Source: an uncultured Thermodesulfobacteriota bacterium | GTDB lineage: Bacteria; Desulfobacterota; Desulfomonilia; UBA1062 | Direction of reading: 5' to 3' | Length of the DNA stretch: 64,000 nt | Assembly: GCA_942491525.1 (NCBI GenBank) | Contig: CALOBW010000030.1 | Span: 291,029 to 355,028, forward strand | The notes under the pieces: model-generated | What the model was told of the DNA's origin: nothing | The model's input: the letters and a program-made list of their open reading frames with translations, nothing else | Database searches by the model: none | Program-made: the position numbers and the translations under genes | Part shown: positions 1 to 64,000 of the stretch, one piece after another | How positions within the stretch are numbered: position 1 is the stretch's first letter | How the letters are laid out: the number at the start of each line of letters is the position of its first letter

Positions 1-1427
1 AGAAGGCCTTCGTCTCGGCCGTCCTGATCATCCTGACACTGATGATCGTCTCGGGCATCCTGACCCGCATGATCCCGTCCGGCGAGTATCAGCGCGTCGA
101 GATCGACGGCCGCCAGATTGTGGTGGCCGACTCATTCAGCTACATCGACAAGCCCGACTATCCCATCTGGCGCTGGTTCACCGCGCCCATCGAGGTGCTC
201 TGGGGCGACAATGCCGTGGGCCTGATCACGATTATTATCTTCCTGATCTTCGTGGGCGGCGCTTTTGCCATCCTGGATAAGGGCGGCATCCTCAAGTCGG
301 TGCTGGCGCTGGTGGTGAAACGCTTCCAGACGCGCAAATATCTGCTGATGGCCATCATTATCTTCATCTTCATGTTTGCGGCGGCCGTGCTGGGCATCTT
401 TGAAGCCATGGTGCCGCTGGTGATCTTCATCGTACCTTTAGCCCACTTCATGGGCTGGGACTCGCTGACCGGGCTGGGCATGAGCCTGCTGGCCGTGGCC
501 TTCGGCTTCTCAGCCGCCATCACCAACCCGTTCTCCATCGGCATCGCCCAGTCGATCGCCGAGCTGCCCATCTTTTCGGGCGCCTGGCTGCGCGTGATCT
601 TCTTCATCACCATCTACACGCTAACCTTCTGGTACGTGCGGCGCTACGCCAAGATGATCGAGGCCGACCCCACCAAATCGCTGGTCTACGAAGAGGACAA
701 GGCCATCAAGGCCCACTTCGCCCCCGAGCAGATCGAAAAGGATATCGAGCTGGCCAGGGAGCCCCGCATGCGCAACTCCATGATCTTCTTCTCCGTAATC
801 GTGGGCCTGGCGGTCGGCTTCATCATCGTGGCCTCCCAGGTGCCGAGCATCTCCATGCTGGCCTTCCCGGTCATGGGCCTGCTGCTCTTTACCGGCGGCA
901 TCGGCGCCGGCCTGATCTCGGGCATGGGCACATCCAACGTAGCCAAAAGTTTTGCGGGCGGCGCCCTGCAGATTCTGCCGGCGGTGCTGCTGGTCATGAT
1001 GGCCATGAGCGTCCAGCACATCATCGTGCAGGGCGGCGTCATGGACACCATCCTCTATCACGCCAGCGGTAAGATCGCCGAAACCTCCGCCTTCTCGGCC
1101 ATCTTCCTGGTCTACGCCCTGACCCTGGGCCTCAACTTCTTCATCGGCTCGGCCTCGGCCAAGGCCTTCCTGATGATGCCGATCCTGACCCCCCTGGCCG
1201 ACCTGGTGGGCATCACCCGCCAGACCGTGGTACTGGCCTTTGACTTCGGCGACGGCTTCTCTAACATGCTCTACCCCACCAACGCCCTGCTGCTGGTGGC
1301 CCTGGGCCTGACCGTGGTCAGCTACCCCAAATGGATCCGCTGGGTCATCCCGCTGCAGCTGATGGCCTTTGTGATCTCACTGGGCTTCCTGGCCTTTGCC
1401 ACCGCCATCAACTTCGGCCCCTTTTAA
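1..1427 (+). CDS. YfcC-family (DcuC-like) integral membrane transporter, 5'-truncated by the window edge
   Basis: The reading frame is open from nt 3, and the ATG at 42 is probably internal. The polytopic hydrophobic protein matches YfcC/C4-dicarboxylate anaerobic carrier-like proteins (for example DKPDYPIWRWFTAPIEVLWGDNAVGLI and GGAFAILDKGGILKS). Codon usage matches the high-GC host. Confidence 0.65.
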   Translation, partial: KAFVSAVLIILTLMIVSGILTRMIPSGEYQRVEIDGRQIVVADSFSYIDKPDYPIWRWFTAPIEVLWGDNAVGLITIIIFLIFVGGAFAILDKGGILKSVLALVVKRFQTRKYLLMAIIIFIFMFAAAVLGIFEAMVPLVIFIVPLAHFMGWDSLTGLGMSLLAVAFGFSAAITNPFSIGIAQSIAELPIFSGAWLRVIFFITIYTLTFWYVRRYAKMIEADPTKSLVYEEDKAIKAHFAPEQIEKDIELAREPRMRNSMIFFSVIVGLAVGFIIVASQVPSISMLAFPVMGLLLFTGGIGAGLISGMGTSNVAKSFAGGALQILPAVLLVMMAMSVQHIIVQGGVMDTILYHASGKIAETSAFSAIFLVYALTLGLNFFIGSASAKAFLMMPILTPLADLVGITRQTVVLAFDFGDGFSNMLYPTNALLLVALGLTVVSYPKWIRWVIPLQLMAFVISLGFLAFATAINFGPF

Positions 1428-1430
1428 AAA

Positions 1431-1462
1431 CAGGGAGCCCCTTTTTAGGGGTTCCCCACTTT
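1431..1462 (+). terminator. Stem-loop GGGAGCCCC-TTTTTA-GGGGTTCCC followed by a T-rich tract
   Basis: A 9-bp stem with one G.U pair sits immediately 3' of the transporter stop, followed by cacTTTTaacaaTTT. Confidence 0.5.
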
Positions 1463-1511
1463 TAACAATTTCATTATCATTAGATAATTGATGTTAATTT
1501 AAGGAGGTTCT

Positions 1512-1919
1512 ATGCGTTTAAGATCTTTACCGGTTCTGGTGCTTCTGCCCTTTCTCCTGATGGCCTGCGGCAAGTACAACGATGCCATCGAGGTCAACAC
1601 CAAGTTTGTCAACGCCATGGAGAGCTATGCCCAGGGGCTGGATGGGGCTAAATCGGCCGATGATGTGGCCCAGTGCATCAACAAGTTTGCCGACGAGATG
1701 GAGAAGCTGGGCCCCAAGATCAAGGCCGTCAATGAGAAGTACCCCGAGCTGCAGAGCCAGGAGATGCCTGAAGAGCTCAAGGAGCTGGAGCAGCGCACCA
1801 TGGCCCTGCAGATGCAGATCAGCGGCGCCATGATGAAGTCGATGCGCTACATCATGGACAGCGACGTGCAGGCCGCCCAGCTCAGATTGCAGAGCGTCAT
1901 GATGCAGATCAACGGCTAG
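1512..1919 (+). CDS. Small lipoprotein of unknown function
   Basis: An AAGGAGG RBS lies 5 nt upstream. The signal peptide MRLRSLPVLVLLPFLLMACG carries a lipobox (LMAC). The mature part is helical, with Q/E/M-rich charged repeats. Confidence 0.6.
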   Translation: MRLRSLPVLVLLPFLLMACGKYNDAIEVNTKFVNAMESYAQGLDGAKSADDVAQCINKFADEMEKLGPKIKAVNEKYPELQSQEMPEELKELEQRTMALQMQISGAMMKSMRYIMDSDVQAAQLRLQSVMMQING

Positions 1920-3115
1920 CGGGGTTTCTTCTCCACAAAGGTGGAGGCCAGGCCGCCGGTCGCGGTCTCGCGGTAGAGGCTCGGCAGATCGTGACCGGTC
2001 TCCTTCATGGTGCGCACCACCTGATCAAAGGAGATCATGTGCTCGCCATCTGAAAGCAGGGCATACTCGGCACAGTTCAGGGCCCGGGTGGCGGCCATGG
2101 CGTTGCGCTCGATGCAGGGGATCTGCACCAGCCCCTTGACCGGATCGCAGGTCAGCCCGAGGTGGTGTTCAAGCCCCATCTCGGCAGCATACTCGATCTG
2201 GCGCGGACTGCCCCCCAGCAGCTGGGCCGCCGCTGCCGCGGCCATGGCGCAGGCCGTACCGATCTCGCCCTGACAGCCGACTTCGGCGCCCGAGATTGAG
2301 GCGTTCTTCTTGACCAGATTGCCCACCAGGCCGGCCGTGGCCAGGGCCCGCACGATCTGCTGCTCCTTATGCTTGTTCTTCTCATTCAGATAGCGCAGGA
2401 CCGCCGGCAGCACACCGCAGGAGCCGCAGGTGGGCGCAGTCACCACAATGCCGCCGCCGGCATTCTCCTCGGCCGTGGCCAGGGCGTAGGCCGCGATGAT
2501 GCCGGTGCGACGACTGATGTTGTTGAGCTGACGCGACTGGTTATAGACCTGGGATGATTTGCGCTGCAGCTTCAGACCGCCGGGCAGAACACCCTCGGCG
2601 TCCAGACCGTTTTTCAAGGTCTGCTGCATCTGCAGCCAGACCTGACGCAGGAAATCCCAGATCTCCGGCCCTTCACACTCCTCCACATACTTCCAGAGCG
2701 GGTTGCCGCTATCCAGGGCCCAGGCGATGATGCGCTCCATGCTGTGCAGCGCGTAGACCGGCGACGGATCCGGCTCGCCTTCGGTCTTGAGCGCGCCGCC
2801 GCCGATGCTGAAGACCTGCCAACTGCTCAGGACCGCGCCGCCCGCATCAAGGGCCTCAAAGAGCATGCCGTTAGGATGAAAGGGCAGAACAACCTCTGGT
2901 TTTTCGACTATTTCAACATTTTGCAGGGGCTGGCGGATGGCCTGCAGGGTCATGTGCCCCTCGCCGGTGGCCCCCAGAGATCCGTAGAGCTCGACCCGGA
3001 AAGATTCAGCGCCCGGGTTGCGCTGCGCAAAGATCTCGGCTGCCCGCCCGGGTCCCATGGTATGGCTGCTGGATGGCCCCATACCGATCCTGAAGAGTTC
3101 GCGTAGAGATTCCAT
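1916..3115 (-). CDS. sdaA: L-serine dehydratase (L-serine ammonia-lyase), iron-sulfur-dependent, single-chain form
   Basis: The N-terminus MESLRELFRIGMGPSSSHTMGP matches the SdaA signature (E. coli [22 protein letters not shown]). The Cys-containing segment TAPTCGSCGVLPAVL matches the SdaA [4Fe-4S] ligand region. Its stop overlaps the stop of the convergent lipoprotein gene. Confidence 0.8.
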   Translation of the reverse strand: MESLRELFRIGMGPSSSHTMGPGRAAEIFAQRNPGAESFRVELYGSLGATGEGHMTLQAIRQPLQNVEIVEKPEVVLPFHPNGMLFEALDAGGAVLSSWQVFSIGGGALKTEGEPDPSPVYALHSMERIIAWALDSGNPLWKYVEECEGPEIWDFLRQVWLQMQQTLKNGLDAEGVLPGGLKLQRKSSQVYNQSRQLNNISRRTGIIAAYALATAEENAGGGIVVTAPTCGSCGVLPAVLRYLNEKNKHKEQQIVRALATAGLVGNLVKKNASISGAEVGCQGEIGTACAMAAAAAAQLLGGSPRQIEYAAEMGLEHHLGLTCDPVKGLVQIPCIERNAMAATRALNCAEYALLSDGEHMISFDQVVRTMKETGHDLPSLYRETATGGLASTFVEKKPR

Positions 3116-3153
3116 ACTGCTATTATAACTTCAAGAAAGGGGCAGACAAACCC

Positions 3154-3519
3154 TTAGTGATGAGAACAGTCGTGGTGGTCGCAGCCGCCGCCCTGATCAG
3201 TCAGTGAACCGTCGAGCCAGCTCTGGGCGACCTCGCGGGCGATACCCTGACAACCGCGCACAACCTGGATGCCGTTGTTCAGCAGCATGTTGGCTGCGCC
3301 CTGGCCCATGTTGCCGCCCAGCAGGACGCTCACGCCCATCTGGGAGAGGGTCGGAATGATGTTGGACTTGCAGCCGCAGCCCGGCGGCGGGGTCAGCTGT
3401 TCCTCGGCGATAATTGTACCATCCTCAACGGTAACGGTATAGATGGTGAAGGCTTCACAGTGACCAAAGTGGGAATCAACGGCTCCGTCGCGGGAGGGAA
3501 TGGCAATTTTCATGATCAA
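3154..3519 (-). CDS. NifX/NifB-like dinitrogenase FeMo-cofactor-family (DUF-type) small protein
   Basis: This 121-aa protein has MKIAIPSRDG...VDSHFGHCEAFTIYTV and GGNMGQGAANML motifs typical of the NifB/NifX/NafY-like fold common in anaerobes. Confidence 0.65.
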   Translation of the reverse strand: MIMKIAIPSRDGAVDSHFGHCEAFTIYTVTVEDGTIIAEEQLTPPPGCGCKSNIIPTLSQMGVSVLLGGNMGQGAANMLLNNGIQVVRGCQGIAREVAQSWLDGSLTDQGGGCDHHDCSHH

Positions 3520-3579
3520 CTCCTTATTAGTTAGTGAAGACTATCTACACCTGCCAGGAGCGGAATTCAATGCATATAA

Positions 3580-3680
3580 CTATGGGGCCGACTCGCCATT
3601 ACCAGCCGACCCCGATGAAGGCCCCGTCTTGCGTCTTTCGCAATCACGCGGGCCGCGTCAACCAGCTGGTGCGGCCCGTC
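3580..3680 (-). ncRNA. Conserved structured 3'-UTR element, copy 1, downstream of lipoprotein gene 3690..5126
   Basis: On the minus-sense transcript this gives hairpin GGGCCGC-accagcugguugac-GCGGCCC (plus-strand 3650-3677) and hairpin UUGCG-aaaga-CGCAA (3629-3643). The conserved block GACGCAAGACGGGGCC and a distal GGGGCC...GGCCCC pairing (3584-3589 / 3620-3625) follow. All of this recurs with compensatory changes downstream of the paralog (5440..5535). Confidence 0.5.
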
Positions 3681-3689
3681 AGCAGTAGA

Positions 3690-5126
3690 TTAGAATGGGC
3701 CACCCACATGCCACAGGAGCAGACAGGTGGTCATGGGGATGCCGGCAACAAAGTAGTCATAACCGGTATCCAGGGCCATCAGGATATCGATGCCATCCAG
3801 CACTTCAGCAACTTCAGCAGGCATCTCAACCTCTATCCAGCCCAGCTCGGCAAAACCGAGAGCCAGCATCTCAATAATCTCAAAGGTCTCTTCATCATAC
3901 TCTTCAACATTATTGAAATCGATCTTGATCAGCTTGCCGCTCAGCTCACTGTAGGTGAAGGTCAGGGCATGAATCGGAATCCAGACGATCTCGGGCTCAT
4001 AGATCAGAGTTTCAACTTCAGGACGGATCAGCATGGCATCTTCCATAATGGTCATAACACGCACACCATCTTCAAAGACGTTGGTTGTCCGTGCCACCGG
4101 CATGGCGTCATCCAGACAGGGGCTACCACAAGGGCTAAAATGCCCGCCACCCATCAGCAGCGACATGGTCCTGGTCAGCAGACGGCCAGCCTCATCGCGA
4201 ACATATTCATAGATAGTTTTGGGTATCCAGAGAACCGGCGCATCCGGTCCATCGAGCGGGGGATGCGGAATGTGGAATATGGTGCGGGTCTTCTCCTCAC
4301 AGTACTCAGTCTCTGCGCGGTAGACCGGGAATCTGGGCCAGAGTGAACGGTTGAGCGAGGTTTCCTGCACAACCAAACGACCCTTGTCATCATACTCATT
4401 GATCAGAATGTAGTAACCGATCTCAGCCCAGTGGGAAATTGCGGGGTCGAAATTCTCAAAGATGATACCGTCAATATCACCGGCATCATTATACGAGAAG
4501 ACCAGACGGAAAAGCATGCTGTGCAGATTGTGAGGATGGGGTCCCCAATATCCCTCAGCATCAAAGGCCATCTCCTCCTGGCCGCTTTCAACAAAGAGCG
4601 GGGTCAGATCAAAGGTGTATGAGATGAGCCGACCATCATAGCCCATCAATACCTCTCCGGCGGGAACAGGCTCGTCAAAAACCGTCTCAGCAATCGTATG
4701 ATGGATAATGTGCATCAGTATTTCACGAATGCACTCCTGATCATTAAGAACTTCGATAGATCCGACTGTCAGAATTCCCTCTGTCTCGAGAGTTGTCTCC
4801 ATCGTCAAGGTTGCATAGAGCGTTGAACCCAGGAGAACCTCTTCTGGCTCGATTACCTCCAGAACTTCAACTTCAGGATCTACAGGCGCTGGTCCATAGT
4901 CATACCGGCCGATTGAGACGGTCTCTAGAACCATGACACTCTCTAAAACTTCTTCGGGAATAACAGGCTCCTCAGGTTGAGGGCACTCAGGACAAACATC
5001 TTCACCGGCACCTTGACTTTGAGCTGCTAAAGCAAAAGGAATGTAATTATCTTCTTCTTTAGCGCAACCAGATAGCGCTAAGGCTGTGAGGAAGATATAT
5101 AGCAAGGCTGTTGTAAATCGTTTCAT
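3690..5126 (-). CDS. Lipoprotein, paralog A of a tandem pair (unknown function)
   Basis: An AAGGAGG RBS precedes MKRFTTALLYIFLTALALSGC (lipobox LSGC). An acidic low-complexity linker (EED..GAGEDV..PEEPVIPEEV) is followed by a globular region sharing blocks with paralog B (EVLMGYDGRLISYTFDL, ARTTNVFEDGVR, IKIDFNNVEEYDE). Confidence 0.7.
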   Translation of the reverse strand: MKRFTTALLYIFLTALALSGCAKEEDNYIPFALAAQSQGAGEDVCPECPQPEEPVIPEEVLESVMVLETVSIGRYDYGPAPVDPEVEVLEVIEPEEVLLGSTLYATLTMETTLETEGILTVGSIEVLNDQECIREILMHIIHHTIAETVFDEPVPAGEVLMGYDGRLISYTFDLTPLFVESGQEEMAFDAEGYWGPHPHNLHSMLFRLVFSYNDAGDIDGIIFENFDPAISHWAEIGYYILINEYDDKGRLVVQETSLNRSLWPRFPVYRAETEYCEEKTRTIFHIPHPPLDGPDAPVLWIPKTIYEYVRDEAGRLLTRTMSLLMGGGHFSPCGSPCLDDAMPVARTTNVFEDGVRVMTIMEDAMLIRPEVETLIYEPEIVWIPIHALTFTYSELSGKLIKIDFNNVEEYDEETFEIIEMLALGFAELGWIEVEMPAEVAEVLDGIDILMALDTGYDYFVAGIPMTTCLLLWHVGGPF

Positions 5127-5439
5127 GGCGTACCTCCTTGGTGCTACTTATCCTCTTTTCTTGCTTGCGGGGCCTCCTTTAACCGGAGAAAGTTAAGCCT
5201 GACCCGGCAGATGGCAAGGCCAGGAATGCTCTTTTCTGACATTATTCAAAACTACTTTTCAAGGGCGTGAAAAACCGAGTTATTTAAGACAAACTTTTTT
5301 AAGTTTTGGTCTAAAAATGTCCCTTATGATGAAACCCAAAACATAATTAAATCACAACACCCCTGACCCCATTTTTCACATCCCGAGACGGAAAGAAAAA
5401 CTTTGCCATTGGGAAGTCATTTGGGAATAGCTAGATATA

Positions 5440-5535
5440 ACTTGGGGCCAGCAGTTTGAATAGCTGACCCCGTCATATGGCCCCGTCTTGCGTCCTACGC
5501 AACGGACAGAGGCAACCAGCTGTCTCTGCCCCTCA
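5440..5535 (-). ncRNA. Conserved structured 3'-UTR element, copy 2, downstream of lipoprotein gene 5544..6899
   Basis: The architecture matches copy 1: hairpin GGCAGAG-acagcugguugc-CUCUGUC (plus-strand 5505-5530, with a G.U wobble only in the minus sense), hairpin UUGCG-uagga-CGCAA (5488-5502), and the conserved GACGCAAGACGGGGCC plus distal GGGGCC/GGCCCC (5444-5449 / 5479-5484). Confidence 0.5.
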
Positions 5536-5543
5536 TCATCAGA

Positions 5544-6899
5544 TCATAGTCCGATATGACCCAGCAGCCATGAATTAACAACGGGCTGGCTGGCTGCAAA
5601 GTAGTCAAAGGCACCATCGAGCGCCACCAGGATATCAACGTTCTCAATGAAATCGAGCGCATCAACAGGAACTTCCATCTCAACCCAGATCAACTCGGCA
5701 AAACCAAGTGGCAAAAGTTCGGTGGGCTCGAGGGTCATCTCGTCAAATGCAGTCACATTGTTGAAGTCGATCCTGATCAGTTTAGCGGTGATTTCATCAT
5801 AGCTGTAAGTCAGAACATGGAACGGTATCCAAAGGATCTCAATTTCCATTACCTCTTCTACCATAACCTCATGCTCAACTGCCTTGCTCATAATGGTCGA
5901 AATGCGTACACCATCTTCAAACGTATTGGTGGTACGCGCAACCGGGCTGAGCATGCTCAGCTCACAAACCATAGGCTCTTCACCCACCGGACCGGACAGT
6001 AGCGACATGGTCCTGGTCAGCAGACGGCCGGAAACATCGTGAGTATAGTCATAGACAACCTTCCTAGGTCCAGGACCGCCGGCACGCACATAGACCACGC
6101 GCGACTTATCTTCACAGTAGCCGAAGTGAGCTGTATAGACATCCAGGGTCTCGATCTTGATCAGATTAACCTCAACAGCATTGACCTTGACAGTTTTGGA
6201 CATGATCAAAGCCTGCTGCATCAAGATACGGCCCTCGCCTTCTTCCTCATAGGTGTTGATCAACATGTAGGTGAGCAGCTCCGACCAGTTGGATGTCCGC
6301 GGTACAAAGTGGTCAACGATTACGGAGTTGATATGACCCATGGCGTCATAGGTGAAGCGTAGCCGGAAAATGGCACTGAAGAGATCTTCATCTTCTTCAG
6401 CCACATTCAAAGGCCCATTCCAGAAGGCGGTAAGGTCAACGGTATATGAAATCAGGCGACCATCATAGCCCATATGAACTTCACCGGCGGGGATGGGACC
6501 TTCAAGCTCGGTCTCTTCCGGAAGCATGAGACCCAGCAGGCTTAGAACGATTTCATCGGCCAACTCACTGATCTCCAACATGCCAATTGTGCGGATAACA
6601 CCGGCACCAAAGGTGGTTTCAAGTCCGAGAGTCGCAATAATTGTCTCGAGAGGATCCTCACCATAGATGCCAAAATTGATGGCATCCAACACCAAAGCCG
6701 GCTCGGTCACCTCTTCATCGTCACCATCACCATTGTCACCTCCGCCATTCAGATCATCGCCGCCGACATCTTCACCGCCGGCACCTAAGCCCGATAGGGC
6801 AATAGCGTATGGGATATAGTTATCTTCTTCTCTGGTACAACCCGATAGAGCCAGGCTTACTAGGAAGAGTACCACCAAGATTGTTGTAAATCTTTTCAT
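5544..6899 (-). CDS. Lipoprotein, paralog B of the tandem pair (unknown function)
   Basis: An AAGGAGG RBS precedes MKRFTTILVVLFLVSLALSGC, followed by a Gly/Asp-rich acidic linker (GGEDVGGDDLNGGGDNGDGDDEE). Conserved blocks are shared with paralog A (EVHMGYDGRLISYTVDL, ARTTNTFEDGVR, IRIDFNNVTAFDE). Confidence 0.7.
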   Translation of the reverse strand: MKRFTTILVVLFLVSLALSGCTREEDNYIPYAIALSGLGAGGEDVGGDDLNGGGDNGDGDDEEVTEPALVLDAINFGIYGEDPLETIIATLGLETTFGAGVIRTIGMLEISELADEIVLSLLGLMLPEETELEGPIPAGEVHMGYDGRLISYTVDLTAFWNGPLNVAEEDEDLFSAIFRLRFTYDAMGHINSVIVDHFVPRTSNWSELLTYMLINTYEEEGEGRILMQQALIMSKTVKVNAVEVNLIKIETLDVYTAHFGYCEDKSRVVYVRAGGPGPRKVVYDYTHDVSGRLLTRTMSLLSGPVGEEPMVCELSMLSPVARTTNTFEDGVRISTIMSKAVEHEVMVEEVMEIEILWIPFHVLTYSYDEITAKLIRIDFNNVTAFDEMTLEPTELLPLGFAELIWVEMEVPVDALDFIENVDILVALDGAFDYFAASQPVVNSWLLGHIGL

Positions 6900-7183
6900 G
6901 TCGTACCTCCTTGCTGCTAGTTGTAACTCACATCTTGTTCACGGGGCCTCCTTTGAACGGTTTATTGTAAGGACGTAAAGCCTGATAACAAGGGCTTTGC
7001 CGGCATTTTTCCAGAATCGAAACCGATGCAATGCAAGGGTTCAATAACAAGAGTTATTCAAGGCAAACTTTTAATATGTTTTTTCAACAAAAATCATTAA
7101 TGTCGCAAACCAGAGCATAATAAATCAATTTCTTGCCGCCCACGACTCAAAACAAGGGCAGACCAACCTGCAAAGAGAGAAAA

Positions 7184-8314
7184 CTATTTCATACCGAAAA
7201 GCGGCTGCAGCCAGGTAATCCGGCGCACAAAAAACTCAAAGATCAGCATGATCAAAACAAATGCCACGACCGCCAGCAGGATGAATTTAAACCCGGGATC
7301 CAGCGGCCAGCTGCGCATCACAAACCCCAGACCGACAATCACGGTCTGATGCAGAATATAAAACGGCAGCACGGCCCGCGAGGCATACTCCAGCACCCCA
7401 TTACGACCCTTCAGGTAGCGGCTGCCATAGCCCAAAATCGCCACCAGCCAGCACCAGGAATTAAAAGGCAGCAGGCTGCCCCAGAAGAGATAACTGATTC
7501 CGGCGCCCAACTGGCGGTATATACCACTCAAATAGAGCGCCAGAGCCAGACAGGTTATCAGCAGAGCCAGCCCGGCGGCCAGCCGGCGTTCCGACTCCAT
7601 GGCCAGCCTGAAGCGCATATCCAGCCCGACAACGTAGCCGTTGATAAAAAAACCCAGATAGACCGGCAGGGCCCAGCCGCCGAAATCCCTGATCCCCACG
7701 CCCCCCGGCTGCAGGTCAACCAGCAGCTGCACCGCGATCAGAGGCAGCGCCATGATCAAAACCCCGCCGCGGTAGCCGCTGAAATCTGCCAGCGCATCAA
7801 TCCGATAGGTGCGCTGCTGCAGACTCAAAAAGAACGGCAACAGCAGAAGGCTGAATATAAACAGAACCTCCAGATACCAGAGGTGCAGCCCCATCCAGGC
7901 AAAATTGCCGCCAAAAGCGTAAAACCCTTGAAAGTAGTGCGGATAGAATGACCAGAATGAACCGCTGAACTCTCCGCCAACCACCCGCTCGATCCAGACC
8001 TGCAGCGGCGCAATCACCACCAGTGAGCCGAACACAAGCGGCACCAGCAGCCGGCGGCTGCGTTCGATGATAAACCCGCGCAGGCTGCGTTTCTGAAGCG
8101 AAGCGGAGATGCTGATGGCCGAGAGCACAAAAAAGAGCGGCATAATCCACTGGGCCAGCACCATCACCATGATTGTTGCCCAGCCAGTCAGCTGATCATT
8201 CTTGACGTGCCAACCCTCATGGTTGAAAAATCGGGCACAGTGGAAAACAAAGATTACAAGCATGGCCATGACCCTCAGCCAGTCAACATCGTTACGTCTC
8301 GATAAATCTTGCAT
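7184..8314 (-). CDS. Acyltransferase family 3 (OafA/YrhL-like) membrane O-acyltransferase
   Basis: This 376-aa polytopic protein starts DVDWLRVMAMLVIFVFHCARFF, the acyltransferase_3 signature, and has about 10 predicted TM helices. Confidence 0.75.
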   Translation of the reverse strand: MQDLSRRNDVDWLRVMAMLVIFVFHCARFFNHEGWHVKNDQLTGWATIMVMVLAQWIMPLFFVLSAISISASLQKRSLRGFIIERSRRLLVPLVFGSLVVIAPLQVWIERVVGGEFSGSFWSFYPHYFQGFYAFGGNFAWMGLHLWYLEVLFIFSLLLLPFFLSLQQRTYRIDALADFSGYRGGVLIMALPLIAVQLLVDLQPGGVGIRDFGGWALPVYLGFFINGYVVGLDMRFRLAMESERRLAAGLALLITCLALALYLSGIYRQLGAGISYLFWGSLLPFNSWCWLVAILGYGSRYLKGRNGVLEYASRAVLPFYILHQTVIVGLGFVMRSWPLDPGFKFILLAVVAFVLIMLIFEFFVRRITWLQPLFGMK

Positions 8315-8611
8315 AATCCTAATAATAAATTCTGCCCTGCCGATGAACAGGTCAGCCGGCGCGCAACATCTCTCCGCCCTTTAAACATACGACTCTTCCA
8401 TAAACCGAAGCGCTTATTATTATAAGCTCATGAACAGACTGCATATTTCTCGTCCACCGGATAATACTGCTCACAATTCAGAGCCTATATTCATCTGTAA
8501 TCAAGACTTATTCCAAATACAATTCACAATGAGTGAAAAACCAAGGCGCCATCTGAATAAAGAAAACGCGCCCCTCCAAGATTATAAAGATCTGACTACA
8601 AGGAGATAGCG

Positions 8612-10552
8612 ATGACACTGCGTAAAAAATTCTTAATCCCTTCAATCATTCTGGTAACCCTGGCCATGCTGATCTCGGCCCTGATTTCATACAACAGCGC
8701 CAAAAGCGCCCTGACCCACGCGGTCGAGGACTCGGTCAGCCAGATCGCCAGATCAACCGCCGACAATCTGGGCTCCTGGATCTCCCAAAACCGTATCGCA
8801 GTTGAGACCTGGGCCCAAAGCGGCATCGTCACTCAAATCCATACCGGCTCCACACCAATCAATGAGGCCAACCAGGAGTTGCTCCGACTGCGCCAGAACT
8901 ACAGCACCTATGAACTGATCGCGGTAACCGATGCCGCAGGTAATCTGATTGCCTCATCCGATCCAGCCACAGTCGGCAAAATCACTATTGCCGACCGTCC
9001 CTATTTCAAGGAGGCCATGCAGGGACAGACTGCTATCTCAGACGCCATCCTGAGCAAGAGCAGCGGCAACCAGATATATGTCATCGCCGCGCCTATCAAA
9101 CTGCAAGGAAAAATCAACGGCATCCTGCTTGCCACCATTAACCTCAAATCATTCAGCAAGGAGTACATCGATCCGATCAAAATTGGCGAGACCGGCTACG
9201 CCTACCTGATCAGCCGCGACGGCCTTATGCTTGCCCACCCGGATCAGGACACCATCATGAAATTGAACCTGACCGACTTCGACTTCGGCCACCAGATCAT
9301 ACAGCAGAAGAACGGCACCCTGAGATACACCTACAAGGGCGACGACAAGCTGGCCGGCTTCGCCACGGTCAAACAGACCGGCTGGATCGCAGTGGCCGGC
9401 GGCGAAATCAAAGATGTCCTCTCGGCCGTACGCCCCATGGCCACCCTCAACCTGATCAATGCCGTGGTGGTGGCCGTCATCCTCGGCCTGATCCTCTCCT
9501 TCATGACCGGCAGATTCATCCTCAAACCCCTGGCCGGCGTCACCTTCGGTCTGCGTGACGCCGCCGAGGGCGAAGGCGACCTGACCAAACGCATCAAGCA
9601 GGACACCAAGGATGAACTGGCCGAGCTGGCCAACTGGTTCAACGTCTTTATGGAACGGCTGGAACCGATCATCGGCCGCGTGCGCAATGCCGCCAACAGC
9701 GTTGAGAACTCCACCGCCGAGGTGCACAGCGGCACCCAGGGACTCTCATCCGCCACCCAGGAGCAGGCCGCGGCCGTTGAAGAGGTGGCCGCAACCATAG
9801 AGGAGATGACCTCATCCATCAAAACCAACGCCAGCAATGCCGACGAAGGCAGCAATATGACCACCCGAATGGTCGAGCAGGCCGACCGCAGCCGCCGTTC
9901 ATCCGCCGAACTGGTCCAGGCCATGAACGGGATCAGCGAAGCCGCCCGCAAGATCGGTGACATAACGGTCACGGTCAACGACGTGGCCTTCCAGACCAAC
10001 CTGCTGGCGCTGAATGCCGCCGTGGAAGCGGCCCGCGCCGGCGAGCACGGTAAAGGCTTTGCCGTTGTGGCTGAAGAGGTGCGCGCCCTGGCCCAGCGTT
10101 CGGGTGAGGCCTCGCACGAGATCCGCAGCCTGATCGAAGATGCGGTCAGCCGCATCAGTACCGGTGACGCCATGGTTAAACAGGCTGAAAAGGATCAGGA
10201 GGAGATCATCTCCCAGATCGAGGGCCTGGCCCAGACAATGCAGGAGATCTCGGCCGCCAGCAACGAACAGGCCAGCGGCGTCGACGAGGTCAACCGCGCC
10301 ATCGCCCAGATCGACACCTCCACCCAGCAGAACGCCTCCACCGTTGAAGAGCTCTCAGCCACCGCCGAATCCCTGAAACTGGAAGCTGTCGCCCTCTCGA
10401 GCGACGTGGCCCACTTCAAAGTCAGCGATTCGCAACACAGCAAAGTTGCCGAAACCGCTAGCCGCAGGGCCCAGCCGAAACCGGCGGCGCCCCCCAAGAG
10501 CAGCCCTAAAAACATAGATCACGGCGACATGGACGATTTTGAAGAGTTCTAA
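8612..10552 (+). CDS. Methyl-accepting chemotaxis protein with a periplasmic dCache_1-type sensor
   Basis: An N-terminal TM helix is followed by a Cache-like region (about residues 40-280), a second TM helix, HAMP, and the MCP signalling domain ([38 protein letters not shown]). The C-terminus has an acidic tail ending DFEEF. An AAGGAG RBS is upstream. Confidence 0.85.
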
Positions 10553-11190
10553 AGTTCAGCCGCAAGGATCGTATCGATCATCTTGAGGAACTCGCTGAAG
10601 AGAGCCTCATAGCTCATACCGTAGACATCCTCAAAGTGCCGGCGGCGCATCAAAATGATCTGCAGCACGCCGGAAAACTGGCCCCAGATGATCAGCATCA
10701 GCTGCCTGGGCTCCAGGCTCGACCTGATGGAGCCATTCTTCTGCCCCTGCTCCAGGGCCCGGGTGATGATGACGGCCATCTCGTCACTGACCTTCTGACA
10801 GGCCTCCCTGAAGTAGCCTTCCGCCCGCGGTTCGCCATAGTAGATGCAGTCCTTGGACTCATAGCGCATGATCAGGTCGAAATAGGCCGGATAGCTGATA
10901 AAGAAGTTAAAGTAGGCGTGCGCCAGCTTGTGCACCGGATCACTGCTCAGGGCCGCCTCACGCAGCATCTCGGTCAGAATTTTGAGGCCCCGCTCGACAA
11001 TCGCCAGGAAGATCTCCTCCTTGTCGGCGAAGTAGTGATAGATGGTGCGCTTGGTGTAACCGGCGGCCGCGGCAATCTCATCGATGGTGGCGTCATCATA
11101 GCCCTTCTCAAAAATCACGGCTTCGGCCTTCTCGATGATGCGCTGCTGGCGCTGCCGGCGCTCCCACTCTTTACGATCAATCTCCTGCAT
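10549..11190 (-). CDS. TetR/AcrR-family transcriptional regulator
   Basis: The N-terminal HTH is [26 protein letters not shown]. It is divergent from the membrane-protein gene at 11286, and the intergenic region carries TTGACA..TATAGT-like promoter elements. Confidence 0.8.
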
Positions 11191-11285
11191 TCAAACCTCC
11201 AGCTTGACAGCCATGCTCAGCGTATAGTATTTCACCATAGTGTAATGCCGTTCAATATTATGTGTATTTTAACAGGAGGAGTGAA

Positions 11286-12437
11286 ATGATTCCAGCCTTG
11301 ATTGCATTTTATGTCTTATTCCCGGTCCTTGTGATCTGGCTCTGCTACCGTTTTGAATTCTTCAACAAGCTCGGGGCCGTAATTATCTGCTATATCGTGG
11401 GCATCACCCTGGGCAACATCGGCATCCTGCCCGAGGGTGTGGCCGGTCTGCAGGACACCCTGAGCAGCGCGGCCGTTGCCGTTGCCCTGCCCCTGTTGCT
11501 CTTCTCCATGGACGTCAGGGCCTGGCTCAAGCTGGCCGGCAAGGCCATTATCTCCATGCTGGGCGCCACCGTGGTAATCGTGGCCGTGGCCTCCCTGGCC
11601 GTGATTATGATCAACGGCCAGGTGGAGGAAGCCTGGAAGCTCGGCGGCATGGCCATCGGCGTCTATACCGGCGGCACCCCCAACCTGGCCGCCATCAAGG
11701 CCGCCCTCAATGTTGACCCGACAACCTTCATCATCATCCACACCTACGACACCCTCTTGAGCCTGATCTACATCATTCTGGCCATGAGCGTGGCCCAAAA
11801 GTTCTTCAACCGCTTCCTGCCCAAATTCCAGTTTGCCGATGCCGAGCAGGAGGCCGACGACCTGGAGGCTGAGGACATCCACTCCTACGCCGGCATCTTC
11901 AAACGTGATACGGTGCTCAGACTGCTGGGTGCAACCCTGCTGTCCGGCCTGATCCTGGCCAGCGCCCTGGGCATCGCCAGCCTCTTTCCGCAGTCATACA
12001 CAACCTCCATCACCATCCTGATGATCACATCGCTGGGCATCGCGGCCTCCTTCGTGCCCCAGGTGCGCGCAATCGATAAAACTTTCCAGCTCGGCATGTA
12101 CATCATCCTGGTCTTCTGCCTGGTGGTGGGATCAATGGCCAACCTCAAGGATCTGATCAACATCAACTGGCACCTGATGTTCTTCGTGACCTTCTGCATC
12201 TTCGGCTCGCTCATGCTGCACGCCCTCTTCTGCAAAATATTCGGCATCGACACCGACACCTTCATCATCACCTCGGTCTCGGCCATCTGCTCGCCGCCCT
12301 TTGTGCCGGTGGTGGCCAGCGCGCTTAAGAACAAGGAGATCATCCTCTCGGGTCTGACCACCGGCATCATCGGCTACGCCATCGGCAACTACCTGGGCAT
12401 CAGCTGCGCCTACATACTCAAGGCCCTGCTGGGCTAA
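11286..12437 (+). CDS. Polytopic membrane protein (possible DUF819-like transporter), probably controlled by the divergent TetR
   Basis: An AGGAGG RBS lies 6 nt upstream of the ATG at 11286; the 11262 start given in the ORF track is less likely. There are about 10-12 TM helices and no signature I can name confidently. Confidence 0.45.
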   Translation: MIPALIAFYVLFPVLVIWLCYRFEFFNKLGAVIICYIVGITLGNIGILPEGVAGLQDTLSSAAVAVALPLLLFSMDVRAWLKLAGKAIISMLGATVVIVAVASLAVIMINGQVEEAWKLGGMAIGVYTGGTPNLAAIKAALNVDPTTFIIIHTYDTLLSLIYIILAMSVAQKFFNRFLPKFQFADAEQEADDLEAEDIHSYAGIFKRDTVLRLLGATLLSGLILASALGIASLFPQSYTTSITILMITSLGIAASFVPQVRAIDKTFQLGMYIILVFCLVVGSMANLKDLININWHLMFFVTFCIFGSLMLHALFCKIFGIDTDTFIITSVSAICSPPFVPVVASALKNKEIILSGLTTGIIGYAIGNYLGISCAYILKALLG

Positions 12438-12448
12438 CTGGAGGAAAT

Positions 12449-13960
12449 ATGCAAATACCTGAACACGGCAGAGATTATAATAAAGTACTGGAAGAGATGC
12501 AGGCATTCCGCGGCGAGGACGCCAACTACCTGGACGCGCGCGTCTGGTCGCTGGTCTACCATCTCAACCATGAGCACACCGACTTCCTGAAGCAGGCCCA
12601 CGGGCTCTACTTCTCGGAGAATGCATTAAACCCCATGGCCTTCAAGAGCCTCAAGCGCTTCGAGCATGAGGTGGTGCGCATGGCCGCCAGCCTGCTGCAC
12701 GGCGACGATAAGGTGGTCGGCACCATGACCTCGGGCGGCACCGAAAGCTGCCTGCTGCCGGTCCTGACCTACCGCGAATATGCCAAGTCAAAACGCAAAC
12801 TGCCCTTCAAACCCGAGATGATCGCGCCCGAGAGCATTCATGTGGCCTGGGAGAAGGCCGCCAAATATTTCGGCGTCAAGATGGTGCATGTGCCCCTCAA
12901 GGATGACTGCCGCATGGACCTGGAGGCGGTGCGCAAGAAGATCAACCGCAACACCATCCTCATAATCGGCTCGGCGCCCTCCTATCCGCATGGGGTAATC
13001 GACCCCATCGCCGAGCTGGGCCGGCTGGCCCAGAGCAAGAACATTCCCCTGCACGTGGACTCCTGCCTGGGCGGCTTCCTGCTGCCCTTTGTGGAGCAGA
13101 TCGGCTATAAAATTCCGCCCTTTGACTTCCGTGTGCCCGGCGTGACATCCATATCCGCTGACGTGCACAAGTACGGCTTCGCGGCCAAGGGCGCCTCAAC
13201 CATCCTCTACCGCAGCATGGACTACATGCAGCACCAGTTCTTCATCCACGAGGACTGGCCCGGCGGCGTCTTCGCCTCCCCGGCCCTGCTCGGCACCCGC
13301 CCCGGCGGAGCAATCGCCGCGGCCTGGGCCGCGCTGAACGCCATCGGCCAGGAGGGCTACCGCAAAATTGCCACCGAAATCATGGGGATCACCAACCAGC
13401 TCAAAGAGGGCATCAACGCCATCGAGGGGCTGGAGATCATGAGCAACCCCGAGATGAGCGTCTTCGCCTACCGATCGACCGACCCCGAGATCAACATCTT
13501 TGCCGTCGGCGACATCATGGAGGAACGCGGCTGGCACATCGACCGGCTGCAGCGCCCCGAGGGCCTGCACGCCATGGTCACCCCGGCCCACGCCAAGGTC
13601 GTCCCGACCTACCTGAGCGACCTCAGGCAGGCCGTGGCAGAGGTCAAGGCCAACCCTGGCCTGGCGGCCAAGGGCAACGCCGCCATGTACGGCATGATCG
13701 CCAACGTGCCCTTCAGGGGCATGATCAAGAAGGAGGTCAGCAAGATGATGCAGGATATGTACGGACCCGCAGGCCAGATTACCAACAATATTGATGGACT
13801 GAAGTTCACTATGACTAAAGGGTGTCAACCTAAACTCTTTACCGAAGTGGTAAAAAAATTAGAAAAGGATAAAAAGATAGAAAGAACTGGTGAACTCAAA
13901 TATAGTTCGACGAATATTCATAAAGCGCCAAAATATAATATCAAGGTAATCACACAATGA
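12449..13960 (+). CDS. PLP-dependent sphingosine-1-phosphate-lyase-like / group II decarboxylase-family enzyme; the last ~58 codons are encoded by low-GC foreign DNA
   Basis: The PLP-lysine block SADVHKYGFAAKGAS matches the S1P lyase block ISCDTHKYGFAPKGSS. HVDSCLGGFLLPF and GGTESCLL are typical of the fold-type I decarboxylase family. GC content drops sharply at about 13778, yet the frame stays open to 13960. Confidence 0.7.
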   Translation: MQIPEHGRDYNKVLEEMQAFRGEDANYLDARVWSLVYHLNHEHTDFLKQAHGLYFSENALNPMAFKSLKRFEHEVVRMAASLLHGDDKVVGTMTSGGTESCLLPVLTYREYAKSKRKLPFKPEMIAPESIHVAWEKAAKYFGVKMVHVPLKDDCRMDLEAVRKKINRNTILIIGSAPSYPHGVIDPIAELGRLAQSKNIPLHVDSCLGGFLLPFVEQIGYKIPPFDFRVPGVTSISADVHKYGFAAKGASTILYRSMDYMQHQFFIHEDWPGGVFASPALLGTRPGGAIAAAWAALNAIGQEGYRKIATEIMGITNQLKEGINAIEGLEIMSNPEMSVFAYRSTDPEINIFAVGDIMEERGWHIDRLQRPEGLHAMVTPAHAKVVPTYLSDLRQAVAEVKANPGLAAKGNAAMYGMIANVPFRGMIKKEVSKMMQDMYGPAGQITNNIDGLKFTMTKGCQPKLFTEVVKKLEKDKKIERTGELKYSSTNIHKAPKYNIKVITQ

Positions 13961-14694
13961 GCACAAGCAAAATCGAATGGACCGAAAGCACCTGGAACCC
14001 TACATCCGGATGCACAAAAATATCTACTGGCTGCAAAAATTGTTATGCCGAACGTATGGCCAAACGACTACAAGCAATGGGGATATCCAAATACAAGGAT
14101 GGATTCCAATTGGCTATACACCCAGAGGTACTCAACGAACCATTCTCATGGAAAAATCCCAAATTTGTCTTCGTCAATTCGATGAGTGATCTATTCCATG
14201 AAGATATGCCTTTAGAATATATCAAAAAAGTTTTTACAGTAATAAATGAAAACCCTAAGCATACATTCCAAGTCTTAACAAAGCGTGCTGAGATTTTAGA
14301 AGAATATTCACCTCATCTTAATTGGACAAAAAATATATGGATGGGGGTAACAGTTGAGGATCAGACCTGCGTATCACGCATAGATAACTTGAGAAAAACT
14401 TCCGCCACTGTAAAATTTCTATCAATGGAGCCACTACTAAGCAATATATCTGATATTAACCTAACAGATATCGATTGGGTTATAGTTGGAGGAGAATCTG
14501 GTCCTGGAGCCAGACCCATGAATGAAAGTTGGGTGCTAAACATCAAAAACCAATGCTCAGATTACAACGTACCATTCTTTTTTAAGCAGTGGGGTGGTGT
14601 TAACAAAAAAAAGGCAGGGCGACTACTATTGGGAAAAACTTGGGATCAAATGCCTATAACTCATCCCATAATGCAAAAAGAGGTACATTTTTAA
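13957..14694 (+). CDS. Phage Gp37/Gp68-family protein (DUF5131)
   Basis: The N-terminus MSTSKIEWTESTWNPTSGCTKISTGCKNCYAE matches the IEWT..TWNP..GC...GC..CYA consensus of PF07505 and gives a CX6CX2C cysteine triad. The gene sits in a ~0.95-kb AT-rich patch with host-atypical codon usage. Its start codon overlaps the upstream stop (ATGA). Confidence 0.7.
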   Translation: MSTSKIEWTESTWNPTSGCTKISTGCKNCYAERMAKRLQAMGISKYKDGFQLAIHPEVLNEPFSWKNPKFVFVNSMSDLFHEDMPLEYIKKVFTVINENPKHTFQVLTKRAEILEEYSPHLNWTKNIWMGVTVEDQTCVSRIDNLRKTSATVKFLSMEPLLSNISDINLTDIDWVIVGGESGPGARPMNESWVLNIKNQCSDYNVPFFFKQWGGVNKKKAGRLLLGKTWDQMPITHPIMQKEVHF

Positions 14695-14738
14695 ACATTC
14701 CTTTCAACCTCACTACCAATCTCAGAATATATCCGAGC

Positions 14739-15239
14739 TCACCCCTGCCTCTCCCTAACCTCAGCAATCACCTCAGCCCCAACCACATCCATCTTCTCAA
14801 AGGCATCAGCATCAAAGAGGGCAAACTCGCCTTGAGCCGTAGCGCAAATGTTGCCCTCACTGTCCTCAATCTGAGCAGCCATGATGGCGCGGCGCTCGTC
14901 GAGATGTTCGTGCACCCAGCCGCTCACGCTCAGCTCGCTCTCGATCAGGATGGGTTTCCTGAACCTGACATTGATCTCCTTGGTCAGGATGAAGCGCTTG
15001 AGCAGATGGATGGCGCTCCAGGCCATGGCCTCATCCAGCAGGGCCGAGATGATGCCGCCGTGCACCAGGTTGTGCCAGCCGCGCATGTATGCCGGCACGG
15101 TCACGGTCGAGTAGAGTTTCTGACCGTCGGTGGCAAAGCGCATCTTGAGACCGTAGGGGTTCTCAGAACCGCAGCAAAAGCAGACCGTGTCGATGCCCTC
15201 CAGCTCAACTAACTCTCCATTTTCCATAGGACTATCCAT
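14739..15239 (-). CDS. PaaI/4HBT-family hotdog-fold thioesterase
   Basis: The C-x2-C N-terminal segment and the HGG motif region (NLVHGGIISALLDEAMAWSA) match PaaI-type thioesterases. The likely start is MDSPMENGEL. The 5' extension in the ORF track reaches into the divergent promoter region. Confidence 0.7.
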   Translation of the reverse strand: MDSPMENGELVELEGIDTVCFCCGSENPYGLKMRFATDGQKLYSTVTVPAYMRGWHNLVHGGIISALLDEAMAWSAIHLLKRFILTKEINVRFRKPILIESELSVSGWVHEHLDERRAIMAAQIEDSEGNICATAQGEFALFDADAFEKMDVVGAEVIAEVRERQG

Positions 15240-15350
15240 CACGCCTCCAGCACCACTTAGCCTAGCATGTGCGACCGACCAGATCAATCTTGCGAACTCT
15301 AAACACATCATCTAAAGATAGTGTATTGAACAGACAGCAACGAGGGCTAT

Positions 15351-18260
15351 TTGAAGCAACAGATCATCAGACACGAGGCGCTGGCCCACTGCCAGCTGCT
15401 CTTTCAGGACGACTTCAACCTACTGGTCATCGAGGGCCAGGCCGGCCAGGGCAAGACCACCCTGGCCCAGCAGCTCAGAGAGTGCGCGCCCATCAGGACC
15501 ATCTGGCACAGCTGCCAACCGGCCGAGGCCGACCCCCTGAGCTTCTGCCAGAACCTGGCCGTCAGCCTCAAGCTGCCGCCGCTCACACCGATGATGACCG
15601 ACTACCTGCAGCTGCAAATCTGCCGGGCGCCCCTGGATGACTGCCTGCTGTTGCTGGACGACTACCATCTGATCATGGAGCAGCCCCGCAACCTTGAGCT
15701 GCTGGAAAGTATGCTGCTCAAGAGCGGTCTCAAACTGGGACTGATCACCCGCCATTACCGCGAAAAAATCGGCCAGGAGCGCCAGACCATCTTCATCGAC
15801 AACGAACTGCTGGCCATGAACCTGGATGAGACCGCCAGCCTGCTCACGGCCCAGACCCCCCTGGCCGCGGCCAAGGTGCGTCAGATCCACGCGCTGACCG
15901 AGGGCTGGGCCAGCGGCATCTGCCTGATCCGGGAGCGTTTGCGCCACGGCAACCATGAGCTGCCGGCCGGCAACATCCTGCAGGCCATGGATCTGATCAG
16001 CGAGACCCAGAGTCCCGAGCTGATCATGCTGGCCAATTTGGAACGCATTCCGGCCGGCCTGCCGCAGGACAGAGCACTTCTGGACGATCTGGCCGCCCGG
16101 GCCTGCTTTGTGCGCCGGGACGAAACCCACTACACCCTGCACCAGCTGCTGAGGGAGGCCCTCAGCAGGCGCCAGGCCTCCCTGAGTGCCGCCTTCAGGC
16201 ATCAATGGGCCCAGCGCGCCGGCCAGTGGTGCCTGGATAACGGCCTGATTGAGGAGGGCCTGACCATCCTGGCCATGGGCAACTGTTTCGACCAGCTCAG
16301 GGAGGGCATCAGGGAGCACGGCATGGGTTTGCTGGCCCTGGGGCGTTTCAGCCTGGTCGACGCACTGCTGGACAACCTTTCAGACCGGCTTGAGGACCCC
16401 TGGCTGCAACTGATGCGCGGCACGATCCTGCTGGCCCTCAAGCCCGAGGAGACCAGGCCGTGGCTGGTCAGGAGCCTCAAGGGCATGCAGGCCGCCGGCG
16501 ATCACGAGGGCGAACTGCACGCCACGGCGCGCCTGATCGAGTATGAGGCCCTGATGGGCGGCAGCTTCGGCCAGATCGACATGAGCCGGGCCGTCAGCCT
16601 GCTGGGCAACCATCCGCTCAACCTGCTGGCGGCCATCGCGCTGGGCTCCTGCTACGCCCGCAACGGCGATGACGCCGCCGAACTGGTCAGGCGGCTGCAG
16701 AACAAGCTGGCCCAGTCCAGCTGCAGCCAGCTCGATCTCTTCAGCTCACTGGTGCCCTGCGTCCACCAGATCCTGCGCACCGACGTCAACAGGGCCCTGC
16801 TAATCCTGGACCGCTACGTCTCGACCGATTCGGCCCTCAGCCCGGCCGGTCTCTTCGCCATCCACTTCGCCCTGCTCAACATCCTCAGGATCAGGGGCCG
16901 CGATTTTAAGCTGACCAACGACTACATCCAGAGCCGCTTCCACCATCTGCTCTCACGCTCCCACCTGGGCGGCCTGCAGAGCCTCTGGCTATCGGGACGG
17001 CACCTGAGCGAGGACAACGCCCAGCTGGCGCTTGAGACGCTGATGGCCGCCGACACCCGCGACTGCCGCAATCTGCAGGCCATCGCAAGCTCCTGGCAGG
17101 TCCTCTACCTGGCCCAGCTGGGCCGCCACCAGGAGGCCGCCCGGGTTGCCGCCGAAGCCTGGGAACTGCGCCAGCAGGAGGGCGGCTACTACTATACGCG
17201 CCAGTGCCGCATCATCCTGGCCTGCGCCCGCAGCCTCGACCCCGAGGACAGCGCGGCGGCCGCTGAGCTCAGCCAACTCATAGGTGAGCACTCCGACCAT
17301 CAGGACGCCTCGATCCAGGCCATGGCCCAGGGCTACCTGGCCAGGTGCCAGCTGCAGCGCGGCCAGCAGGCCCAGGCCCTGCGCTACACCGAGGCGATGC
17401 TGATCACCCTCGGCGGCATCGACTGCTGCAACTTCATGGGCTTTGCACCCCGCACCTTTGAGCCCCTGCTGGTGCTGGCCGTCAAGCATACGCGACAGAC
17501 CGCCCGGGCCAGGATGATCGCCAACCAGCGGCTCGGCCTTGACATTCTGGACGACGGCAGCCTGGTGCCGCGGATCAAGGTTGAAGCCCTGGAAGGCGGC
17601 AAACTTGAACTGAGCCACGCCGGGCGCCGGCTGAAACTGCACTCCGCCCAGCAGGTGGAGCTGCTGAGCGCCATCATCAGGTCCGGCGGCGGGCAGCTGA
17701 GCGCCCACCGGCTGCATGACGTTCTCTGGCCGGGCCAGGAGTACAACCGCGCCCGCCTGGCCAACCTCATGAAGCGGCTGCGCAGCCAGATTGAGACGCT
17801 CAGCGGCCAGAAACAGCACTATCTGACCATCCGCGGCGGCTGCGTCATCCTGCAGCACCTCTGCTGGGACGACACGAACGCCGGCCTGCTGGAGGGCATC
17901 GACCTGCTGACCGAGCAACGCCCCTGGAGCGCCGCCGTGCCGCTGCTGCGCGCCTTTGACCAGCTGCGCCGGCCCACGGTTCTGCCGGCCGACCCGGACC
18001 TGGTGCGCCGGGCGGCCCTGCTCTGGTGCCCGCAGCTCAAGCAGACCCACGATCCGGAGCTGGCCATCAAGATCGCCGAGCAGGCCCGCAGGCATACGCC
18101 CCGCGATGCGCGCCTCAGCCGCCTGACCTACGACCTGCTGATGGAGAACAACCAGAAGGCCCAGGCCCTCAATCTGGTGGATGAACTGCGCTGCAACCTC
18201 AGAGACTACCCGCCCGAGGGCCGCGAAACAGTCATGGACAGTTTCTGGAATGGCTCGTGA
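15351..18260 (+). CDS. Large STAND-type (MalT/AfsR-like) ATP-dependent transcriptional regulator with an internal OmpR-like winged-helix
   Basis: Walker A is GQAGQGKTTLAQ at residues ~30-41, and Walker B is hhhhDDYH (LLLLDDYHL). Long Leu/Ala-rich helical (TPR-like) repeats follow. A trans_reg_C-like segment is present near residues 760-820 (HRLHDVLWPGQEYNRARLANLMKRLRSQIE). GC is about 70%. Many antisense ORFs here are artefacts. Confidence 0.55.
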   Translation: MKQQIIRHEALAHCQLLFQDDFNLLVIEGQAGQGKTTLAQQLRECAPIRTIWHSCQPAEADPLSFCQNLAVSLKLPPLTPMMTDYLQLQICRAPLDDCLLLLDDYHLIMEQPRNLELLESMLLKSGLKLGLITRHYREKIGQERQTIFIDNELLAMNLDETASLLTAQTPLAAAKVRQIHALTEGWASGICLIRERLRHGNHELPAGNILQAMDLISETQSPELIMLANLERIPAGLPQDRALLDDLAARACFVRRDETHYTLHQLLREALSRRQASLSAAFRHQWAQRAGQWCLDNGLIEEGLTILAMGNCFDQLREGIREHGMGLLALGRFSLVDALLDNLSDRLEDPWLQLMRGTILLALKPEETRPWLVRSLKGMQAAGDHEGELHATARLIEYEALMGGSFGQIDMSRAVSLLGNHPLNLLAAIALGSCYARNGDDAAELVRRLQNKLAQSSCSQLDLFSSLVPCVHQILRTDVNRALLILDRYVSTDSALSPAGLFAIHFALLNILRIRGRDFKLTNDYIQSRFHHLLSRSHLGGLQSLWLSGRHLSEDNAQLALETLMAADTRDCRNLQAIASSWQVLYLAQLGRHQEAARVAAEAWELRQQEGGYYYTRQCRIILACARSLDPEDSAAAAELSQLIGEHSDHQDASIQAMAQGYLARCQLQRGQQAQALRYTEAMLITLGGIDCCNFMGFAPRTFEPLLVLAVKHTRQTARARMIANQRLGLDILDDGSLVPRIKVEALEGGKLELSHAGRRLKLHSAQQVELLSAIIRSGGGQLSAHRLHDVLWPGQEYNRARLANLMKRLRSQIETLSGQKQHYLTIRGGCVILQHLCWDDTNAGLLEGIDLLTEQRPWSAAVPLLRAFDQLRRPTVLPADPDLVRRAALLWCPQLKQTHDPELAIKIAEQARRHTPRDARLSRLTYDLLMENNQKAQALNLVDELRCNLRDYPPEGRETVMDSFWNGS

Positions 18261-18366
18261 TACCTCTTTGTTACCCCCGCATAAAATGACCATTGGCCAC
18301 CACCGACCTCCCGCGTTTTAAATTGGCTTAGCTGCAAGGCAGCCAATAAACATCGAGGAGAGCAGA

Positions 18367-19443
18367 ATGAAGAGATGGCTAATAGTTTTAGGTTTGCTGC
18401 TGCTGTGCGGCTGCATCGAGGATAATGCTAATTTCAGTGATGAGGAGCTACTGGCCGTCTTCAGCCAGCTGGGTAGCGGCTCCGGCGGCGTCTATGTCGG
18501 CGGCGGCTATGCCGTATTCGAGGACAAGCAGCTCGGGCCGGAGGGTGGTCCTTCCACAAAACCATGCTACTGGATTGATGGCGTGCTGCATGAACTGCCC
18601 ATGCCTGACGGCTACACGGAGGGCTATCTCATCAGCCTGGCCAGAGAATCCGGCCACACCTATGCAATCGGCGTCCTTTACGGCACAACCAGTGGCAAGC
18701 CCGCCCTCTGGATTGACGATATCCTGCAACCTGGCATGTTGGCTGAATTTGAAAGAGTATACCAGCTGCCGATAACCGTCAAAAACGGAACCGTGCATGC
18801 AATCGTAAGATCCTTTGCCGGCGAGTGGTACTGGAACAGTAACGGAGTCAACCAGAAACTGACCGAACACTGGGCCAGCGCAGCAACGCTGCTGCAAAAG
18901 GGCGAGAAACTCCTCTGGGCCGGCATGAAAGACTCTAAAGCCTATCTCTTTGAACTACCCATGGGCGGCGGCACCGAAAACATGACCGAACTGCCCGCAC
19001 CGACCGCTAACTCCAGGGCCTACCACGTCTTTATCGACGGTAGCGACATCTATGCCAGCGGCTACTATCGCAACGCATCCAATCAGGATATTCCGGGCTA
19101 CTGGAAGAATGGTGGAGCGTTCACTCCCGCCTACGGCGAATCATTCAGCTGTGACAATATTAACTCCATATACAGCGGCATGATCAATGGAGAGCTGGTT
19201 TCAGTAACATCCCTGGCTAAAGATGGCAGCTCATCAGTTTTCGCCGGCACCAGCAGCGCCTCACAAAAGGTGGGGGTACATGACGGCTACGATATCCCCT
19301 GCAGTTTCAAAAACAACAACCTGATAATCGCCGGCCTGTACGATGCAACCGGCACATACTACCTGCAGGGCGGCGAGAAGTATGACCTGCAACTGCCGGC
19401 CACCCCGGGCTATGCCGTGGCTGCAACAGTCTGGGTGGATTAA
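18367..19443 (+). CDS. Lipoprotein (family 2, intact paralog), unknown function
   Basis: A GAGGAG RBS precedes MKRWLIVLGLLLLCGC (lipobox LCGC). Blocks are shared with the next gene (GHTYAIGVLYG, WIDDIL, NGTVHAIVRSF). Confidence 0.6.
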   Translation: MKRWLIVLGLLLLCGCIEDNANFSDEELLAVFSQLGSGSGGVYVGGGYAVFEDKQLGPEGGPSTKPCYWIDGVLHELPMPDGYTEGYLISLARESGHTYAIGVLYGTTSGKPALWIDDILQPGMLAEFERVYQLPITVKNGTVHAIVRSFAGEWYWNSNGVNQKLTEHWASAATLLQKGEKLLWAGMKDSKAYLFELPMGGGTENMTELPAPTANSRAYHVFIDGSDIYASGYYRNASNQDIPGYWKNGGAFTPAYGESFSCDNINSIYSGMINGELVSVTSLAKDGSSSVFAGTSSASQKVGVHDGYDIPCSFKNNNLIIAGLYDATGTYYLQGGEKYDLQLPATPGYAVAATVWVD

Positions 19444-19460
19444 CCACAAACTTTGATATT

Positions 19461-19483
19461 GGGCCGGGTCACATGCCCGGCCC
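19461..19483 (+). terminator. GC hairpin GGGCCGGG-tcacatg-CCCGGCCC after the lipoprotein gene, with no T-tract
   Basis: A perfect 8-bp stem lies 18 nt after the stop. The lack of a U-run makes intrinsic termination uncertain. Confidence 0.35.
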
Positions 19484-19611
19484 AAAGCTGACAACTTTTC
19501 AGACAATTACCTTAAATCGTTACTCTTTTGTTACTCCACCCCAGAATCTCCCTTGGTTAAACCAGGCAGACGCGCAATCATGCGGCCGGCACTAAGCCCG
19601 CAATCTGAGAC

Positions 19612-20272
19612 TTGGGAGAGATGATGAAAAGATTAACCTTAGCTTTAACAGTGCTGCTCCTGCTGAGCGGCTGCGGCGACAACGACGATATCGATCTGGC
19701 CCTGCTGGCCCTCATGAGCCAGGATATGGGTCCCAGCCTGCATGCGGCCGGCGTGGCCGCAACAGCCGACAAGCTTATCGCCTGCCACTGGACTGACGGA
19801 CGCCTGACCGAACTCGAACACCCCGCCAACTTGAGTGCAGATAGTATCTACACCGCGCTGCAGGAGGATGGCCACACCTACATCGTGGGCGTACTCAAGG
19901 ATAACGCCGCCGGTAGGGATTATATTGCAATCTGGATCGACGGCGTGCTGGATGCCGACAATATTCATGATGTCATTAACATTGAGACCAGACATTCATT
20001 CACTCTCCAGAACGGCACTGTCCACGGCATCCTAGAGCGATATTTTGACGGTGGCGGCAGCGACTATCTCCAGTACTGGCAGTGGAACAGCCAAGACGGT
20101 TTTGTGCAAGAGATCGCAAATGCCAACCTGGACGCGGACAATGACCATGAATATAAAATGGCCTACCACTCGCTCTCCATCCAGGGCGACCAGCTGGTCT
20201 GGTGCGGCTACAACCAGGAGACAAACAAGGCCCCGGCCATCTTCAAGCTCTCACTGACCGACGGCACCCGAC
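19612..20272 (+). pseudogene. Lipoprotein family 2 paralog, 3'-truncated at a deletion junction
   Basis: MKRLTLALTVLLLLSGC (lipobox) is followed by homology to 18367..19443 up to ..KLSLTDGTRQ (paralog-1 residue ~190 of 358). The frame then reads through unrelated sequence to 20388. Confidence 0.5.
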
Positions 20273-21259
20273 AACCTCTACTCCGAAGTCCAGCGCGACC
20301 TGCTGCTGCCGATCCACATCTCGGCCATGATGGCCAACGACACCTTCCTGCGCGACTGGATCATCGACGGCGAACAGGACATCGATAAAATCAGCCGTTA
20401 CCTGAACGAGATCAAAAAGAACTTCAACACCCACACCAGTTTCTTTGTCTCGGATAAAAGCCTCAACTACCATGATGAAAACGGTCTGATCAAAAAAGTA
20501 TCTGCCACCGACCAGGATGACCAGTGGTACTTCAGGGTCCGCGATATGGAGCAGGACTATGAGATCAACATTGATGCCGACTGGAACAACCGGGATGTGC
20601 TGATTATTTTCATCAACTATCGGATTTATGATTTTACCGGCCACTACATCGGCGTAGCCGGCGTCGGACTGCGGCTGCAGGACCTCAAATCACGCCTTGA
20701 CTTCTACCAGCACAAATATCAGCGCAGCATCTATTTCATCGACCAGGGCGGCCAGATAAAACTGTCCGGTGATCAACATAACGGCATCCGGAACATTGCC
20801 GAGGTTGACGGCTATCAGACCATCCTGGATCAGCTCATGGCCAAGCCCCAGAGCTCTTCAAGATTCAAGCGCGGGCGGGAAACCATCCACACCAATACCC
20901 GCTACATCCCCGAGTTCGGCTGGTATATGATCGTCGAGCAGGCCGAGGGCCAGACTACCCGGCCAATCATCAACTCCCTCATAATCAATCTGGCCATCTG
21001 CGGCCTGGTGACGGCCCTGGTCCTGAGTCTGGTGACGATTGTCATCAGAAGCTACCAGAAACACCTGCACACCCTGCAGGGCATCGTACCGATCTGCTCA
21101 TTCTGCAAACAGATCCGCGACGACCAGGGCTACTGGAACCAGGTCGAAGCCTACATCGCCGAGCACACCGATGCCGAGTTCAGCCACGGCATCTGCCCGG
21201 AGTGCCAGAAGAAACACTATGCCAAAGAACTCGACCAGGATTTATCAGACGACAGTTGA
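20273..21259 (+). pseudogene. 5'-truncated Cache-domain sensor with one TM helix and a C-terminal 4-Cys zinc-ribbon-like tail; fused out of frame to the lipoprotein fragment
   Basis: In-frame sequence begins NLYSEVQRDLLLPIHISAMMANDTFLRDW, which is the start of a periplasmic Cache fold. The preceding TM helix and start codon are missing. A TM helix follows (IINSLIINLAICGLVTALVLSLVTIVI), and the tail is ICSFCKQIRDDQGYWNQVEAYIAEHTDAEFSHGICPEC. The frame is offset +1 relative to the 19612 ORF. Confidence 0.5.
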
Positions 21260-21292
21260 CAACTGTCAGACGAAGTGCGCAATAGTGCAGCC

Positions 21293-22183
21293 ATGGCTGA
21301 CAATAAACTCAAAGGCATCATCTTGCGCATCGTCTCGGCGCTGGCCTTCGCCATCATGGCGGCGGCGGTCAAGGCCTGCGGCGAGCTGCCGGTCTACGAG
21401 AAGGTCTTTGCGCGCAACTTTGTCAGCCTGCTGATCGCCTTCATCGCCATCATGCGCCTGCCCAAGCGGCCGCCGCTCTTTGGCAGACTCAAAAATCAGC
21501 CCCTGCTGCTATCGCGCTCCCTGCTGGGACTGAGCGGGGTGGCGCTCTACTTCTTTGCCATCGACCGCATGCTGCTGACCGACGCCACCATCCTGAGCAT
21601 GCTCAATCCGGCCTTCATCGCCATCTTCGCCTCCCTCTTCCTGCACGAGAAGCTCTCCAGGCTGCATCTGCCGGCGCTGGCAATTATCTTCGGCTGCGCC
21701 ATCCTGGTGATCAAACCGAGCTTCGACCTGCGGGTTGTACCGGCCCTGGCGGCCACGGGCACGGCGGCCTGCGCCGGCGGCGCCTACACCATCCTGCGGG
21801 CCCTCAAGGGACGCGAAGAGCCGGCCACGGTCGTCTTCTACTTCTCGTTTGTCTCCTGCATCGTGATGCTGCTGCCCATGTTCATGCACTTCAAGCTGCC
21901 CAGCCCGATCCAGCTCTTCTGGCTGCTGATCGTGGGGCTCGGGGCGGCCGCCGGGCAGTTCTGCCTGACCTACGCCCACCATTATGCCAAGGCCTCCGAG
22001 GTCAGCATCTACAGCTATGCCACCGTCGTCTTCACCCTGATGCTGGACATCCTCGTCTGGCAGACCCTGCCGGACCGGCTCTCAATCATCGGCGGCAGCG
22101 GCATCATCCTGACCGCAATTTTGCTCTACCGCTTTGAGCGTGAGCTCAGTATCCAGACGGCCGAGCAGCGGCTAACGCAGTGA
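21293..22183 (+). CDS. DMT-superfamily (EamA/RhaT-like) transporter
   Basis: There are ten predicted TM helices in two EamA-like halves. The start is probably MADNKLKG; GTG at 21275 is possible. Confidence 0.7.
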   Translation: MADNKLKGIILRIVSALAFAIMAAAVKACGELPVYEKVFARNFVSLLIAFIAIMRLPKRPPLFGRLKNQPLLLSRSLLGLSGVALYFFAIDRMLLTDATILSMLNPAFIAIFASLFLHEKLSRLHLPALAIIFGCAILVIKPSFDLRVVPALAATGTAACAGGAYTILRALKGREEPATVVFYFSFVSCIVMLLPMFMHFKLPSPIQLFWLLIVGLGAAAGQFCLTYAHHYAKASEVSIYSYATVVFTLMLDILVWQTLPDRLSIIGGSGIILTAILLYRFERELSIQTAEQRLTQ

Positions 22184-23809
22184 GGAGATGAAGCAGCCGC
22201 TGTCGCTCTCCGGAGGCAGCATCGGCAGCGGCTGGCTGACCGGCAGAGCCTTGGGCACAGCCACCGCAAAGGCGTCGTGCAGGGTAACCTCAACATCTTC
22301 AGCCGGGCCGCTCCCGCTGAGGCTGTAGAGCAGCTTGTTGCCGGCCAGGGTGGGCCAGAACTCGTGGAATCCATCTCCATCAACCCTGAAGAAACGAGCG
22401 TCAACCGGCAGCTCTTCGGGCAGGGTCAGGCTGAGCTGAATTGTCGCCCCGCTAACGACATTTTCCACATCAAACTCCAGCATGCCGTAGGGGAAGCTGA
22501 CATAGTCGGGCCTGTTCGGAAGGTTGTCGTAATATTCATCAACCGGATAGGCGGCAACGTTCCTGAGGCGCACCTCCGGGTTGGCGCTGACATCGACGGT
22601 TAAACGGCCGTTATGCTCGGGGGCGACGACGCTGGCAACCGCCGGGCTGGCCGGATCGACATCTTCATTGTCCGGGGCGCCGTCACGGTCGCTATCGTCA
22701 GACTTGATGTCATCATCCATGACAAAGGCCCTGACATCATCCGGCTTCATGCCGGAGTAATCAGAATATGCATCCATCATCGTGGTCAAGATAATCTCAA
22801 CATTGCGGTCGCCCCACGGAATATCATCATCCGACCCCTTGACCGTTATATAGTGGGGCTCATCCCAGTTCTCTGCGGTAACAACAACCTTATCCGGCAT
22901 AACCGTTGCTGCAGACCCATCACGGCTATAAACGAAGAAATACATCTCATGCAGCGGCTGGGTCATGAATTCAACCTTGATTCTGGCGCTGCCGTCTTCA
23001 GACAGCTCGATATGACGAGGAGAAACCTTAATGCCGGCACTGTCATTATCGAGGATATCCAGGCGGATATCGCCGGGGCGGCGGCCGGCGTAGCCGGAGG
23101 CCTCGCTGGAGGTGTTGTTGAAGTTTACGAAAAAATCGCGGCGGCTTTCAGCCTTGCTGTCGTCAATGGCCGATACTCTGACAACCTGATCATAGTTCCA
23201 GTTGTCAGGGGTGAAGGTCAGGAGGGCCGGCGAAATCGCAACTTCCTCAGAGAGGGTGCTGCCGACTTCGAGGGTCACATCTTCAGCGGGCTGGTTGGCC
23301 AGGCGCACGGTGAAAGAGACGTCGTCACCATCTTCGCTGATGAACTCGGCCGACGGCTCTCCGACAAAGATGTGGGGATAATCCCGATTAACAATAGTGA
23401 TTACCCTGGTCATTTCAGCCAGATCAAGATAGGCGGGATCCATGGTTTCATCCCGATTGACCCTGATCCTGACATCTACATCCTGATCGCCGTCAACCAC
23501 CAGATCACTGATACCGGTAAAGATTGCATTCTGGGAGACGTTCCAGTTTGAAGGCGTGAAAGTGATGCTCTCCTGATACATCACAAGCTCACTGGAGTCT
23601 GCGCTGATGAAATCCAGCACCACCCGACCGGACGGCTTGCTTTTGAGCTGCACGGCCAGGCAGCCGGCACTGCCCTCGTAGGTCCGCTGGTATTCATTTC
23701 TGACCTCAACCCCGACAGTTTCGTCAGCTTGCAGTGGCGCGGCCGAGATAACTAAGAGGGCCAATAAAAATTGAACAGTTTTACCCAATATGCTGAAAAT
23801 ATTCTTCAT
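22172..23809 (-). CDS. Secreted beta-sandwich repeat protein with an Asp-rich calcium-binding segment
   Basis: A signal peptide (MKNIFSILGKTVQFLLALLVISAAPLQA) is followed by three ~100-aa repeats carrying (I/L)TFTPxNWNxxQ..V (ITFTPSNWNVSQ, LTFTPDNWNYDQ, VVVTAENWDEPH). These are followed by DDDIKSDDSDRDGAPDNEDVD and a C-terminal beta-rich domain. Confidence 0.55.
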   Translation of the reverse strand: MKNIFSILGKTVQFLLALLVISAAPLQADETVGVEVRNEYQRTYEGSAGCLAVQLKSKPSGRVVLDFISADSSELVMYQESITFTPSNWNVSQNAIFTGISDLVVDGDQDVDVRIRVNRDETMDPAYLDLAEMTRVITIVNRDYPHIFVGEPSAEFISEDGDDVSFTVRLANQPAEDVTLEVGSTLSEEVAISPALLTFTPDNWNYDQVVRVSAIDDSKAESRRDFFVNFNNTSSEASGYAGRRPGDIRLDILDNDSAGIKVSPRHIELSEDGSARIKVEFMTQPLHEMYFFVYSRDGSAATVMPDKVVVTAENWDEPHYITVKGSDDDIPWGDRNVEIILTTMMDAYSDYSGMKPDDVRAFVMDDDIKSDDSDRDGAPDNEDVDPASPAVASVVAPEHNGRLTVDVSANPEVRLRNVAAYPVDEYYDNLPNRPDYVSFPYGMLEFDVENVVSGATIQLSLTLPEELPVDARFFRVDGDGFHEFWPTLAGNKLLYSLSGSGPAEDVEVTLHDAFAVAVPKALPVSQPLPMLPPESDSGCFISSLR

Positions 23810-23973
23810 GATGCAAACTCCTGCTGATGATCTTGTTATAGATGCTATAAATTACAGCACACCATACACCCGAACAGTCGTTCGGTCAAGTTTCATCAGC
23901 TAACCGCATATCCATTCATTTCAGCTAATTGACTTAGCCCTCACCCGACTTATTCTTGCTTCATGGAGGAACG

Positions 23974-25200
23974 ATGAAGCGGTTAATCATCCTGATCCTG
24001 CTGCTGCCTCTCAACGCCCAGGCGTTGGGACTTGACGACTATATCGAGCTCGGGCTGCGCGAAAACCCCGGTCTGCTGGCGGCCAGCAGCCAGTGGCAGG
24101 CCAGCCGGGAGGCGGCCCGGACCGCCGGGTTGCCGCCCGACCCGCAGATCGCCTACACCCACTTCATCGAAGAGGTCGAGACCCGCGTCGGGCCCCAGGA
24201 GTACAAGCTCGGCCTGCGCCAGCCGCTGCCCTGGGCCGGCCGCCTGCTCAAGCAGAGAGATATCGCCCAAGGCCGCGCCCGCCAGGCCGAGTTGAACTAC
24301 GAGCTGGCCGCCGCGCAGCTGATCCTGCAGCTCAGCCAGCTCTACTACGCGCTCTACCTGAGCGCCTATGAGATCGACAATCTCAGCCAGCAGCTGCAGC
24401 TGCTCGAGCAGAGCCTCAAGGTCAGCGAGAAACGCTACGCCGCGGCCAGCGCCGGCCATGCCGAGCTGCTGGAGCTGCGCATGCAGCAGGCCCGCCTCGC
24501 TGAGCGCCGACTTAAGCTCGGCGACCTGCTCGCCAGCCAGCAGGCCCTCTTCAACAGTCTGCTCAACCGGGCGCCCCAGCTGGAGATCGATCTGCCGCAC
24601 AGCCTGCCCGCACCCTCCGAGCTGCCGCCGACAGCCCTGCTGCTGCAACTCAGGGACAACCCCCAGCTCAGCCTGAGCCGCAACGCCAGCAGCATTGCCA
24701 GGGAGCAGGAGCGTTTAAGCCGCCTCAACCGGGTGCCCGATTTCACCCTGGGAGTCGAATATATCGAGACCGGCGCGGCGCTCAACCCCACCACCAAAGA
24801 CAGCGGCAAGGACCCGCTGATGGCCAGCATCGCCGTCAATCTGCCGCTCTGGGGCAGCCAGGCCGAAAGAGCGCAGAGCCAGGCCAGCCATCAGGCCAGC
24901 CTGGCGCAGAGCCTGACTCTTATGCGCCAGCTGGAGGCCCGGGTGCTGACCGCCGTCAACAGCTACCGCGAAGCCCGGCGCCGCTTCAGCCTCTACGACG
25001 GCGAACTGCTCCCGCTGGCCGACCAGCTCTACCAGGTGCGGCTGAAAGATTTTGAGAGCGCCCGCAGCTCCTACGCCGCGGTGCTCAAGGCCCGCCAGCA
25101 GCTGCTGGAGCTGCAGTTTATGCGTGAAACCGCCCTGACAGATTGCGCCAAGCTCAGGGCCGAACTGGCCTTCCTGGCCCCGGAGGAGAAAAATGACTAG
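23974..25200 (+). CDS. Outer-membrane efflux protein (TolC-like OMF) of a heavy-metal RND system
   Basis: A signal peptide (MKRLIILILLLPLNAQA) is followed by two OEP-type repeats rich in Q/L/A coiled coils. The gene sits directly upstream of, and overlaps, the MFP gene. Confidence 0.8.
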   Translation: MKRLIILILLLPLNAQALGLDDYIELGLRENPGLLAASSQWQASREAARTAGLPPDPQIAYTHFIEEVETRVGPQEYKLGLRQPLPWAGRLLKQRDIAQGRARQAELNYELAAAQLILQLSQLYYALYLSAYEIDNLSQQLQLLEQSLKVSEKRYAAASAGHAELLELRMQQARLAERRLKLGDLLASQQALFNSLLNRAPQLEIDLPHSLPAPSELPPTALLLQLRDNPQLSLSRNASSIAREQERLSRLNRVPDFTLGVEYIETGAALNPTTKDSGKDPLMASIAVNLPLWGSQAERAQSQASHQASLAQSLTLMRQLEARVLTAVNSYREARRRFSLYDGELLPLADQLYQVRLKDFESARSSYAAVLKARQQLLELQFMRETALTDCAKLRAELAFLAPEEKND

Positions 25201-26941
25201 ACTCAGACAGATCCTGATCGCAGGCAGCCTGCTGCTGGCGGGCTTCATGGCAGGCCAGGGCCTAAACTCCATGCAGGAGCTGCATGAACATGACGCCACC
25301 CTGGTCACCATGGAGGACGGCCAGCAGATCTGGACCTGCTCCATGCACCCCCAGGTCAGGATGGACCAGCCCGGCGACTGCCCCATCTGCGGCATGGAGC
25401 TGATCCCCCTCAAGGATGACGACACCCAGCAGCTCGGCGAACGTCAGCTCAAACTGAGCCCGGCCGCGGCCAAGCTGGCCGAAATTCAGGTCAGTGCAGT
25501 CGGGCCGCCCGCGGCCGAAGCGCTGATCCGGCTGGCCGGCACGGTCGAGTTCGATGAGACGCGCCTGGCCCAGATTGCCGCACGCATGCCCGGCAGGCTC
25601 GAGAAACTCTATGTGGATTTCACCGGCGCCACGGTCCAGGCCGGCGACAAGCTGGTTGAAATCTACAGCCCGGAACTCTTCAGCGCCCAGCAGGAGCTGC
25701 TGGAGTCGGCCGACAACCCGGCCCTGCGTCGGGCCGCGCGCGAGAAGCTCAGGCTCTGGGGCCTGAGCGATGAGCAGATCCAGAGAATCATCAAGCACGG
25801 CCGGCCCAGCGACACCCTTGAGATCAACTCCCCGATCAGCGGCGTCGTGATCAAAAAGCAGGCCCACGAGGGCATGTATCTCAAGACCGGCGACACCATC
25901 TACACCATCGCCGACCTCCAGCACCTCTGGGTCATGCTGGACGCCTATGAGAGCGACCTGCCTTGGCTTAAGAGGGGCCAGTTCGTCAACTTTGCCACCA
26001 CGGCCGGCTACAGCCTGCAGGGCCAGGTGGTCTTCATCGATCCGGTGCTCGACCCGCGCACCCAGACCACCAAGGTGCGCGTTGAGATCGACAACGCCGC
26101 CGGCCTGATCAAACCGGGCATGCTGGTGCAGGCCAGCATCAGAGGCGAGCTGCAGCATGATCTGGCCGGCATGAGCGCCATCCCGGCCAGCGCGCCCCTG
26201 ATCACGGGCAAGCGCGCCGTGGTCTACGTCAAGCAGGGCGACATCTACAGCGGCCGCGAGATCGAACTGGGCCCGCGCGCCGGCGACCACTACATCGTGC
26301 ATGCCGGGCTTGAAGCGGGCGAACTGGTGGTGACCAACGGCAACTTCAAGATCGACAGCGCCCTGCAGATCGCGGGCCAGCCCAGCATGATGAGCCCGCA
26401 GGGCGGCCTGCCCCAGAGCGGTCATCAAAACCACGGAGCCGCCGTGGCCGCCACCCTGGACCACGAATCCCAGCAGCAGACCGCCACGATACCGGCTGAG
26501 TTCAAGCTCCAGCTCGGCAGCGTCGCCGCAACAGCCGCCGAACTGGCCGCGGCCCTGGCCAAGGATGACTTCAAACTTGCCGCGGCCAGCCTGCCGGCCC
26601 TGGAGTCCGGTCTCAATAAAATTGACATGGCTCTGCTGCCCCACGAACCCCACCTGGCCTGGATGAAAGACCTTGCCAAACTTAACAGCGCCCTGGAGCA
26701 GATGAAGGGCGCAACCGACATCAAGGAGCTGCGCAGCGCCTTCGGCCACTTCAACGCGGCGCTGCTCAGCTCCATCAAACAGTTCGGCATCCAGAGCGAG
26801 ACCCGCCTCTACCGCCTGCACTGCCCCATGAGCATGGACGGCAAGGGCGGCGACTGGCTCCAAACCGGCCAGCAGGTCAACAACCCCTACTACGGCGCAG
26901 CCATGCTCAGATGCGGCGAGGTCAAGGAAGAGATCAAATAG
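25193..26941 (+). CDS. RND efflux periplasmic adaptor (CusB/CzcB-like MFP) with an N-terminal heavy-metal-binding domain and a C-terminal extension
   Basis: The HMBD motif is CSMHPQVRMDQPGDCPICGMEL. It also has biotinyl/lipoyl-like and beta-barrel MFP core blocks (DKLVEIYSPE; GQVVFIDPVLDPRTQT) and a ~170-aa C-terminal domain containing HCPM and RCGE. Confidence 0.8.
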   Translation: MTRLRQILIAGSLLLAGFMAGQGLNSMQELHEHDATLVTMEDGQQIWTCSMHPQVRMDQPGDCPICGMELIPLKDDDTQQLGERQLKLSPAAAKLAEIQVSAVGPPAAEALIRLAGTVEFDETRLAQIAARMPGRLEKLYVDFTGATVQAGDKLVEIYSPELFSAQQELLESADNPALRRAAREKLRLWGLSDEQIQRIIKHGRPSDTLEINSPISGVVIKKQAHEGMYLKTGDTIYTIADLQHLWVMLDAYESDLPWLKRGQFVNFATTAGYSLQGQVVFIDPVLDPRTQTTKVRVEIDNAAGLIKPGMLVQASIRGELQHDLAGMSAIPASAPLITGKRAVVYVKQGDIYSGREIELGPRAGDHYIVHAGLEAGELVVTNGNFKIDSALQIAGQPSMMSPQGGLPQSGHQNHGAAVAATLDHESQQQTATIPAEFKLQLGSVAATAAELAAALAKDDFKLAAASLPALESGLNKIDMALLPHEPHLAWMKDLAKLNSALEQMKGATDIKELRSAFGHFNAALLSSIKQFGIQSETRLYRLHCPMSMDGKGGDWLQTGQQVNNPYYGAAMLRCGEVKEEIK

Positions 26942-29900
26942 GTGAAACATCAACCCGACAGCCTGGGCACCAGATGGACCGACCGTCTGATCTGGGCCTG
27001 CCTCAACAACCGTCTGATCGTGACCCTGACGGTGCTGGTGGTCATCGTCGGCGGCATTGCGGTGGCCCCCTTTGACTGGCAGATCGAGAGCCTGCCCCGG
27101 CGCCCGGTGCCGGTGGACGCGATTCCCGACATCGGCGAAAACCAGCAGATCGTCTTCACCGAATGGATGGGCCGCTCGCCCCAGGATGTGGAGGACCAGA
27201 TCAGCTATCCGCTGACCGCGGCCCTGCTGGGGGTGGCCGGCGTCAGGTCGGTGCGCAGCTACTCCATGTTCGGCTTCTCGACCATCTACGTCATCTTTGA
27301 GGAGCATATCGACTTCTACTGGTCGCGTTCCCGGCTGCTGGAGAAACTGAGCAGCCTGCCCCAGGGCACCCTGCCGCCGGAGGTCAACCCGGCCCTGGGC
27401 CCGGACGCCACAGCCCTGGGCCAGGTCTTCTGGTACACCCTCGAGGGCCGCGACGCTCATGGCCGACCGACGGGCGGCTGGGACCTGCACGAGCTGCGCA
27501 CCATCCAGGACTACTATGTGCGCTACGCCCTGATGGGCGCCGAGGGCATCAGCGAGGTGGCCTCGGTGGGCGGCTTTATCAAGGAGTATCAGATCGACGT
27601 CGACCCGCTGGCCATGCGCCATTTCGGCGTGACCCTGCCCGAGGTGGCGGCCGCGGTCAGGCGCTCCAACCAGGATGTGGGCGCGCGCACCATCGAGATC
27701 AACCGGGTCGAATATGTGATCCGCGGCATCGGTTTCCTGGAGAGCCTGGAGGATCTCGAAAACACCCTGATCAAGGTGCGCGGCAACACGCCCATCTATC
27801 TCAAGAACATTGCCCATATCGCCCTGGGTCCGGCCCTGAGGCGCGGCGCCCTGGACAGGGCCGGCGCCGAGGCCGTGGGCGGCGTGGCGGTTGTGCGCCA
27901 CGGTGAAAACCCCCTCAGCGCCATCAAGGCGCTCAAGGCCAAGATTGCCGAAATCTCACCGGGCCTGCCGGCAAAAGAGCTTCCCGACGGCAGCTCAAGT
28001 CAGGTCGAAATCGTGCCCTTCTACGACCGCACCGGCCTGATCTACGAGACCCTAGCAACCCTCAACAGCGCCCTGAGCGAGGAGATCCTGGTGACCATCA
28101 TCGTGATCGTGCTGCTGGTGATGCACCTGCGCAGCTCGCTGCTGATCGCGGGTCTGCTGCCGCTGGCAGTGCTGCTCTGCTTCATAGCCATGAAGCTCTG
28201 CGGCGTGGATGCCAACATCGTGGCTCTCTCGGGCATCGCCATCGCCATCGGCACCATGGTCGACATGGGCATTGTGATCTGCGAGAACATCCTCAAAAAG
28301 ATCGAGCAGAGCAACCTGGAGGACAACCGGCTGCATCTGATCTTCCAGGCCACCCAGGAGGTGGCCTCGGCGGTCATGACCGCCATCCTGACCACCGTGG
28401 TCAGCTTCCTGCCGGTCTTCACCATGATCGGGGCCGAAGGGCGCCTCTTCAAGCCGCTGGCCTTCACCAAGACCTTCGCCCTGCTGGCCTCGGTTACCGT
28501 GGCCCTGATGGTGATCCCGCCCTTTGCCTACCTGCTCTTTTCGCGGCGTTTCGACAGGGCGCGCTCACAGAAGACCAACACGGTAGGCGCCGCCCTGATC
28601 GTGCTGCTGGCCGGCACAATCCTGACCAGCCACTGGCTGCCGCTGGGGCCCGAGCGCGGTAGTTTGCGCAACCTGATCTTCGTCTTTGCAATCCTGCTGG
28701 GCACCATCGGGCTGATCACCATCTTCCAGAAGTATTACCGCAATATGCTGAGCTGGTGCCTGGAGCACCGCAAGACCACCCTGACCCTTCCCTGTCTGCT
28801 GATCGGGCTGGGGCTGGTTATCTGGCAGGACCTGGGCAAGGAGTTCATGCCGCCGCTCAACGAGGGCTCGTTCCTGCTGATGCCCACCACCATGCCCCAC
28901 GCCTCCATCGGCGAGGTGCTGGACGTGCTGCGCAAGCAGGATATCCAGATCGACCAGATCCCGGAGGTCAGCGAGGTGGTCGGCAAACTGGGCCGGGCCG
29001 AGACCGCCCTGGACCCGGCGCCCATCTCCATGATCGAAAGCGTCATCAACTATCAGCCGGAATACCTGCGCAGTGAGCGCGGCCAGCTGCTGACCTTCAA
29101 GTTCGACCACAAAGAGCGCGATCTGTTCCGCGACCGCGAGGGCCGCGCTGTACCGGCCGCCGACGGCCAGCCCTATGTGGTGCCGGGAAAATTTGAACGC
29201 GATGACAAGGGTGCTCTGATCCCCGACCGGCGCGGCATGCCCTTCAGGCTCTGGCGGCCGGCGCTGGATGTCGATCTCAATCCGGGCCGCAGCGCCTGGT
29301 CTGGCATCCGGACCCCCGACGACATCTGGCGGGAGATCGTCAATGCGGCGCGCATCCCGGGCACCACTTCGGCGCCCCGGCTGCAGCCCATCGAGACTCG
29401 AATCGTCATGCTGCAGAGCGGCATGCGCGCCCCCATGGGCATCAAGGTCAAGGGCCCCGACCTTGAAACCATTGAGCAGGTCGGACTGAGGATGGAACAG
29501 CTGCTCAAGGAGGTGCCCGGGGTCAACCCGGCGGCGGTGCTGGCCGACCGCATCGTGGGCAAGCCCTACCTGGAGATCAAGATCAGACGCGCGGCGGCCG
29601 CGCGCTACGGCATCGACGTCGCCGGTTTGCAGCAGATCATCGAGACCGGTTTCGGGGGCAAACGCATCACCACCACGGTGGAGGGGCGTGAGCGCTACCC
29701 GGTGCGGGTGCGCTATCTGCGCGAACTGCGCGACACGATCGAGGATATCGAACGCATCCTGGTTCCCGGCGCCGGCGGCAGCCAGATCCCGCTCAGCCAG
29801 CTGGCCGAGATCGAATACCGGCGCGGCCCCCAGGTGATCAAGAGCGAGGACACCTTCCTGGTGGGCTATGTGCTCTTTGACAAGCTGCCGGGCTTCGCCG

Positions 29901-30610
29901 AGATCGATGTGGTCGAGAACGCCCGCGACCACCTGACGCAGGCCGCCGCAGAGGGCCGGCTTGAGATTCCGGCCGGGGTCAGCTACAGCTTTGCCGGCAA
30001 CTATGAGAACCAGCTGCGGGCCAACCGCACCCTGCGGATCGTGCTGCCCCTGGCCCTGCTGATTATCTTCATCATCCTCTACCTGCAGTTCCGCTCCACG
30101 GCCGTGACCATGATGGTCTTTACGGGCATCGTGATCGCCTGGGCCGGCGGCTTCATCCTGCTCTGGTGCTATGGCCAGCCCTGGTTCATGAACTTCAGCG
30201 TCTTTAGCGTCTCCATGCGCGAACTCTTCCAGGTGCATCCCGTAAACCTGAGCGTGGCGGTCTGGGTGGGCTTCCTGGCCCTCTTCGGCATCGCCTCGGA
30301 CAACGGCGTGATCATGGCCACCTACCTTGACCAGACCTTTGAAAAGCTGCAGCCCCAGAACCGCCATGAGATCTTCATGGCCACCCTGCAGGCAGCCGAG
30401 CGCCGGGTGCGCCCCTGTCTGATGACCTCCGCCACCACCATCCTGGCATTGATTCCGGTGCTGACCTCGACGGGCAAGGGCTCGGACATCATGGTGCCCA
30501 TGGCCATCCCCTCCTTCGGCGGCATGCTGCTGGTGGTGCTCTCGATCTTCATTATTCCGGTACTCTATGCCTTGCGCCAGGAATGGCTGTTAAAAAAATC
30601 ACAGTCATGA
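26942..30610 (+). CDS. Heavy-metal-efflux RND permease (CusA/CzcA family)
   Basis: It starts with GTG immediately after the MFP stop. It is 1222 aa, with 12 TM helices in two RND halves and large periplasmic loops; a ~150-aa insertion in the second loop makes it longer than E. coli CusA. Confidence 0.9.
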   Translation: MKHQPDSLGTRWTDRLIWACLNNRLIVTLTVLVVIVGGIAVAPFDWQIESLPRRPVPVDAIPDIGENQQIVFTEWMGRSPQDVEDQISYPLTAALLGVAGVRSVRSYSMFGFSTIYVIFEEHIDFYWSRSRLLEKLSSLPQGTLPPEVNPALGPDATALGQVFWYTLEGRDAHGRPTGGWDLHELRTIQDYYVRYALMGAEGISEVASVGGFIKEYQIDVDPLAMRHFGVTLPEVAAAVRRSNQDVGARTIEINRVEYVIRGIGFLESLEDLENTLIKVRGNTPIYLKNIAHIALGPALRRGALDRAGAEAVGGVAVVRHGENPLSAIKALKAKIAEISPGLPAKELPDGSSSQVEIVPFYDRTGLIYETLATLNSALSEEILVTIIVIVLLVMHLRSSLLIAGLLPLAVLLCFIAMKLCGVDANIVALSGIAIAIGTMVDMGIVICENILKKIEQSNLEDNRLHLIFQATQEVASAVMTAILTTVVSFLPVFTMIGAEGRLFKPLAFTKTFALLASVTVALMVIPPFAYLLFSRRFDRARSQKTNTVGAALIVLLAGTILTSHWLPLGPERGSLRNLIFVFAILLGTIGLITIFQKYYRNMLSWCLEHRKTTLTLPCLLIGLGLVIWQDLGKEFMPPLNEGSFLLMPTTMPHASIGEVLDVLRKQDIQIDQIPEVSEVVGKLGRAETALDPAPISMIESVINYQPEYLRSERGQLLTFKFDHKERDLFRDREGRAVPAADGQPYVVPGKFERDDKGALIPDRRGMPFRLWRPALDVDLNPGRSAWSGIRTPDDIWREIVNAARIPGTTSAPRLQPIETRIVMLQSGMRAPMGIKVKGPDLETIEQVGLRMEQLLKEVPGVNPAAVLADRIVGKPYLEIKIRRAAAARYGIDVAGLQQIIETGFGGKRITTTVEGRERYPVRVRYLRELRDTIEDIERILVPGAGGSQIPLSQLAEIEYRRGPQVIKSEDTFLVGYVLFDKLPGFAEIDVVENARDHLTQAAAEGRLEIPAGVSYSFAGNYENQLRANRTLRIVLPLALLIIFIILYLQFRSTAVTMMVFTGIVIAWAGGFILLWCYGQPWFMNFSVFSVSMRELFQVHPVNLSVAVWVGFLALFGIASDNGVIMATYLDQTFEKLQPQNRHEIFMATLQAAERRVRPCLMTSATTILALIPVLTSTGKGSDIMVPMAIPSFGGMLLVVLSIFIIPVLYALRQEWLLKKSQS

Positions 30611-30757
30611 AATTTCTTTTCGCAGCAAAACCGGACATTTATATTCCAAACCTGATAAATATATCAATTTATATAAAAAAATCGGTTGCTTAGATTTAAG
30701 TGACGGCATATTTCTTCGATAAGAAAAGATAATACATATCATTAGGCAGAGGGAGTT

Positions 30758-31375
30758 ATGGCAAAGGTAATCAAGGAACCCAAGCAGAAGCGTTCAATCG
30801 CCAAACGCCGCATGATTATGGACACGGCGCGCAGGGTTTTCAGTGAACTGGGTTTTGATGCCATGAACTCCAATCAGCTGGCCAAGGCGGCTGGAGTTTC
30901 AACCGGAACCTTCTACTGCTACTTTGAGAATAAGGAAGACCTGCTCTATGCCATCATCCGGGATCATCTGGACTTCCTCTTCGAGGGCCACTTCTCAAAA
31001 GTGCCGGAAAAGAAAAGCGTTGATTTTTATGCCGCCACCCGCTCCTATGTTGCGGCGGTCTTTGAAGCTTTCAGCAAAGACCCGGCACTATTCCGCTTCG
31101 TCATCTCCAGGCGATTCACCGACCCCAAGATCTGCAGCATCTTCACCGAAGTCAGTACCCGCGAGGCAGAGAACGCGGCCAAGATGCTCAAGCTCTACGA
31201 TGATGATAAGAACATCAACGACTACAACCTGGCCGGGCAGATCGTCATCGGCCTGGTCAACTCCAGCGCCCGGGCCCTCTATGTTGACCTGACCATCAAC
31301 CGCGATCCGGATGATTTCATTGACGAGGTCACCCGCACGATCCTGGGCATGCTCAAGACCCCCAAACCGGACTAA
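30758..31375 (+). CDS. TetR-family transcriptional regulator
   Basis: The HTH is KRSIAKRRMIMDTARRVFSELGFDAMNSNQLAKAAGVSTGTFYCYFENKEDL. GC is lower than in the flanks. It is followed 32 nt downstream by a membrane-protein gene with an AGGAG RBS. Confidence 0.75.
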   Translation: MAKVIKEPKQKRSIAKRRMIMDTARRVFSELGFDAMNSNQLAKAAGVSTGTFYCYFENKEDLLYAIIRDHLDFLFEGHFSKVPEKKSVDFYAATRSYVAAVFEAFSKDPALFRFVISRRFTDPKICSIFTEVSTREAENAAKMLKLYDDDKNINDYNLAGQIVIGLVNSSARALYVDLTINRDPDDFIDEVTRTILGMLKTPKPD

Positions 31376-31407
31376 AAACACAGGTCTTAGACCTGAAGGA
31401 GATTAAA

Positions 31408-32247
31408 ATGGAACCAACCAACACTACCCTGATTATCGGCATTATCGTCTACACCTTTTTCACCCTCGGTCTGACGGAACTGTTCAGACGCAAACCCAAG
31501 CTGGGCGCCATCGTCTTCATCCTGGCACCGCTGACCTTCCCGCTCTGGGCTGAAAACCGTGACAGCTGGTTCGAGTGGGCCAAGATCCTGAGCGTGCTGC
31601 TGCCCACCGCCGTGCTGGGTTTCAACCGCTGGGCCAACTACTACAAGCCCGAGGGCAAGATCTGGGATATCCTGCGCAGCAAGGGCTTCCTCTGGTTCTT
31701 CTTCGGCATCCTGGCCCTCAACATCACCGAAGCCAGTTTGCGTGACTGGGAGCTGGGCAACTACCTGAACGCCCTGACCGGCTTCATCCTGGTGCTGACC
31801 ATCCCGTTTGCCGACAAGTTCTGGCGCTTCGACAAGGTCAACTTCGGCGAGCTGATCGTCGACTTCGGCAAGGGCTGGTGTCTGCTCTACACCACCTGGA
31901 ACGCCGCCTTCATCTACGGCGCCATTCCCGACGAGTTCGCCCTGGGCTTCGCCATCCTGATCGCCGCCGAAGTCTACTCCTTCGCCGGCCGCCCCGACCT
32001 CTACATCATGGCCCGAGTCTACACTCTAGCCATCTTCGTCCTGCACCTGGGCTGCTTCGACATCCCGGCCATCATGGACTCCTCGGCCTGGTACAACGCC
32101 GACGTTGTCCACTACTGGGGCGTCATCAACATCATCTTCGCCGTCGGCTATGTAATCTGGTACAACTGGCAGATGCACAGCGGCAAGGCTGAGAAATCTT
32201 TCCGCCACCCCAAGAGCTCTCCCGAAGCTCAGCTAGCGGCCGAATAA
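31408..32247 (+). CDS. Integral membrane protein of unknown function (~8 TM helices), probable TetR target
   Basis: The protein is hydrophobic and aromatic/Trp-rich, with no recognisable catalytic motif. It is co-oriented and almost contiguous with the TetR gene. Confidence 0.5.
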   Translation: MEPTNTTLIIGIIVYTFFTLGLTELFRRKPKLGAIVFILAPLTFPLWAENRDSWFEWAKILSVLLPTAVLGFNRWANYYKPEGKIWDILRSKGFLWFFFGILALNITEASLRDWELGNYLNALTGFILVLTIPFADKFWRFDKVNFGELIVDFGKGWCLLYTTWNAAFIYGAIPDEFALGFAILIAAEVYSFAGRPDLYIMARVYTLAIFVLHLGCFDIPAIMDSSAWYNADVVHYWGVINIIFAVGYVIWYNWQMHSGKAEKSFRHPKSSPEAQLAAE

Positions 32248-32256
32248 CCAAATCAA

Positions 32257-32284
32257 GGGGAACCAGACGGTTCCCCTTTTTTCT
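32257..32284 (+). terminator. Rho-independent terminator GGGGAACC-agac-GGTTCCCC-TTTTTTTCT
   Basis: A perfect 8-bp stem and a 7-U run lie 9 nt after the stop at 32247. Confidence 0.7.
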
Positions 32285-32333
32285 GCCCTTACGTTCCGCC
32301 GCACTCGCATTATCTTAGATGGCAGGAGGGGAG

Positions 32334-33461
32334 ATGCGAATAACACTGTCCGAACGTGGCCGCTACCTGCTGGTCATGACCGCCACCATCCTGCCGATCG
32401 CATCGCTGATGCTGATCGTCTTCTTCAGCTACTACCAGCCGGTCTCCAACAGCATGCAGCGCATCCTGCACGAATCAATCAACGGCATGCAGCCGATAAA
32501 TGAGTTACAGATCGCCATGCTCAAAGCGGCCATGCCGCCCAACGACTATCTGATCCACGGCGACCAGAGCGAAGCGCGACACTGGCAGCAAGCCATCCTT
32601 GAAACCGATCAGGCCTTTGAGCTGGCCATCAGGGGCGTCCACATTCAATCAGAGACCCTGCTGAACGCCCAAACGGAGTGGCGGCAGGCCTGCGCCATCG
32701 GCGACCACATCTTCAACCACCCCATCGAGAGTACGGTCCGGCCCGATCTCAGCCAGGCCATGGAAGAGTTTGACGCTCAGATCTATCAGATCACCAGCAG
32801 CCTCGGCCAGATCACAGGCGAGATGGACCAGCACATTACCCGCGAATATGAAATGATCAACCGCCTCAAGCGCCGCAGCGTCACAGCCACCGCAGTGGGC
32901 ATCCTGCTGGGGCTGATCATGGGCATCAGCGGCAGCATCTGGCTCTCGCGCGACCACACCCGCATCATCCGCCAGAACCGCCTCGATCCCCTGACCAGTG
33001 CCCTCAACCGGCGCGCCCTAGAGGATGCCCTGCAGCAGATGCAGCACAGCCATGAGGGCAGCGTCACCAGCTGCTTCGCCCTGGCCATGCTTGATATCGA
33101 CCACTTCAAAGAGATCAACGACACCCACGGCCACGATGCGGGGGATCAGGTTCTCAAGTGCCTGGTCACCAGAATCAACTCTTTGATTCGCGCCACCGAC
33201 ATCCTGGGCCGCTACGGCGGTGAAGAGTTCCTGATCCTGCTGCCGACCACCAGCCGCAGTGACGCAGTCAGACTGGCCGAGCGCATCCGAACAGCCATCG
33301 AGGAGCAGCCGCTCAGCTCAAAGGCCATCACCATAACAGTCAGCATCGGCCTGGCCTGCTTCCCCAACGATGCCCCAACAGCATTGGAGGCGGTCAAGCT
33401 GGCCGACAGGGCCCTCTACCGCGCCAAGCGCGAAGGACGCAACCGGGTCATCGGAATATAA
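32334..33461 (+). CDS. Diguanylate cyclase (GGDEF) with a double-TM periplasmic helical sensor
   Basis: The protein has TM1, a ~150-aa periplasmic helical domain, TM2, and a GGDEF domain with active site RYGGEEF and a conserved RxxD I-site region (NRRALED). The start is likely MRITLSE at 32334. Confidence 0.8.
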   Translation: MRITLSERGRYLLVMTATILPIASLMLIVFFSYYQPVSNSMQRILHESINGMQPINELQIAMLKAAMPPNDYLIHGDQSEARHWQQAILETDQAFELAIRGVHIQSETLLNAQTEWRQACAIGDHIFNHPIESTVRPDLSQAMEEFDAQIYQITSSLGQITGEMDQHITREYEMINRLKRRSVTATAVGILLGLIMGISGSIWLSRDHTRIIRQNRLDPLTSALNRRALEDALQQMQHSHEGSVTSCFALAMLDIDHFKEINDTHGHDAGDQVLKCLVTRINSLIRATDILGRYGGEEFLILLPTTSRSDAVRLAERIRTAIEEQPLSSKAITITVSIGLACFPNDAPTALEAVKLADRALYRAKREGRNRVIGI

Positions 33462-33484
33462 AAAAAGGCACCCTTTGCGGGTGC
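33458..33484 (-). terminator. Terminator between convergent genes: GGCACCC-tttgc-GGGTGCC flanked by A8 on the plus strand (U-run for minus-strand msrAB)
   Basis: A perfect 7-bp stem is present. In the minus sense a U7 run follows the hairpin, and the plus-sense tail is weaker. Confidence 0.6.
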
Positions 33485-33529
33485 CATAAAGAGGAGTAAT
33501 GCTTAACTGTACCTATTCAGTCGCCGGTG

Positions 33530-34543
33530 CTACTCAAAAAGTTTCAAATATTCCGCATAGCCCTCTTTTTTCAGCTCATCCTTGGGTATGAAGCGCAAAG
33601 AGGCCGAATTGATACAGTAGCGTTTACCGGTCGGTGCCGGCCCGTCATCGAATACGTGGCCGAGATGGGAATCCGCATTAAGACTGCGCACCTCGGTCCG
33701 GGTCATAAAGAAGGAGGTGTCTTTATGCTCGACAATGTTGCCGGCTTCCAGAGGACGGGTGAAGCTGGGCCAGCCCGTGCCGGATTTATACTTGTCGGTC
33801 GAACTGAAAAGGGGCTCGCCCGAGACGATATCAACGTAGATGCCTGGTGCCTTATTGTCCCAGTAGGCATTGTCAAAGGGCGGTTCGGTGCCGTCTTTCT
33901 GGGTCACCTTGTACTGCAGCGGAGTCAGCTTCTGCTCCAGATCGCTCTTGGAGATTGCGCCTTCCCAGGCCTTCTTCAAGAATTTGTCACGTCCCGAACC
34001 GGAACGGTAGTACTTGTAGCGCAGCGGATTCTTCTTGTAGTAGTCCTGATGATAATCCTCGGCCGCATAAAAGTCCGTCACCGGTCTGATGGGGGTCACA
34101 ATCGGCTTATCAAAGCGCCCCGACACGGCCAGCCGCTCTTTCGATGCCTGCGCCAATCTACGCTGCTCCTCATTGTGATAGAAGATCGCGGTCGTATACT
34201 GGAAGCCGCGGTCCACAAACTGGCCGCCCTCATCGGTGGGGTCGATCTGGCGCCAGAAGATATCCAGCAGCTCACTGTAGCTGATCAGCGCCGGATCATA
34301 GACAATCTGGATTGACTCAACATGGCCGGTGGTGCCGCCGGAGACCTCGGCATAAGTTGGATTCTTGACCTGCCCGCCGGTATAGCCTGAAATCACTTCC
34401 ACGACGCCCTCGGCCTTCTCGAAGGGCCCCTCCATGCACCAGAAACACCCGCCGGCAAATGTTGCTTTTTCCTGTGCCATTATATCACCTCCAACTGCGA
34501 TCATAATCGCTGTAACTATCAGTATTAGCTTATAATTAATCAT
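33530..34543 (-). CDS. msrAB: Bifunctional peptide-methionine sulfoxide reductase MsrA/MsrB with an N-terminal membrane/signal anchor
   Basis: The MsrA motif GGCFWC and the MsrB Zn/Cys motifs are present ([11 protein letters not shown]). A GGAGGG RBS precedes [10 protein letters not shown]. The longer start in the ORF track runs through the promoter. Confidence 0.85.
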
Positions 34544-34667
34544 AATAAGCCCTCCATAGGATATTATAGACGATATCCTTAGCAGGAACGATTCCCAGAA
34601 ATATCCCCAAGCGTTAATGGCCAAGCATTGACGACCAGAAGCCGGATTGTTATGTTCACTGCATTCA

Positions 34668-35813
34668 ATGCAATGGAGGCTCCGCTTGAAAAAACTTATC
34701 CTGCTGCTCTGCCTGCTGACAGGCTGCGCCCACCTGCCGCAAGACACCCCGGACAACAGCCTGCTGCTGCACAATCTGGGGCTGGACTTTTACGCCGACC
34801 AACTCAGGCCGGCCGATTTCATGCCGCAACCGATTCCTGAGCCGCAGCCGGACAGCCCCAGCGCACAAAACGCATTGGGCTATCGCTATCTGACCGGCCA
34901 GAGTGTCGGCCGCAACTACACCTCCGCCGCCCAGCTCTTCTGGCAGGCATCCCAAAGCGGCTATGCCCCGGCCCAGAACAACCTGGCCGTGATGCACATT
35001 CTAGGACTCGGAGTTACCCAGAATACCCTCACGGCCATCAGCCTGCTGGAGCAGGCCGCGCCCCACGAAGCGGCAGCCATGGACAATCTGGCGAACCTCT
35101 ACATCAGCGGCTACGGCGTCAATGCTGACCGCCGACTGGCCCACCAGTGGTACAACCGCGCAGCCCTGGCCGGCTACGCTCCGTCCCAATACAGACTTGG
35201 CATCATCAACCTGACCGGCGACAATCAGGACTATATCCAGGCGGCCGAATTCTTCAGGCTGGCCGCCGCACAAGACTATCCACCGGCCCAGTTCCAGCTG
35301 GGGCATCTCTACCTCGCCGGCCTAGGCCTGGCCAAAGACCGGGACCGCGCCCTCAAACTCTTTGAGCAGGCAGCCAAGGGCGGCAACCAGCTGGCCCAGT
35401 ATCAGCTGGGCATGCTGCTGGCCGCGTCACAGAACTACAGCCAGGCTGAGAAGTGGCTGCAGGCGGCCGCTGATCAGGGGCAGCGCAACGCCCAGATCAA
35501 GCTGGGCATGCTCTACCTGGATGGTCATGCCGGCCGGATCAACAAAAACTGGTACATCAAAGCCGCCGGCGCAGGCCACCAGCCCGCACAGCTGATACTT
35601 GGCACCCTCTATATGCGCGGAATTGAGGTGGAACAGAACCTTGAGCTGGCCGAAAGCTGGCTCAAGAAACCGGCTAAACGCGGCAATATCCGGGCCCAAT
35701 ATCAACTTGGACTGCTCTATGAAGAGCGTGGAAAGAGACGCAAGGCCATGAAGTGGTTCCGCTCGGCCGCGGAACAGGGATATCTGCCGGCTAAGCAGAA
35801 AATGCTATCTTAA
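34668..35813 (+). CDS. Sel1-repeat (TPR-like) lipoprotein
   Basis: [20 protein letters not shown] (lipobox) is followed by at least eight Sel1-type repeats, each ending with a motif such as AQYQLGxLY or GxGVxxD. Confidence 0.75.
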
Positions 35814-36126
35814 GGCGTTGAGACAGTCGAGCGCCTCGGGATCGCCGGCCAGGATACCCTCCAACCGGCCACAGGGATACTCGTCACACTCGGCGCAACT
35901 CTTAATGCCCAGCTGAACGGCGCAACGCCGGACCTTGCATTCAGCCCCCGGCAAACAGCCGTCTGAGAGACAGCCCTCACAGCGCACACTCTCCAGCCGC
36001 CGGTCGAAATGTTCAAGATAGACTGAAGAGATCCAGCTGCGCAGGGCCTCACTGCCCTCCATGGTGGCCTGATGAACAGGACAAGCCAGACAATCCTTGC
36101 CGCAGTAAGCAGTCATGCGATCTTCC
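35805..36126 (-). CDS. DUF3795-like cysteine-rich small protein
   Basis: It has an N-terminal MTAYCGKDCLACPV, more than 14 Cys residues, and CAECDEYPCG. The start is probably MEDRMTAY or MTAYCG, and the upstream extension in the ORF track is unlikely. It overlaps the Sel1 gene's 3' end in the convergent orientation. Confidence 0.5.
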
Positions 36127-36178
36127 ATAATCACCTCGACCCAAGCGCTATCGGGCAGGCATACATCCAGGCAATTCA

Positions 36179-36790
36179 TCAGTCTCCACGCATCTGGCGG
36201 ATAATATCTTCCGGCGTGGCCTCCCTCTCCAGCTGTTCCCGCGGCACCAGCTCTGCCAGCTCCACCTTTTCCAGGCAGCACTCCAGATAGAATGGACTGT
36301 GGCTCTCGGTCTCGAAAGATGCCTTGCGGTACTGGGGCCGGTCAATCTGGGCATTAATCGAGATCAGCAGCGCCTGATTGATCACAATCATCTTGGGCTG
36401 ATTCTGACGCACCGAAATCTGCAGAATATGCTTAAGGTCACGGCCGAAGTTTCCCATGGACTGATTCATCAGTTCTCCGAGCGTGTCGCTGACCTCATCC
36501 GAGGTGTGCCAGGCGGCCAGCTCATCTTCAGGCATGCCCATGCTGAGCATATATTTACGATAGATCTCAATGGCCGCATTGGCCGAGAAGTTCATCACCA
36601 CTAGCCCGGAGAAGCCACCGTCAAACATCACAAAACAGCCGATATCTGGCTGCAGACAGGTTTTATTGCCGCGCAGCACCATGGGTGAGTAGCGGATATC
36701 TGACTGGGTGGCTGTCCTGAGTACATGTTGAACCGAGTCACACAGAATCTTCAAAACATCATCGGTATTCTTGATCTTTGCCTGGGCCAT
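36179..36790 (-). CDS. CheX/CheC-like (chemotaxis phosphatase-fold) protein
   Basis: The blocks GCFVMFDGGFSGLVVMNFSANAAIEIYRKYM and TLGELMNQSMGNFG align with the CheX G.GF.GD..G.v.LSF....A..I...ML / ALGEF.NMI.G pattern. Confidence 0.55.
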   Translation of the reverse strand: MAQAKIKNTDDVLKILCDSVQHVLRTATQSDIRYSPMVLRGNKTCLQPDIGCFVMFDGGFSGLVVMNFSANAAIEIYRKYMLSMGMPEDELAAWHTSDEVSDTLGELMNQSMGNFGRDLKHILQISVRQNQPKMIVINQALLISINAQIDRPQYRKASFETESHSPFYLECCLEKVELAELVPREQLEREATPEDIIRQMRGD

Positions 36791-36895
36791 GCGACCTCCT
36801 TATCTGCGCTTGAGCTGCTCTAAAAATTAAGCCCCGAGAGGCGCTTTGCAAGCGCACAAATGGACTTCCGGAGAAGCGAGTGATATAGACGAGTT

Positions 36896-37501
36896 ATGAA
36901 ATATACAATCTACTTTGCCGGCGCCCTCTTCTCGCACAAGGAGCTGGTCGGCAACCATCTGCTGGCCCGGGCCATTGAAAATGAATCATGATATCGCTGC
37001 ATCCTGCCCCAGAACCTGGAGCAGCTCTCAGAGCGCAGCGTCGACATCCGCAACACCGACCTCAAGGCGGTCATGGAGTGCGACCTCTGTATCTTCAACT
37101 TTGACGGCACAGAGCTCGACTCAGGCACGGTGGTGGAGTTCATGTTCGCCAAGCTGCTCGACATCCCGGCCGTGCTGCTGCGGACCGACTTCAGAGCCGG
37201 CGGCGACCAGGAGCATGACCAGTGGAACCTGATGTGCTCGGGCTACCCCAGATCGGAGAGCCTGATTATCAACGCCATGCAGGCCTACCACATCGATTTT
37301 ACCACCAAAGGAATAGAAGCCTATTATCAGAATCTGGCCGGGCCAGTTATAGAGGCCCTCGACAAGGTAAGATCATTGCCACCGGTACTCAAAGAGAACA
37401 TTGACGAGATCTACAACTGGGCCGTAAAGTTCCCGGGCAGCGGCCTGCAGGCCGACATTCCAGCCATTATTAAGCGCAAAAAATCTCAGGGGCTCCTATA
37501 G
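36896..37501 (+). pseudogene. Nucleoside 2-deoxyribosyltransferase-like gene interrupted by an in-frame TGA (codon 32)
   Basis: The ATG at 36896 gives MKYTIYFAGALFSHKELVGNHLLARAIENES, then TGA (36989-36991), then the same frame continues YRCILPQNLEQLSERSVDIRNTDLKAVMECDLCIFNFDGTELDSGTVVEFMFAKLLDIPAVLL.. to 37501. Both halves match the Nuc_deoxyrib_tr family (N-terminal MKxYFAGPxFS; DxxTxxExGxA core). Confidence 0.55.
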
Positions 37502-37849
37502 GGAGTTCAGAATCAGCTCATCCAGGCCCGGAATAGCTCCCAGATGCTCGGCCAGTCTGATTTTGACCTGCGGATAGACCGTCTCAGCGCCCCTGACCAG
37601 TTCAGGGATGTCGCGGCTGACATGGGTTCCCGGGGCCAGAAAGAATGGAAAAATGGTGATCGTATCTGCGCCGGCCTCAACCATGTGCTCGATCTGATCC
37701 GGCAGGCTCGGCCCGGCCAACTCAAGAAATGCAGCCGACACCAGGTCAAACTTTGAATTTTTAAGCAGGCGCACAGCCAGAGCCTCAACCTCCTGGTTGG
37801 ACTCCAGCCGCCGGCTGCCATGGGCCATAATGATCAGCGCCTGCATCAC
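37496..37849 (-). CDS. cbiX: Small sirohydrochlorin chelatase CbiX (CbiX-S)
   Basis: The start ALIIMAHGSRRLESNQEVEALA and the FPFFLAPGTHV block are diagnostic of CbiX. Its start overlaps the stop of the upstream gene by 4 nt. Confidence 0.8.
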   Translation of the reverse strand: MMQALIIMAHGSRRLESNQEVEALAVRLLKNSKFDLVSAAFLELAGPSLPDQIEHMVEAGADTITIFPFFLAPGTHVSRDIPELVRGAETVYPQVKIRLAEHLGAIPGLDELILNSL

Positions 37850-39486
37850 TTCTGCTCGGCGATGATCTCGGCAATCGCCTTATGGGTTTCAAGGTTATAG
37901 TTGGGATTGATCTTCTTGAGCTTGCCGCAGAATGCGCCCTCGGTGCAGTAGCCCAGGTTGCACTTGGGCTCGATCAGGAAGCTCAAGTGTGGCAGCTGCT
38001 CTTTCATCAGACAAGCCTTCTTCTCGGAGGAGGCCATGCGCTCGGGCTCGCACTCGGTGCAGAGGCGCAGGGGCATCTCCAGGCTGAGGGCGTTGATCAG
38101 GTCATAGCTCTCGAGGGTGCGCATGCGGATGTTGCGCGGCACGATGTAGAGGGCGTCGCGGGCATCAATGCCCTTGTCGACCAGCTTACCGTAGAAGCGG
38201 ATCTGACGGGCGGTGTGGTAGATATAGGCCTTGAGCATTTCGGGCTCGGCCTTGATCTTATTTTCGATGATGAAGGCCTCTTCAGCCTTAGCCAGAATTT
38301 TTTCGACATTCTCAATGTCGTCCCAGATCTCATTCACAATGCCCACGGCACGCGCGGCAGCGCTGTAGATGGACTCCACATGCTGCTTGAGGGTGGCGTG
38401 GCGTTTCTGCTCACTCCAGACGCGCCAGGAGATGGTGCTGGTGGTCTGGATATTGAGGGCCTCATTGTAGCGGCGGCAGAAGCTGGAGAGCAGGGCCCGG
38501 TTCTGCTGGGTGATGGCGTAGAGGTCGCGGCTGTCCTTATAATCCAAGGCCTTCCTGAAAGCCTGCTGCAGGCTGACCAACTCGTTTCTGGCGCTGTCGG
38601 GCAGGTCATCGATGATGCGCACGATGGCCGGATCGATAGGGTTGCCCAGTTTGTCATGCATGGATGAGGCGTAGTCGGCCTCGGGGGCGCGGAAGATGTT
38701 GTAGTGCAGATAGGTCTCACGCGGCACGGCCCGTCGCATGCGGTAGATCTGGCCCATGCCGACCTCCTCGACCAGATCGCTGATCTGGTCGGCAAAGAGG
38801 GCGAACTCCTCGGGCAGATAGGCTGTGCCGGCGCGCCGCTCGTCATCCACAGCCACGGCCAGGTTGACCAGCGAACCCAGCGGCACCAGATAGAAGAGGT
38901 CTGCCGGATCATTATAGGGTTTGAGCTTGTTGAAGGCCTGGATGGCGTCCACCCGGCGGCCGAAGCGCTCCTTGATGTCGCCGAAAAGCGTAAAGAGATC
39001 ATCGCTGATCTCGAGATATTCCTGGAACAGCTGAGAGTTGGAGCTGATGGAGCGCGGCACAACCAGCTCGGATGAGGTGGTGGCGCGACGGCGGCCGCTG
39101 GTGACCAGCGAACGCGAGAAGGCCACGCCGGTAAAGGCCGAGTCGATCATCTTGGTGCCGTTCATGCCCAGAGCCACCATGGCCAGGCCCTCCATGGAGT
39201 GGCCGCGGCCGATGCCGGTCATATTTTTACGGAAGACAGCGTCTTTGATATCCTTGCCGGACTCGCGAATCTTGACCAGCTCCTCGCTCAGCGAGGTCTG
39301 GTAATCAACCGAGCGGGCCACCGCCACCTGGATCAAGGCGACGATCTCGTCCGGACCTAAGAAGTCACGGCCCAGCGCCTCCCGGACACCGGCATCGCTG
39401 GCCGGCACCTGGGGCAGAAAACCCATTGTTTTTACTTTAAGATCCTGCGGCTCAATAAACGAACGTCCCTGATGCTCAAAAGACAT
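37846..39486 (-). CDS. Conserved hypothetical protein (546 aa) with a C-terminal Cys cluster, translationally coupled to cbiX
   Basis: A GGGGAG RBS is present. The protein has two loosely similar alpha/beta halves with weak, degenerate ThyX-like patches (QKRHATLKQHVESIY). The C-terminal cysteines are LRLCTECE...KACL...PKCNLGYCTEGAFCG. I cannot assign a family from sequence alone. Confidence 0.4.
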   Translation of the reverse strand: MSFEHQGRSFIEPQDLKVKTMGFLPQVPASDAGVREALGRDFLGPDEIVALIQVAVARSVDYQTSLSEELVKIRESGKDIKDAVFRKNMTGIGRGHSMEGLAMVALGMNGTKMIDSAFTGVAFSRSLVTSGRRRATTSSELVVPRSISSNSQLFQEYLEISDDLFTLFGDIKERFGRRVDAIQAFNKLKPYNDPADLFYLVPLGSLVNLAVAVDDERRAGTAYLPEEFALFADQISDLVEEVGMGQIYRMRRAVPRETYLHYNIFRAPEADYASSMHDKLGNPIDPAIVRIIDDLPDSARNELVSLQQAFRKALDYKDSRDLYAITQQNRALLSSFCRRYNEALNIQTTSTISWRVWSEQKRHATLKQHVESIYSAAARAVGIVNEIWDDIENVEKILAKAEEAFIIENKIKAEPEMLKAYIYHTARQIRFYGKLVDKGIDARDALYIVPRNIRMRTLESYDLINALSLEMPLRLCTECEPERMASSEKKACLMKEQLPHLSFLIEPKCNLGYCTEGAFCGKLKKINPNYNLETHKAIAEIIAEQK

Positions 39487-39559
39487 AAAATCTCCCCCGA
39501 AATGTTATTGGGGGAGATAATCACACTTTAGACGCCCGCTGTCAAAAAGTTCTTGCAGA

Positions 39560-40153
39560 TCAGTTGGCGAAAGCCTCCTGCAGATGCAGAATTTCAGCCA
39601 GCTCGAGCTGCGCCTTCTCGCGCGCCTCATAGGCCATGATGAAGGAGCCCTTGCTGGAATCCTCCTGGAAATTCATGAAGGCCCTGAACCACCACTGCTC
39701 GCGCCGGGCCTCATCATTGGTCCAGTTCTCATACTCGATCCGATAGAGGGCCACAAAAACACCGGTGCGGCCGATGCCGTGACGGCAGTGAATCAGCACC
39801 GGGTAGGACTCGGGACGATCCATGACATCCAGAAACTTCTCAACCCAGTGCATGTCGGGCACCTGTTCAGTCGGCAGGTGCACATGGTTGACCCCCAGAC
39901 TCTCCAAGACCTCCTTCTCCGGCAACACATCTTCAATGGTATTGCGGAAATCGATCACGGTGCGGATGCCCCTCTTCTCAATAACATCGGGCAGAACTTC
40001 CGGTGGAATGGCGGCCGAACGATAGACCCGGCCGCTGTCGACGGTGTGGAACTTATAGGTTCCTAACCAGCTGATATATGAACCGGTCAGACAGATAAAA
40101 AAGATGCCGACAATAATTGATATACTACGGGATAACGAATGTTTTTTTTCCAT
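39560..40153 (-). CDS. Membrane-anchored dual-specificity/tyrosine protein phosphatase
   Basis: An N-terminal TM helix is followed by the CX5R P-loop HCRHGIGRTG. Confidence 0.7.
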   Translation of the reverse strand: MEKKHSLSRSISIIVGIFFICLTGSYISWLGTYKFHTVDSGRVYRSAAIPPEVLPDVIEKRGIRTVIDFRNTIEDVLPEKEVLESLGVNHVHLPTEQVPDMHWVEKFLDVMDRPESYPVLIHCRHGIGRTGVFVALYRIEYENWTNDEARREQWWFRAFMNFQEDSSKGSFIMAYEAREKAQLELAEILHLQEAFAN

Positions 40154-40393
40154 TTCTTACCTCGTGGTGACTTGCATACTGAGATGAGGGTTTGTTTTGA
40201 ATAAAGGCGGGATAAAATTAAGAACAAGAGCATGACAGAATCACAAAAACATCAACCCAACAACTTCTTATGCCACACTCCTTTTTTTAACCAAAATTTA
40301 AAATACCAAACAACGTTTAAAACAGATAACACATCCGGTCCGATAACACAAACAGACCTTTTACCAGCCGTTAATTGGTGCTATGGGCAGACT

Positions 40394-41338
40394 ATGCAGA
40401 ACAGAAAGATACGGGGCCGCTTCGCCCCCAGCCCTACCGGCTACATGCATCTGGGCAACGCCTTCGCGGCCCTGATGTGCTGGCTGGGCGCCCGCAGCGC
40501 TGGCGGCGAAGTTATCCTGCGCATTGAAGATATCGACCCCTCCCGGGCCCGCCCGGAGTTCTATCCGGCCATCCTGGACGATCTGAAGTGGCTGGGGCTG
40601 GACTGGGATGAGGGCCCCTACACCCAGGGCCAACGTCTCAAGCTATACAATCAGGCTCTCTCAGATCTGGAGCCTCACACCTACCCCTGCTACTGCAGCC
40701 GCAAAGATCTGCAGCAGGCAGCCCGGCGCAATGCCGGTTTCAGCTACCCCGGCCTTTGCCGCAATCTTACCGCCGAGGAACGCCGCCAGAAAGCCATATC
40801 CGGCCGCAAACCAGCCACCCGCCTGACACTCCCGGATCAGACGGTCAACTTCAGTGACCTGATCCTGGGAGAAGTACAGCTGGACACCAGAGAGCTGGGC
40901 GGAGATTTCACGGTGCGTCGCTCAGACAATATCTTCGCCTACCAGCTGGCCGTGGTGGTGGACGATATCGCCATGGGCATCAATCAGGTAGTGCGCGGCG
41001 CCGATATTCTGGAGTCCACGCCGCGGCAGCTCAGGCTCTACGAACTACTGGGTGAAGAACCGCCGACCTATGCCCATGTTCCGCTGCTGGTGGATGAAGA
41101 TGGCAAGAAACTTTCCAAGAGTCACCAATCACTGGAGCTGATGCGCCTGCGGGAGGCCGGCGTCCGGCCGCAAAAAATTGTGGGCTACCTGGCGTACAGA
41201 GCGGGGCTGATCGATCAGCTGCAACCAATCACCCCGGTCGCCCTGCTCAAAGATTTCAGTTTCAAGCGCCTGCATCAAAATGAGATCATGGTGGAAAACA
41301 ACATTGAGCAGTTACTGCTTAACCAGATCTCCAGCTGA
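40394..41338 (+). CDS. gluQ: tRNA glutamyl-Q(34) synthetase (GluQRS)
   Basis: It has the class-I aaRS HIGH motif (RFAPSPTGYMHLGN), the truncated GluRS catalytic domain and the zinc motif PCYCSRKD, and lacks an anticodon-binding domain. The start is MQNRKIRGRF; the longer one in the ORF track is unlikely. Confidence 0.8.
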   Translation: MQNRKIRGRFAPSPTGYMHLGNAFAALMCWLGARSAGGEVILRIEDIDPSRARPEFYPAILDDLKWLGLDWDEGPYTQGQRLKLYNQALSDLEPHTYPCYCSRKDLQQAARRNAGFSYPGLCRNLTAEERRQKAISGRKPATRLTLPDQTVNFSDLILGEVQLDTRELGGDFTVRRSDNIFAYQLAVVVDDIAMGINQVVRGADILESTPRQLRLYELLGEEPPTYAHVPLLVDEDGKKLSKSHQSLELMRLREAGVRPQKIVGYLAYRAGLIDQLQPITPVALLKDFSFKRLHQNEIMVENNIEQLLLNQISS

Positions 41339-42274
41339 CTGAGTGTTGCCACTCTTCAGAGAGTTAAGCTTTCTTTCGATATCATCCAGAACCAGCTGGG
41401 CCCCCCTGTCACTCAGATGTCCATCAGAATATGAACTCAAATCCTGAGTGATGTAGTAATACTCCGGCGTATTCATATCCCAAACAAGATCTTCCGCAGA
41501 GAAAAGTTTGTTAATCTCGCTCTGGTAATACTCCCAGGCACCGGTCGCCTGATACTCCTGCTGCCACTCATGATAAATCGGGTAGTAGTAGGCCAGAACC
41601 TGCACATCCCGCTTATGAGCCAGCTCCACAATGCGCTTCAGATCAGAAGAGGCGGTCTGATCCACTACGATTGTACTGTACGGTTTGGACTTATGGGTCT
41701 CAACGACTTCAGCAAAGACTACTCCGTGCTTCTCCATATTATCATCACTATATCCCCACTCGCTGGAGTGAAAGATATCTAAATAAGGTTTATCAATAGC
41801 CCGCTTCTTATATTTGTTAACATGCTGGTAAGGGAACATACTGAAAACACTCAACCAATACTCAACAGGCTTAATTTGAGACGTTTTGCAGCCACTGTCC
41901 CGGGTAGTCAGCGGATAGAGACATAAGATTAAATACTTCATATTGCCGCGATTAATCGCCTGTTCAACAGCATAGCGCAATTCAGTTGCATTGGCCCCGC
42001 GCATAGACAGATTATAAATCTTATATCCATCCAGAGCGCGAGTATCCATATTATCGGATACAGATGAACCAGCAACGATGCCTTCAAAATTATCAGGAAT
42101 ATATCTATACGCATGCAGATATTTAGTTGTCCGTTCAACCTGGGTACCCCAAATCCGGACATCATCACGCCCAAAGAGGCCGAACTCATCCACATAGACA
42201 TTGACACAGACCGTCACAACTACGATCAACAACATAAACAGGGCTGTACTAAAAACAAATCTTTTAGAAGTCAT
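41312..42274 (-). CDS. MBOAT-partner protein (DltD/AlgJ-like, membrane-anchored periplasmic)
   Basis: An N-terminal TM helix is followed by a ~290-aa domain. The gene is low-GC and overlaps the MBOAT gene by 11 nt, the usual arrangement for DltB-DltD-like pairs. Confidence 0.45.
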   Translation of the reverse strand: MTSKRFVFSTALFMLLIVVVTVCVNVYVDEFGLFGRDDVRIWGTQVERTTKYLHAYRYIPDNFEGIVAGSSVSDNMDTRALDGYKIYNLSMRGANATELRYAVEQAINRGNMKYLILCLYPLTTRDSGCKTSQIKPVEYWLSVFSMFPYQHVNKYKKRAIDKPYLDIFHSSEWGYSDDNMEKHGVVFAEVVETHKSKPYSTIVVDQTASSDLKRIVELAHKRDVQVLAYYYPIYHEWQQEYQATGAWEYYQSEINKLFSAEDLVWDMNTPEYYYITQDLSSYSDGHLSDRGAQLVLDDIERKLNSLKSGNTQSAGDLVKQ

Positions 42275-43832
42275 AATACAAGAACTCCGTCGTCTGCATG
42301 CTCAACATGAAATGCATGCTGAACCAGATCAGCAGGGCCAGGATTGAAGCGTTGAGATAACTGAACTTAAACCGCAGGCGGCTCTCCTTAGCCGGCACCA
42401 GATCCTTGCGGTCAAAACCAAGCGCCGGCTTAAAGTCACGCATGATTTCCTGGGTATTGGGCATATGCCAGGCGATAATCCAGAGAACGACAAAGAAGAG
42501 GACCACCCGGGTGCCCTTGAAATACTGAAGCTCGCCGGCCACAACCAGACCGGCCGCAGTTAACATTTCGCCCAAGCCGCCAAGACTGGCCAGGAAATCC
42601 GGCGTGAAAACCATCCCGTTCAGCCCCAGCATGGCCTGAACCATGACCAGAGCGCCATCCAGGCTCTCGGCCCTGAAGAAGACCCAGGCCAGCACCACCG
42701 CCATAAAGGTCAGCATGCGGGCCGCAAAACTGCTCTGCAGACTCAGGCCGACGGCCTCCTTAAAGGCTCGATAGCCGTGATTGATCACCAGATAGGTGCC
42801 GTGCAGAGCGCCCCAGATCACAAAGGTCCAGCCGGCGCCGTGCCAGAGACCGCCCAGCAGCATGGTAATCATCAGATTGACATACTTGCGCGGCTTGCCC
42901 TTGCGGTTGCCGCCCAGCGGAATGTAGAGATAGTCGCGCAGGAAGGTTGAGAGGGTGATGTGCCAGCGCTTCCAAAAATCGATGATGCTGGTGGCCTTGT
43001 AGGGCGAGTAGAAGTTCTGCGGCAGGGTTATGCCGAACATGCGGCCCAGGCCGATTGCCATATCCGAATAGCCCGAAAAATCAAAGTAGATCTGGAAGGT
43101 GTAGGCCAGAGCACCGCCCCAGGCCTCAATAAAGGTCAGGGTCTCGCCAAGCTCGGCCGCGGCAAAGGCCGGTTTGGCAAAATCAGCCACCCCGTCGGCA
43201 ATCCAGATCTTCTTGATCAGACCGATCAGGAAGATAACCGTGCCGATGGAGATGTTCTCATAGCTGAAGCGCCGCTTCTCGGCAAACTGAGGCAACATAT
43301 CCTTGTGGTGCACGATGGGGCCGGCCACCAACTGCGGGAAGAAAGTCACAAAGAGCGCATAGTGCAGGAAGTTGTACTCCTTGGTCTCGCCGCGATAGGT
43401 ATCAACCAGAAACGATATCTGCTGGAAGGTAAAGAACGAGATGGCCAGCGGCAGGATAATCTTCTCCAGGTTGTAGCTGCTGCCAAAGACCCAGTTGATG
43501 TTATCCACAAAGAAGTTGGCAAACTTATAATACCCCAGCAGGAAGAGGTTAAGCGTGATGCCGAAGGTAAGCAGACCTTTACGCACCGCCGGACGATCAT
43601 GAAGCTTAGCCGAACCGCCGTCATGAAGCAGGCGCCCAAGGCTGTAGTTGAAGATAACCGAACCGATAATCAGCCAGAGGTAGACCGGGTTCCACCAGCC
43701 GTAATAGACCAGCGAAGCGCCCACCAGCCAGAGGATGGCGCTCTTATGGAAACCGCGCCCACCGATCAGATAGTAGCCCAGCAGGGTAACCGGCAGAAAG
43801 ACCAGAATAAAAATAAAGGAATTAAAAAGCAT
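42264..43832 (-). CDS. MBOAT-family membrane O-acyltransferase (AlgI/DltB-like)
   Basis: The start MLFNSFIFILVFLPVTLLGYY, the conserved His region (WRRWHITL, with the catalytic H in LWHGAGW), and about 11 TM helices fit the family. GC is lower than in the flanks. Confidence 0.85.
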   Translation of the reverse strand: MLFNSFIFILVFLPVTLLGYYLIGGRGFHKSAILWLVGASLVYYGWWNPVYLWLIIGSVIFNYSLGRLLHDGGSAKLHDRPAVRKGLLTFGITLNLFLLGYYKFANFFVDNINWVFGSSYNLEKIILPLAISFFTFQQISFLVDTYRGETKEYNFLHYALFVTFFPQLVAGPIVHHKDMLPQFAEKRRFSYENISIGTVIFLIGLIKKIWIADGVADFAKPAFAAAELGETLTFIEAWGGALAYTFQIYFDFSGYSDMAIGLGRMFGITLPQNFYSPYKATSIIDFWKRWHITLSTFLRDYLYIPLGGNRKGKPRKYVNLMITMLLGGLWHGAGWTFVIWGALHGTYLVINHGYRAFKEAVGLSLQSSFAARMLTFMAVVLAWVFFRAESLDGALVMVQAMLGLNGMVFTPDFLASLGGLGEMLTAAGLVVAGELQYFKGTRVVLFFVVLWIIAWHMPNTQEIMRDFKPALGFDRKDLVPAKESRLRFKFSYLNASILALLIWFSMHFMLSMQTTEFLYYDF

Positions 43833-43833
43833 A

Positions 43834-44040
43834 TTACTGTTCGCTTATCTGACGGATCTCGTCGCGGTTGATGCTGCGCAGCTTGCCGTCCCCGTCCTTA
43901 AACTCATAGAACTCGGTGGTCTCATTGTAGCGGACCTCCTGGGCCTGGATAACGGTTCCATCCTTGAGCTCAATCAGCTGCAGTTTAGCTGCACAACCGG
44001 TCATTATCAGGATTGAGATAAATAGCAAAAACTTCTTCAT
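43834..44040 (-). CDS. YgdI/YgdR-family small lipoprotein (DUF903)
   Basis: MKKFLLFISILIMTGC (lipobox) is followed by ..LKDGTVIQAQE..YEFKDGDGKL.., the family pattern. A GGAG RBS is present. Its stop is 2 nt after the MBOAT start region. Confidence 0.6.
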   Translation of the reverse strand: MKKFLLFISILIMTGCAAKLQLIELKDGTVIQAQEVRYNETTEFYEFKDGDGKLRSINRDEIRQISEQ

Positions 44041-44186
44041 AACCATCTCCAATTAATCTGCGCCTCAAGCGTTAAGTGACGCAGTCCATGCCATAGCAAA
44101 ATATTCAGCGGAGATCTAACATAATCATCACTCAAACATACAAATTTTGCAGAGACTCAACCAAGCAGGCGTGCTAAATATCAGCT

Positions 44187-44780
44187 ATGCAGCACCTTAG
44201 CGCAATATTCCTGTTTGCCCTGAGCACCTCCATTACGCCGGGGCCCAACAACATCATGGTCATGACCTCCGGCCTCAACCACGGTCTGCGCAAGACCACG
44301 CCCCACTATCTGGGCATCTGTCTGGGTTTCCCGGCCATGGTGCTGGCCATCGGCCTCGGACTGGGCGCCATCTTCATGCAGCTGCCCATGCTGCATAAGA
44401 TCATCAAAATTGTCGGCATCGGCTACCTGCTCTACCTGGCCTGGCTGATCGCCAAGACCAAGCCCGAGCTGGCAGAAAGCGGCAAACCGCTGAGCTTCAT
44501 GCAGGCCGTGCTCTTCCAGTGGGTCAACCCCAAGGCCTGGATCATGGCCATGGGCGCGGTGGCCACCTACACCAGCCTGGACGGCAACATTCTAACTGAA
44601 GTCGCCATCATCACCGGCATCTATCTGCTGGTGCTCTTCCCGGCCGTCGGCAGCTGGTTCCTCTGCGGCTCGCGCCTGCAGCTGCTGATCAAGAGCCCGC
44701 GCCAGCAGCGAGCCTTCAACATCTGCATGGCCCTGCTGCTGGTAAGCTCGGTGCTGCCGATGCTCAGGAGCCAGTTTTAG
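44187..44780 (+). CDS. LysE/RhtB-family amino-acid exporter
   Basis: The signature TPGPNN and six TM helices fit the family. Confidence 0.8.
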   Translation: MQHLSAIFLFALSTSITPGPNNIMVMTSGLNHGLRKTTPHYLGICLGFPAMVLAIGLGLGAIFMQLPMLHKIIKIVGIGYLLYLAWLIAKTKPELAESGKPLSFMQAVLFQWVNPKAWIMAMGAVATYTSLDGNILTEVAIITGIYLLVLFPAVGSWFLCGSRLQLLIKSPRQQRAFNICMALLLVSSVLPMLRSQF

Positions 44781-46194
44781 GCAGACCCATGGCCCACTCG
44801 GCGACGGCCTGCGTGCTGACCCTGATGTTGCCCACCACGGCCGCGCCGCCCACACAGCCGCCTTCGCAGGCCATGACCTCCAGCAGGTTGCCGGGACACT
44901 TACCCCTGGCGTAGGCCTTCAAGATCTTCATCTTCTTGGAATCCAGGCCGTCCATCTGCACCGCATTGACGGTCGTCAGACTGGCCACGGCTGCGGCCAC
45001 CCCGCCGGCCACGGCAAAGCCGCGCGCCTCGGCTGATGGCAGAGTGGAGGGTATGAGCCCAGTGCAGGCCTCAACCTCGATGCCGGCAGCCACCAGCATG
45101 GCCCCCAGCTCCTCAAAGGTCAGCACATAACTAATTTCCGGATCAGCCATGCCCTCCTGGCGCTTAGCCACACAGGGCCCAATGAAGACCGTCACCGCAT
45201 CACTCTGTTCGGCTTTCACCAGAGACGCCGTATAGTGCATGGGGCTTGGCGTGGATGAAACGTAATCTTCAAGCTCGGGCAGATGCTTCCTGACCGCCTG
45301 CACATAGGCCGGGCAGCAGGAGGTGGTCAGAAAGGCCTGGCCCTCTGCCATCTTCTCGGCATGCTCGGCCGCCTCATGTTGGGCGGTCAAATCGGCGCCC
45401 AGAGCCACCTCAATCACCGATGAAAATCCCAGCTTAACAAGAGCCTCCATGATCTGCTCCAGTCTGCCCGGAAACTGACCGGCCACCGAGGGCGCCAGCA
45501 TGGCCACCACCGGTCTATCCTGCTGCATGCGCTCGAGCACATCGATCATCTGAGAGCGCTCCATAACCGCGCCGAAGGGGCAGTTGCGCATGCAGCGGCC
45601 GCAGCCGATACAGGCCTCGAAGTCGATCTCGGCCTTGCCGCCCGCATTCTTCTTGATGGCGTCCACCGGGCAGGCCTCCTCACAGGGCACCGGAATGTGG
45701 GTGATGACATGATAGGGACAGCTCTTGGCGCACTTGCCGCAGTTGCGGCACTTACCTGAGTCGATGTGGGAACGTCCATTGTCGAAGTGAATCGCGCCGA
45801 AGGGGCAGTTCTCCATGCAGGAGCGCGCCGTGCAGCCCTGGCAGGCCTCGGTCACCAGGTAGCGGCTGTCGACACAGCCCTTGCAGGCGATATCCAGCAC
45901 GGTCAGAATGTTGCCGCTCGGCTGCTTGCGTTCAAGGGCCGCCTCGGCATAGGTGCTGAGGGGCGTGAAGTCGTCGACCTCGTCCTCCACTGCGGCGCCC
46001 AGGCCGGCCATGCAGCGATAGCGCAGAACAGCGCGGTCCTTGTAGAGGCAGCAGCGGAAACTCTCGCCGTTCTTGGGGCGCATCTCATAGGGAATGCGCT
46101 CGACGCCTGCGACTAGATTGCCCTCCATGTGGGCGCGGGCCAGGCGGATCAGAACTTCACGGCGCAGACGGGTGGCATTGTTGTGGGTCTGCAT
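44764..46194 (-). CDS. [FeFe]-hydrogenase-like protein (H-cluster domain with two N-terminal 2x[4Fe-4S] ferredoxin modules)
   Basis: H-cluster motifs are present in variant form: L1 TSCCPAYV, L2 GPCVAKRQE, L3 EVMACEGGCVGG. Four CxxCxxCxxxCP motifs lie upstream. Confidence 0.75.
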   Translation of the reverse strand: MQTHNNATRLRREVLIRLARAHMEGNLVAGVERIPYEMRPKNGESFRCCLYKDRAVLRYRCMAGLGAAVEDEVDDFTPLSTYAEAALERKQPSGNILTVLDIACKGCVDSRYLVTEACQGCTARSCMENCPFGAIHFDNGRSHIDSGKCRNCGKCAKSCPYHVITHIPVPCEEACPVDAIKKNAGGKAEIDFEACIGCGRCMRNCPFGAVMERSQMIDVLERMQQDRPVVAMLAPSVAGQFPGRLEQIMEALVKLGFSSVIEVALGADLTAQHEAAEHAEKMAEGQAFLTTSCCPAYVQAVRKHLPELEDYVSSTPSPMHYTASLVKAEQSDAVTVFIGPCVAKRQEGMADPEISYVLTFEELGAMLVAAGIEVEACTGLIPSTLPSAEARGFAVAGGVAAAVASLTTVNAVQMDGLDSKKMKILKAYARGKCPGNLLEVMACEGGCVGGAAVVGNIRVSTQAVAEWAMGLPKTGS

Positions 46195-46196
46195 GG

Positions 46197-46451
46197 CTAC
46201 ACTTCCGCAATCTCTTCAATCCGCTTGATAACACTGGCCAGGGTAGCCCCGGAGAGCACCTCGCCGTTGATCTCCACAAAGGGGGCCTTGCCCAGGCCGC
46301 CGCCCTTGCAGAGATCCAGGCAGGTGCTGCCGCGCACATCGACAAGTGCGCGCAAAGCTGGTGACAGCTCTTCGGTCAAATTTTGAAGGTTGGAGGCGCC
46401 CATGACGTAGCAGGTTGTGCCCATACAGATTTTTACTTCAATTTTCTTCAT
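46197..46451 (-). CDS. Thioredoxin-like [2Fe-2S] ferredoxin (NuoE/HymA-like small protein)
   Basis: MKKIEVKICMGTTCYVMG...CLDLCKGG gives the four Cys in the Trx-like ferredoxin arrangement. Confidence 0.6.
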   Translation of the reverse strand: MKKIEVKICMGTTCYVMGASNLQNLTEELSPALRALVDVRGSTCLDLCKGGGLGKAPFVEINGEVLSGATLASVIKRIEEIAEV

Positions 46452-46460
46452 CGCTTACCC

Positions 46461-47630
46461 CTAGATATACTGAATAATTGTCTCTTTCAGGTAACGCTCT
46501 TCAAGCGTCGCCATGATGCGTTTGATGATGTTGCGCCTGATCTCCAGATCGAGCGGCAGATTGGGATCCTGATGGGCATCATTGATGCGCGTGCCCACCA
46601 GAAACTCGATATGGTCGCTGTCCAGCAGCAGATTGGCCAGCTTGCCGGCCGGATCATCCGGAATAGTCCCCTGCTCCAGATACTGGGCCATGCGCGTCAG
46701 CGTGAGGATGCCCTCGGTCACCAAATCGAGCCCCTCCATCTCGGAGAGCGGCGGCAGATCGCCGAAGCCGCTCAGCACGGTCTGCATGTCGCGGTTAAGC
46801 TCGCGGCCCACAATGTTGGCCGTGGTGCCGCCGCAGATCGCCTTGCGCCCTTCAAAGTGGTCCAGCTTGGTGGCAATCTCACGGTCGCGGCTCTGATCAT
46901 AGGGCGGACCCGAAAGCACCAAGGTGCGCCGAGGCTTCCTGAAGTAGAAGACCGCGCAGGTGATGTCATCCATGGCCCGGCACTGCGGCTCATGGCGCTC
47001 GGCCTCATCCACAATGGCCTGGGCCAGCTCGCGCCCCGAGATGTTGCTGTCCTTGGCCACCAGCTGCTCAACAAAGCTGGAGCAGCCCTCGACGCGCCAG
47101 CCCAACTTCCAGCGGTCGCTGCCCAGGCCGGCCTGGGAGACGCCGTCCGAAAAGACGATCAGGCGGTCCTCGGGCCGGGTGCAGATCTCGGAGACCTGCA
47201 GGGCGCGGTCCTTCCAGCGCGCCGTCATCATGGTGCGGCGGCTGATGTCCACGGCCTTACCGTCGCGGATCAGGATGTAGTTGGGGTTGCCCTGCTCCAC
47301 GATGCGGGTCTTGCCGTGGATGATGCAGTCCACGATCGTGAAGGTGGCATAGGATATCTTGCGCACCTGGCAGATGGGCAGCGAGTCCATGATGACCTCG
47401 CTGGCGCCCACAATGTTGCGGTTGGCCGCCGCAAACTTGAGCGCCATGGTGCCGGTCATGTTGGCCAGGATGTTGGCCTTGACCCCGCTGCCCAGACCGT
47501 CCGAAAGCACCGCGATGATGCGGTCCTCGGCCGGAATCTTGCGCGAGAAGAAGGCGTCGCCGCAGATGTTCTGGGAGTGCTTGTGACGCTGGGCGCAGTC
47601 AACCTCGACGAAGAGCGAACTGGTCAGCAT
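46461..47630 (-). CDS. PP2C-type (SpoIIE/RsbU-like) serine/threonine phosphatase
   Basis: The PPM metal-binding Asp blocks are present (CGDAFF; VLSDGLGSG; VFSDGV; DDITC). Its start overlaps the HydS stop by 1 nt. Confidence 0.75.
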   Translation of the reverse strand: MLTSSLFVEVDCAQRHKHSQNICGDAFFSRKIPAEDRIIAVLSDGLGSGVKANILANMTGTMALKFAAANRNIVGASEVIMDSLPICQVRKISYATFTIVDCIIHGKTRIVEQGNPNYILIRDGKAVDISRRTMMTARWKDRALQVSEICTRPEDRLIVFSDGVSQAGLGSDRWKLGWRVEGCSSFVEQLVAKDSNISGRELAQAIVDEAERHEPQCRAMDDITCAVFYFRKPRRTLVLSGPPYDQSRDREIATKLDHFEGRKAICGGTTANIVGRELNRDMQTVLSGFGDLPPLSEMEGLDLVTEGILTLTRMAQYLEQGTIPDDPAGKLANLLLDSDHIEFLVGTRINDAHQDPNLPLDLEIRRNIIKRIMATLEERYLKETIIQYI

Positions 47631-49324
47631 CAGTCATCCTCCGGCGTAAAGTCCTCCGGCCCGTAATCATGGGCGATGGAGCTTAAGAGGATTTCGGTAT
47701 CAGCCATGTGCTCGCCCAGGCGGCAGGCGATCTCCTGCACGGTGACCATATTTTTCTGAATCACCTGGGCGGCGCGCCGCGCGATCTGCTCGCGCTTCAT
47801 CTCGCTCTGGGTCACATCCTGCACGATCACGCCGATGGTCTGATGGTGCTCGATACTGAAGATGGTGACGTTGAGCAGGCGCTCATCCAGGGGCAGACGC
47901 TCGCGGCTGATGTCCAGGCCGGTGCGCACGGCCGCCTCCAGGATGTCCGGGAAGGGCAGGATCTTGGTCAGCACCGCGCCAGCCATGCCGGGCAGCACGT
48001 CAAAGGCCAGCTGCTCGCCGAACATCTCGGCAAAGGGTTTGTTGCACTCGATGACCCGCAAGTTCTTGTCGGCAATCACCACGCCGGACGGGATGCAGCG
48101 CAGCAAGGCATTGGCCTTTTTCTGGGCCTGATTGCGCATGTAGGAGACGCACATGGCCGGCTCGGCGTTGCCCAGCAGCAAGGCGCGCGCAAAGTGGCGG
48201 CAACTGTCGTAGCCGCAGCCGCCGCAGTTCATCTCATCATGGACACTCTCCTTACCGACCCGGCGCAGAGCCTCCTTGATTTCGCGCTCACTGATCTCAC
48301 GCGGCTCCTCCACCAGCAGGGGCAGCTCATCAACCAAAGAGATGGACGCTTTGGAAGACACCTGCTCGGGCCACTCGGTGCGCCGGCGCACCTCAAGAAT
48401 TGAACTGAAGGTGCTGCAGCTCATGGATGGACCCTGAACACAGCCGCCGCTGCAGGCCAGACACTCTATGAAAACAGGTACCTGAACATCGGCGGGGCTG
48501 AAATTCTTGAGCGCCTGCTCCATCTGGGGCAGACCCGAGACGCTCAGCAGTTCAACCCTCCGGTCGAGGCCGTGGGCCCGGATGGTCTCATTCATGCCGC
48601 CCTCGATCGGATAGATGGCGCCTTCACGGGCAGTCCTGGGATAGAAGCCCTTGCTGCCAATCAGGCCGGCCGGCTCAATTGAGCTCTCACGCCACCAGCG
48701 TTTGAGGTCATCAAAGGTCAGGGCCACATCGATCTCCTGACGTTCGGCTTCCAGCTTCTTGGCCACGCAGGGCCCGATGAAGACCACGCGCACGTCGGCC
48801 TCATGCTTGAGCAGGCGGGCATGGGCCAGCAGCGGCGAGGCCATGGGTGTGACACAGTCGGCCAGCTCCGGCAGGAAGCGGCCGATATAGGTCACGGCGG
48901 CCGGACAGGCGCTGGAGATCAGAACGCCGCGCTGCATTGTGTTAAGCGTTTCGGCCAGACTGGCGGAGACGGCTTCGGCGCCCAGGGCGGTCTCACTGAC
49001 CCGGGCAAACCCCAGGCTCTGCAGACCGGCCACCATCTGCTCGATGCTCAGTTCGGGCCAGGCGCTGACCCAGCTGGGGGCCAGAGAGACAACCACCGGA
49101 CGCGCCTCATCCAGCATGCGTTTGACGCGCTTGATGTCGTCGCGCACCTTCTTGGCCTTGGCCGGACAGACGCTGACGCAACTGCCGCAGGCCACACAGA
49201 GCTCGGGAATTACAGCGGCATGCCCGTCATGCACGCGGATGGCCTTGACCGGGCACTGACGCACGCACTTGTAACAGTCCTGGCACTCGGCTTCGGCGGT
49301 AAATACGGGATACTGAACATTCAT
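47630..49324 (-). CDS. Sensory [FeFe]-hydrogenase-like protein (HydS/HfsB-type) with a C-terminal 4-Cys cluster and PAS domain
   Basis: An N-terminal 2x[4Fe-4S] ferredoxin module is followed by the H-domain, with L1 altered to SSACP (the proton-relay Cys is replaced by Ala), L2 GPCVAKKLE and L3 ECLACSGGC. CGGCGYDSC and a PAS fold (GVVIADKNLRVIECNKPFAEMFG) follow. Confidence 0.75.
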   Translation of the reverse strand: MNVQYPVFTAEAECQDCYKCVRQCPVKAIRVHDGHAAVIPELCVACGSCVSVCPAKAKKVRDDIKRVKRMLDEARPVVVSLAPSWVSAWPELSIEQMVAGLQSLGFARVSETALGAEAVSASLAETLNTMQRGVLISSACPAAVTYIGRFLPELADCVTPMASPLLAHARLLKHEADVRVVFIGPCVAKKLEAERQEIDVALTFDDLKRWWRESSIEPAGLIGSKGFYPRTAREGAIYPIEGGMNETIRAHGLDRRVELLSVSGLPQMEQALKNFSPADVQVPVFIECLACSGGCVQGPSMSCSTFSSILEVRRRTEWPEQVSSKASISLVDELPLLVEEPREISEREIKEALRRVGKESVHDEMNCGGCGYDSCRHFARALLLGNAEPAMCVSYMRNQAQKKANALLRCIPSGVVIADKNLRVIECNKPFAEMFGEQLAFDVLPGMAGAVLTKILPFPDILEAAVRTGLDISRERLPLDERLLNVTIFSIEHHQTIGVIVQDVTQSEMKREQIARRAAQVIQKNMVTVQEIACRLGEHMADTEILLSSIAHDYGPEDFTPEDD

Positions 49325-49332
49325 ACTGACTC

Positions 49333-49557
49333 CTAATAACCGCTCAGCAGATCGATGAGGGTGCCCTCATCGATGCCGGAGAAAAGCTTGCCGTCGATGC
49401 GGATGTTGGGGCCGCTGCAGCACTCGCCTTCGCAGCGGCAGCCGCGCAGCTCGATCTCAAGCTGATGCGCCTGCTGATACTGCTCGATAACTTCCAGATT
49501 GCGCTGATTGCCGCGGGCAAAGCAGGAGCTGCCCATGCAGATGGAGATCTTCTTCAT
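49333..49557 (-). CDS. Thioredoxin-like [2Fe-2S] ferredoxin (HfsA-like)
   Basis: MKKISICMGSSCFARG...CRCEGECCSG fits the family. It is translationally coupled to rex (4-nt overlap). Confidence 0.6.
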   Translation of the reverse strand: MKKISICMGSSCFARGNQRNLEVIEQYQQAHQLEIELRGCRCEGECCSGPNIRIDGKLFSGIDEGTLIDLLSGY

Positions 49558-50204
49558 TTGCCGCGCTCCAGCTGATGCTTGATCTTGACCGAGAGTTCGG
49601 CCAGGCCCGAAGCCAGATCTTCGCGGCGCACGATCACCCCGCGGGGCACCTGCAGCTTGACCGGGGTAAAGTTCCAGATGCCCAGCACACCGTTGCCCAC
49701 CAGAGTGTCGCAGACATCCTGCGCCACGGGCGAGGGCACGGTCAGCACGGCCAGATGCACGTGCAGGCGTTCGGCCAGATTGGGCAGTTTAGTCAGGTCA
49801 AAAACCGGCACACCGTGCAGCTCGGATCCGATCAGGTCCGGGTTGGTGTCAAAGGCGGCCACAATTCTGAGGCCGAACTCGCGGAAACCGGCATAGCCCA
49901 GCAGAGCCTGCCCCAGATTGCCGGCGCCCACCAGAAAGGCATCCGTGAAGTTGTTCCAGCCCAGATAGTCTTCGATGGCGCTGATCAGGTCCTCGACCGC
50001 ATAACCGACCCCGGTCTTGCCCACGGCCTGCGTGATCTCCAGATCCTTCTTGACCACAATCTGCTGCAGCTCAAGTTCACGGGCCAGCCAGGAGGACGAG
50101 ACCACATCCTGACCCGAATCCTTCAACCCCTGCAGGGCCCTCAGATAGAGCGGCAGCCTTCTGATGGATGGCAGTTTGGCGACTTGACGTTCATAGTTTG
50201 ACAT
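49554..50204 (-). CDS. rex: Redox-sensing transcriptional repressor Rex
   Basis: The N-terminal wHTH (IRRLPLYLRAL) and the Rossmann motif GAGNLG are present. Confidence 0.8.
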   Translation of the reverse strand: MSNYERQVAKLPSIRRLPLYLRALQGLKDSGQDVVSSSWLARELELQQIVVKKDLEITQAVGKTGVGYAVEDLISAIEDYLGWNNFTDAFLVGAGNLGQALLGYAGFREFGLRIVAAFDTNPDLIGSELHGVPVFDLTKLPNLAERLHVHLAVLTVPSPVAQDVCDTLVGNGVLGIWNFTPVKLQVPRGVIVRREDLASGLAELSVKIKHQLERGK

Positions 50205-50338
50205 ATTTGCCCCCGATGTTAGATATGAAATTATCTATCCTCTATATTCATGTCGGAAGCAGGTCAAGAAGCTTTAGATATTTTTTTATCTATCACTAGC
50301 GGCTTGCGACCGGCCGCCAGGCGGTTATCATTTGTGCA

Positions 50339-51124
50339 ATGAAGATACACAGCCTACTTATCCTGATCCTGCTTGCCACCCCGGCCTTGGCGGCCCAGGA
50401 CGTGATCATCTATGCCGATGACGAATACGCGCCCTACTCCTACCGCGACGGCAAAGAGGGCGCCGGCATCTATGCTGAGATCATCACCCGCGCCACCAAC
50501 CGCATGGTGGACTACAACGTCACCATCATGCCCCTGCCCTGGAAACGCGGGCTGGCCCAACTGGAAACCGGCAAGGGCTTCGCAATCTTCCCCCCGTACA
50601 AACTGCCCAAGCTGAGGCCATATATGGATTACTCAGCGCCAATCCTGGAGGAGACGGTCGTGGTATTCATGCGCGATGAGATCCTGATCAAGAAGGAGCG
50701 CCAGGAGTGGCCCGATGACTTCCTGGGCCTGCGTGTGGGCCAGAACCTGGGATTCAGGCTGGGCGGAGAAAAATTCTGGCAGGCGGTTGAAAATGGCGAG
50801 ATCTTTCTGGAGGAGGCGCGCAGCACCCAGGTCAACCTGCTGAAGCTCGGTCTGGGCCGCATCGACTGCTACATCAACGACCGCACCGCCATCCTCATGG
50901 AGCTAAACCGCCTCAAGAAACGCGGTGACTACGACGAGGGCGGCACCCACGCCAAACTGGTCGAAGGCCCGGTGGTCAACTCGGAATGGGGCCACCTGGG
51001 CATCACCAACCGCGGCAACTTCCCCTACAAAAATGACTTCATCGAGCGGTTCAACGCCGAGATCAAGAAGATGCAGGACTCGGGCGAAATTCAAAAGATC
51101 ATCAACAGCTACATCGGCCAGTAA
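50339..51124 (+). CDS. Periplasmic solute-binding protein, family 3 (orphan; no cognate permease nearby)
   Basis: A signal peptide is followed by an SBP_bac_3-like fold. Confidence 0.65.
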   Translation: MKIHSLLILILLATPALAAQDVIIYADDEYAPYSYRDGKEGAGIYAEIITRATNRMVDYNVTIMPLPWKRGLAQLETGKGFAIFPPYKLPKLRPYMDYSAPILEETVVVFMRDEILIKKERQEWPDDFLGLRVGQNLGFRLGGEKFWQAVENGEIFLEEARSTQVNLLKLGLGRIDCYINDRTAILMELNRLKKRGDYDEGGTHAKLVEGPVVNSEWGHLGITNRGNFPYKNDFIERFNAEIKKMQDSGEIQKIINSYIGQ

Positions 51125-51188
51125 TCTCTATCCACCCGGGCCCGAACTCTGCTATAAAATCACCAGCAACCAAACCGAGGAGAACCCA

Positions 51189-52508
51189 ATGAAAAGATTT
51201 GTCACGAGCATTTTTATGATCTTCTGCCTAAGCAGCAGTCTCTACGCCTGGGACCTGCACACCCTGATCGCCTATCCGATCATCTCTTCCATGCCGCAGG
51301 TCGCTGAACTTGATGAAATCAAGGTCACCAGCTTCAAAGATTTTCTGCTGAGCGTCGAAGATCAGCTGCCCGAGGCTCTGGCCGAACAGGAGGAGTGGTC
51401 GCGGCAGAACCTGGATTTCTACGCCCCCCTGCCCGAGCATCTCAAGTTTGAGGCCACCGGCAACCCGAACGACATCACCAGACGCTTCCTGCAGGCCATC
51501 CGGGTCAACCCCAACATGCCGCTCAAACCCTACCTGCAGCTGCTGCCCGGCCAGCAGCCGGCGCGGGCTACACTCGACCCCAAAACTTTAAGCATCTTCA
51601 AGGATCTCTACTGGCTGGAGAATGTCACCTTTGTAGCCCTTAACGAGGGCGAGATGATCAGCCCGCTCTCAGTTGTCGTCAGCGCCAATGACGAGCCCGA
51701 CCTGGGGCTGGACATCGGCCTCTTCACCGACAGCGGCAGCGACTTCGGCCAGGGTTACGGCTTCGGCGTCCAGGCCTTCGGCAACCCCAATCTGGAATAC
51801 GGCAGCCAGGCGCCCTTCCACATGGGTTTCTACCATGAAGCCGCCATCATCTTTGCCGCCGCGCCCTTCCTCAAGGAGAGCTACCCCGAATACCGCATCC
51901 ACCAGTACAAAACTTTAGCCAAGCTGGCCTTTGAAAACGGCCAGGACTACTGGGGCTGGCGCTTCATGGGCTGGGGCCTGCACTACCTGGCCGACCTGAG
52001 CCAGCCCTACCACGCCGTGGCTCTGCCCGGGGTCAGCGGCAGCCGCATGATCTCGATCAACCTGCTGGACATGATGGGCGCCTCAAAACCGCTCAATAAC
52101 GCCGTACAGCTGGTCTCCAACCGCCACACCGTCATCGAGAAGTACGAGCGCGTCATTCTGGAGCAGGCCTACATGAGCGGCAATGATGATTTCAGCCAGT
52201 TTGAACTGCTCAGGCAGGAACGCGATCTTCCGCTCTACAGCGACGACATGCCGCGCGATGTGATCGCCAAGAACGCCAGCCAAAAGGCCCGCAAGCTCAA
52301 CCGCAGCATGAAGCGCAACATGCCCAAGGTGATGGTCTCGGACCCCTCAGTCGAGGTGACCGAACTGGATGAGCTGGAGCAGATCGTAGAGCTGGTCGCG
52401 GCCAAACGCGGCGCCAAAGCCTCCCAGGAGATGAACCAGATGCTGGGCGAACTGCTGGAGCCCTTTGCCGTCTGCGGCCGCAGCTACATTCTTGATATTA
52501 TCGAATAA
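51189..52508 (+). CDS. Secreted zinc-dependent phospholipase C / S1-P1 nuclease-superfamily protein
   Basis: A GAGGAG RBS is present. The signal peptide ends before W (AW-DLH), like the mature N-terminal Trp of Bacillus cereus PLC. HYLADLSQPYHAVA parallels the PLC zinc site HYLGDVNQPMHAAN. Confidence 0.55.
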   Translation: MKRFVTSIFMIFCLSSSLYAWDLHTLIAYPIISSMPQVAELDEIKVTSFKDFLLSVEDQLPEALAEQEEWSRQNLDFYAPLPEHLKFEATGNPNDITRRFLQAIRVNPNMPLKPYLQLLPGQQPARATLDPKTLSIFKDLYWLENVTFVALNEGEMISPLSVVVSANDEPDLGLDIGLFTDSGSDFGQGYGFGVQAFGNPNLEYGSQAPFHMGFYHEAAIIFAAAPFLKESYPEYRIHQYKTLAKLAFENGQDYWGWRFMGWGLHYLADLSQPYHAVALPGVSGSRMISINLLDMMGASKPLNNAVQLVSNRHTVIEKYERVILEQAYMSGNDDFSQFELLRQERDLPLYSDDMPRDVIAKNASQKARKLNRSMKRNMPKVMVSDPSVEVTELDELEQIVELVAAKRGAKASQEMNQMLGELLEPFAVCGRSYILDIIE

Positions 52509-53202
52509 CAGCATTTACGGGGGAGGTCTTTAAGCCTCCCCCCTGAAACTCCTGCTCCAGCGTGAGCACGGCGCTGACGATCTCATCATGCTTACCGGGC
52601 GGAACCACATCCGGGTAGAGTTCGCGCATGCAGTAGCGCACATCCTCGCAACAGCGCACCTTGTCCAGCCGCCGCCTGATGCCCAGAACACTGTACAGAT
52701 TCTGTCTGAAGGTTGTGAAATACCAGATGCTGACCACCAGGCTCAACAGCCCCATCTTCTCAATCATGAAGCGGTTGGCCTCCGTCTCATTGCCGTCAAG
52801 GTTGAGCGGATAGGTGAACTCCTGCTGCAGATGCCGATACTCATGCCAGAGGGCCGAATAGAGCAGGAACTCGGCCAGCTCGGGCCAGCGCTTATGGATC
52901 ACGTGCAGGTTGCGCACAAAACGGCTGGGAATGATCAGAATGCGGGTGGCCGGCTCATTGCCGTATTTGAGGAAGTACTTGACCCGCGTGCGGATATAGA
53001 TACCGACCTGGTCAGAGCGGATATACATGACCGACGGGAAGCCGTACTGCCGGGCGCAGCTCATAATCAGGTTCCGGAACTCACGGCGCGTCCGCGGCGG
53101 CGTGCCGTTGTGCGGAATCACCCTGGGGTCCAGAATCTCACCCCTGTATGTCAGCCAGTCGCTACTCATCATCCAGCGCTCCAGAATCATATAGTTCGTC
53201 AC
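52498..53202 (-). CDS. Hypothetical protein with an HExxH motif (possible small metallopeptidase)
   Basis: WHEYRH is the only recognisable feature. A ~37-nt piece of this gene (53044-53080) recurs at 57878-57913. Confidence 0.4.
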   Translation of the reverse strand: MTNYMILERWMMSSDWLTYRGEILDPRVIPHNGTPPRTRREFRNLIMSCARQYGFPSVMYIRSDQVGIYIRTRVKYFLKYGNEPATRILIIPSRFVRNLHVIHKRWPELAEFLLYSALWHEYRHLQQEFTYPLNLDGNETEANRFMIEKMGLLSLVVSIWYFTTFRQNLYSVLGIRRRLDKVRCCEDVRYCMRELYPDVVPPGKHDEIVSAVLTLEQEFQGGGLKTSPVNAVIR

Positions 53203-53303
53203 AAGCGGCTTTTTGACAAGGGCACCAGGCGATGATTCTGCTAATTGACCTTGATGACTAGCAATTTTTAACGGCCCGCTGGGGGTTCCGTCATAATCCG
53301 ATA

Positions 53304-53339
53304 CAAAAAAGCCCTGTTCAATCGCAGATTGAACAGGGC
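53304..53339 (-). terminator. Rho-independent terminator of the hypB-X-hypA operon
   Basis: An 11-bp perfect stem GCCCTGTTCAA/TTGAACAGGGC with a 7-nt loop is followed, in the minus sense, by U6GU. Confidence 0.7.
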
Positions 53340-53371
53340 TGGTAATTTTCTCTGCCGGCGGGGCAGCTAAC

Positions 53372-53734
53372 TCATTGTTGCCCGGACACTTTGTCGCCCA
53401 CCATGATCTGCTTGATCATGATATCCTTGCCATTGAGCGCTTCCAGCTGCGTATTAGAACAGGCCGGGCAGCTGAAATCGTTCTCATAGGCCCTGAACTC
53501 CTGATTGCAGGCCAGACAGCGCGCCATACCGGGAACGACCTCGATCTCCAACTCAGTATCCTGCATGAAGGTCTTGTGCACGGCGGCCGGATAGCAGGCC
53601 TCCAGATAGGAGGGCACCACGCCCGAAAGCTCGCCCACCTCGAGAACTATCTTTTCGACAGTCGCAAACTTTTCGACCTGCTTTATGCCTTCCACAGTCC
53701 GGATAATCATCTTCACGATGCCCGCCTCATGCAT
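53372..53734 (-). CDS. hypA: Hydrogenase nickel-insertion protein HypA
   Basis: The N-terminal MHE nickel site and the zinc CxxC...CxxC (CLACNQ...CPACS) are present. Confidence 0.85.
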   Translation of the reverse strand: MHEAGIVKMIIRTVEGIKQVEKFATVEKIVLEVGELSGVVPSYLEACYPAAVHKTFMQDTELEIEVVPGMARCLACNQEFRAYENDFSCPACSNTQLEALNGKDIMIKQIMVGDKVSGQQ

Positions 53735-53739
53735 AACGG

Positions 53740-56409
53740 TTACTGCTCACCCTTAAGCGCACGTTTAATTGTTCCGCCCGCCACCTTGACACTTCTGGTT
53801 ACAGCGTAGGGCGCCACCTTCAACGCGATCTTTTCAAAAGCAACGGCGTCATCATCAAACTTGCGGATCAACTTGACAGCCTCGAACTCACACTTGAGCA
53901 CGCACTGGCCGCAGCCGATGCACATATCCTGGTTAAGAGTAACAGCACCGCAGCCAAGGCAGCGCTCGGTCTCCTTCTTGAGCTGCTCCTCGGTAAAGGT
54001 CATGCGGGAATCTTTAAAGCTCTTAACCTGCTCTGAGCTGTGACCTGCACGCTGACGCCGCATGTTGTCGAAGCCCTCAATAACCACATTCTGCTTGTCA
54101 AAAGCCTTATAGTTACGGCGGTCGCGGCCCAGGGTCTGGCTCTGTCCGGGCCAGACCGCCCGATGGATGGAGATGGCCCCCTGCTTGCCGGCGGCAATGG
54201 CGTCGATGGCAAACTTCGGCCCGCTGAAAACGTCGCCGCCGGCAAAGATACCATCGGCGCCGGTGGCATAGGTGAAGCTGTCAGCCACCACCGTGCCGTT
54301 GCGGTTCAGGTCAACCGCCGTATCCTTGAGCATCTCGCCCCAGGCAATTGCCTGGCCGATGGAGACCAGCACGGCGTCAGCGTCGACAATCACGGTTTCA
54401 TCCTCATTGAAGCGGGGCGCAAACTGACCCTGATCATTGAATACCGCAACGCATCTCTTAAACTCGACACCCTTGACCTTGCCCTTTTCCAGGATGATGC
54501 GTTTGGGTCCCCAGCCGTTGTTGATCTCAATGCCTTCGGCGCATGCCTCCTCGATCTCTTCGGGCAGGGCCGGCATCTCATTGGCGCCTTCAAGGCAGTA
54601 CATGCCAACCGTCTCGGAACCGACGCGGACAGCCGTACGCGCCACATCGATGGCCACATTGCCGCCGCCGATCACCACAACCTTGCCCTTCAACTTGACC
54701 TCTTTGCCGAGGTTGACATCACGCAGGAAGCTGACGCCGGAGATGGCACCCTCCTCACCCTCAATGTTGAGTTTCCGGCCAGCCTGGGCGCCGATGGCAA
54801 GGTAGAAGGCCTCAAAACCATCCTTGCGCAGGGCTTCAATGGTCACATCCCTGCCGACTTCAACGCCGGTCCTGAACTCGACCCCCAGCACACGCAGGAT
54901 CTCGATCTCCGCCTTGACCACATCTTTTTCCAGCCTGAAGGATGGAATGCCGAGGGTCAGCATGCCGCCCAGCTGCTCCTCCTTCTCAAACACGGTTACC
55001 TGATAACCTTCGGCCGCCAGATAGTAGGCGCAGCTCAAGCCCGCCGGACCGCTGCCGACGACCGCGATTTTCTTGTCATATTGATTAAGCTTCTCGGGCA
55101 CGAAGCGGCACTCCTCGTTCAGCTCCATGTCGGCGATGAACTTTTTGATCTCATCGATCGCGATCGGGTCATCCAGATCACCGCGGGTGCAGACCGATTC
55201 ACAGGCGTGGGGACAGATGCGTCCGCAGACGGCCGGGAAGGGATTCTCTCGCTTGATCAGCTCCAGCGCCTCCATGTACCTGCCCTGGGAGGCAAACTTG
55301 ATATAGGCCTGAACGCCGATATTGGCCGGGCACTCGGCCTTGCAGGGCGCGGTTCCGCTCTCATGCACATCGCTGCGGTTTTCACGGTAGTCCATGTTCC
55401 AGTACTTCTCACCCCAGATACGGTCGCGGGGCGTCGGCGTGGGTTTGGTCTCGATGGGGGTCTTGGAGCAGAGTTTCTGCCCGAGCTTGAGCGCATTGGT
55501 GGGGCAGTACTCCACGCACAGGCCGCAGGCCGCACAGTTTTCGGTGACCAGTTCCGAGACAAAGTTGGAGCGGATCACATCCGGGGCATTCATCATGGCC
55601 GCCGTGCGGATCGAGAAGCAGGAGCAGGAGCAGCAGTTGCAGATGGCCGGAATCTCCTCATTGCCCCAGAGGTTGGGAGCCTCATGGACATAGCCCTTCT
55701 CCTCGCAGCGCCTGAAGATTTCAAGCGCCTCTTCGCGTGTGATCTCACGGCCCTTGCCGGTGTTGATGTTGTACTCGGCCGTCTCTCCCAGCGAGACGCA
55801 GACCTCATGCTCCAGATGGCCGCAGCCCTCGTCCATATGGCGGCGCGTGGCGCGGCACATACAGTTGCCCACGGCAAAACGGTCATACTTGTCCATCCAG
55901 TAGGAGATCTTCTCCCACTCCTTGACGCCTTCAACATCCTTGATGGCCTCTTCAGCCGGCAGCACCCGCACAAGGCCGGCGCCCTTGGTCAGCAGCGGGG
56001 CCAGCGGCGCGATGCGGATGCGGGTGTACTCCTCAAAGGCCCGGCCGATATCGGGATGCTTCTCAAAGAGCTCCGTGTTGGCCACCATCAGTTCCAGCAC
56101 CCCCGGGGCAAAGAGCTCGATCATGAAGGTCTCTCTGCCGTCCCGGTTGAAGACCTTGCAGACGCCCACATCGGCCAGCTGCAGCGCCAGCCGGTGCGCT
56201 TCATCAACGGGTTTGCCGCACTTGGCCGCGATCTCCTCGATGGTTTTGAACTTTCTCAACTCCATGCCGAGACCGACCTCGGCCATCTCATCGGTTACCA
56301 CGCAGGCCAGACCGTAATATTCCGGTGCGTTCTCATCGATCCTGTTGATCAGGGCCGCCGGCCCGCTGATCATCTTGGCCAACTCCACGATTTTCTTCCT
56401 TAATGCCAT
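53740..56409 (-). CDS. Large Fe-S flavoprotein: novel N-terminal Cys/His-rich domain plus a ferredoxin, fused to a GltD/NfnB-type FAD/NAD(P)H oxidoreductase with a C-terminal 2x[4Fe-4S] ferredoxin
   Basis: The GltD-like core has a CKAECPANIGVQ...AVCGRICPHACESVCTRG Fe-S pair and GXGXXG KKIAVVGSGPAGLSCAYYLAAEG..EKEEQLGG. The N-terminal ~330 aa carry CMCRATRRHMDEGCGHLEHEVC, ICNCCSCSCF and a CAACGLCVEYCP ferredoxin. The C-terminus has CLGCGAVT..CIGCGQCVLKCE. There is no HdrA-type CxGCRD...CSxVCC motif. It sits 6 nt upstream of hypA and 40 nt downstream of hypB. Confidence 0.65.
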   Translation of the reverse strand: MALRKKIVELAKMISGPAALINRIDENAPEYYGLACVVTDEMAEVGLGMELRKFKTIEEIAAKCGKPVDEAHRLALQLADVGVCKVFNRDGRETFMIELFAPGVLELMVANTELFEKHPDIGRAFEEYTRIRIAPLAPLLTKGAGLVRVLPAEEAIKDVEGVKEWEKISYWMDKYDRFAVGNCMCRATRRHMDEGCGHLEHEVCVSLGETAEYNINTGKGREITREEALEIFRRCEEKGYVHEAPNLWGNEEIPAICNCCSCSCFSIRTAAMMNAPDVIRSNFVSELVTENCAACGLCVEYCPTNALKLGQKLCSKTPIETKPTPTPRDRIWGEKYWNMDYRENRSDVHESGTAPCKAECPANIGVQAYIKFASQGRYMEALELIKRENPFPAVCGRICPHACESVCTRGDLDDPIAIDEIKKFIADMELNEECRFVPEKLNQYDKKIAVVGSGPAGLSCAYYLAAEGYQVTVFEKEEQLGGMLTLGIPSFRLEKDVVKAEIEILRVLGVEFRTGVEVGRDVTIEALRKDGFEAFYLAIGAQAGRKLNIEGEEGAISGVSFLRDVNLGKEVKLKGKVVVIGGGNVAIDVARTAVRVGSETVGMYCLEGANEMPALPEEIEEACAEGIEINNGWGPKRIILEKGKVKGVEFKRCVAVFNDQGQFAPRFNEDETVIVDADAVLVSIGQAIAWGEMLKDTAVDLNRNGTVVADSFTYATGADGIFAGGDVFSGPKFAIDAIAAGKQGAISIHRAVWPGQSQTLGRDRRNYKAFDKQNVVIEGFDNMRRQRAGHSSEQVKSFKDSRMTFTEEQLKKETERCLGCGAVTLNQDMCIGCGQCVLKCEFEAVKLIRKFDDDAVAFEKIALKVAPYAVTRSVKVAGGTIKRALKGEQ

Positions 56410-56448
56410 TGTTTCCTCCCTCGTATCTATGTTTAAATCAAATCCGTT

Positions 56449-57120
56449 TCAGTCATCTTTCCATGACTTCACTTCACTCTTCAGCCAGTCTGCCCATTCA
56501 TCGATGCCTTCGCCGGTACGGGCTGAGATTGGAATAATCTTAATCCTGGGATTCAGTTTGCCGGCCCGCTCCCTGACCGCGTTGAGATCAAAATCAAAAT
56601 GCGGCAGAACGTCTAGCTTGTTGATCAGCAGAACATCGCAGATCTGAAACATCAGGGGATATTTCAGCGGCTTGTCATCGCCCTCGGGTACCGACAGGAT
56701 CATCGCATTTTTGACAGATCCGGTATCAAACTCGGCCGGACAGACCAGATTGCCGACATTTTCCAGAACAACAAGATCCAGTTCATCGACACCCAGCCCG
56801 CCAAGTCCCTGACGGGTCATATCGGCATCCAGATGGCACATGCCGCCGGTGTGCAGCTGGATAACTTTGACGCCGGCATTGGAAATCGTGACCGCATCCA
56901 CGCTGGAATCGATATCCGCCTCCATTATTCCGATGCGAAGGTCATCCTTAAGCGAACTGATGGTCTGAACCAGGGTGGTGGTTTTACCGGCCCCGGGCGA
57001 ACTCATAAGATTTAGCAGGAACGTGCCCTTGCTCTTCAACTCTGCACGCAGGCGTTCCGCATCCTGATTATTATCCGCAAAAACACTCTGCTTAATGTCC
57101 AATACGCGAAAATCTTTCAT
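56449..57120 (-). CDS. hypB: Hydrogenase nickel-incorporation GTPase HypB (no His-rich N-terminus)
   Basis: The G1 motif SSPGAGKTT and the CH metal site (GGMCHLDA) are present, with homology to the HypB/UreG/CobW family. Confidence 0.85.
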   Translation of the reverse strand: MKDFRVLDIKQSVFADNNQDAERLRAELKSKGTFLLNLMSSPGAGKTTTLVQTISSLKDDLRIGIMEADIDSSVDAVTISNAGVKVIQLHTGGMCHLDADMTRQGLGGLGVDELDLVVLENVGNLVCPAEFDTGSVKNAMILSVPEGDDKPLKYPLMFQICDVLLINKLDVLPHFDFDLNAVRERAGKLNPRIKIIPISARTGEGIDEWADWLKSEVKSWKDD

Positions 57121-57131
57121 AGATCCCCTTA

Positions 57132-57701
57132 TTAATCCGACTGTTTTTTGAGTCGCTCTTGCAGGAGGGCAATGCTGTGGTCAGCCCACTCGATATACAT
57201 GTTGAAAATGCGAAAACCGAAATCCACGGTCAGCTCCCAGTAGAAGAAATCATTCGAGGGAACTTCATAAGCCGAGAGCATCCCATCAACATTCTGGTAG
57301 GATTGCTGCAGCCGCGCTCGCTTGATTTCCGCCAGCTCACGGAACCGTTTAATAGAGTGCAGAAGCTCCTCGTCCGGAATTTTTGCGGCAAAGAAGACCT
57401 TGGACAGATATGGCAGGCGCTGGGCGAAATGGGGTTCCTCGCCATAGTCGACGAGCCAGTTGAAGAGCGCCTCCTCGCCGGCCGGTGTGATCGAGAAGAG
57501 TTTCTTGGTCGGACGGGAGTCCTGTTCTTCGCGCCGTTGCGTAACATAGCCATCGACGAGCAGGGCATTCAGTTCCCGGTAGATCTGGCTTTGCTGGGCC
57601 GAGAAAAAAAACTTCAAACTGCCGTCAAACAGTTTGTAGATGTCATAGCCTGACATCTCCTTGTAACTGACCAATCCGAGTATGGACATTCTAAGCGACA
57701 T
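57132..57701 (-). CDS. PadR-family transcriptional regulator
   Basis: The N-terminal wHTH (ILGLVSYKEMSGYDIYKLF...SQIYRELNAL) fits PadR. Confidence 0.8.
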   Translation of the reverse strand: MSLRMSILGLVSYKEMSGYDIYKLFDGSLKFFFSAQQSQIYRELNALLVDGYVTQRREEQDSRPTKKLFSITPAGEEALFNWLVDYGEEPHFAQRLPYLSKVFFAAKIPDEELLHSIKRFRELAEIKRARLQQSYQNVDGMLSAYEVPSNDFFYWELTVDFGFRIFNMYIEWADHSIALLQERLKKQSD

Positions 57702-57877
57702 ATCTCACCCTTATTTACAGCAGAATACTCTACATGTGATATATATAACATGTATAAACAACGCAACCACTATTCCACCTCCGGATCACAGACAGAACAT
57801 CAAACCAGACTGACGGGCAGTTTTCGCCCAGGACACGCGGATCAGAACAACTTCAACTCAGGCGAATATCATCAGCA

Positions 57878-57913
57878 GGCGCAACTCATAATCAGGTTCC
57901 GAAACTCACGGGG
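57878..57913 (-). repeat. Fragment of a paralog of gene 52498..53202 (direct repeat of 53044..53080; 33/36 identity)
   Basis: The reverse complement encodes PREFRNLIMSC, matching RREFRNLIMSC of the HExxH protein. There is no surrounding ORF, and it sits at the left edge of an AT-rich islet. Confidence 0.5.
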
Positions 57914-58214
57914 CATTTATGACTGATGAATTTCTAATTTAAAAACTAGGCAATGGGTGCCACTGGCTAAGCGCAGCTTGCCAGTGTGGGAATCGCACGG
58001 GCAAGACGTCAAGTTAGATAAACGGGATGTTTGCCTTGGCCCGTGGCACACGGCGAAGGTAAACATTACTTTTGATAAGTGTGGATTTCTTGGAATGTGG
58101 GCAATGGCTAGTTATGTGCAGTCTCACAAAAAAAACAAAAAGCAAGACCCGCCCCCAATATACCCTGCTCGCTTTCAGGCTGGTACATAGTTTGGAGGAA
58201 GGTCACGACAAGAC

Positions 58215-58784
58215 TCATCCGATATAAACATAAAAGACATAAAACCACACCACAACCAGTGGAGAGATGATATATATAGCAATGAGCAATAAATCCTGGA
58301 TACTAACCTCCTGGTGACTCACAACCGTATTTGCATCTTCGTCCCAGTATGTCGTCTTCGTCTTTTGTAGATAAAAGAAAGATGACCCCTGTGCGATATA
58401 ATCGACAACTGGCAATCCAAGCCCTTGCCCATAAAACCAGAGAATAAACTTCCGTCTCAGGGCTTGAATGTAGGATAATTCACTGCCGTCTTTATTGGTA
58501 ACCCTGATGTTAAATAACGCCTTTCCAATTGTAGTACCAAATACAGCAAACATCGCAGCTTCCCAAAAATTATAAAAAAAGTGCAACGCAAGAATGAAGG
58601 TAAACTTAGAATGGTCCTGAACCGGATAATGTAATACCCAAGCACCTCCAAGCACAATCAAGAAAAAGAAATATATATCAGCCCCCCGGGCCATACATCT
58701 TATAAACGGTCTAATCTGTGGACCTGATGGAACATACTCTATATCTGAAGCTAACTTAGCTTGCGAACGTTTCTTGCTGCTCAT
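58215..58784 (-). CDS. RDD-family membrane protein
   Basis: GTTIGKALFNIRVTNKDGSELSYIQALRR matches the RDD signature, and TM helices are present. It lies in low-GC DNA. A GAGGG RBS precedes the start MSSKKRSQ. Confidence 0.55.
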   Translation of the reverse strand: MSSKKRSQAKLASDIEYVPSGPQIRPFIRCMARGADIYFFFLIVLGGAWVLHYPVQDHSKFTFILALHFFYNFWEAAMFAVFGTTIGKALFNIRVTNKDGSELSYIQALRRKFILWFYGQGLGLPVVDYIAQGSSFFYLQKTKTTYWDEDANTVVSHQEVSIQDLLLIAIYIISPLVVVWFYVFYVYIG

Positions 58785-58885
58785 TAAATAACAACCCTCC
58801 ATACTTCTTTTATTTACCGATTGTACATCAACGCCACACATGTACGCACTGGGTCAGGTCTTGCGTTTTGCCACTATTCTTCAAA

Positions 58886-58936
58886 ACTGCACATAACTGC
58901 TATTTATCATGTCGATCCAGGGACTGCAATTGACGC
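58886..58936. repeat. Imperfect ~50-nt direct repeat, copy 1
   Basis: ACTGCACATAACTGCTATTTATCATGTCGATCC..CAATTGACGC recurs at 59517-59568 with an 18-nt perfect core and ~75% identity overall. Confidence 0.5.
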
Positions 58937-59126
58937 TTTATTGGCTAGTTAGGTGGAATCGGGAGTTTCAATGTAGGTCGTGTTGAGCTTGCGAAACCCG
59001 ACAGCGGCCTTGGGGCAATTGTTGGTTTTCATTCTTCATGCCGACCTGCGAACTAAGTATCTATATATCAAGGGTCTGCCATTTAACAGCTGCCAAGCTA
59101 AGCTCTCAATATTACTCAAATATTTA

Positions 59127-59155
59127 TTGACATCCTCGCTTCCTGGCTATACTGT
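59127..59155 (+). promoter_or_regulatory. Near-consensus sigma-70 promoter TTGACA-N15-TATACT (or N17-TACTGT) driving small ORFs
   Basis: TTGACA is at 59127-59132 and TATACT at 59148-59153. AAGGAG at 59170 is followed by ATG 59182, which opens a 17-codon ORF, then the GTG-initiated 88-aa ORF. Confidence 0.5.
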
Positions 59156-59204
59156 AAATTTAAAACTTAAAGGAGACTACAATGTCGAATGACCAAAAAT
59201 TGAA

Positions 59205-59471
59205 GTGTTACAAAGAATACTTCTTAAGATCCTAAAGAATGGAAAAAGCATCAAAGAATTAAAATTGTTTACAGATATTATTAGCTCAACGAACTTACCT
59301 AAAGATCAAATCAGTGATGTAGTGAACGATGCGATTAAAATGAGTTTAATTGAATCTTCCATCGAAACGATTTCAATAAAAGGAGATAATGCCAGTCTAG
59401 TGCAATTGCCACAAGGAACCACTTATAAGATAACCCCTAAAGGTGAAGAATACGTAGAAGATATTAGATGA
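59205..59471 (+). CDS. Small hypothetical protein (88 aa, GTG start) in the AT-rich islet; possibly a frameshifted continuation of the 17-codon ORF at 59182
   Basis: The composition is low-GC and K/I/E-rich, with no motif I recognise. The supporting evidence is weak. Confidence 0.3.
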   Translation: MLQRILLKILKNGKSIKELKLFTDIISSTNLPKDQISDVVNDAIKMSLIESSIETISIKGDNASLVQLPQGTTYKITPKGEEYVEDIR

Positions 59472-59516
59472 ATTAGTCAATTTAACAAATCCAAATGTGA
59501 CACGTTAAAAGGTAAC

Positions 59517-59568
59517 AGACTGCACATAACTGCTATCTATCACGCCAATCCCCAAACCACAATTAACG
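59517..59568. repeat. Imperfect ~50-nt direct repeat, copy 2
   Basis: The sequence is described under copy 1 (58886..58936). This copy abuts the stop of gene 59574..59966. Confidence 0.5.
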
Positions 59569-59573
59569 CCCCA

Positions 59574-59966
59574 TCAACCATCTACATGCTTCGCATCTCT
59601 CCGATCAAGCAGCAGATACCAACCTCCGCAAACCGCGCCACCGCCGATCAGCATGCTCGACAGCCAGGAGTCAAACTCATACTGCGCATGGACCATGAAG
59701 AGCGCATGCAGGACGGCATGCAGCACCAGGAAGGCTGATACCCAGAATTTCGTACGATTGCGGGTGGCTGGATTTTCACTTGCGATCAACCCGAGCAAAA
59801 CTGCAAAGAGCGGAAGGTGGGCAATGATAAAAACGATCTGGCCAATATCTTCGGGCAGCCAGCTGGTTAACGGCAGAACGCGCCACTCATGATTCAGCAC
59901 CGCATCCAATTCATGCGTGAAGAGAAACCCTACCCCCCAATTGAACACTCGATCCTTCATGAGCAA
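59574..59966 (-). CDS. Small membrane protein of unknown function (4 TM helices)
   Basis: This 130-aa protein is hydrophobic and His-rich (HAVLHALFMVHAQYEF). Confidence 0.45.
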   Translation of the reverse strand: MLMKDRVFNWGVGFLFTHELDAVLNHEWRVLPLTSWLPEDIGQIVFIIAHLPLFAVLLGLIASENPATRNRTKFWVSAFLVLHAVLHALFMVHAQYEFDSWLSSMLIGGGAVCGGWYLLLDRRDAKHVDG

Positions 59967-60053
59967 GCCTCCATCAGATCATTAACCTACCACGGCTGCG
60001 CGGGAATGACAAAGAGAGAGCCCGGGGAAAAGAACTTCCCCGGGCGTAATTAA

Positions 60054-62126
60054 CTATTTCAAATTCCAGGCAGTATCAAAACCATCCTTGGTGGCATTGG
60101 CGATACGGCCGATCTGCTTGGCGTCACCGATGGCGTAGACGCGCTCAAACTTGCCTTTAAGCTCCTCGACCAGGGCGTTGTTGGATCTGACGCCCACAGC
60201 CAGCACAACCTGATCAGCCGGGCGCTCAATTGAAGAGCCGTCCTTGGTGCTCTCGAGGGTGATGTTATCAGGCCCGATGTTCATCAGCTTATGACCGGGG
60301 ATGAACTCGGGGGCGTACTGCTTGAGGCGCATCATGGCGTCATCAAAGTTCTGGTGATAGGCGCCGGGGCCAATCTCATCCATCATCTCGACGATTGTGA
60401 TCTGATTGCCGTCCTCGGCCAGCTTCTCGGCGGTCTCGAGGCCGGTCATGCCGGAGCCGATCACAGCCACCTTCTTGCCGCTAAGTTTGATGTCACCGTT
60501 CAGGATCTCGGTGATGGTGCAGACGTGAGCCTGGTCATGTCCGGGGATGGGCGGCTTGACGGCCGAGCCGCCGGTGGCCACGATGATGGCGTAGGGGTCA
60601 AGCTCCTCAATCATCTTGAGGTCGGCGTTCTGATCGAAACAGAACTGGGCGCCCTCACGCATGGCGGCGTTCTCCAGATCGTTGAAGCACCAGTTGATCT
60701 TCTCCTTCTTGGGCGGCTTGTTGGCCAGCTGCAGCTGTCCGCCGACTTCATGATGGCGCTCGAGGACCACGGTCTCGAAGCCGCGCTCGGCCAGCACTTC
60801 GGCGGCACTCAGGCCCGCCGGACCAGCACCGACCACGACCACCTTGCGGCCCTGGCCGTCCTTGGCCGGATGGGTTGTCTCGGCCTCGCGGCCCAGGCGC
60901 GGATTGACGGCGCACTCCATGGGCAGGCACTGACGGGCGTTGATGTTCATGGATTCGAAGCACCAGAGGCAGCAGATGCAGCGTTTGATCTCATCTTCAC
61001 GGCCCTGCTCGGCCTTGTTGGCCCAGTGCGGGTCACAGACCTGGGAGCGGCCCATGCAGACAAAGTCCTGCACGCCCTCCTTGAGCTGGTCCTCGGCCTG
61101 CTGGGGCGAGCGCACCAGGTTGGCGGCCAGGACCGGAATATTAACGGCCTCCTTGACGGACTGGGCCAGGTTCTTGCGCCAGCCCGGTTCAAACGAGGTG
61201 GGCTCGAGCCAGTAGTTCATGGTCTCATAGGTGGCGGATGTTACGTCGATGGCGTCCACGCCGGCCTGCTCAAGACGGCGGGCGATCTCGACGCCCTCTT
61301 CCAGCTCGATGCCGCAGTCGGTCTCGCCGAGGCAGCGGTAGTACTCGTCGACGGCCAGGCGCACCACGATGGGGTAGTCGGGGCCGCACTCGTTTCTAAC
61401 GCCCTCGATGATCTCGAGCAGAAAGCGCATGCGATTCTCAAGCGAGCCGCCGTACTCGTCGCTGCGCTTATTGGTGCGGGTGCTGAGGAACTGCTGAATC
61501 AGATAGCCGTGGGCGGCGTGAATCTCAACGCCGTCGGCACCGGCGGCCTTGGCGCGGCGGGCGCCCTGCACAAAGTCATTGACCAGCTTCTTGATCTCGC
61601 GCTGCTTGAGCGCGCGGGTCTTCTGCTTGAGGTGGCCGCAGGGCACGTCGGAAGCGGAGACAACTGAGGGAGCCCAGACCTTCTCATAGAACCACTCGGT
61701 GGCCGGCACCAGTTTGGGGAAGATCTTCCAGAAACCGGGCCAGACCTTGCCGACCCCCAGCATGACCGGCCAGAACATGACCATCAGCGAGAGGTTCTGG
61801 CGGCCAGGGTGGTGCAGCTGGATCATGATCTTGGCGCCGTGGCTGTGGATGCGGTCCACCATGACGCTGAGCGGTTTGATGTGGCTCTCCTTGCTGACCG
61901 AGAGCTGGCGCGGCGCGGTGGCGCCGTGGTAGTCATTGACGCGGGTGATGCCGGGCATGATCAGGCCGCAGCCGCCCTTGGCCCGCTCTTCATAGTAGTT
62001 CATGACCTGTTCGGACGGGGTGCCGTCAAAGTTGGCCATGCCGATCTCGAGCGGCGGCAGCACAACCCTGTTCTTCAAAACGAGTTTGCCGATCCGGCCC
62101 TCGGAAAATAGATTCTGATAACTCAT
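60054..62126 (-). CDS. Old-Yellow-Enzyme-family FMN oxidoreductase fused to an FAD/NAD(P)-binding domain (2,4-dienoyl-CoA reductase / enoate reductase-like)
   Basis: An AGGAGG RBS precedes MSYQNLFSEG. The OYE TIM barrel has HAAHGYL and a 4Fe-4S Cys cluster (CICCLWCFES...C). The C-terminal domain has Rossmann GAGPAGL and GSGMTGLE motifs. A ~60-aa hydrophobic insertion (LSLMVMFWPVMLGVGKVWPGFW) sits within the barrel. Confidence 0.8.
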   Translation of the reverse strand: MSYQNLFSEGRIGKLVLKNRVVLPPLEIGMANFDGTPSEQVMNYYEERAKGGCGLIMPGITRVNDYHGATAPRQLSVSKESHIKPLSVMVDRIHSHGAKIMIQLHHPGRQNLSLMVMFWPVMLGVGKVWPGFWKIFPKLVPATEWFYEKVWAPSVVSASDVPCGHLKQKTRALKQREIKKLVNDFVQGARRAKAAGADGVEIHAAHGYLIQQFLSTRTNKRSDEYGGSLENRMRFLLEIIEGVRNECGPDYPIVVRLAVDEYYRCLGETDCGIELEEGVEIARRLEQAGVDAIDVTSATYETMNYWLEPTSFEPGWRKNLAQSVKEAVNIPVLAANLVRSPQQAEDQLKEGVQDFVCMGRSQVCDPHWANKAEQGREDEIKRCICCLWCFESMNINARQCLPMECAVNPRLGREAETTHPAKDGQGRKVVVVGAGPAGLSAAEVLAERGFETVVLERHHEVGGQLQLANKPPKKEKINWCFNDLENAAMREGAQFCFDQNADLKMIEELDPYAIIVATGGSAVKPPIPGHDQAHVCTITEILNGDIKLSGKKVAVIGSGMTGLETAEKLAEDGNQITIVEMMDEIGPGAYHQNFDDAMMRLKQYAPEFIPGHKLMNIGPDNITLESTKDGSSIERPADQVVLAVGVRSNNALVEELKGKFERVYAIGDAKQIGRIANATKDGFDTAWNLK

Positions 62127-62271
62127 AGTTCCTCCTTTTATACATGGCGAGTAGCCACTCACCCTCATAGCCAAATTAGTTGCATCATGCAAGCAGATTC
62201 CAGACGCATCCCGGCAAACTTAACATCAAATAGTTAATTTAACAAACCAAGATGGGTCAAATTTTACATTA

Positions 62272-62302
62272 TCCAATAAAAGGGCCGCCAGAGAGGCGGC
62301 CC
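62272..62302 (-). terminator. Rho-independent terminator of the MCP gene
   Basis: GGGCCGCC-agaga-GGCGGCCC (plus-strand 62282-62302) is followed, in the minus sense, by UUUUAUU. Confidence 0.6.
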
Positions 62303-62309
62303 CTCAGAC

Positions 62310-64000
62310 TCAGAACTCTTCAAATCCGTCCGACTCGTCCAGGCCGGCCGCCTCAGCCTTGGCCGCAACTGCCGGCTGCCTGACCCGGGGCTCTTGCCGG
62401 CCGGACTGCTGCTGACGCTTGCCGGTCTGCGGCAGCTTAAACATCTCGACAATTGACGCCAGCTGCACGCTCTCGGCCTTCATGCTCTCGGCGGTGCTGG
62501 CCAGCTCCTCGACCACGCTGGCATTGGACTGGGCACTCGTGTCGATGGCCGAGACGGCGCGATTGATCTCATCCATGCTGGTGGCCTGCTCTGCCGAAGA
62601 GGCCGCAATCTCATCAATGGCCTGGGAGAGCACATCCACATGGGCGATGATCTCCTGCAGGGACTCGCCGACCTTGGTGACCATTCCGTCACCGACGGCG
62701 ATCTTGCCCACCGTATCCTCAATCAGGACCCGCACCTCATTGGCGGCATCGCTTGAGCGCTGGGCCAGGGATCTAACCTCTTCGGCTACCACGGCAAAGC
62801 CTTTGCCGTGCTCACCGGCCCTGGCCGCCTCCACGGCCGCATTCAGCGCCAGCAGATTGGTCTGGAAGGCCACCTCATTGACCGAGGTGATAATATCGCC
62901 GATCTTACGCGAGGCTTCCGAGATGGCGCCCATGGCCAGGGTCAGCTCCTGGCCGATCTCGGAGTTGTGCTGCAGGGCCACCTGAGTCTCGACCGCCTTG
63001 GAACGGCTGGCGTCGGCATTCTGGGCGTTCTGCTGAATGGAGGAGGTCAGCTGTTCAATGGTGGCGGCCATCTCTTCCACGGCCGAGGCCTGTTCCTGGG
63101 AGGAGTGGGAGAGCTGATCCGAAGAGGAGCTGACCTCCAGGCTGACGTTCTGCACATACTCGGTGGCGTTGCGGATATCGCCCATGATCCGGCGCAGATT
63201 GACTACCGTGCCCTTGATGGCCTTCATCAGCAGCCCGCTCTCATCACGGCTCTTGACCTCGATCTCGTCGCGCAGGTCGCCTTCGGCCAGGTGGTCGGCC
63301 ACCCCCACCGCCCGGACCAGCGGCCTGGTTATCATGCCGGAGATCAAAACCGCCAGCAGCCCGCCGGCTACCAGGGCAATCAGGCTCATCAGCAGAGCCA
63401 CCCGGCTGCGGGATTTGGCACTTGCGGCAGTCATCACCAGATCTGCAGCCGCCGCCTCTTCGCTCTGCGTCATAATTGTTTCAACTTCCGGTTCGATCTT
63501 ATGCACGGCGGCCCGCATGGCCGAGGTCAGCTCCGCTATCCGCCTGTCCTCGGCCACCAGCGCGTCAAAGGAGCGCCGGTAACTGCCGACCCCGGACTCT
63601 ATTCCGCTTATGCCCGACTGACGGGCAACCTGCAGCAGATTCTCCAAATTTTCATGGGTGCCGCCGACATACTTGTCTAAACCGCGCAGCAGGTAATCCT
63701 TCTCACTGCGGCGCACCTGCAGCAGGGCCACCATCACACCCGGAACCCGGTTCTGCTGCACAACCTCCTCCAGATCATGCACCACGTCCCTGAAAGCGCC
63801 CTGCAGACCCGACTCATGGTCCAGGCCGCGTTTCTGCCAGGCCGCCACCAGATCCTTGAAGGCCACCTCATAGGCTTGCGCATCGCGGATGATCTCCTTG
63901 GCCGCGGCTACATATTCAGCATGACGCGGTTCCTCTCCGGCATGTTCGGCAGCCATATCAACAATCGCCTGGGCCTCGTGCTTAAGCTGCGCAAGATTGC
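62310..64000 (-). CDS. Methyl-accepting chemotaxis protein, 5'-truncated by the window edge
   Basis: It carries HAMP plus the MCP signalling domain ([39 protein letters not shown]) and a C-terminal acidic tail ending GFEEF. The frame is open upstream of the ATG at 63956 to the window end. Confidence 0.8.

Follow-up and report, generated by a model that had tools for sequence, protein, structure and literature searches.

A predicted Rex-headed HydS/Hfs-type hydrogenase operon with a candidate variant Rex operator

Described Clusters of the HydS/Hfs Type

One of the closest described counterparts of the locus presented here is found on plasmid pRUMAL01 of Ruminococcus albus 7. According to the annotated plasmid record, from which the cluster was taken, it comprises eight genes in the order Rex-AdhE-phosphotransferase(kinase)-Fdx-Fdx-HydS-SpoIIE(PP2C)-HydA2. 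Its expression tracks the H2 level, with a 111-fold down-regulation when H2 is kept low (PMC6776011). A related cluster is hfsABCD of Thermoanaerobacterium saccharolyticum, which consists of a small first gene followed by the genes for HfsB, a PAS hydrogenase, HfsC, a Ser phosphatase, and HfsD, a ferredoxin-linked hydrogenase similar to HydA2. Genetic work in Thermoanaerobacterium points to a regulatory role of hfsA and hfsB: without either of them, ethanol and hydrogenase activity go up, an effect that depends on hfsC and hfsD (PMC5707799; PMC11837493). A Rex box has been predicted upstream of hfsABCD (PMC5886521). In Clostridium thermocellum, Cthe_0422-0432 is a Rex-headed, co-regulated redox cluster encoding a HydS-type protein and a SpoIIE phosphatase (PMC3848806; PMC8457756). 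The Rex that heads it is a paralog distinct from the global Rex.

HydS of Thermotoga maritima (TmHydS) offers a comparison for the sensory hydrogenase of these clusters; it combines a PAS domain with an H-cluster and accessory [4Fe-4S] clusters. TmHydS was seen to incorporate the [2Fe] cofactor, to react with H2 and to retain measurable activity (PMC10055695). This activity is low, and the protein, with its pattern A131/G177/S267, is regarded as a sensor (PMC10055695; PMC11376134). Very low activity is likewise reported for the characterised group C enzymes (PMC11376134). An Ala at the proton-relay position occurs in about 43% of the sensory sequences and in TmHydS (PMC10055695).

Gene Content and Organization

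The window, i.e., the whole stretch of DNA that was analysed, spans 64,000 nucleotides from an uncultured Thermodesulfobacteriota bacterium. Between positions 44764 and 50204 it contains six tightly packed minus-strand genes, in the order rex-fdx1-hydS-pp2c-fdx2-hydB:

rex, 49554-50204, minus strand, 216 aa: predicted NADH/NAD+-sensing repressor of a divergent subfamily, Rossmann motif GAGNLG
fdx1, 49333-49557, minus strand, 74 aa: thioredoxin-like [2Fe-2S] protein paired with HydS; 4-nt overlap with rex
hydS, 47630-49324, minus strand, 564 aa: predicted sensory (group C type) [FeFe]-hydrogenase
pp2c, 46461-47630, minus strand, 389 aa: predicted SpoIIE/RsbX-type PPM Ser/Thr phosphatase; 1-nt overlap of its start with the hydS stop
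fdx2, 46197-46451, minus strand, 84 aa: second thioredoxin-like [2Fe-2S] protein, paired with HydB
hydB, 44764-46194, minus strand, 476 aa: group B (B1) monomeric ferredoxin-type [FeFe]-hydrogenase

The junctions between the six ORFs are, in order, -4, +8, -1, +9 and +2 nt. From these overlapping or near-touching genes we infer that the six are co-transcribed as one operon. The ORFs lie at exactly the coordinates and on the strand of the original prediction, and matches to family models agree with the identities that it assigned (Rex, two thioredoxin-like [2Fe-2S] proteins, a sensory hydrogenase, a PP2C phosphatase and a second H-cluster protein). The motifs that it quoted were found as well: SSACP, GPCVAKKLE and ECLACSGGC in HydS, and TSCCP, GPCVAKRQE and EVMACEGGCVGG in HydB. 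Its functional reading as an hfs/HydS-type module is supported: Rex stands first, and a co-directional small Fe-S protein, a PAS-bearing sensory [FeFe]-hydrogenase, a PP2C phosphatase and a second, group B hydrogenase of catalytic type are all present. The statement that the maturases encoded by hydE, hydF and hydG are absent from the window also holds, as no HydE, HydF or HydG family match was obtained among its larger ORFs. Neither the operon nor the window contains a kinase, a STAS protein or another obvious PP2C substrate, and an Rfam scan of the window gave no match.

The locus shares with the R. albus 7 cluster the leading Rex, the two small [2Fe-2S] proteins, the PAS-bearing HydS and a SpoIIE phosphatase of 389 aa. 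R. albus HydA2 likewise scores above the TIGR04105 group B cut-off (577 bits), the proteins are reciprocal best matches of those in the window (33-36% identical), both Rex proteins belong to the same subfamily (NF003994 being the best model), and TATCGATA repeats are found upstream of the R. albus rex. The two clusters differ in that adhE and the phosphotransferase/kinase gene are absent from the window, in the second ferredoxin gene, which lies beside the first in R. albus but between pp2c and the hydrogenase gene in the window, and in the operator spacing, which is 7 nt in R. albus and 6 nt here. Compared by description, hfsABCD of T. saccharolyticum has the same order. However, its rex (tsac_2615) is unlinked, its box is the canonical TTGTTA-N6-TAACAA, and no second ferredoxin gene precedes hfsD. 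The C. thermocellum cluster (rex-adhE-kinase-...-HydS-SpoIIE) differs by including adhE and a kinase, and by a downstream hydrogenase that is a NuoE/NuoF-type multimeric bifurcating enzyme instead of a group B monomer.

The Hydrogenases and Their Partner Proteins

HydS has two N-terminal [4Fe-4S] motifs, an H-domain (PF02906, E 3.6e-44) with the SSACP motif, a C-terminal four-Cys cluster (C367, C370, C375 and C392; PF04060 FeS, E 1.6e-9, residues 365-393) and, after this cluster, a PAS domain (PAS_8, 29.1 bits, cut-off 21.8, residues 406-444). In alignments with group A structures, C140, C186, C291, C295 and K189 fall on the L1-L3 motifs. None of the four H-cluster Cys ligands is missing, and Lys358 is kept as well. 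The second coordination sphere is non-canonical, with Ala replacing the proton-relay cysteine C299, Gly replacing M353 and Leu replacing M497. According to its published description (PMC10055695), TmHydS shares with HydS the cofactor and domain layout as well as the first two substitutions, whereas it has Ser at the M497 position. Among 80 relatives, SSACP is found in 72 and the four-Cys motif in all; the H-cluster ligands and the second-sphere Lys are strictly conserved. HydS stays below the cut-offs of both the group A model (94.6 vs. 405.95) and the B1 model (189.9 vs. 450). In reciprocal comparison, R. albus HydS comes out first, at 303 bits against 129 bits for HydA2.

HydB, on the other hand, matches TIGR04105 FeFe_hydrog_B1 over residues 4-454 with 543.3 bits (cut-off 450), and its active-site motifs TSCCP, GPCVAKRQE and EVMACEGGC are intact, as expected for group B (B1). 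Assignment to group A was rejected, as HydB scores 137.9 against a cut-off of 405.95 in that model. The protein was aligned to the group A enzymes in the PDB, and its reciprocal best match is R. albus HydA2. Judged from its sequence, HydB is presumed to be the catalytic H2 producer.

Both small proteins are of the thioredoxin-like [2Fe-2S] type (NuoE/HydC C-terminal type), which is defined by PF01257 and the pattern C-x4-C...C-x3-C. For fdx1 the PF01257 score is 29.9 bits (cut-off 24.8), with the cysteines at positions 7, 12, 42 and 46, and its gene is directly upstream of hydS in 53 of the 80 related loci. The score of fdx2 is marginal (24.6 bits vs. 24.8), the cysteine pattern is complete (Cys9/14/44/48), and the fdx2 homologue in L083 carries PF01257. 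Eleven related loci contain hydB and extend far enough downstream; in all 11 it is preceded by fdx2, hydB without fdx2 being found at none. The phosphatase matches PF07228 SpoIIE (E 3.1e-12). Its metal-binding Asp residues are invariant, and the PP2C fold was confirmed by a structure prediction built on an alignment of database homologues. The C-terminal alpha/beta domain of the protein is conserved and carries no annotation.

The Rex Protein and Its Candidate Operator

The window Rex matches NF003994 Rex at 270.7 bits (cut-off 130), as well as PF06971 and PF02629. Matches to Rex proteins in the PDB span E 1e-28 to 1e-37, the best being 8.7e-37. With its N-terminal winged helix and its Rossmann NAD(H)-binding domain, the protein has the two-domain fold and the GxGxxG motif of canonical Rex from T. 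aquaticus, B. subtilis and Thermoanaerobacter. It differs in the recognition helix, QIVVKKDLEITQ: the canonical helix/wing reads A-[ST]-Q-I-R-K-D-L-S-Y-F-G, and that of the window Rex Q-I-V-V-K-K-D-L-E-I-T-Q. The associated palindromes also differ, TTGTGA/TTGTTA-N6-TCACAA/TAACAA being canonical and TNGATA-N6-TATCNA being associated with Rex of the window type.

A canonical operator upstream of rex, as envisaged in the original prediction, is absent. No match to TTGTGAA-N4-TTCACAA with up to three mismatches was obtained anywhere in 44700-50500; the window holds three such matches outside the module, which is chance level, and just three weak matches were obtained upstream of the 80 related loci. 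The canonical operator was therefore rejected. In its place, a diverged Rex-like palindrome is present twice:

Distal operator-like palindrome, 50275..50292, strand ".": TAGATA-N6-TATCTA, perfect, 7 nt upstream of the TTGACC hexamer
Putative core promoter, 50241..50267, minus strand: TTGACC (50267-50262), 15-nt spacer, TATAGA (50246-50241); assigned by eye, weak
Proximal operator-like palindrome, 50220..50237, strand ".": TAGATA-N6-TATCTA, perfect, 3 nt past the putative -10 and 15 nt before the rex ATG

The two palindromes thus bracket the likely core promoter, for which a sigma-70 consensus scan made no minus-strand call upstream of rex. The same two-site layout is common to the window, L004, L016 and L083; in L004 and L016 the palindromes flank TTGACT-17-TATACT/TATAAT. 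Their 6-N6-6 geometry and AT-rich spacer are those of known Rex boxes, and two of the six half-site positions depart from TTGTTA, the half-site in Thermoanaerobacter (PMC5886521). TNGATA-N6-TATCNA was found 42 times across 74 promoter windows taken from related loci, the mean in shuffled sequence being 1.06. When metagenomes were searched with the motif only, a rex gene was present beside it at 54 of 120 loci, with the end of the motif at most 200 bp from the rex start in 51 of these 54, and all Rex proteins recovered carry the helix [IV]-x-V-R-K-D, unlike canonical Rex. Shuffling of the same promoter windows and this reverse search from motif to gene led to the rejection of chance AT-rich sequence as an explanation of the palindromes. 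The motif additionally occurs upstream of adhE genes that adjoin related clusters and upstream of the R. albus rex. A TNGATA-N6-TATCNA operator was not described in the literature searched, RegPrecise and Zheng et al. 2014 lying outside that search.

Rex control of the locus rests on a candidate variant operator, because the canonical box is absent. We infer an autoregulated Rex subfamily that recognises this variant. The balance tips slightly towards a wider proposal, namely a distinct multi-phylum subfamily (NF003994 as best model, shared with R. albus Rex; helix x-[IV]-x-V-[RK]-K-D-L...T-G) whose DNA specificity has shifted to TNGATA-N6-TATCNA and which, besides regulating itself, would run a dedicated adhE/hydrogenase/HydS regulon next to the canonical global Rex.

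Proposed Regulation and Alternatives

The preferred reading, to which we assign a probability of roughly two in three (0.68), is that of one operon for the redox- and H2-responsive control of fermentative H2 production, belonging to the HydS/Hfs cluster family of R. albus, C. thermocellum and Thermoanaerobacterium. As long as the NADH/NAD+ ratio is low, the Rex encoded by the operon itself would bind both TAGATA-N6-TATCTA sites and repress transcription; rising NADH would release it. Upon derepression, HydB would dispose of reducing equivalents as H2, probably assisted by fdx2. HydS, probably assisted by fdx1, would bind H2 at its H-cluster, with a slow turnover that is proposed because the site lacks the proton-relay cysteine. 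Its redox state would pass via the extra four-Cys cluster to the PAS domain, which in turn would modulate the translationally coupled phosphatase. The latter may dephosphorylate some target, either the hydrogenase system or a regulator. The outcome would be feedback by the product, H2, on top of control by NADH.

Alternatively, the module could be a plain multi-subunit catalytic hydrogenase made up of HydS, HydB and two ferredoxin-like subunits, with HydS having no role in sensing and PP2C and Rex being ordinary regulators. Indeed, the hfs operon entered the literature as the main H2-producing hydrogenase of T. saccharolyticum (PMC11837493), the Cys ligands and Lys358 are kept in HydS, and the activity of TmHydS is measurable (PMC10055695). 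This is nevertheless quite improbable in view of the Ala at the proton-relay position, here and in 72 of 80 relatives, the PAS domain and translational coupling to the phosphatase, the very low activity of characterised group C enzymes (PMC11376134) and the regulatory phenotype of an hfsB single deletion, in which hydrogenase activity increased (PMC5707799). If HydS is a sensor, it might respond to the cellular redox state, i.e., the ferredoxin pool or the electron flow through fdx1 and the four-Cys cluster, instead of H2, the H-cluster site being secondary or unoccupied. The position of that cluster next to the PAS domain, the dedicated [2Fe-2S] partner, the lack of hydEFG nearby and the proposal that the HfsB PAS domain responds to redox potential (PMC11837493) all fit this model. 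It is judged unlikely, however: the strict conservation of the H-cluster ligands and the second-sphere Lys across relatives argues for a bound H-cluster in HydS, uptake of the [2Fe] cofactor and reactivity with H2 have been reported for TmHydS (PMC10055695), and the R. albus cluster follows the H2 level (PMC6776011).

With regard to the palindromes, another transcription factor might bind them. Rex would then be a mere passenger of the transcript, with canonical boxes at other places in the genome as its targets. Besides the missing canonical box, this would account for the motif upstream of fdx1/hydS at loci without rex within 10 kb (e.g., L015, L051 and L069), where a regulator encoded elsewhere is possible, and for the second, canonical-like rex that adjoins the cluster in some genomes (L001, L002). 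Yet in the motif-only search 51 of 120 loci had rex directly downstream, irrespective of what else lay nearby, and the helix type covaries with the motif: of 12 loci with an I-V-[VI] helix, 11 have the motif, and of about 14 loci of the Victivallis type, none does. Together with the Rex-like geometry and half-site (PMC5886521) and the position before adhE, a classic Rex target, this makes binding by another factor highly improbable.

Distribution and Significance

The locus is one more example, from an anaerobe, of a cluster type on which work has been done in rumen and biofuel Firmicutes. Of more use is a by-product of the analysis, the candidate operator for a hydrogenase-linked Rex paralog. 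If it is confirmed, regulons for the balance between H2 and ethanol would become predictable in many uncultured fermenters and, provided that Rex_1799, the second Rex of C. thermocellum, belongs to the same subfamily, this protein would become easier to approach.

According to the original prediction, neither the operon's Rex gene nor the duplicated ferredoxin/H-cluster pairing matches a described system. This is contradicted by the Rex-headed clusters of R. albus 7 and C. thermocellum. Moreover, the identical Rex-containing order is already widespread, a finding that the prediction itself had named as speaking against it. Because the same layout is known in these two species and is found in many phyla, the locus falls within a known kind of cluster as an ordinary example, and the implied novelty is unsupported. 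Examples of the full rex-fdx-hydS-pp2c-fdx-hydB cassette are found far beyond the Firmicutes: L083, L025, L060, L061 and L080 show the identical six-gene order, among them the closest metagenomic relative and genomes of Planctomycetota, Melioribacteraceae and Ozemobacteraceae. Among 74 related loci, 31 have Rex immediately upstream.

Gene content and packing

All six genes of the module (44764-50204) are on the minus strand, and the ORF listing places them exactly where the original prediction had put them. In operon order, the junctions measure -4, +8, -1, +9 and +2 nt. From the sequence, this tight packing is operon-like, and translational coupling of rex with fdx1 and of hydS with pp2c is likely. 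Profile searches confirmed the families proposed for all six proteins.

Proteins of the module, in operon order
Rex, minus strand: NF003994, 270.7 bits (cut-off 130); also PF06971 and PF02629
fdx1, minus strand: thioredoxin-like [2Fe-2S] protein; PF01257, 29.9 bits (cut-off 24.8)
HydS, minus strand, 564 aa: sensory-type [FeFe]-hydrogenase with two N-terminal [4Fe-4S] motifs; PF02906, E 3.6e-44; PF04060 FeS, E 1.6e-9; PAS_8 above cut-off, as predicted
PP2C, minus strand: SpoIIE-type phosphatase
fdx2, minus strand: thioredoxin-like [2Fe-2S] protein; PF01257, 24.6 bits (cut-off 24.8), marginal
HydB, minus strand, 476 aa: group B [FeFe]-hydrogenase; TIGR04105 'FeFe_hydrog_B1' passed, 543.3 bits (cut-off 450)

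The C-x4-C...C-x3-C pattern is complete in both fdx1 and fdx2. The four module proteins that were checked are all singletons at 90% identity and come from a single 512-kb NCBI contig.

Class and sensory features of the H-cluster proteins

Every motif quoted in the original prediction is found in the sequence. Judged by curated models, neither H-cluster protein scores as an ordinary group A enzyme: both miss the group A cut-off of 405.95 (HydS 94.6, HydB 137.9). In alignments to solved group A enzymes, the Ala of SSACP in HydS occupies the position of the proton-relay Cys, while the GPC motif places Gly at M353 and the ECLAC motif places Leu at M497. Of 80 related genome loci, 72 have SSACP and every one has the C-terminal 4-Cys motif, so that the 'sensory' features are traits of the HydS family and not peculiar to this locus. 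The family is very large, with 7468 among 8000 scored candidates reaching E <= 1e-20, and the PP2C family is of comparable size (at least 7989 proteins). Among the larger ORFs of the window there is no match to HydE, HydF or HydG, in agreement with the original prediction. A 245-aa ORF (13957-14694) was rejected as HydE or HydG; its weak, sub-threshold match is to 'radical SAM mobile pair protein A' (96.8 bits, cut-off 355).

Related loci and known systems

The reading of the locus as an hfs/HydS-type module is sound. The original prediction could match neither the Rex gene in the operon nor the duplicated ferredoxin/H-cluster pairing to a described system, but both are already represented in studied organisms and are widespread. 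Plasmid pRUMAL01 of R. albus 7 is annotated as Rex-AdhE-phosphotransferase-(2Fe-2S)-(2Fe-2S)-HydS-SpoIIE-HydA2. The window proteins and their R. albus counterparts are each other's best matches (33-36% identity), both Rex proteins score best with NF003994, and HydA2 also passes the group B model (577 bits, cut-off 450). With NCBIfam, HydA2 (locus L081, 11832-13268) thus scores as B1, whereas PMC6776011 places this ferredoxin-only hydrogenase in group A1. The window encodes no homologue of the kinase from the R. albus cluster. Expression of this 'eight-gene cluster' drops 111-fold once a partner organism takes away H2 (PMC6776011), and Rex and HydS have each been put forward as a regulator of the cluster (PMC10084766).

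A second example is the co-regulated C. thermocellum cluster Cthe_0422-0432, i.e., rex-adhE-kinase-...-Fe-S protein-SpoIIE-hydrogenase (PMC3848806), in which Rex is a second paralog and not the global Rex_2471 (PMC8457756). The core order is also that of hfsABCD in T. saccharolyticum, where genetics identified HfsA and HfsB as regulators and the phenotype requires HfsC and HfsD (PMC5707799; PMC11837493). A Rex box has been predicted upstream of hfsABCD (PMC5886521).

In the comparison set of 80 related genome loci, hydS is followed by pp2c in 77. Where flanking sequence suffices, rex lies directly upstream in the same orientation in 31 of 74 loci, and pp2c is followed by fdx2 and hydB in 11 of 60. 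The full six-gene order is found again in L025 (a Planctomycetaceae MAG), in L060 and L061 (both Melioribacteraceae) and in L080 (an Ozemobacteraceae MAG). The closest HydS homologue, on a JGI metagenome contig (59% identity), is encoded in the identical six-gene array with overlapping junctions, and another relative has the order rex-adhE-fdx-hydS-pp2c-x-hydB. Since fdx1 is paired with hydS in 53 of 80 loci and fdx2 with hydB wherever hydB occurs (hydB without fdx2 was found in none of the related loci examined), the pair of a small [2Fe-2S] protein and an H-cluster protein looks like a reusable cassette. AdhE genes frequently adjoin HydS clusters.

A candidate variant Rex operator

The most interesting remainder of the locus is a candidate variant Rex operator with its accompanying Rex subfamily. 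The canonical box suggested by the original prediction (TTGTGAA-N4-TTCACAA-like) is absent from the module at up to 3 mismatches. The 134 bp upstream of rex instead hold two perfect TAGATA-N6-TATCTA palindromes, the only ones in the 64 kb:
50275-50292: palindrome
50220-50237: palindrome

By eye, they flank the hexamers TTGACC and TATAGA, which are set 15 nt apart. This rex promoter is tentative, because a consensus scan called none on the minus strand at this region. Two Lentisphaerota loci (L004, L016) have the same two-site layout about a clear TTGACT-17-TATAAT/TATACT promoter, and the closest relative (L083) has it as TGGATA-N6-TATCCA.

The promoter windows of 74 related loci contain 42 sites of the general motif, TNGATA-N6-TATCNA (shuffled windows: mean 1.06, maximum 5). 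R. albus rex is also preceded by the motif, there with a spacer of 7 nt. Where adhE adjoins the cluster, the motif can lie directly upstream of adhE (L074 6793-6876, L070 17737-17824, L014 2900-2931), or in an intergenic region shared with a divergent adhE (L052, L065, L080), which suggests a single regulon for ethanol and H2 production. In a reverse test, metagenome contigs were searched with the double site alone, TCGATA-N6-TATCGATA-N6-TATCGA, regardless of gene content. A Rex homologue is encoded in 54 of the 120 returned loci, and in 51 of these the approximate start of rex follows the end of the motif within 200 bp. Tandem arrays account for 16 of the remaining loci. Such arrays of TCGATA-N6-TATCGA, long and with a 14-bp period (L085, L101, L113, L115, L184 and others), have no rex nearby and are probably unrelated satellite repeats.

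The window Rex and all Rex proteins of the reverse test have the recognition helix x-[IV]-x-V-[RK]-K-D-L-x-x-T/x-G, unlike the canonical A-[ST]-Q-I-R-K-D-L-S-Y-F-G. Within the HydS-linked set, motif and helix covary: of 12 loci whose Rex has an I-V-[VI] helix, 11 have the motif, and of about 14 Victivallis-type loci (helices [ST]-[VA]-R-K-D-[LM]-E-M), none does. Known Rex boxes share the 6-N6-6 geometry and AT-rich spacer, and the Thermoanaerobacter half-site TTGTTA differs from the TAGATA of the window at two of six positions (PMC5886521). From enrichment, the adhE and R. albus sites, the reverse test, helix, covariation and geometry, we infer that the palindromes are bound by this Rex subfamily, which would thereby be autoregulated. 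The motif is also present in some related loci without rex within 10 kb. Binding of the palindromes by a factor other than Rex is considered very unlikely.

Two related loci (L001 2383-3888, L002 7991-9544) carry a pair of divergently transcribed rex paralogs, of which one resembles canonical Rex (helix ...ALVRKDFADFG) and the other is linked to HydS. The region between the two genes of L001 contains a canonical-like box, TTGTGAATTTTGTAACAG, together with a site of the TCGATA type.

Proposed mechanism

Rex would repress from the two operators until relieved by NADH, and HydB with fdx2 would then produce H2. HydS with fdx1 would sense H2, its slow H-cluster chemistry reaching the PAS domain by way of the 4-Cys cluster. 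The PAS domain would control the coupled PP2C, which would act on some phosphoprotein. Product feedback by H2 through PP2C would thus be added to NADH control. A purely catalytic hydrogenase complex is distinctly improbable. TmHydS, with the same A/G substitutions, has low activity and is considered a sensor, and no signalling mechanism is yet known for any HydS (PMC10055695; PMC11376134). HydS might also respond to redox state rather than to H2, which is unlikely; the R. albus cluster responds to removal of H2.

Other features of the window

A minus-strand group at 53372-57701 contains hypA, an 889-aa Fe-S flavoprotein (Fer4_20 and Pyr_redox_2, GltD/DPD-like) and a hypB/CobW-type GTPase, with a PadR regulator adjacent. 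The oxidoreductase is flanked by [NiFe]-hydrogenase maturation genes; no [NiFe] structural genes are present in the window. Two regions are outliers in composition, namely 15351-18293 (about 67% GC, around a 969-aa ORF without NCBIfam match) and 58001-60000 (about 43% GC).

Follow-up and report, generated by a model that had tools for sequence, protein, structure and literature searches.

A padR-hypB-hypA operon around an IsrA-like iron-sulfur flavoprotein with a candidate nickel site

Genes and borders of the operon

Four minus-strand genes in the window (the whole 64-kb stretch of DNA analyzed) are arranged in the order padR (57132-57701), hypB (56449-57120), a gene for an 889-residue protein (53740-56409) and hypA (53372-53734), followed by a terminator. 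A preliminary description of the window had listed the last three ORFs at these positions, with hypB and hypA bracketing the 889-residue protein, and had given the gaps between them as 40 and 6 nt; the spacing is indeed short, but the correct figures are 39 nt between hypB and the 889-residue gene and 5 nt between the latter and hypA. The strong terminator reported after hypA is likewise present. Located at 53310-53340 on the minus strand, ~30 nt past the hypA stop codon, this intrinsic terminator has a 14-bp stem (seven G-C pairs), a 3-nt loop and a TTTTTTG tail, and it closes the operon.

The padR gene, which the preliminary description did not include, encodes a 189-residue PadR-family transcriptional regulator (PF03551, 45.9 bits; PF10400, 49.4 bits). 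With padR only 11 nt 5' of hypB and in the same orientation, the cluster has the appearance of a four-gene operon, of which padR is probably the first gene. PadR is also found directly upstream in the two closest homologs of the 889-residue protein, at 75% and 71% identity (L081 and L082/L083). A palindrome, TACATGT-N10-ACATGTA (57731-57754), was located by a repeat search and by direct reading 30-53 nt 5' of the padR start codon, where it overlaps an AT-rich, -10-like stretch, and is a candidate PadR operator.

The two chaperones had been identified from a HypA MHE start and CxxC pairs and from a HypB GTPase with a CH site, an assignment upheld by scores that pass the PF01155 and TIGR00073 cutoffs. 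HypB (223 residues) reaches equivalog level (TIGR00073, 245.2 bits versus a cutoff of 121.2) and is a short-type nickel-metallochaperone GTPase that lacks an N-terminal His-rich or CxxCGC extension. Its G-domain CH...C metal site, formed by C95, H96 and C127, is intact, and these residues do not vary among the 32 HypB proteins encoded at homologous loci, whose identity to the HypB of the window is 63-74%. The nickel metallochaperone HypA (120 residues; PF01155, 104.4 bits versus a cutoff of 28.9) possesses the N-terminal MHE nickel site and a zinc site made up of the CxxC pairs C73/C76 and C89/C92. The MHE sequence is found in 61 of the 61 HypA proteins that adjoin homologs of the 889-residue protein and the two CxxC pairs in all 60 complete ones. 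Against TIGR00100, the model for hydrogenase-maturation HypA, the score of 78.8 is under the equivalog cutoff of 88.1, as is that of another HypA from a homologous locus (82.9).

A motif search of the 64-kb window found no [NiFe]-hydrogenase large-subunit motifs (RxCGxCxxxH / DPCxxCxxH), in agreement with the earlier statement that no structural gene for this enzyme lies alongside, and 1.3 Mb of flanks around 80 homologs contained no motifs of the large subunit, HypC or HypD. Neither in the window nor beside the 80 homologs is there a [NiFe]-hydrogenase maturation cluster, that is, a large subunit, hypCDEF or a maturation protease. The operon has the same two chaperones that insert nickel into [NiFe]-hydrogenase, with the MHE and zinc sites of HypA and the CH...C site of HypB intact, but the presumed client here is a module of an Fe-S flavoprotein.

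Architecture of the flavoprotein and its relation to IsrA

In the 889-residue protein, an FAD/NAD(P)H core resembling NfnB and GltD is combined with four cluster motifs of the ferredoxin type, a winged helix and a module rich in Cys and His, all encoded on the minus strand. The matches to PF14691, PF07992 and Fer4 models bear out its initial reading as a GltD/NfnB-like core with ferredoxin modules. The FAD/NAD(P)H core (aa 447-741; 54187-55071) matches PF07992 (Pyr_redox_2) with 103.6 bits, and the solved chains nearest to it are 9bov_A (E = 3.7e-97), 8oh5_C (1.3e-91) and 9n5u_A (NfnA; 1.6e-88), with further matches to 4ylf_B and 5jca_L (NfnB) at about 2e-64. An Fe-S domain of the dihydropyrimidine dehydrogenase domain II type, with two [4Fe-4S] clusters (aa 353-432; 55114-55353; PF14691, Fer4_20, 75.7 bits), contains the invariant cysteines C356, C360, C395, C399, C403 and C407. 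The N-proximal 4Fe-4S ferredoxin motif (aa 289-308; 55486-55545; PF00037), in which C292, C295, C298 and C302 are invariant, has PDB profile matches to polyferredoxins only, and the C-terminal ferredoxin motif (aa 817-853; 53851-53961), with PF14697 (Fer4_21) and PF12837 (Fer4_6) matches at about aa 825-853, contains the invariant cysteines C817, C820, C830, C833, C836 and C840.

Residues 1-288 have no Pfam or NCBIfam match, and the unassigned N-terminal domain of the preliminary description measures about 285 rather than ~330 residues. It consists of a winged-helix fold (aa ~28-100; 56110-56328), a linker and a Cys/His-rich alpha/beta subdomain (aa 138-286; 55552-55998) that is the candidate metal (nickel) site; both Cys/His strings quoted earlier from this region are present in the protein. 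No PDB relative was found for the fold of this N-module, and its Cys-rich part resembles no solved Fe-S domain, in fold or by profile, including the HdrA/SudA-like ferredoxin domains that had been considered as an ordinary explanation for it.

In its published features, rather than by alignment, the 889-residue protein resembles IsrA (VUZ27132.1), the putative isoprene reductase of Acetobacterium wieringae ISORED-2 around which Kronen et al. described a family and its 'clade 9' homologs in 2023 (PMC10134865), and we assign it to this clade on that basis. Both proteins are ~900 residues long and begin with ~270-300 residues that contain no database domain; the CxC pairs at 180/182 and 254/256 of IsrA, which are part of its Cys-rich 'cluster V' site, correspond to 183/185 and 257/259 here, and a Fer4 motif at 289-300 in IsrA corresponds to that at 289-308. 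Both also contain PF14691, PF07992 and a C-terminal Fer4, and both are encoded with hypA immediately downstream and hypB adjacent. IsrA homologs are found in anaerobic Firmicutes, Spirochaetes and other groups. The isr operon differs in having two hypA genes and a separate N-module ferredoxin, whereas the window has one hypA and the PadR regulator. Moreover, the published site is a Cys6 site, whereas the subtype to which the 889-residue protein belongs has the further invariant residues C196, H198, C260 and C262, and it is these that place the protein, probably, in a different subclade.

The same study found co-occurrence values of 0.73 for HypA and 0.56 for HypB over 988 homologs, noted that A. 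wieringae ISORED-2 has hypA and hypB in the isr operon and lacks [NiFe]-hydrogenase and hypCDEF, and put forward the N-terminal Cys cluster as a candidate site for nickel supplied by HypA/HypB, the first appearance of the idea that the N-module is a new nickel enzyme (PMC10134865). The site is hence not 'previously unrecognised', as the preliminary description had it. IsrA is induced along with catalytic activity, and even for IsrA the reduction of isoprene or another unactivated C=C bond is inferred; in a Pelotomaculum enrichment given isoprene, hypA was up about 373-fold and hypB about 585-fold. Neither biochemical characterization nor proof of the metal was found for the family in the literature searched, which extends to mid-2026, and here as in that literature nickel is inferred from the chaperones, the sole basis for the identity of the metal in this family.

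Conserved chaperone linkage and candidate metal ligands

A census of gene neighborhoods shows that the linkage of this protein family to hypA and hypB is strongly conserved. In close (type A) homologs, of which the nearest to the 889-residue protein are P0122 (75% identity) and P0123-P0125 (71-72%), 59 of the 70 informative genome loci have hypA as the next gene downstream, and 28 of 68 have hypB alongside. Two sister subtypes sampled from metagenome loci show the same association, with hypA in 27/27 and hypB in 17/23 loci of type B and in 10/17 and 6/12 loci, respectively, of type C. The order hypB-X-hypA or X-hypA, where X is the homolog, recurs in Clostridia, Spirochaetota, Bacteroidota and other groups, the genes lying 0-60 nt apart. 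Conservation of this kind across loci and subtypes speaks against the suggestion that the flavoprotein is an operon passenger.

The N-module is also found as a stand-alone protein of ~360 residues. One such protein (P0328; L164/L165) is encoded between hypB and hypA and a second (P0318; L169) directly precedes hypA, while two others have no hyp neighbors. The presence of stand-alone N-modules between hypB and hypA suggests that the chaperones act on the N-module and not on the flavoprotein core.

Several departures from the common gene order are found. Adjacent hypA is missing in 11 of the 70 close homologs (about 16%, each with enough downstream DNA), including one of the two closest relatives, at 71% identity (L082/L083), in which TspO takes the place of hypA. 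Every invariant Cys and His is nonetheless kept: the hypA-linked and hypA-less close homologs differ only at position 101 (Ala versus Val). In four loci without adjacent hypB (L030, L038, L041 and L063), hypA is followed by a MinD/CooC-like ATPase with a GCxC motif. HGD-D or double-cubane-like genes recur beside some homologs, and a separate regulator of the PadR, GntR, LysR or TetR type is found in the operon and in related loci.

The Cys/His subdomain contains the motifs C183-x-C185-R, G-C196-G-H198, C204, H242 and C257-N-C259-C260-x-C262-x-C264, so that nine Cys and two His of the N-module are invariant in addition to the 16 Cys of the ferredoxin-type cluster motifs. The C183/C185 and C257/C259 pairs are invariant in 72 homologs and likewise in alignments A1 and A2. 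Because the sister subtypes lack C196, H198, C260 and C262 yet remain hyp-linked, the shared core is reduced to C183, C185, C204, H242, C257, C259 and C264. The family is large, an N-module profile retrieving 725 clusters (50% identity) at E <= 1e-30, and has many members in anaerobes of gut and sediment.

A proposed nickel-dependent reductase and its alternatives

Taken together, we consider it reasonably probable that the padR-hypB-isrA-like-hypA operon encodes a cytoplasmic IsrA-family reductase and the two proteins that supply it with nickel. Electrons from NAD(P)H, and perhaps from ferredoxin as well, would enter the NfnB/GltD-like FAD module, from which four ferredoxin-type [4Fe-4S] clusters would relay them to the N-terminal Cys/His-rich module. 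The latter would hold the catalytic metal centre, loaded with nickel by the GTPase HypB and by HypA, with the nickel probably inside an Fe-S cluster or adjoining one. The substrate reduced there would be small and probably hydrophobic or unsaturated, and PadR would sense the same compound.

More tentatively, the N-module may itself be the catalytic part of a nickel enzyme of a new class. Its fold is unlike any solved one, and dedicated HypA and HypB, or HypA and a CooC-like ATPase, would insert a Ni-(Fe-S) centre, held by the seven-residue conserved core, into a module that occurs both fused to an NfnB-like electron input and on its own; the site of the subtype in the window, with C196, H198, C260 and C262, would be an elaborated one. 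A conceptual analog is provided by CODH/ACS, matured by CooC/AcsF, where a dedicated NTPase inserts nickel in or next to a Cys- and His-ligated Fe-S cluster, and the CooC-like GCxC ATPase found after hypA in some homologous loci fits this comparison. The likeness is one of logic only, and neither sequence nor fold resembles those of CooS or ACS.

A different metal is the alternative that survives best, albeit as a rather unlikely one. Zinc plays a structural part in HypA, and the CH...C site of HypB binds zinc as well as nickel; the chaperones might deliver zinc, cobalt or iron, or HypA might act as a structural or assembly partner, with the N-module holding an unusual Fe-S cluster of the Cys6 or double-cubane type. 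The HGD-D and double-cubane-like neighbors of some homologs and the sub-cutoff TIGR00100 score of HypA are in keeping with this, as is the resemblance to P-cluster or double-cubane sites remarked on by Kronen et al. (PMC10134865). Retention of the nickel-binding MHE in every linked HypA argues for nickel instead, and so does the replacement of HypB in some loci by the CooC-like ATPase. CooC is itself a nickel-insertion factor, and we know of no precedent for HypA/HypB maturing a nickel-free Fe-S site.

HypA and HypB are canonical hydrogenase and urease maturation factors, and about one in six close homologs lacks an adjacent hypA; moreover, the hydrogenase motif search in the source genome covers the 64-kb window. 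The pair might instead mature an ordinary nickel enzyme whose genes lie elsewhere in the genome ([NiFe]-hydrogenase, urease or CODH), with the flavoprotein as a passenger. We regard this as improbable, given that the hypB-X-hypA and X-hypA orders recur across phyla, in three subtypes and with stand-alone N-modules, that hydrogenase and hypCD motifs are absent from the 1.3 Mb of flanks and that A. wieringae ISORED-2 is without any [NiFe]-hydrogenase (PMC10134865).

Residues ~350-750 align with NfnB (the NfnI large subunit), the 8oh5_C chain and GltD at E values of 1e-52 to 1e-97, with the same Fer4_20 and Pyr_redox_2 arrangement, and YgfK-type models are also strongly matched. That the protein is simply an NfnB/GltD/YgfK-type subunit that transfers electrons within a larger complex (a transhydrogenase, glutamate synthase or selenate/xanthine-type reductase), with the hyp genes incidental, is nevertheless very improbable. 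All NCBIfam equivalog cutoffs are missed (for example, TIGR01316, 297 versus 472, and PRK12814, 369 versus 916), no NfnA, GltB or molybdopterin partner is nearby, and the NfnB/GltD/YgfK families lack the 285-residue N-module. Unlike NfnB and GltD, which have no nickel-chaperone linkage, the 889-residue protein has an extra N-terminal 340 residues and a C-terminal ferredoxin motif. Least probable of all is that the protein is mainly a redox-sensing regulator whose winged helix binds DNA while the Fe-S/flavin part senses the redox state, since its identity to real regulators is 6-17%, the operon and related ones already encode separate regulators, IsrA induction goes along with a catalytic activity and a 550-residue NfnB-like catalytic core is atypical of a sensor.

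The operon in the window is mainly one more, rather divergent, example of the IsrA family, one that has a regulator of the PadR family; comparison across the family shortens the list of candidate ligands and points to the N-module as the chaperone client. The family may reduce unactivated C=C bonds beyond the reach of any known ene-reductase. If nickel is confirmed, a new nickel-dependent redox enzyme would be added to a very short list, and HypA/HypB would gain a second physiological client besides hydrogenase and urease.

The operon and its surroundings

ORF positions, domain scores and a motif search bear out the preliminary description of this operon, in which hypB, an 889-aa Fe-S flavoprotein gene and hypA are followed by a terminator and no [NiFe]-hydrogenase is present; its sole omission was padR, a PadR-family gene (57132-57701, minus strand) that comes first in gene order, 11 nt from hypB. 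The hypB homolog (56449-57120, minus; TIGR00073, 245 bits) has the C95-H96...C127 site, and the hypA homolog (53372-53734, minus; PF01155, 104 bits) begins with MHE and contains two CxxC pairs. The 889-aa ORF (53740-56409, minus), which encodes the IsrA-like protein, lies between them at distances of 39 and 5 nt, and a terminator with a 14-bp stem and T-run (53340-53310, minus) is found 3' of hypA. No [NiFe]-hydrogenase large-subunit motif was found across the whole window. The padR promoter region contains an inverted repeat, TACATGT-N10-ACATGTA (57731-57754, 30-53 nt upstream of padR), with perfect 7-bp arms and an AT-rich spacer, that may be a PadR operator; the spacer of this candidate is 10 nt, whereas that of the PadR consensus operator is 8 nt.

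The IsrA-like protein comprises a Fer4 motif (aa 289-308), a Fer4_20 domain (aa 353-432), a Pyr_redox_2 FAD/NAD(P)H core (aa 447-741) and a C-terminal Fer4 motif, and the solved chains nearest to its NfnB-like FAD part are 9bov_A, 8oh5_C, 9n5u_A (NfnA) and NfnB. Residues 1-288, the Cys/His-rich N-module, match no Pfam or NCBIfam model. In both of the two nearest relatives (75% and 71% identity) padR is directly upstream, and one has hypA while the other has TspO in its place. The regulators of other subclades are of the GntR, LysR or TetR type, a variety that fits with diversified substrates.

Other genes of the window, for [FeFe]-hydrogenase-like proteins, a Rex repressor and an OYE/FAD enoate-reductase-like protein, point to a fermentative anaerobe as host. 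Four minus-strand genes look like a hydrogen/redox-sensing regulatory cluster: 44764-46194 encodes an [FeFe]-hydrogenase-like protein, 46461-47630 a SpoIIE-type phosphatase, 47630-49324 a PAS-containing, HydS-like sensory [FeFe]-hydrogenase homolog and 49554-50204 the Rex-type redox repressor. Located 3 kb upstream of the operon, the 712-aa OYE plus FAD/NAD(P) oxidoreductase (60054-62192, minus), of 2,4-dienoyl-CoA reductase/BaiCD architecture, adds another putative C=C reductase to the neighbourhood. GC content along the window ranges from 43% to 67%, which suggests patches of foreign DNA; third-position GC is 0.75-0.9 in most genes, 0.36 in a DUF5131 (phage Gp37/Gp68-like) gene (13957-14694, plus) and 0.40 in an RDD-family membrane protein gene (58215-58841, minus). 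Two adjacent paralogous lipoprotein genes (3690-5126 and 5544-6899, minus) have near-identical signal peptides (MKRFTT...LSGC), and a Pfam scan of the first (3690-5126) gave no match.

Linkage to hypA and hypB among homologs

A profile of the N-terminal region (alignment A1) matched at least 572 loci in GTDB species representatives, and the best 80 of these were retrieved. Among these 80, counting only loci with a complete gene and sufficient downstream DNA, hypA lies immediately downstream of the isrA-like gene in 59 of 70 and hypB is adjacent in 28 of 68. The MHE start is kept in all 61 neighbouring HypA proteins and both CxxC pairs in all 60 complete ones; the neighbouring HypB proteins (n=32) share 63-74% identity with that of the window and retain C95, H96 and C127. 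The 1.3 Mb of DNA flanking the homologs contains neither a hydrogenase large-subunit motif nor one of HypC or HypD. The hyp linkage is thus conserved in flanks that lack these motifs, and it is therefore very unlikely that the flavoprotein is an operon passenger, one of the two options first considered.

In four loci that lack adjacent hypB (L030, L038, L041 and L063), the gene after hypA encodes a MinD/CooC-like ATPase that carries a GCxC motif, and a pair of HGD-D/double-cubane-like genes comes next. This recurrent sub-architecture also takes in L064, L066 and L075; an unannotated ~250-aa protein can stand in for the ATPase, and a BcrAD_BadFG activase is present in some cases. The module seems to be tandemly duplicated in a Bariatricus sp. 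locus (L046, 10001-16655), where ~6 kb of DNA holds two isrA-like genes, both with a hypA of their own behind them, and hypB comes after the first isrA-like/hypA pair.

Conserved candidate ligands and stand-alone forms of the N-module

Across 72 full-length homologs, nine Cys (183, 185, 196, 204, 257, 259, 260, 262 and 264) and two His (198 and 242) of the N-module are invariant, and the ferredoxin-type cluster motifs account for a further 16 invariant Cys. An exhaustive profile search gave 725 clusters at E <= 1e-30 that fall into four motif types. Type A, that of the window protein, has CxCR..GCGH..C as first and CNCCxCxC as second motif; type B has ..GCG[DE]..C and CNC[NA]xxxC, and type C ..G[STD]G[DE]..C and CNCAxGVC, all three in proteins of ~900 aa. 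Type D, with a variable first motif and CNCCxCCC as the second, is a stand-alone form of ~360 aa. In 80 metagenome loci sampled for types B and C, after duplicate removal, hypA is adjacent in 27/27 and hypB in 17/23 type B loci, and in 10/17 and 6/12 type C loci, respectively. Types B and C are thus hyp-linked, so that C196, H198, C260 and C262 are dispensable for the linkage. The core common to all hyp-linked types is C183, C185, R186, C204, H242, C257, N258, C259, C264 and R268, and its six Cys are probably equivalent to the published Cys6 of IsrA.

Stand-alone proteins of ~355 aa, consisting of the N-module and two Fer4 motifs, can also be hyp-linked. P0328 (L164/L165, 4302-6433) is found in the order PadR-AAA(MoxR-like)-VWA(CoxE)-Fer4-hypB-[N-module]-hypA, and P0318 (L169, 2256-3780) is followed by hypA; two others, P0346 and P0305, have no hyp genes as neighbours, giving 2 of 4 informative loci, a small sample; a further two loci were uninformative. 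The chaperone association can therefore persist without the flavoprotein core, and of the evidence so far these cases point most strongly to the N-module as chaperone client.

Relation to IsrA and a possible nickel centre

IsrA (VUZ27132.1), a putative isoprene reductase, is a 901-aa oxidoreductase from an isoprene-induced operon of Acetobacterium wieringae that also carries two hypA, hypB and a ferredoxin (Kronen et al. 2023, PMC10134865). No domain is recognised in its first ~270 aa, its CxC motifs Cys180/182 and Cys254/256 lie within a Cys6 'cluster V', and it has Fer4 at 289-300, PF14691, PF07992 and a C-terminal Fer4 (PMC10134865). Every one of these features matches the window protein with a 3-residue offset, and we file the latter as an IsrA family member, assigned by published features rather than by direct alignment: a new member of a family that is known but biochemically uncharacterised. 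Neighbourhood co-occurrence for 988 'clade 9' IsrA homologs is 0.73 for HypA, 0.56 for HypB, 0.4 for DUF5692 and 0.21 for TetR (PMC10134865). The window has a TetR-family regulator gene (30758-31375, plus); the gene that follows (31408-32247, plus) encodes a membrane protein that matches DUF5692 in part. The two lie ~21 kb from the isrA-like gene.

A. wieringae has no [NiFe]-hydrogenase and no hypCDEF, and cluster V was proposed as a nickel site served by HypA and HypB (PMC10134865). The site that the preliminary description offered as possibly unrecognised is thus the subject of a hypothesis published in 2023, re-derived independently; we found no biochemical test of it in literature searched to mid-2026. 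In a Pelotomaculum enrichment given isoprene, hypA and hypB were induced ~373-fold and ~585-fold, respectively (two 2026 preprints). For the isr-operon ferredoxin, which is related to the stand-alone N-module proteins, no hyp association was reported (PMC10134865).

In the best-supported of the models, NAD(P)H would enter at the NfnB-like FAD, and electrons would pass along four [4Fe-4S] clusters to a centre in the N-module into which HypB and HypA would have inserted nickel; there a substrate, probably unsaturated, would be reduced. The identity of the metal as nickel, catalysis by the N-module and the nature of the substrate are inferred. The most serious competitor, unlikely but well ahead of the others, is that the N-module binds a metal other than nickel or has only an Fe-S site. 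That HypA and HypB serve a distant nickel enzyme is improbable, and a plain Nfn/GltD-type subunit slightly more so. A redox-sensing regulator is the least probable reading of the protein.

The hypB/IsrA-like/hypA feature is real and non-random, and whether a nickel-containing N-module defines a possible new class of nickel enzyme is a question that can be addressed by experiment.
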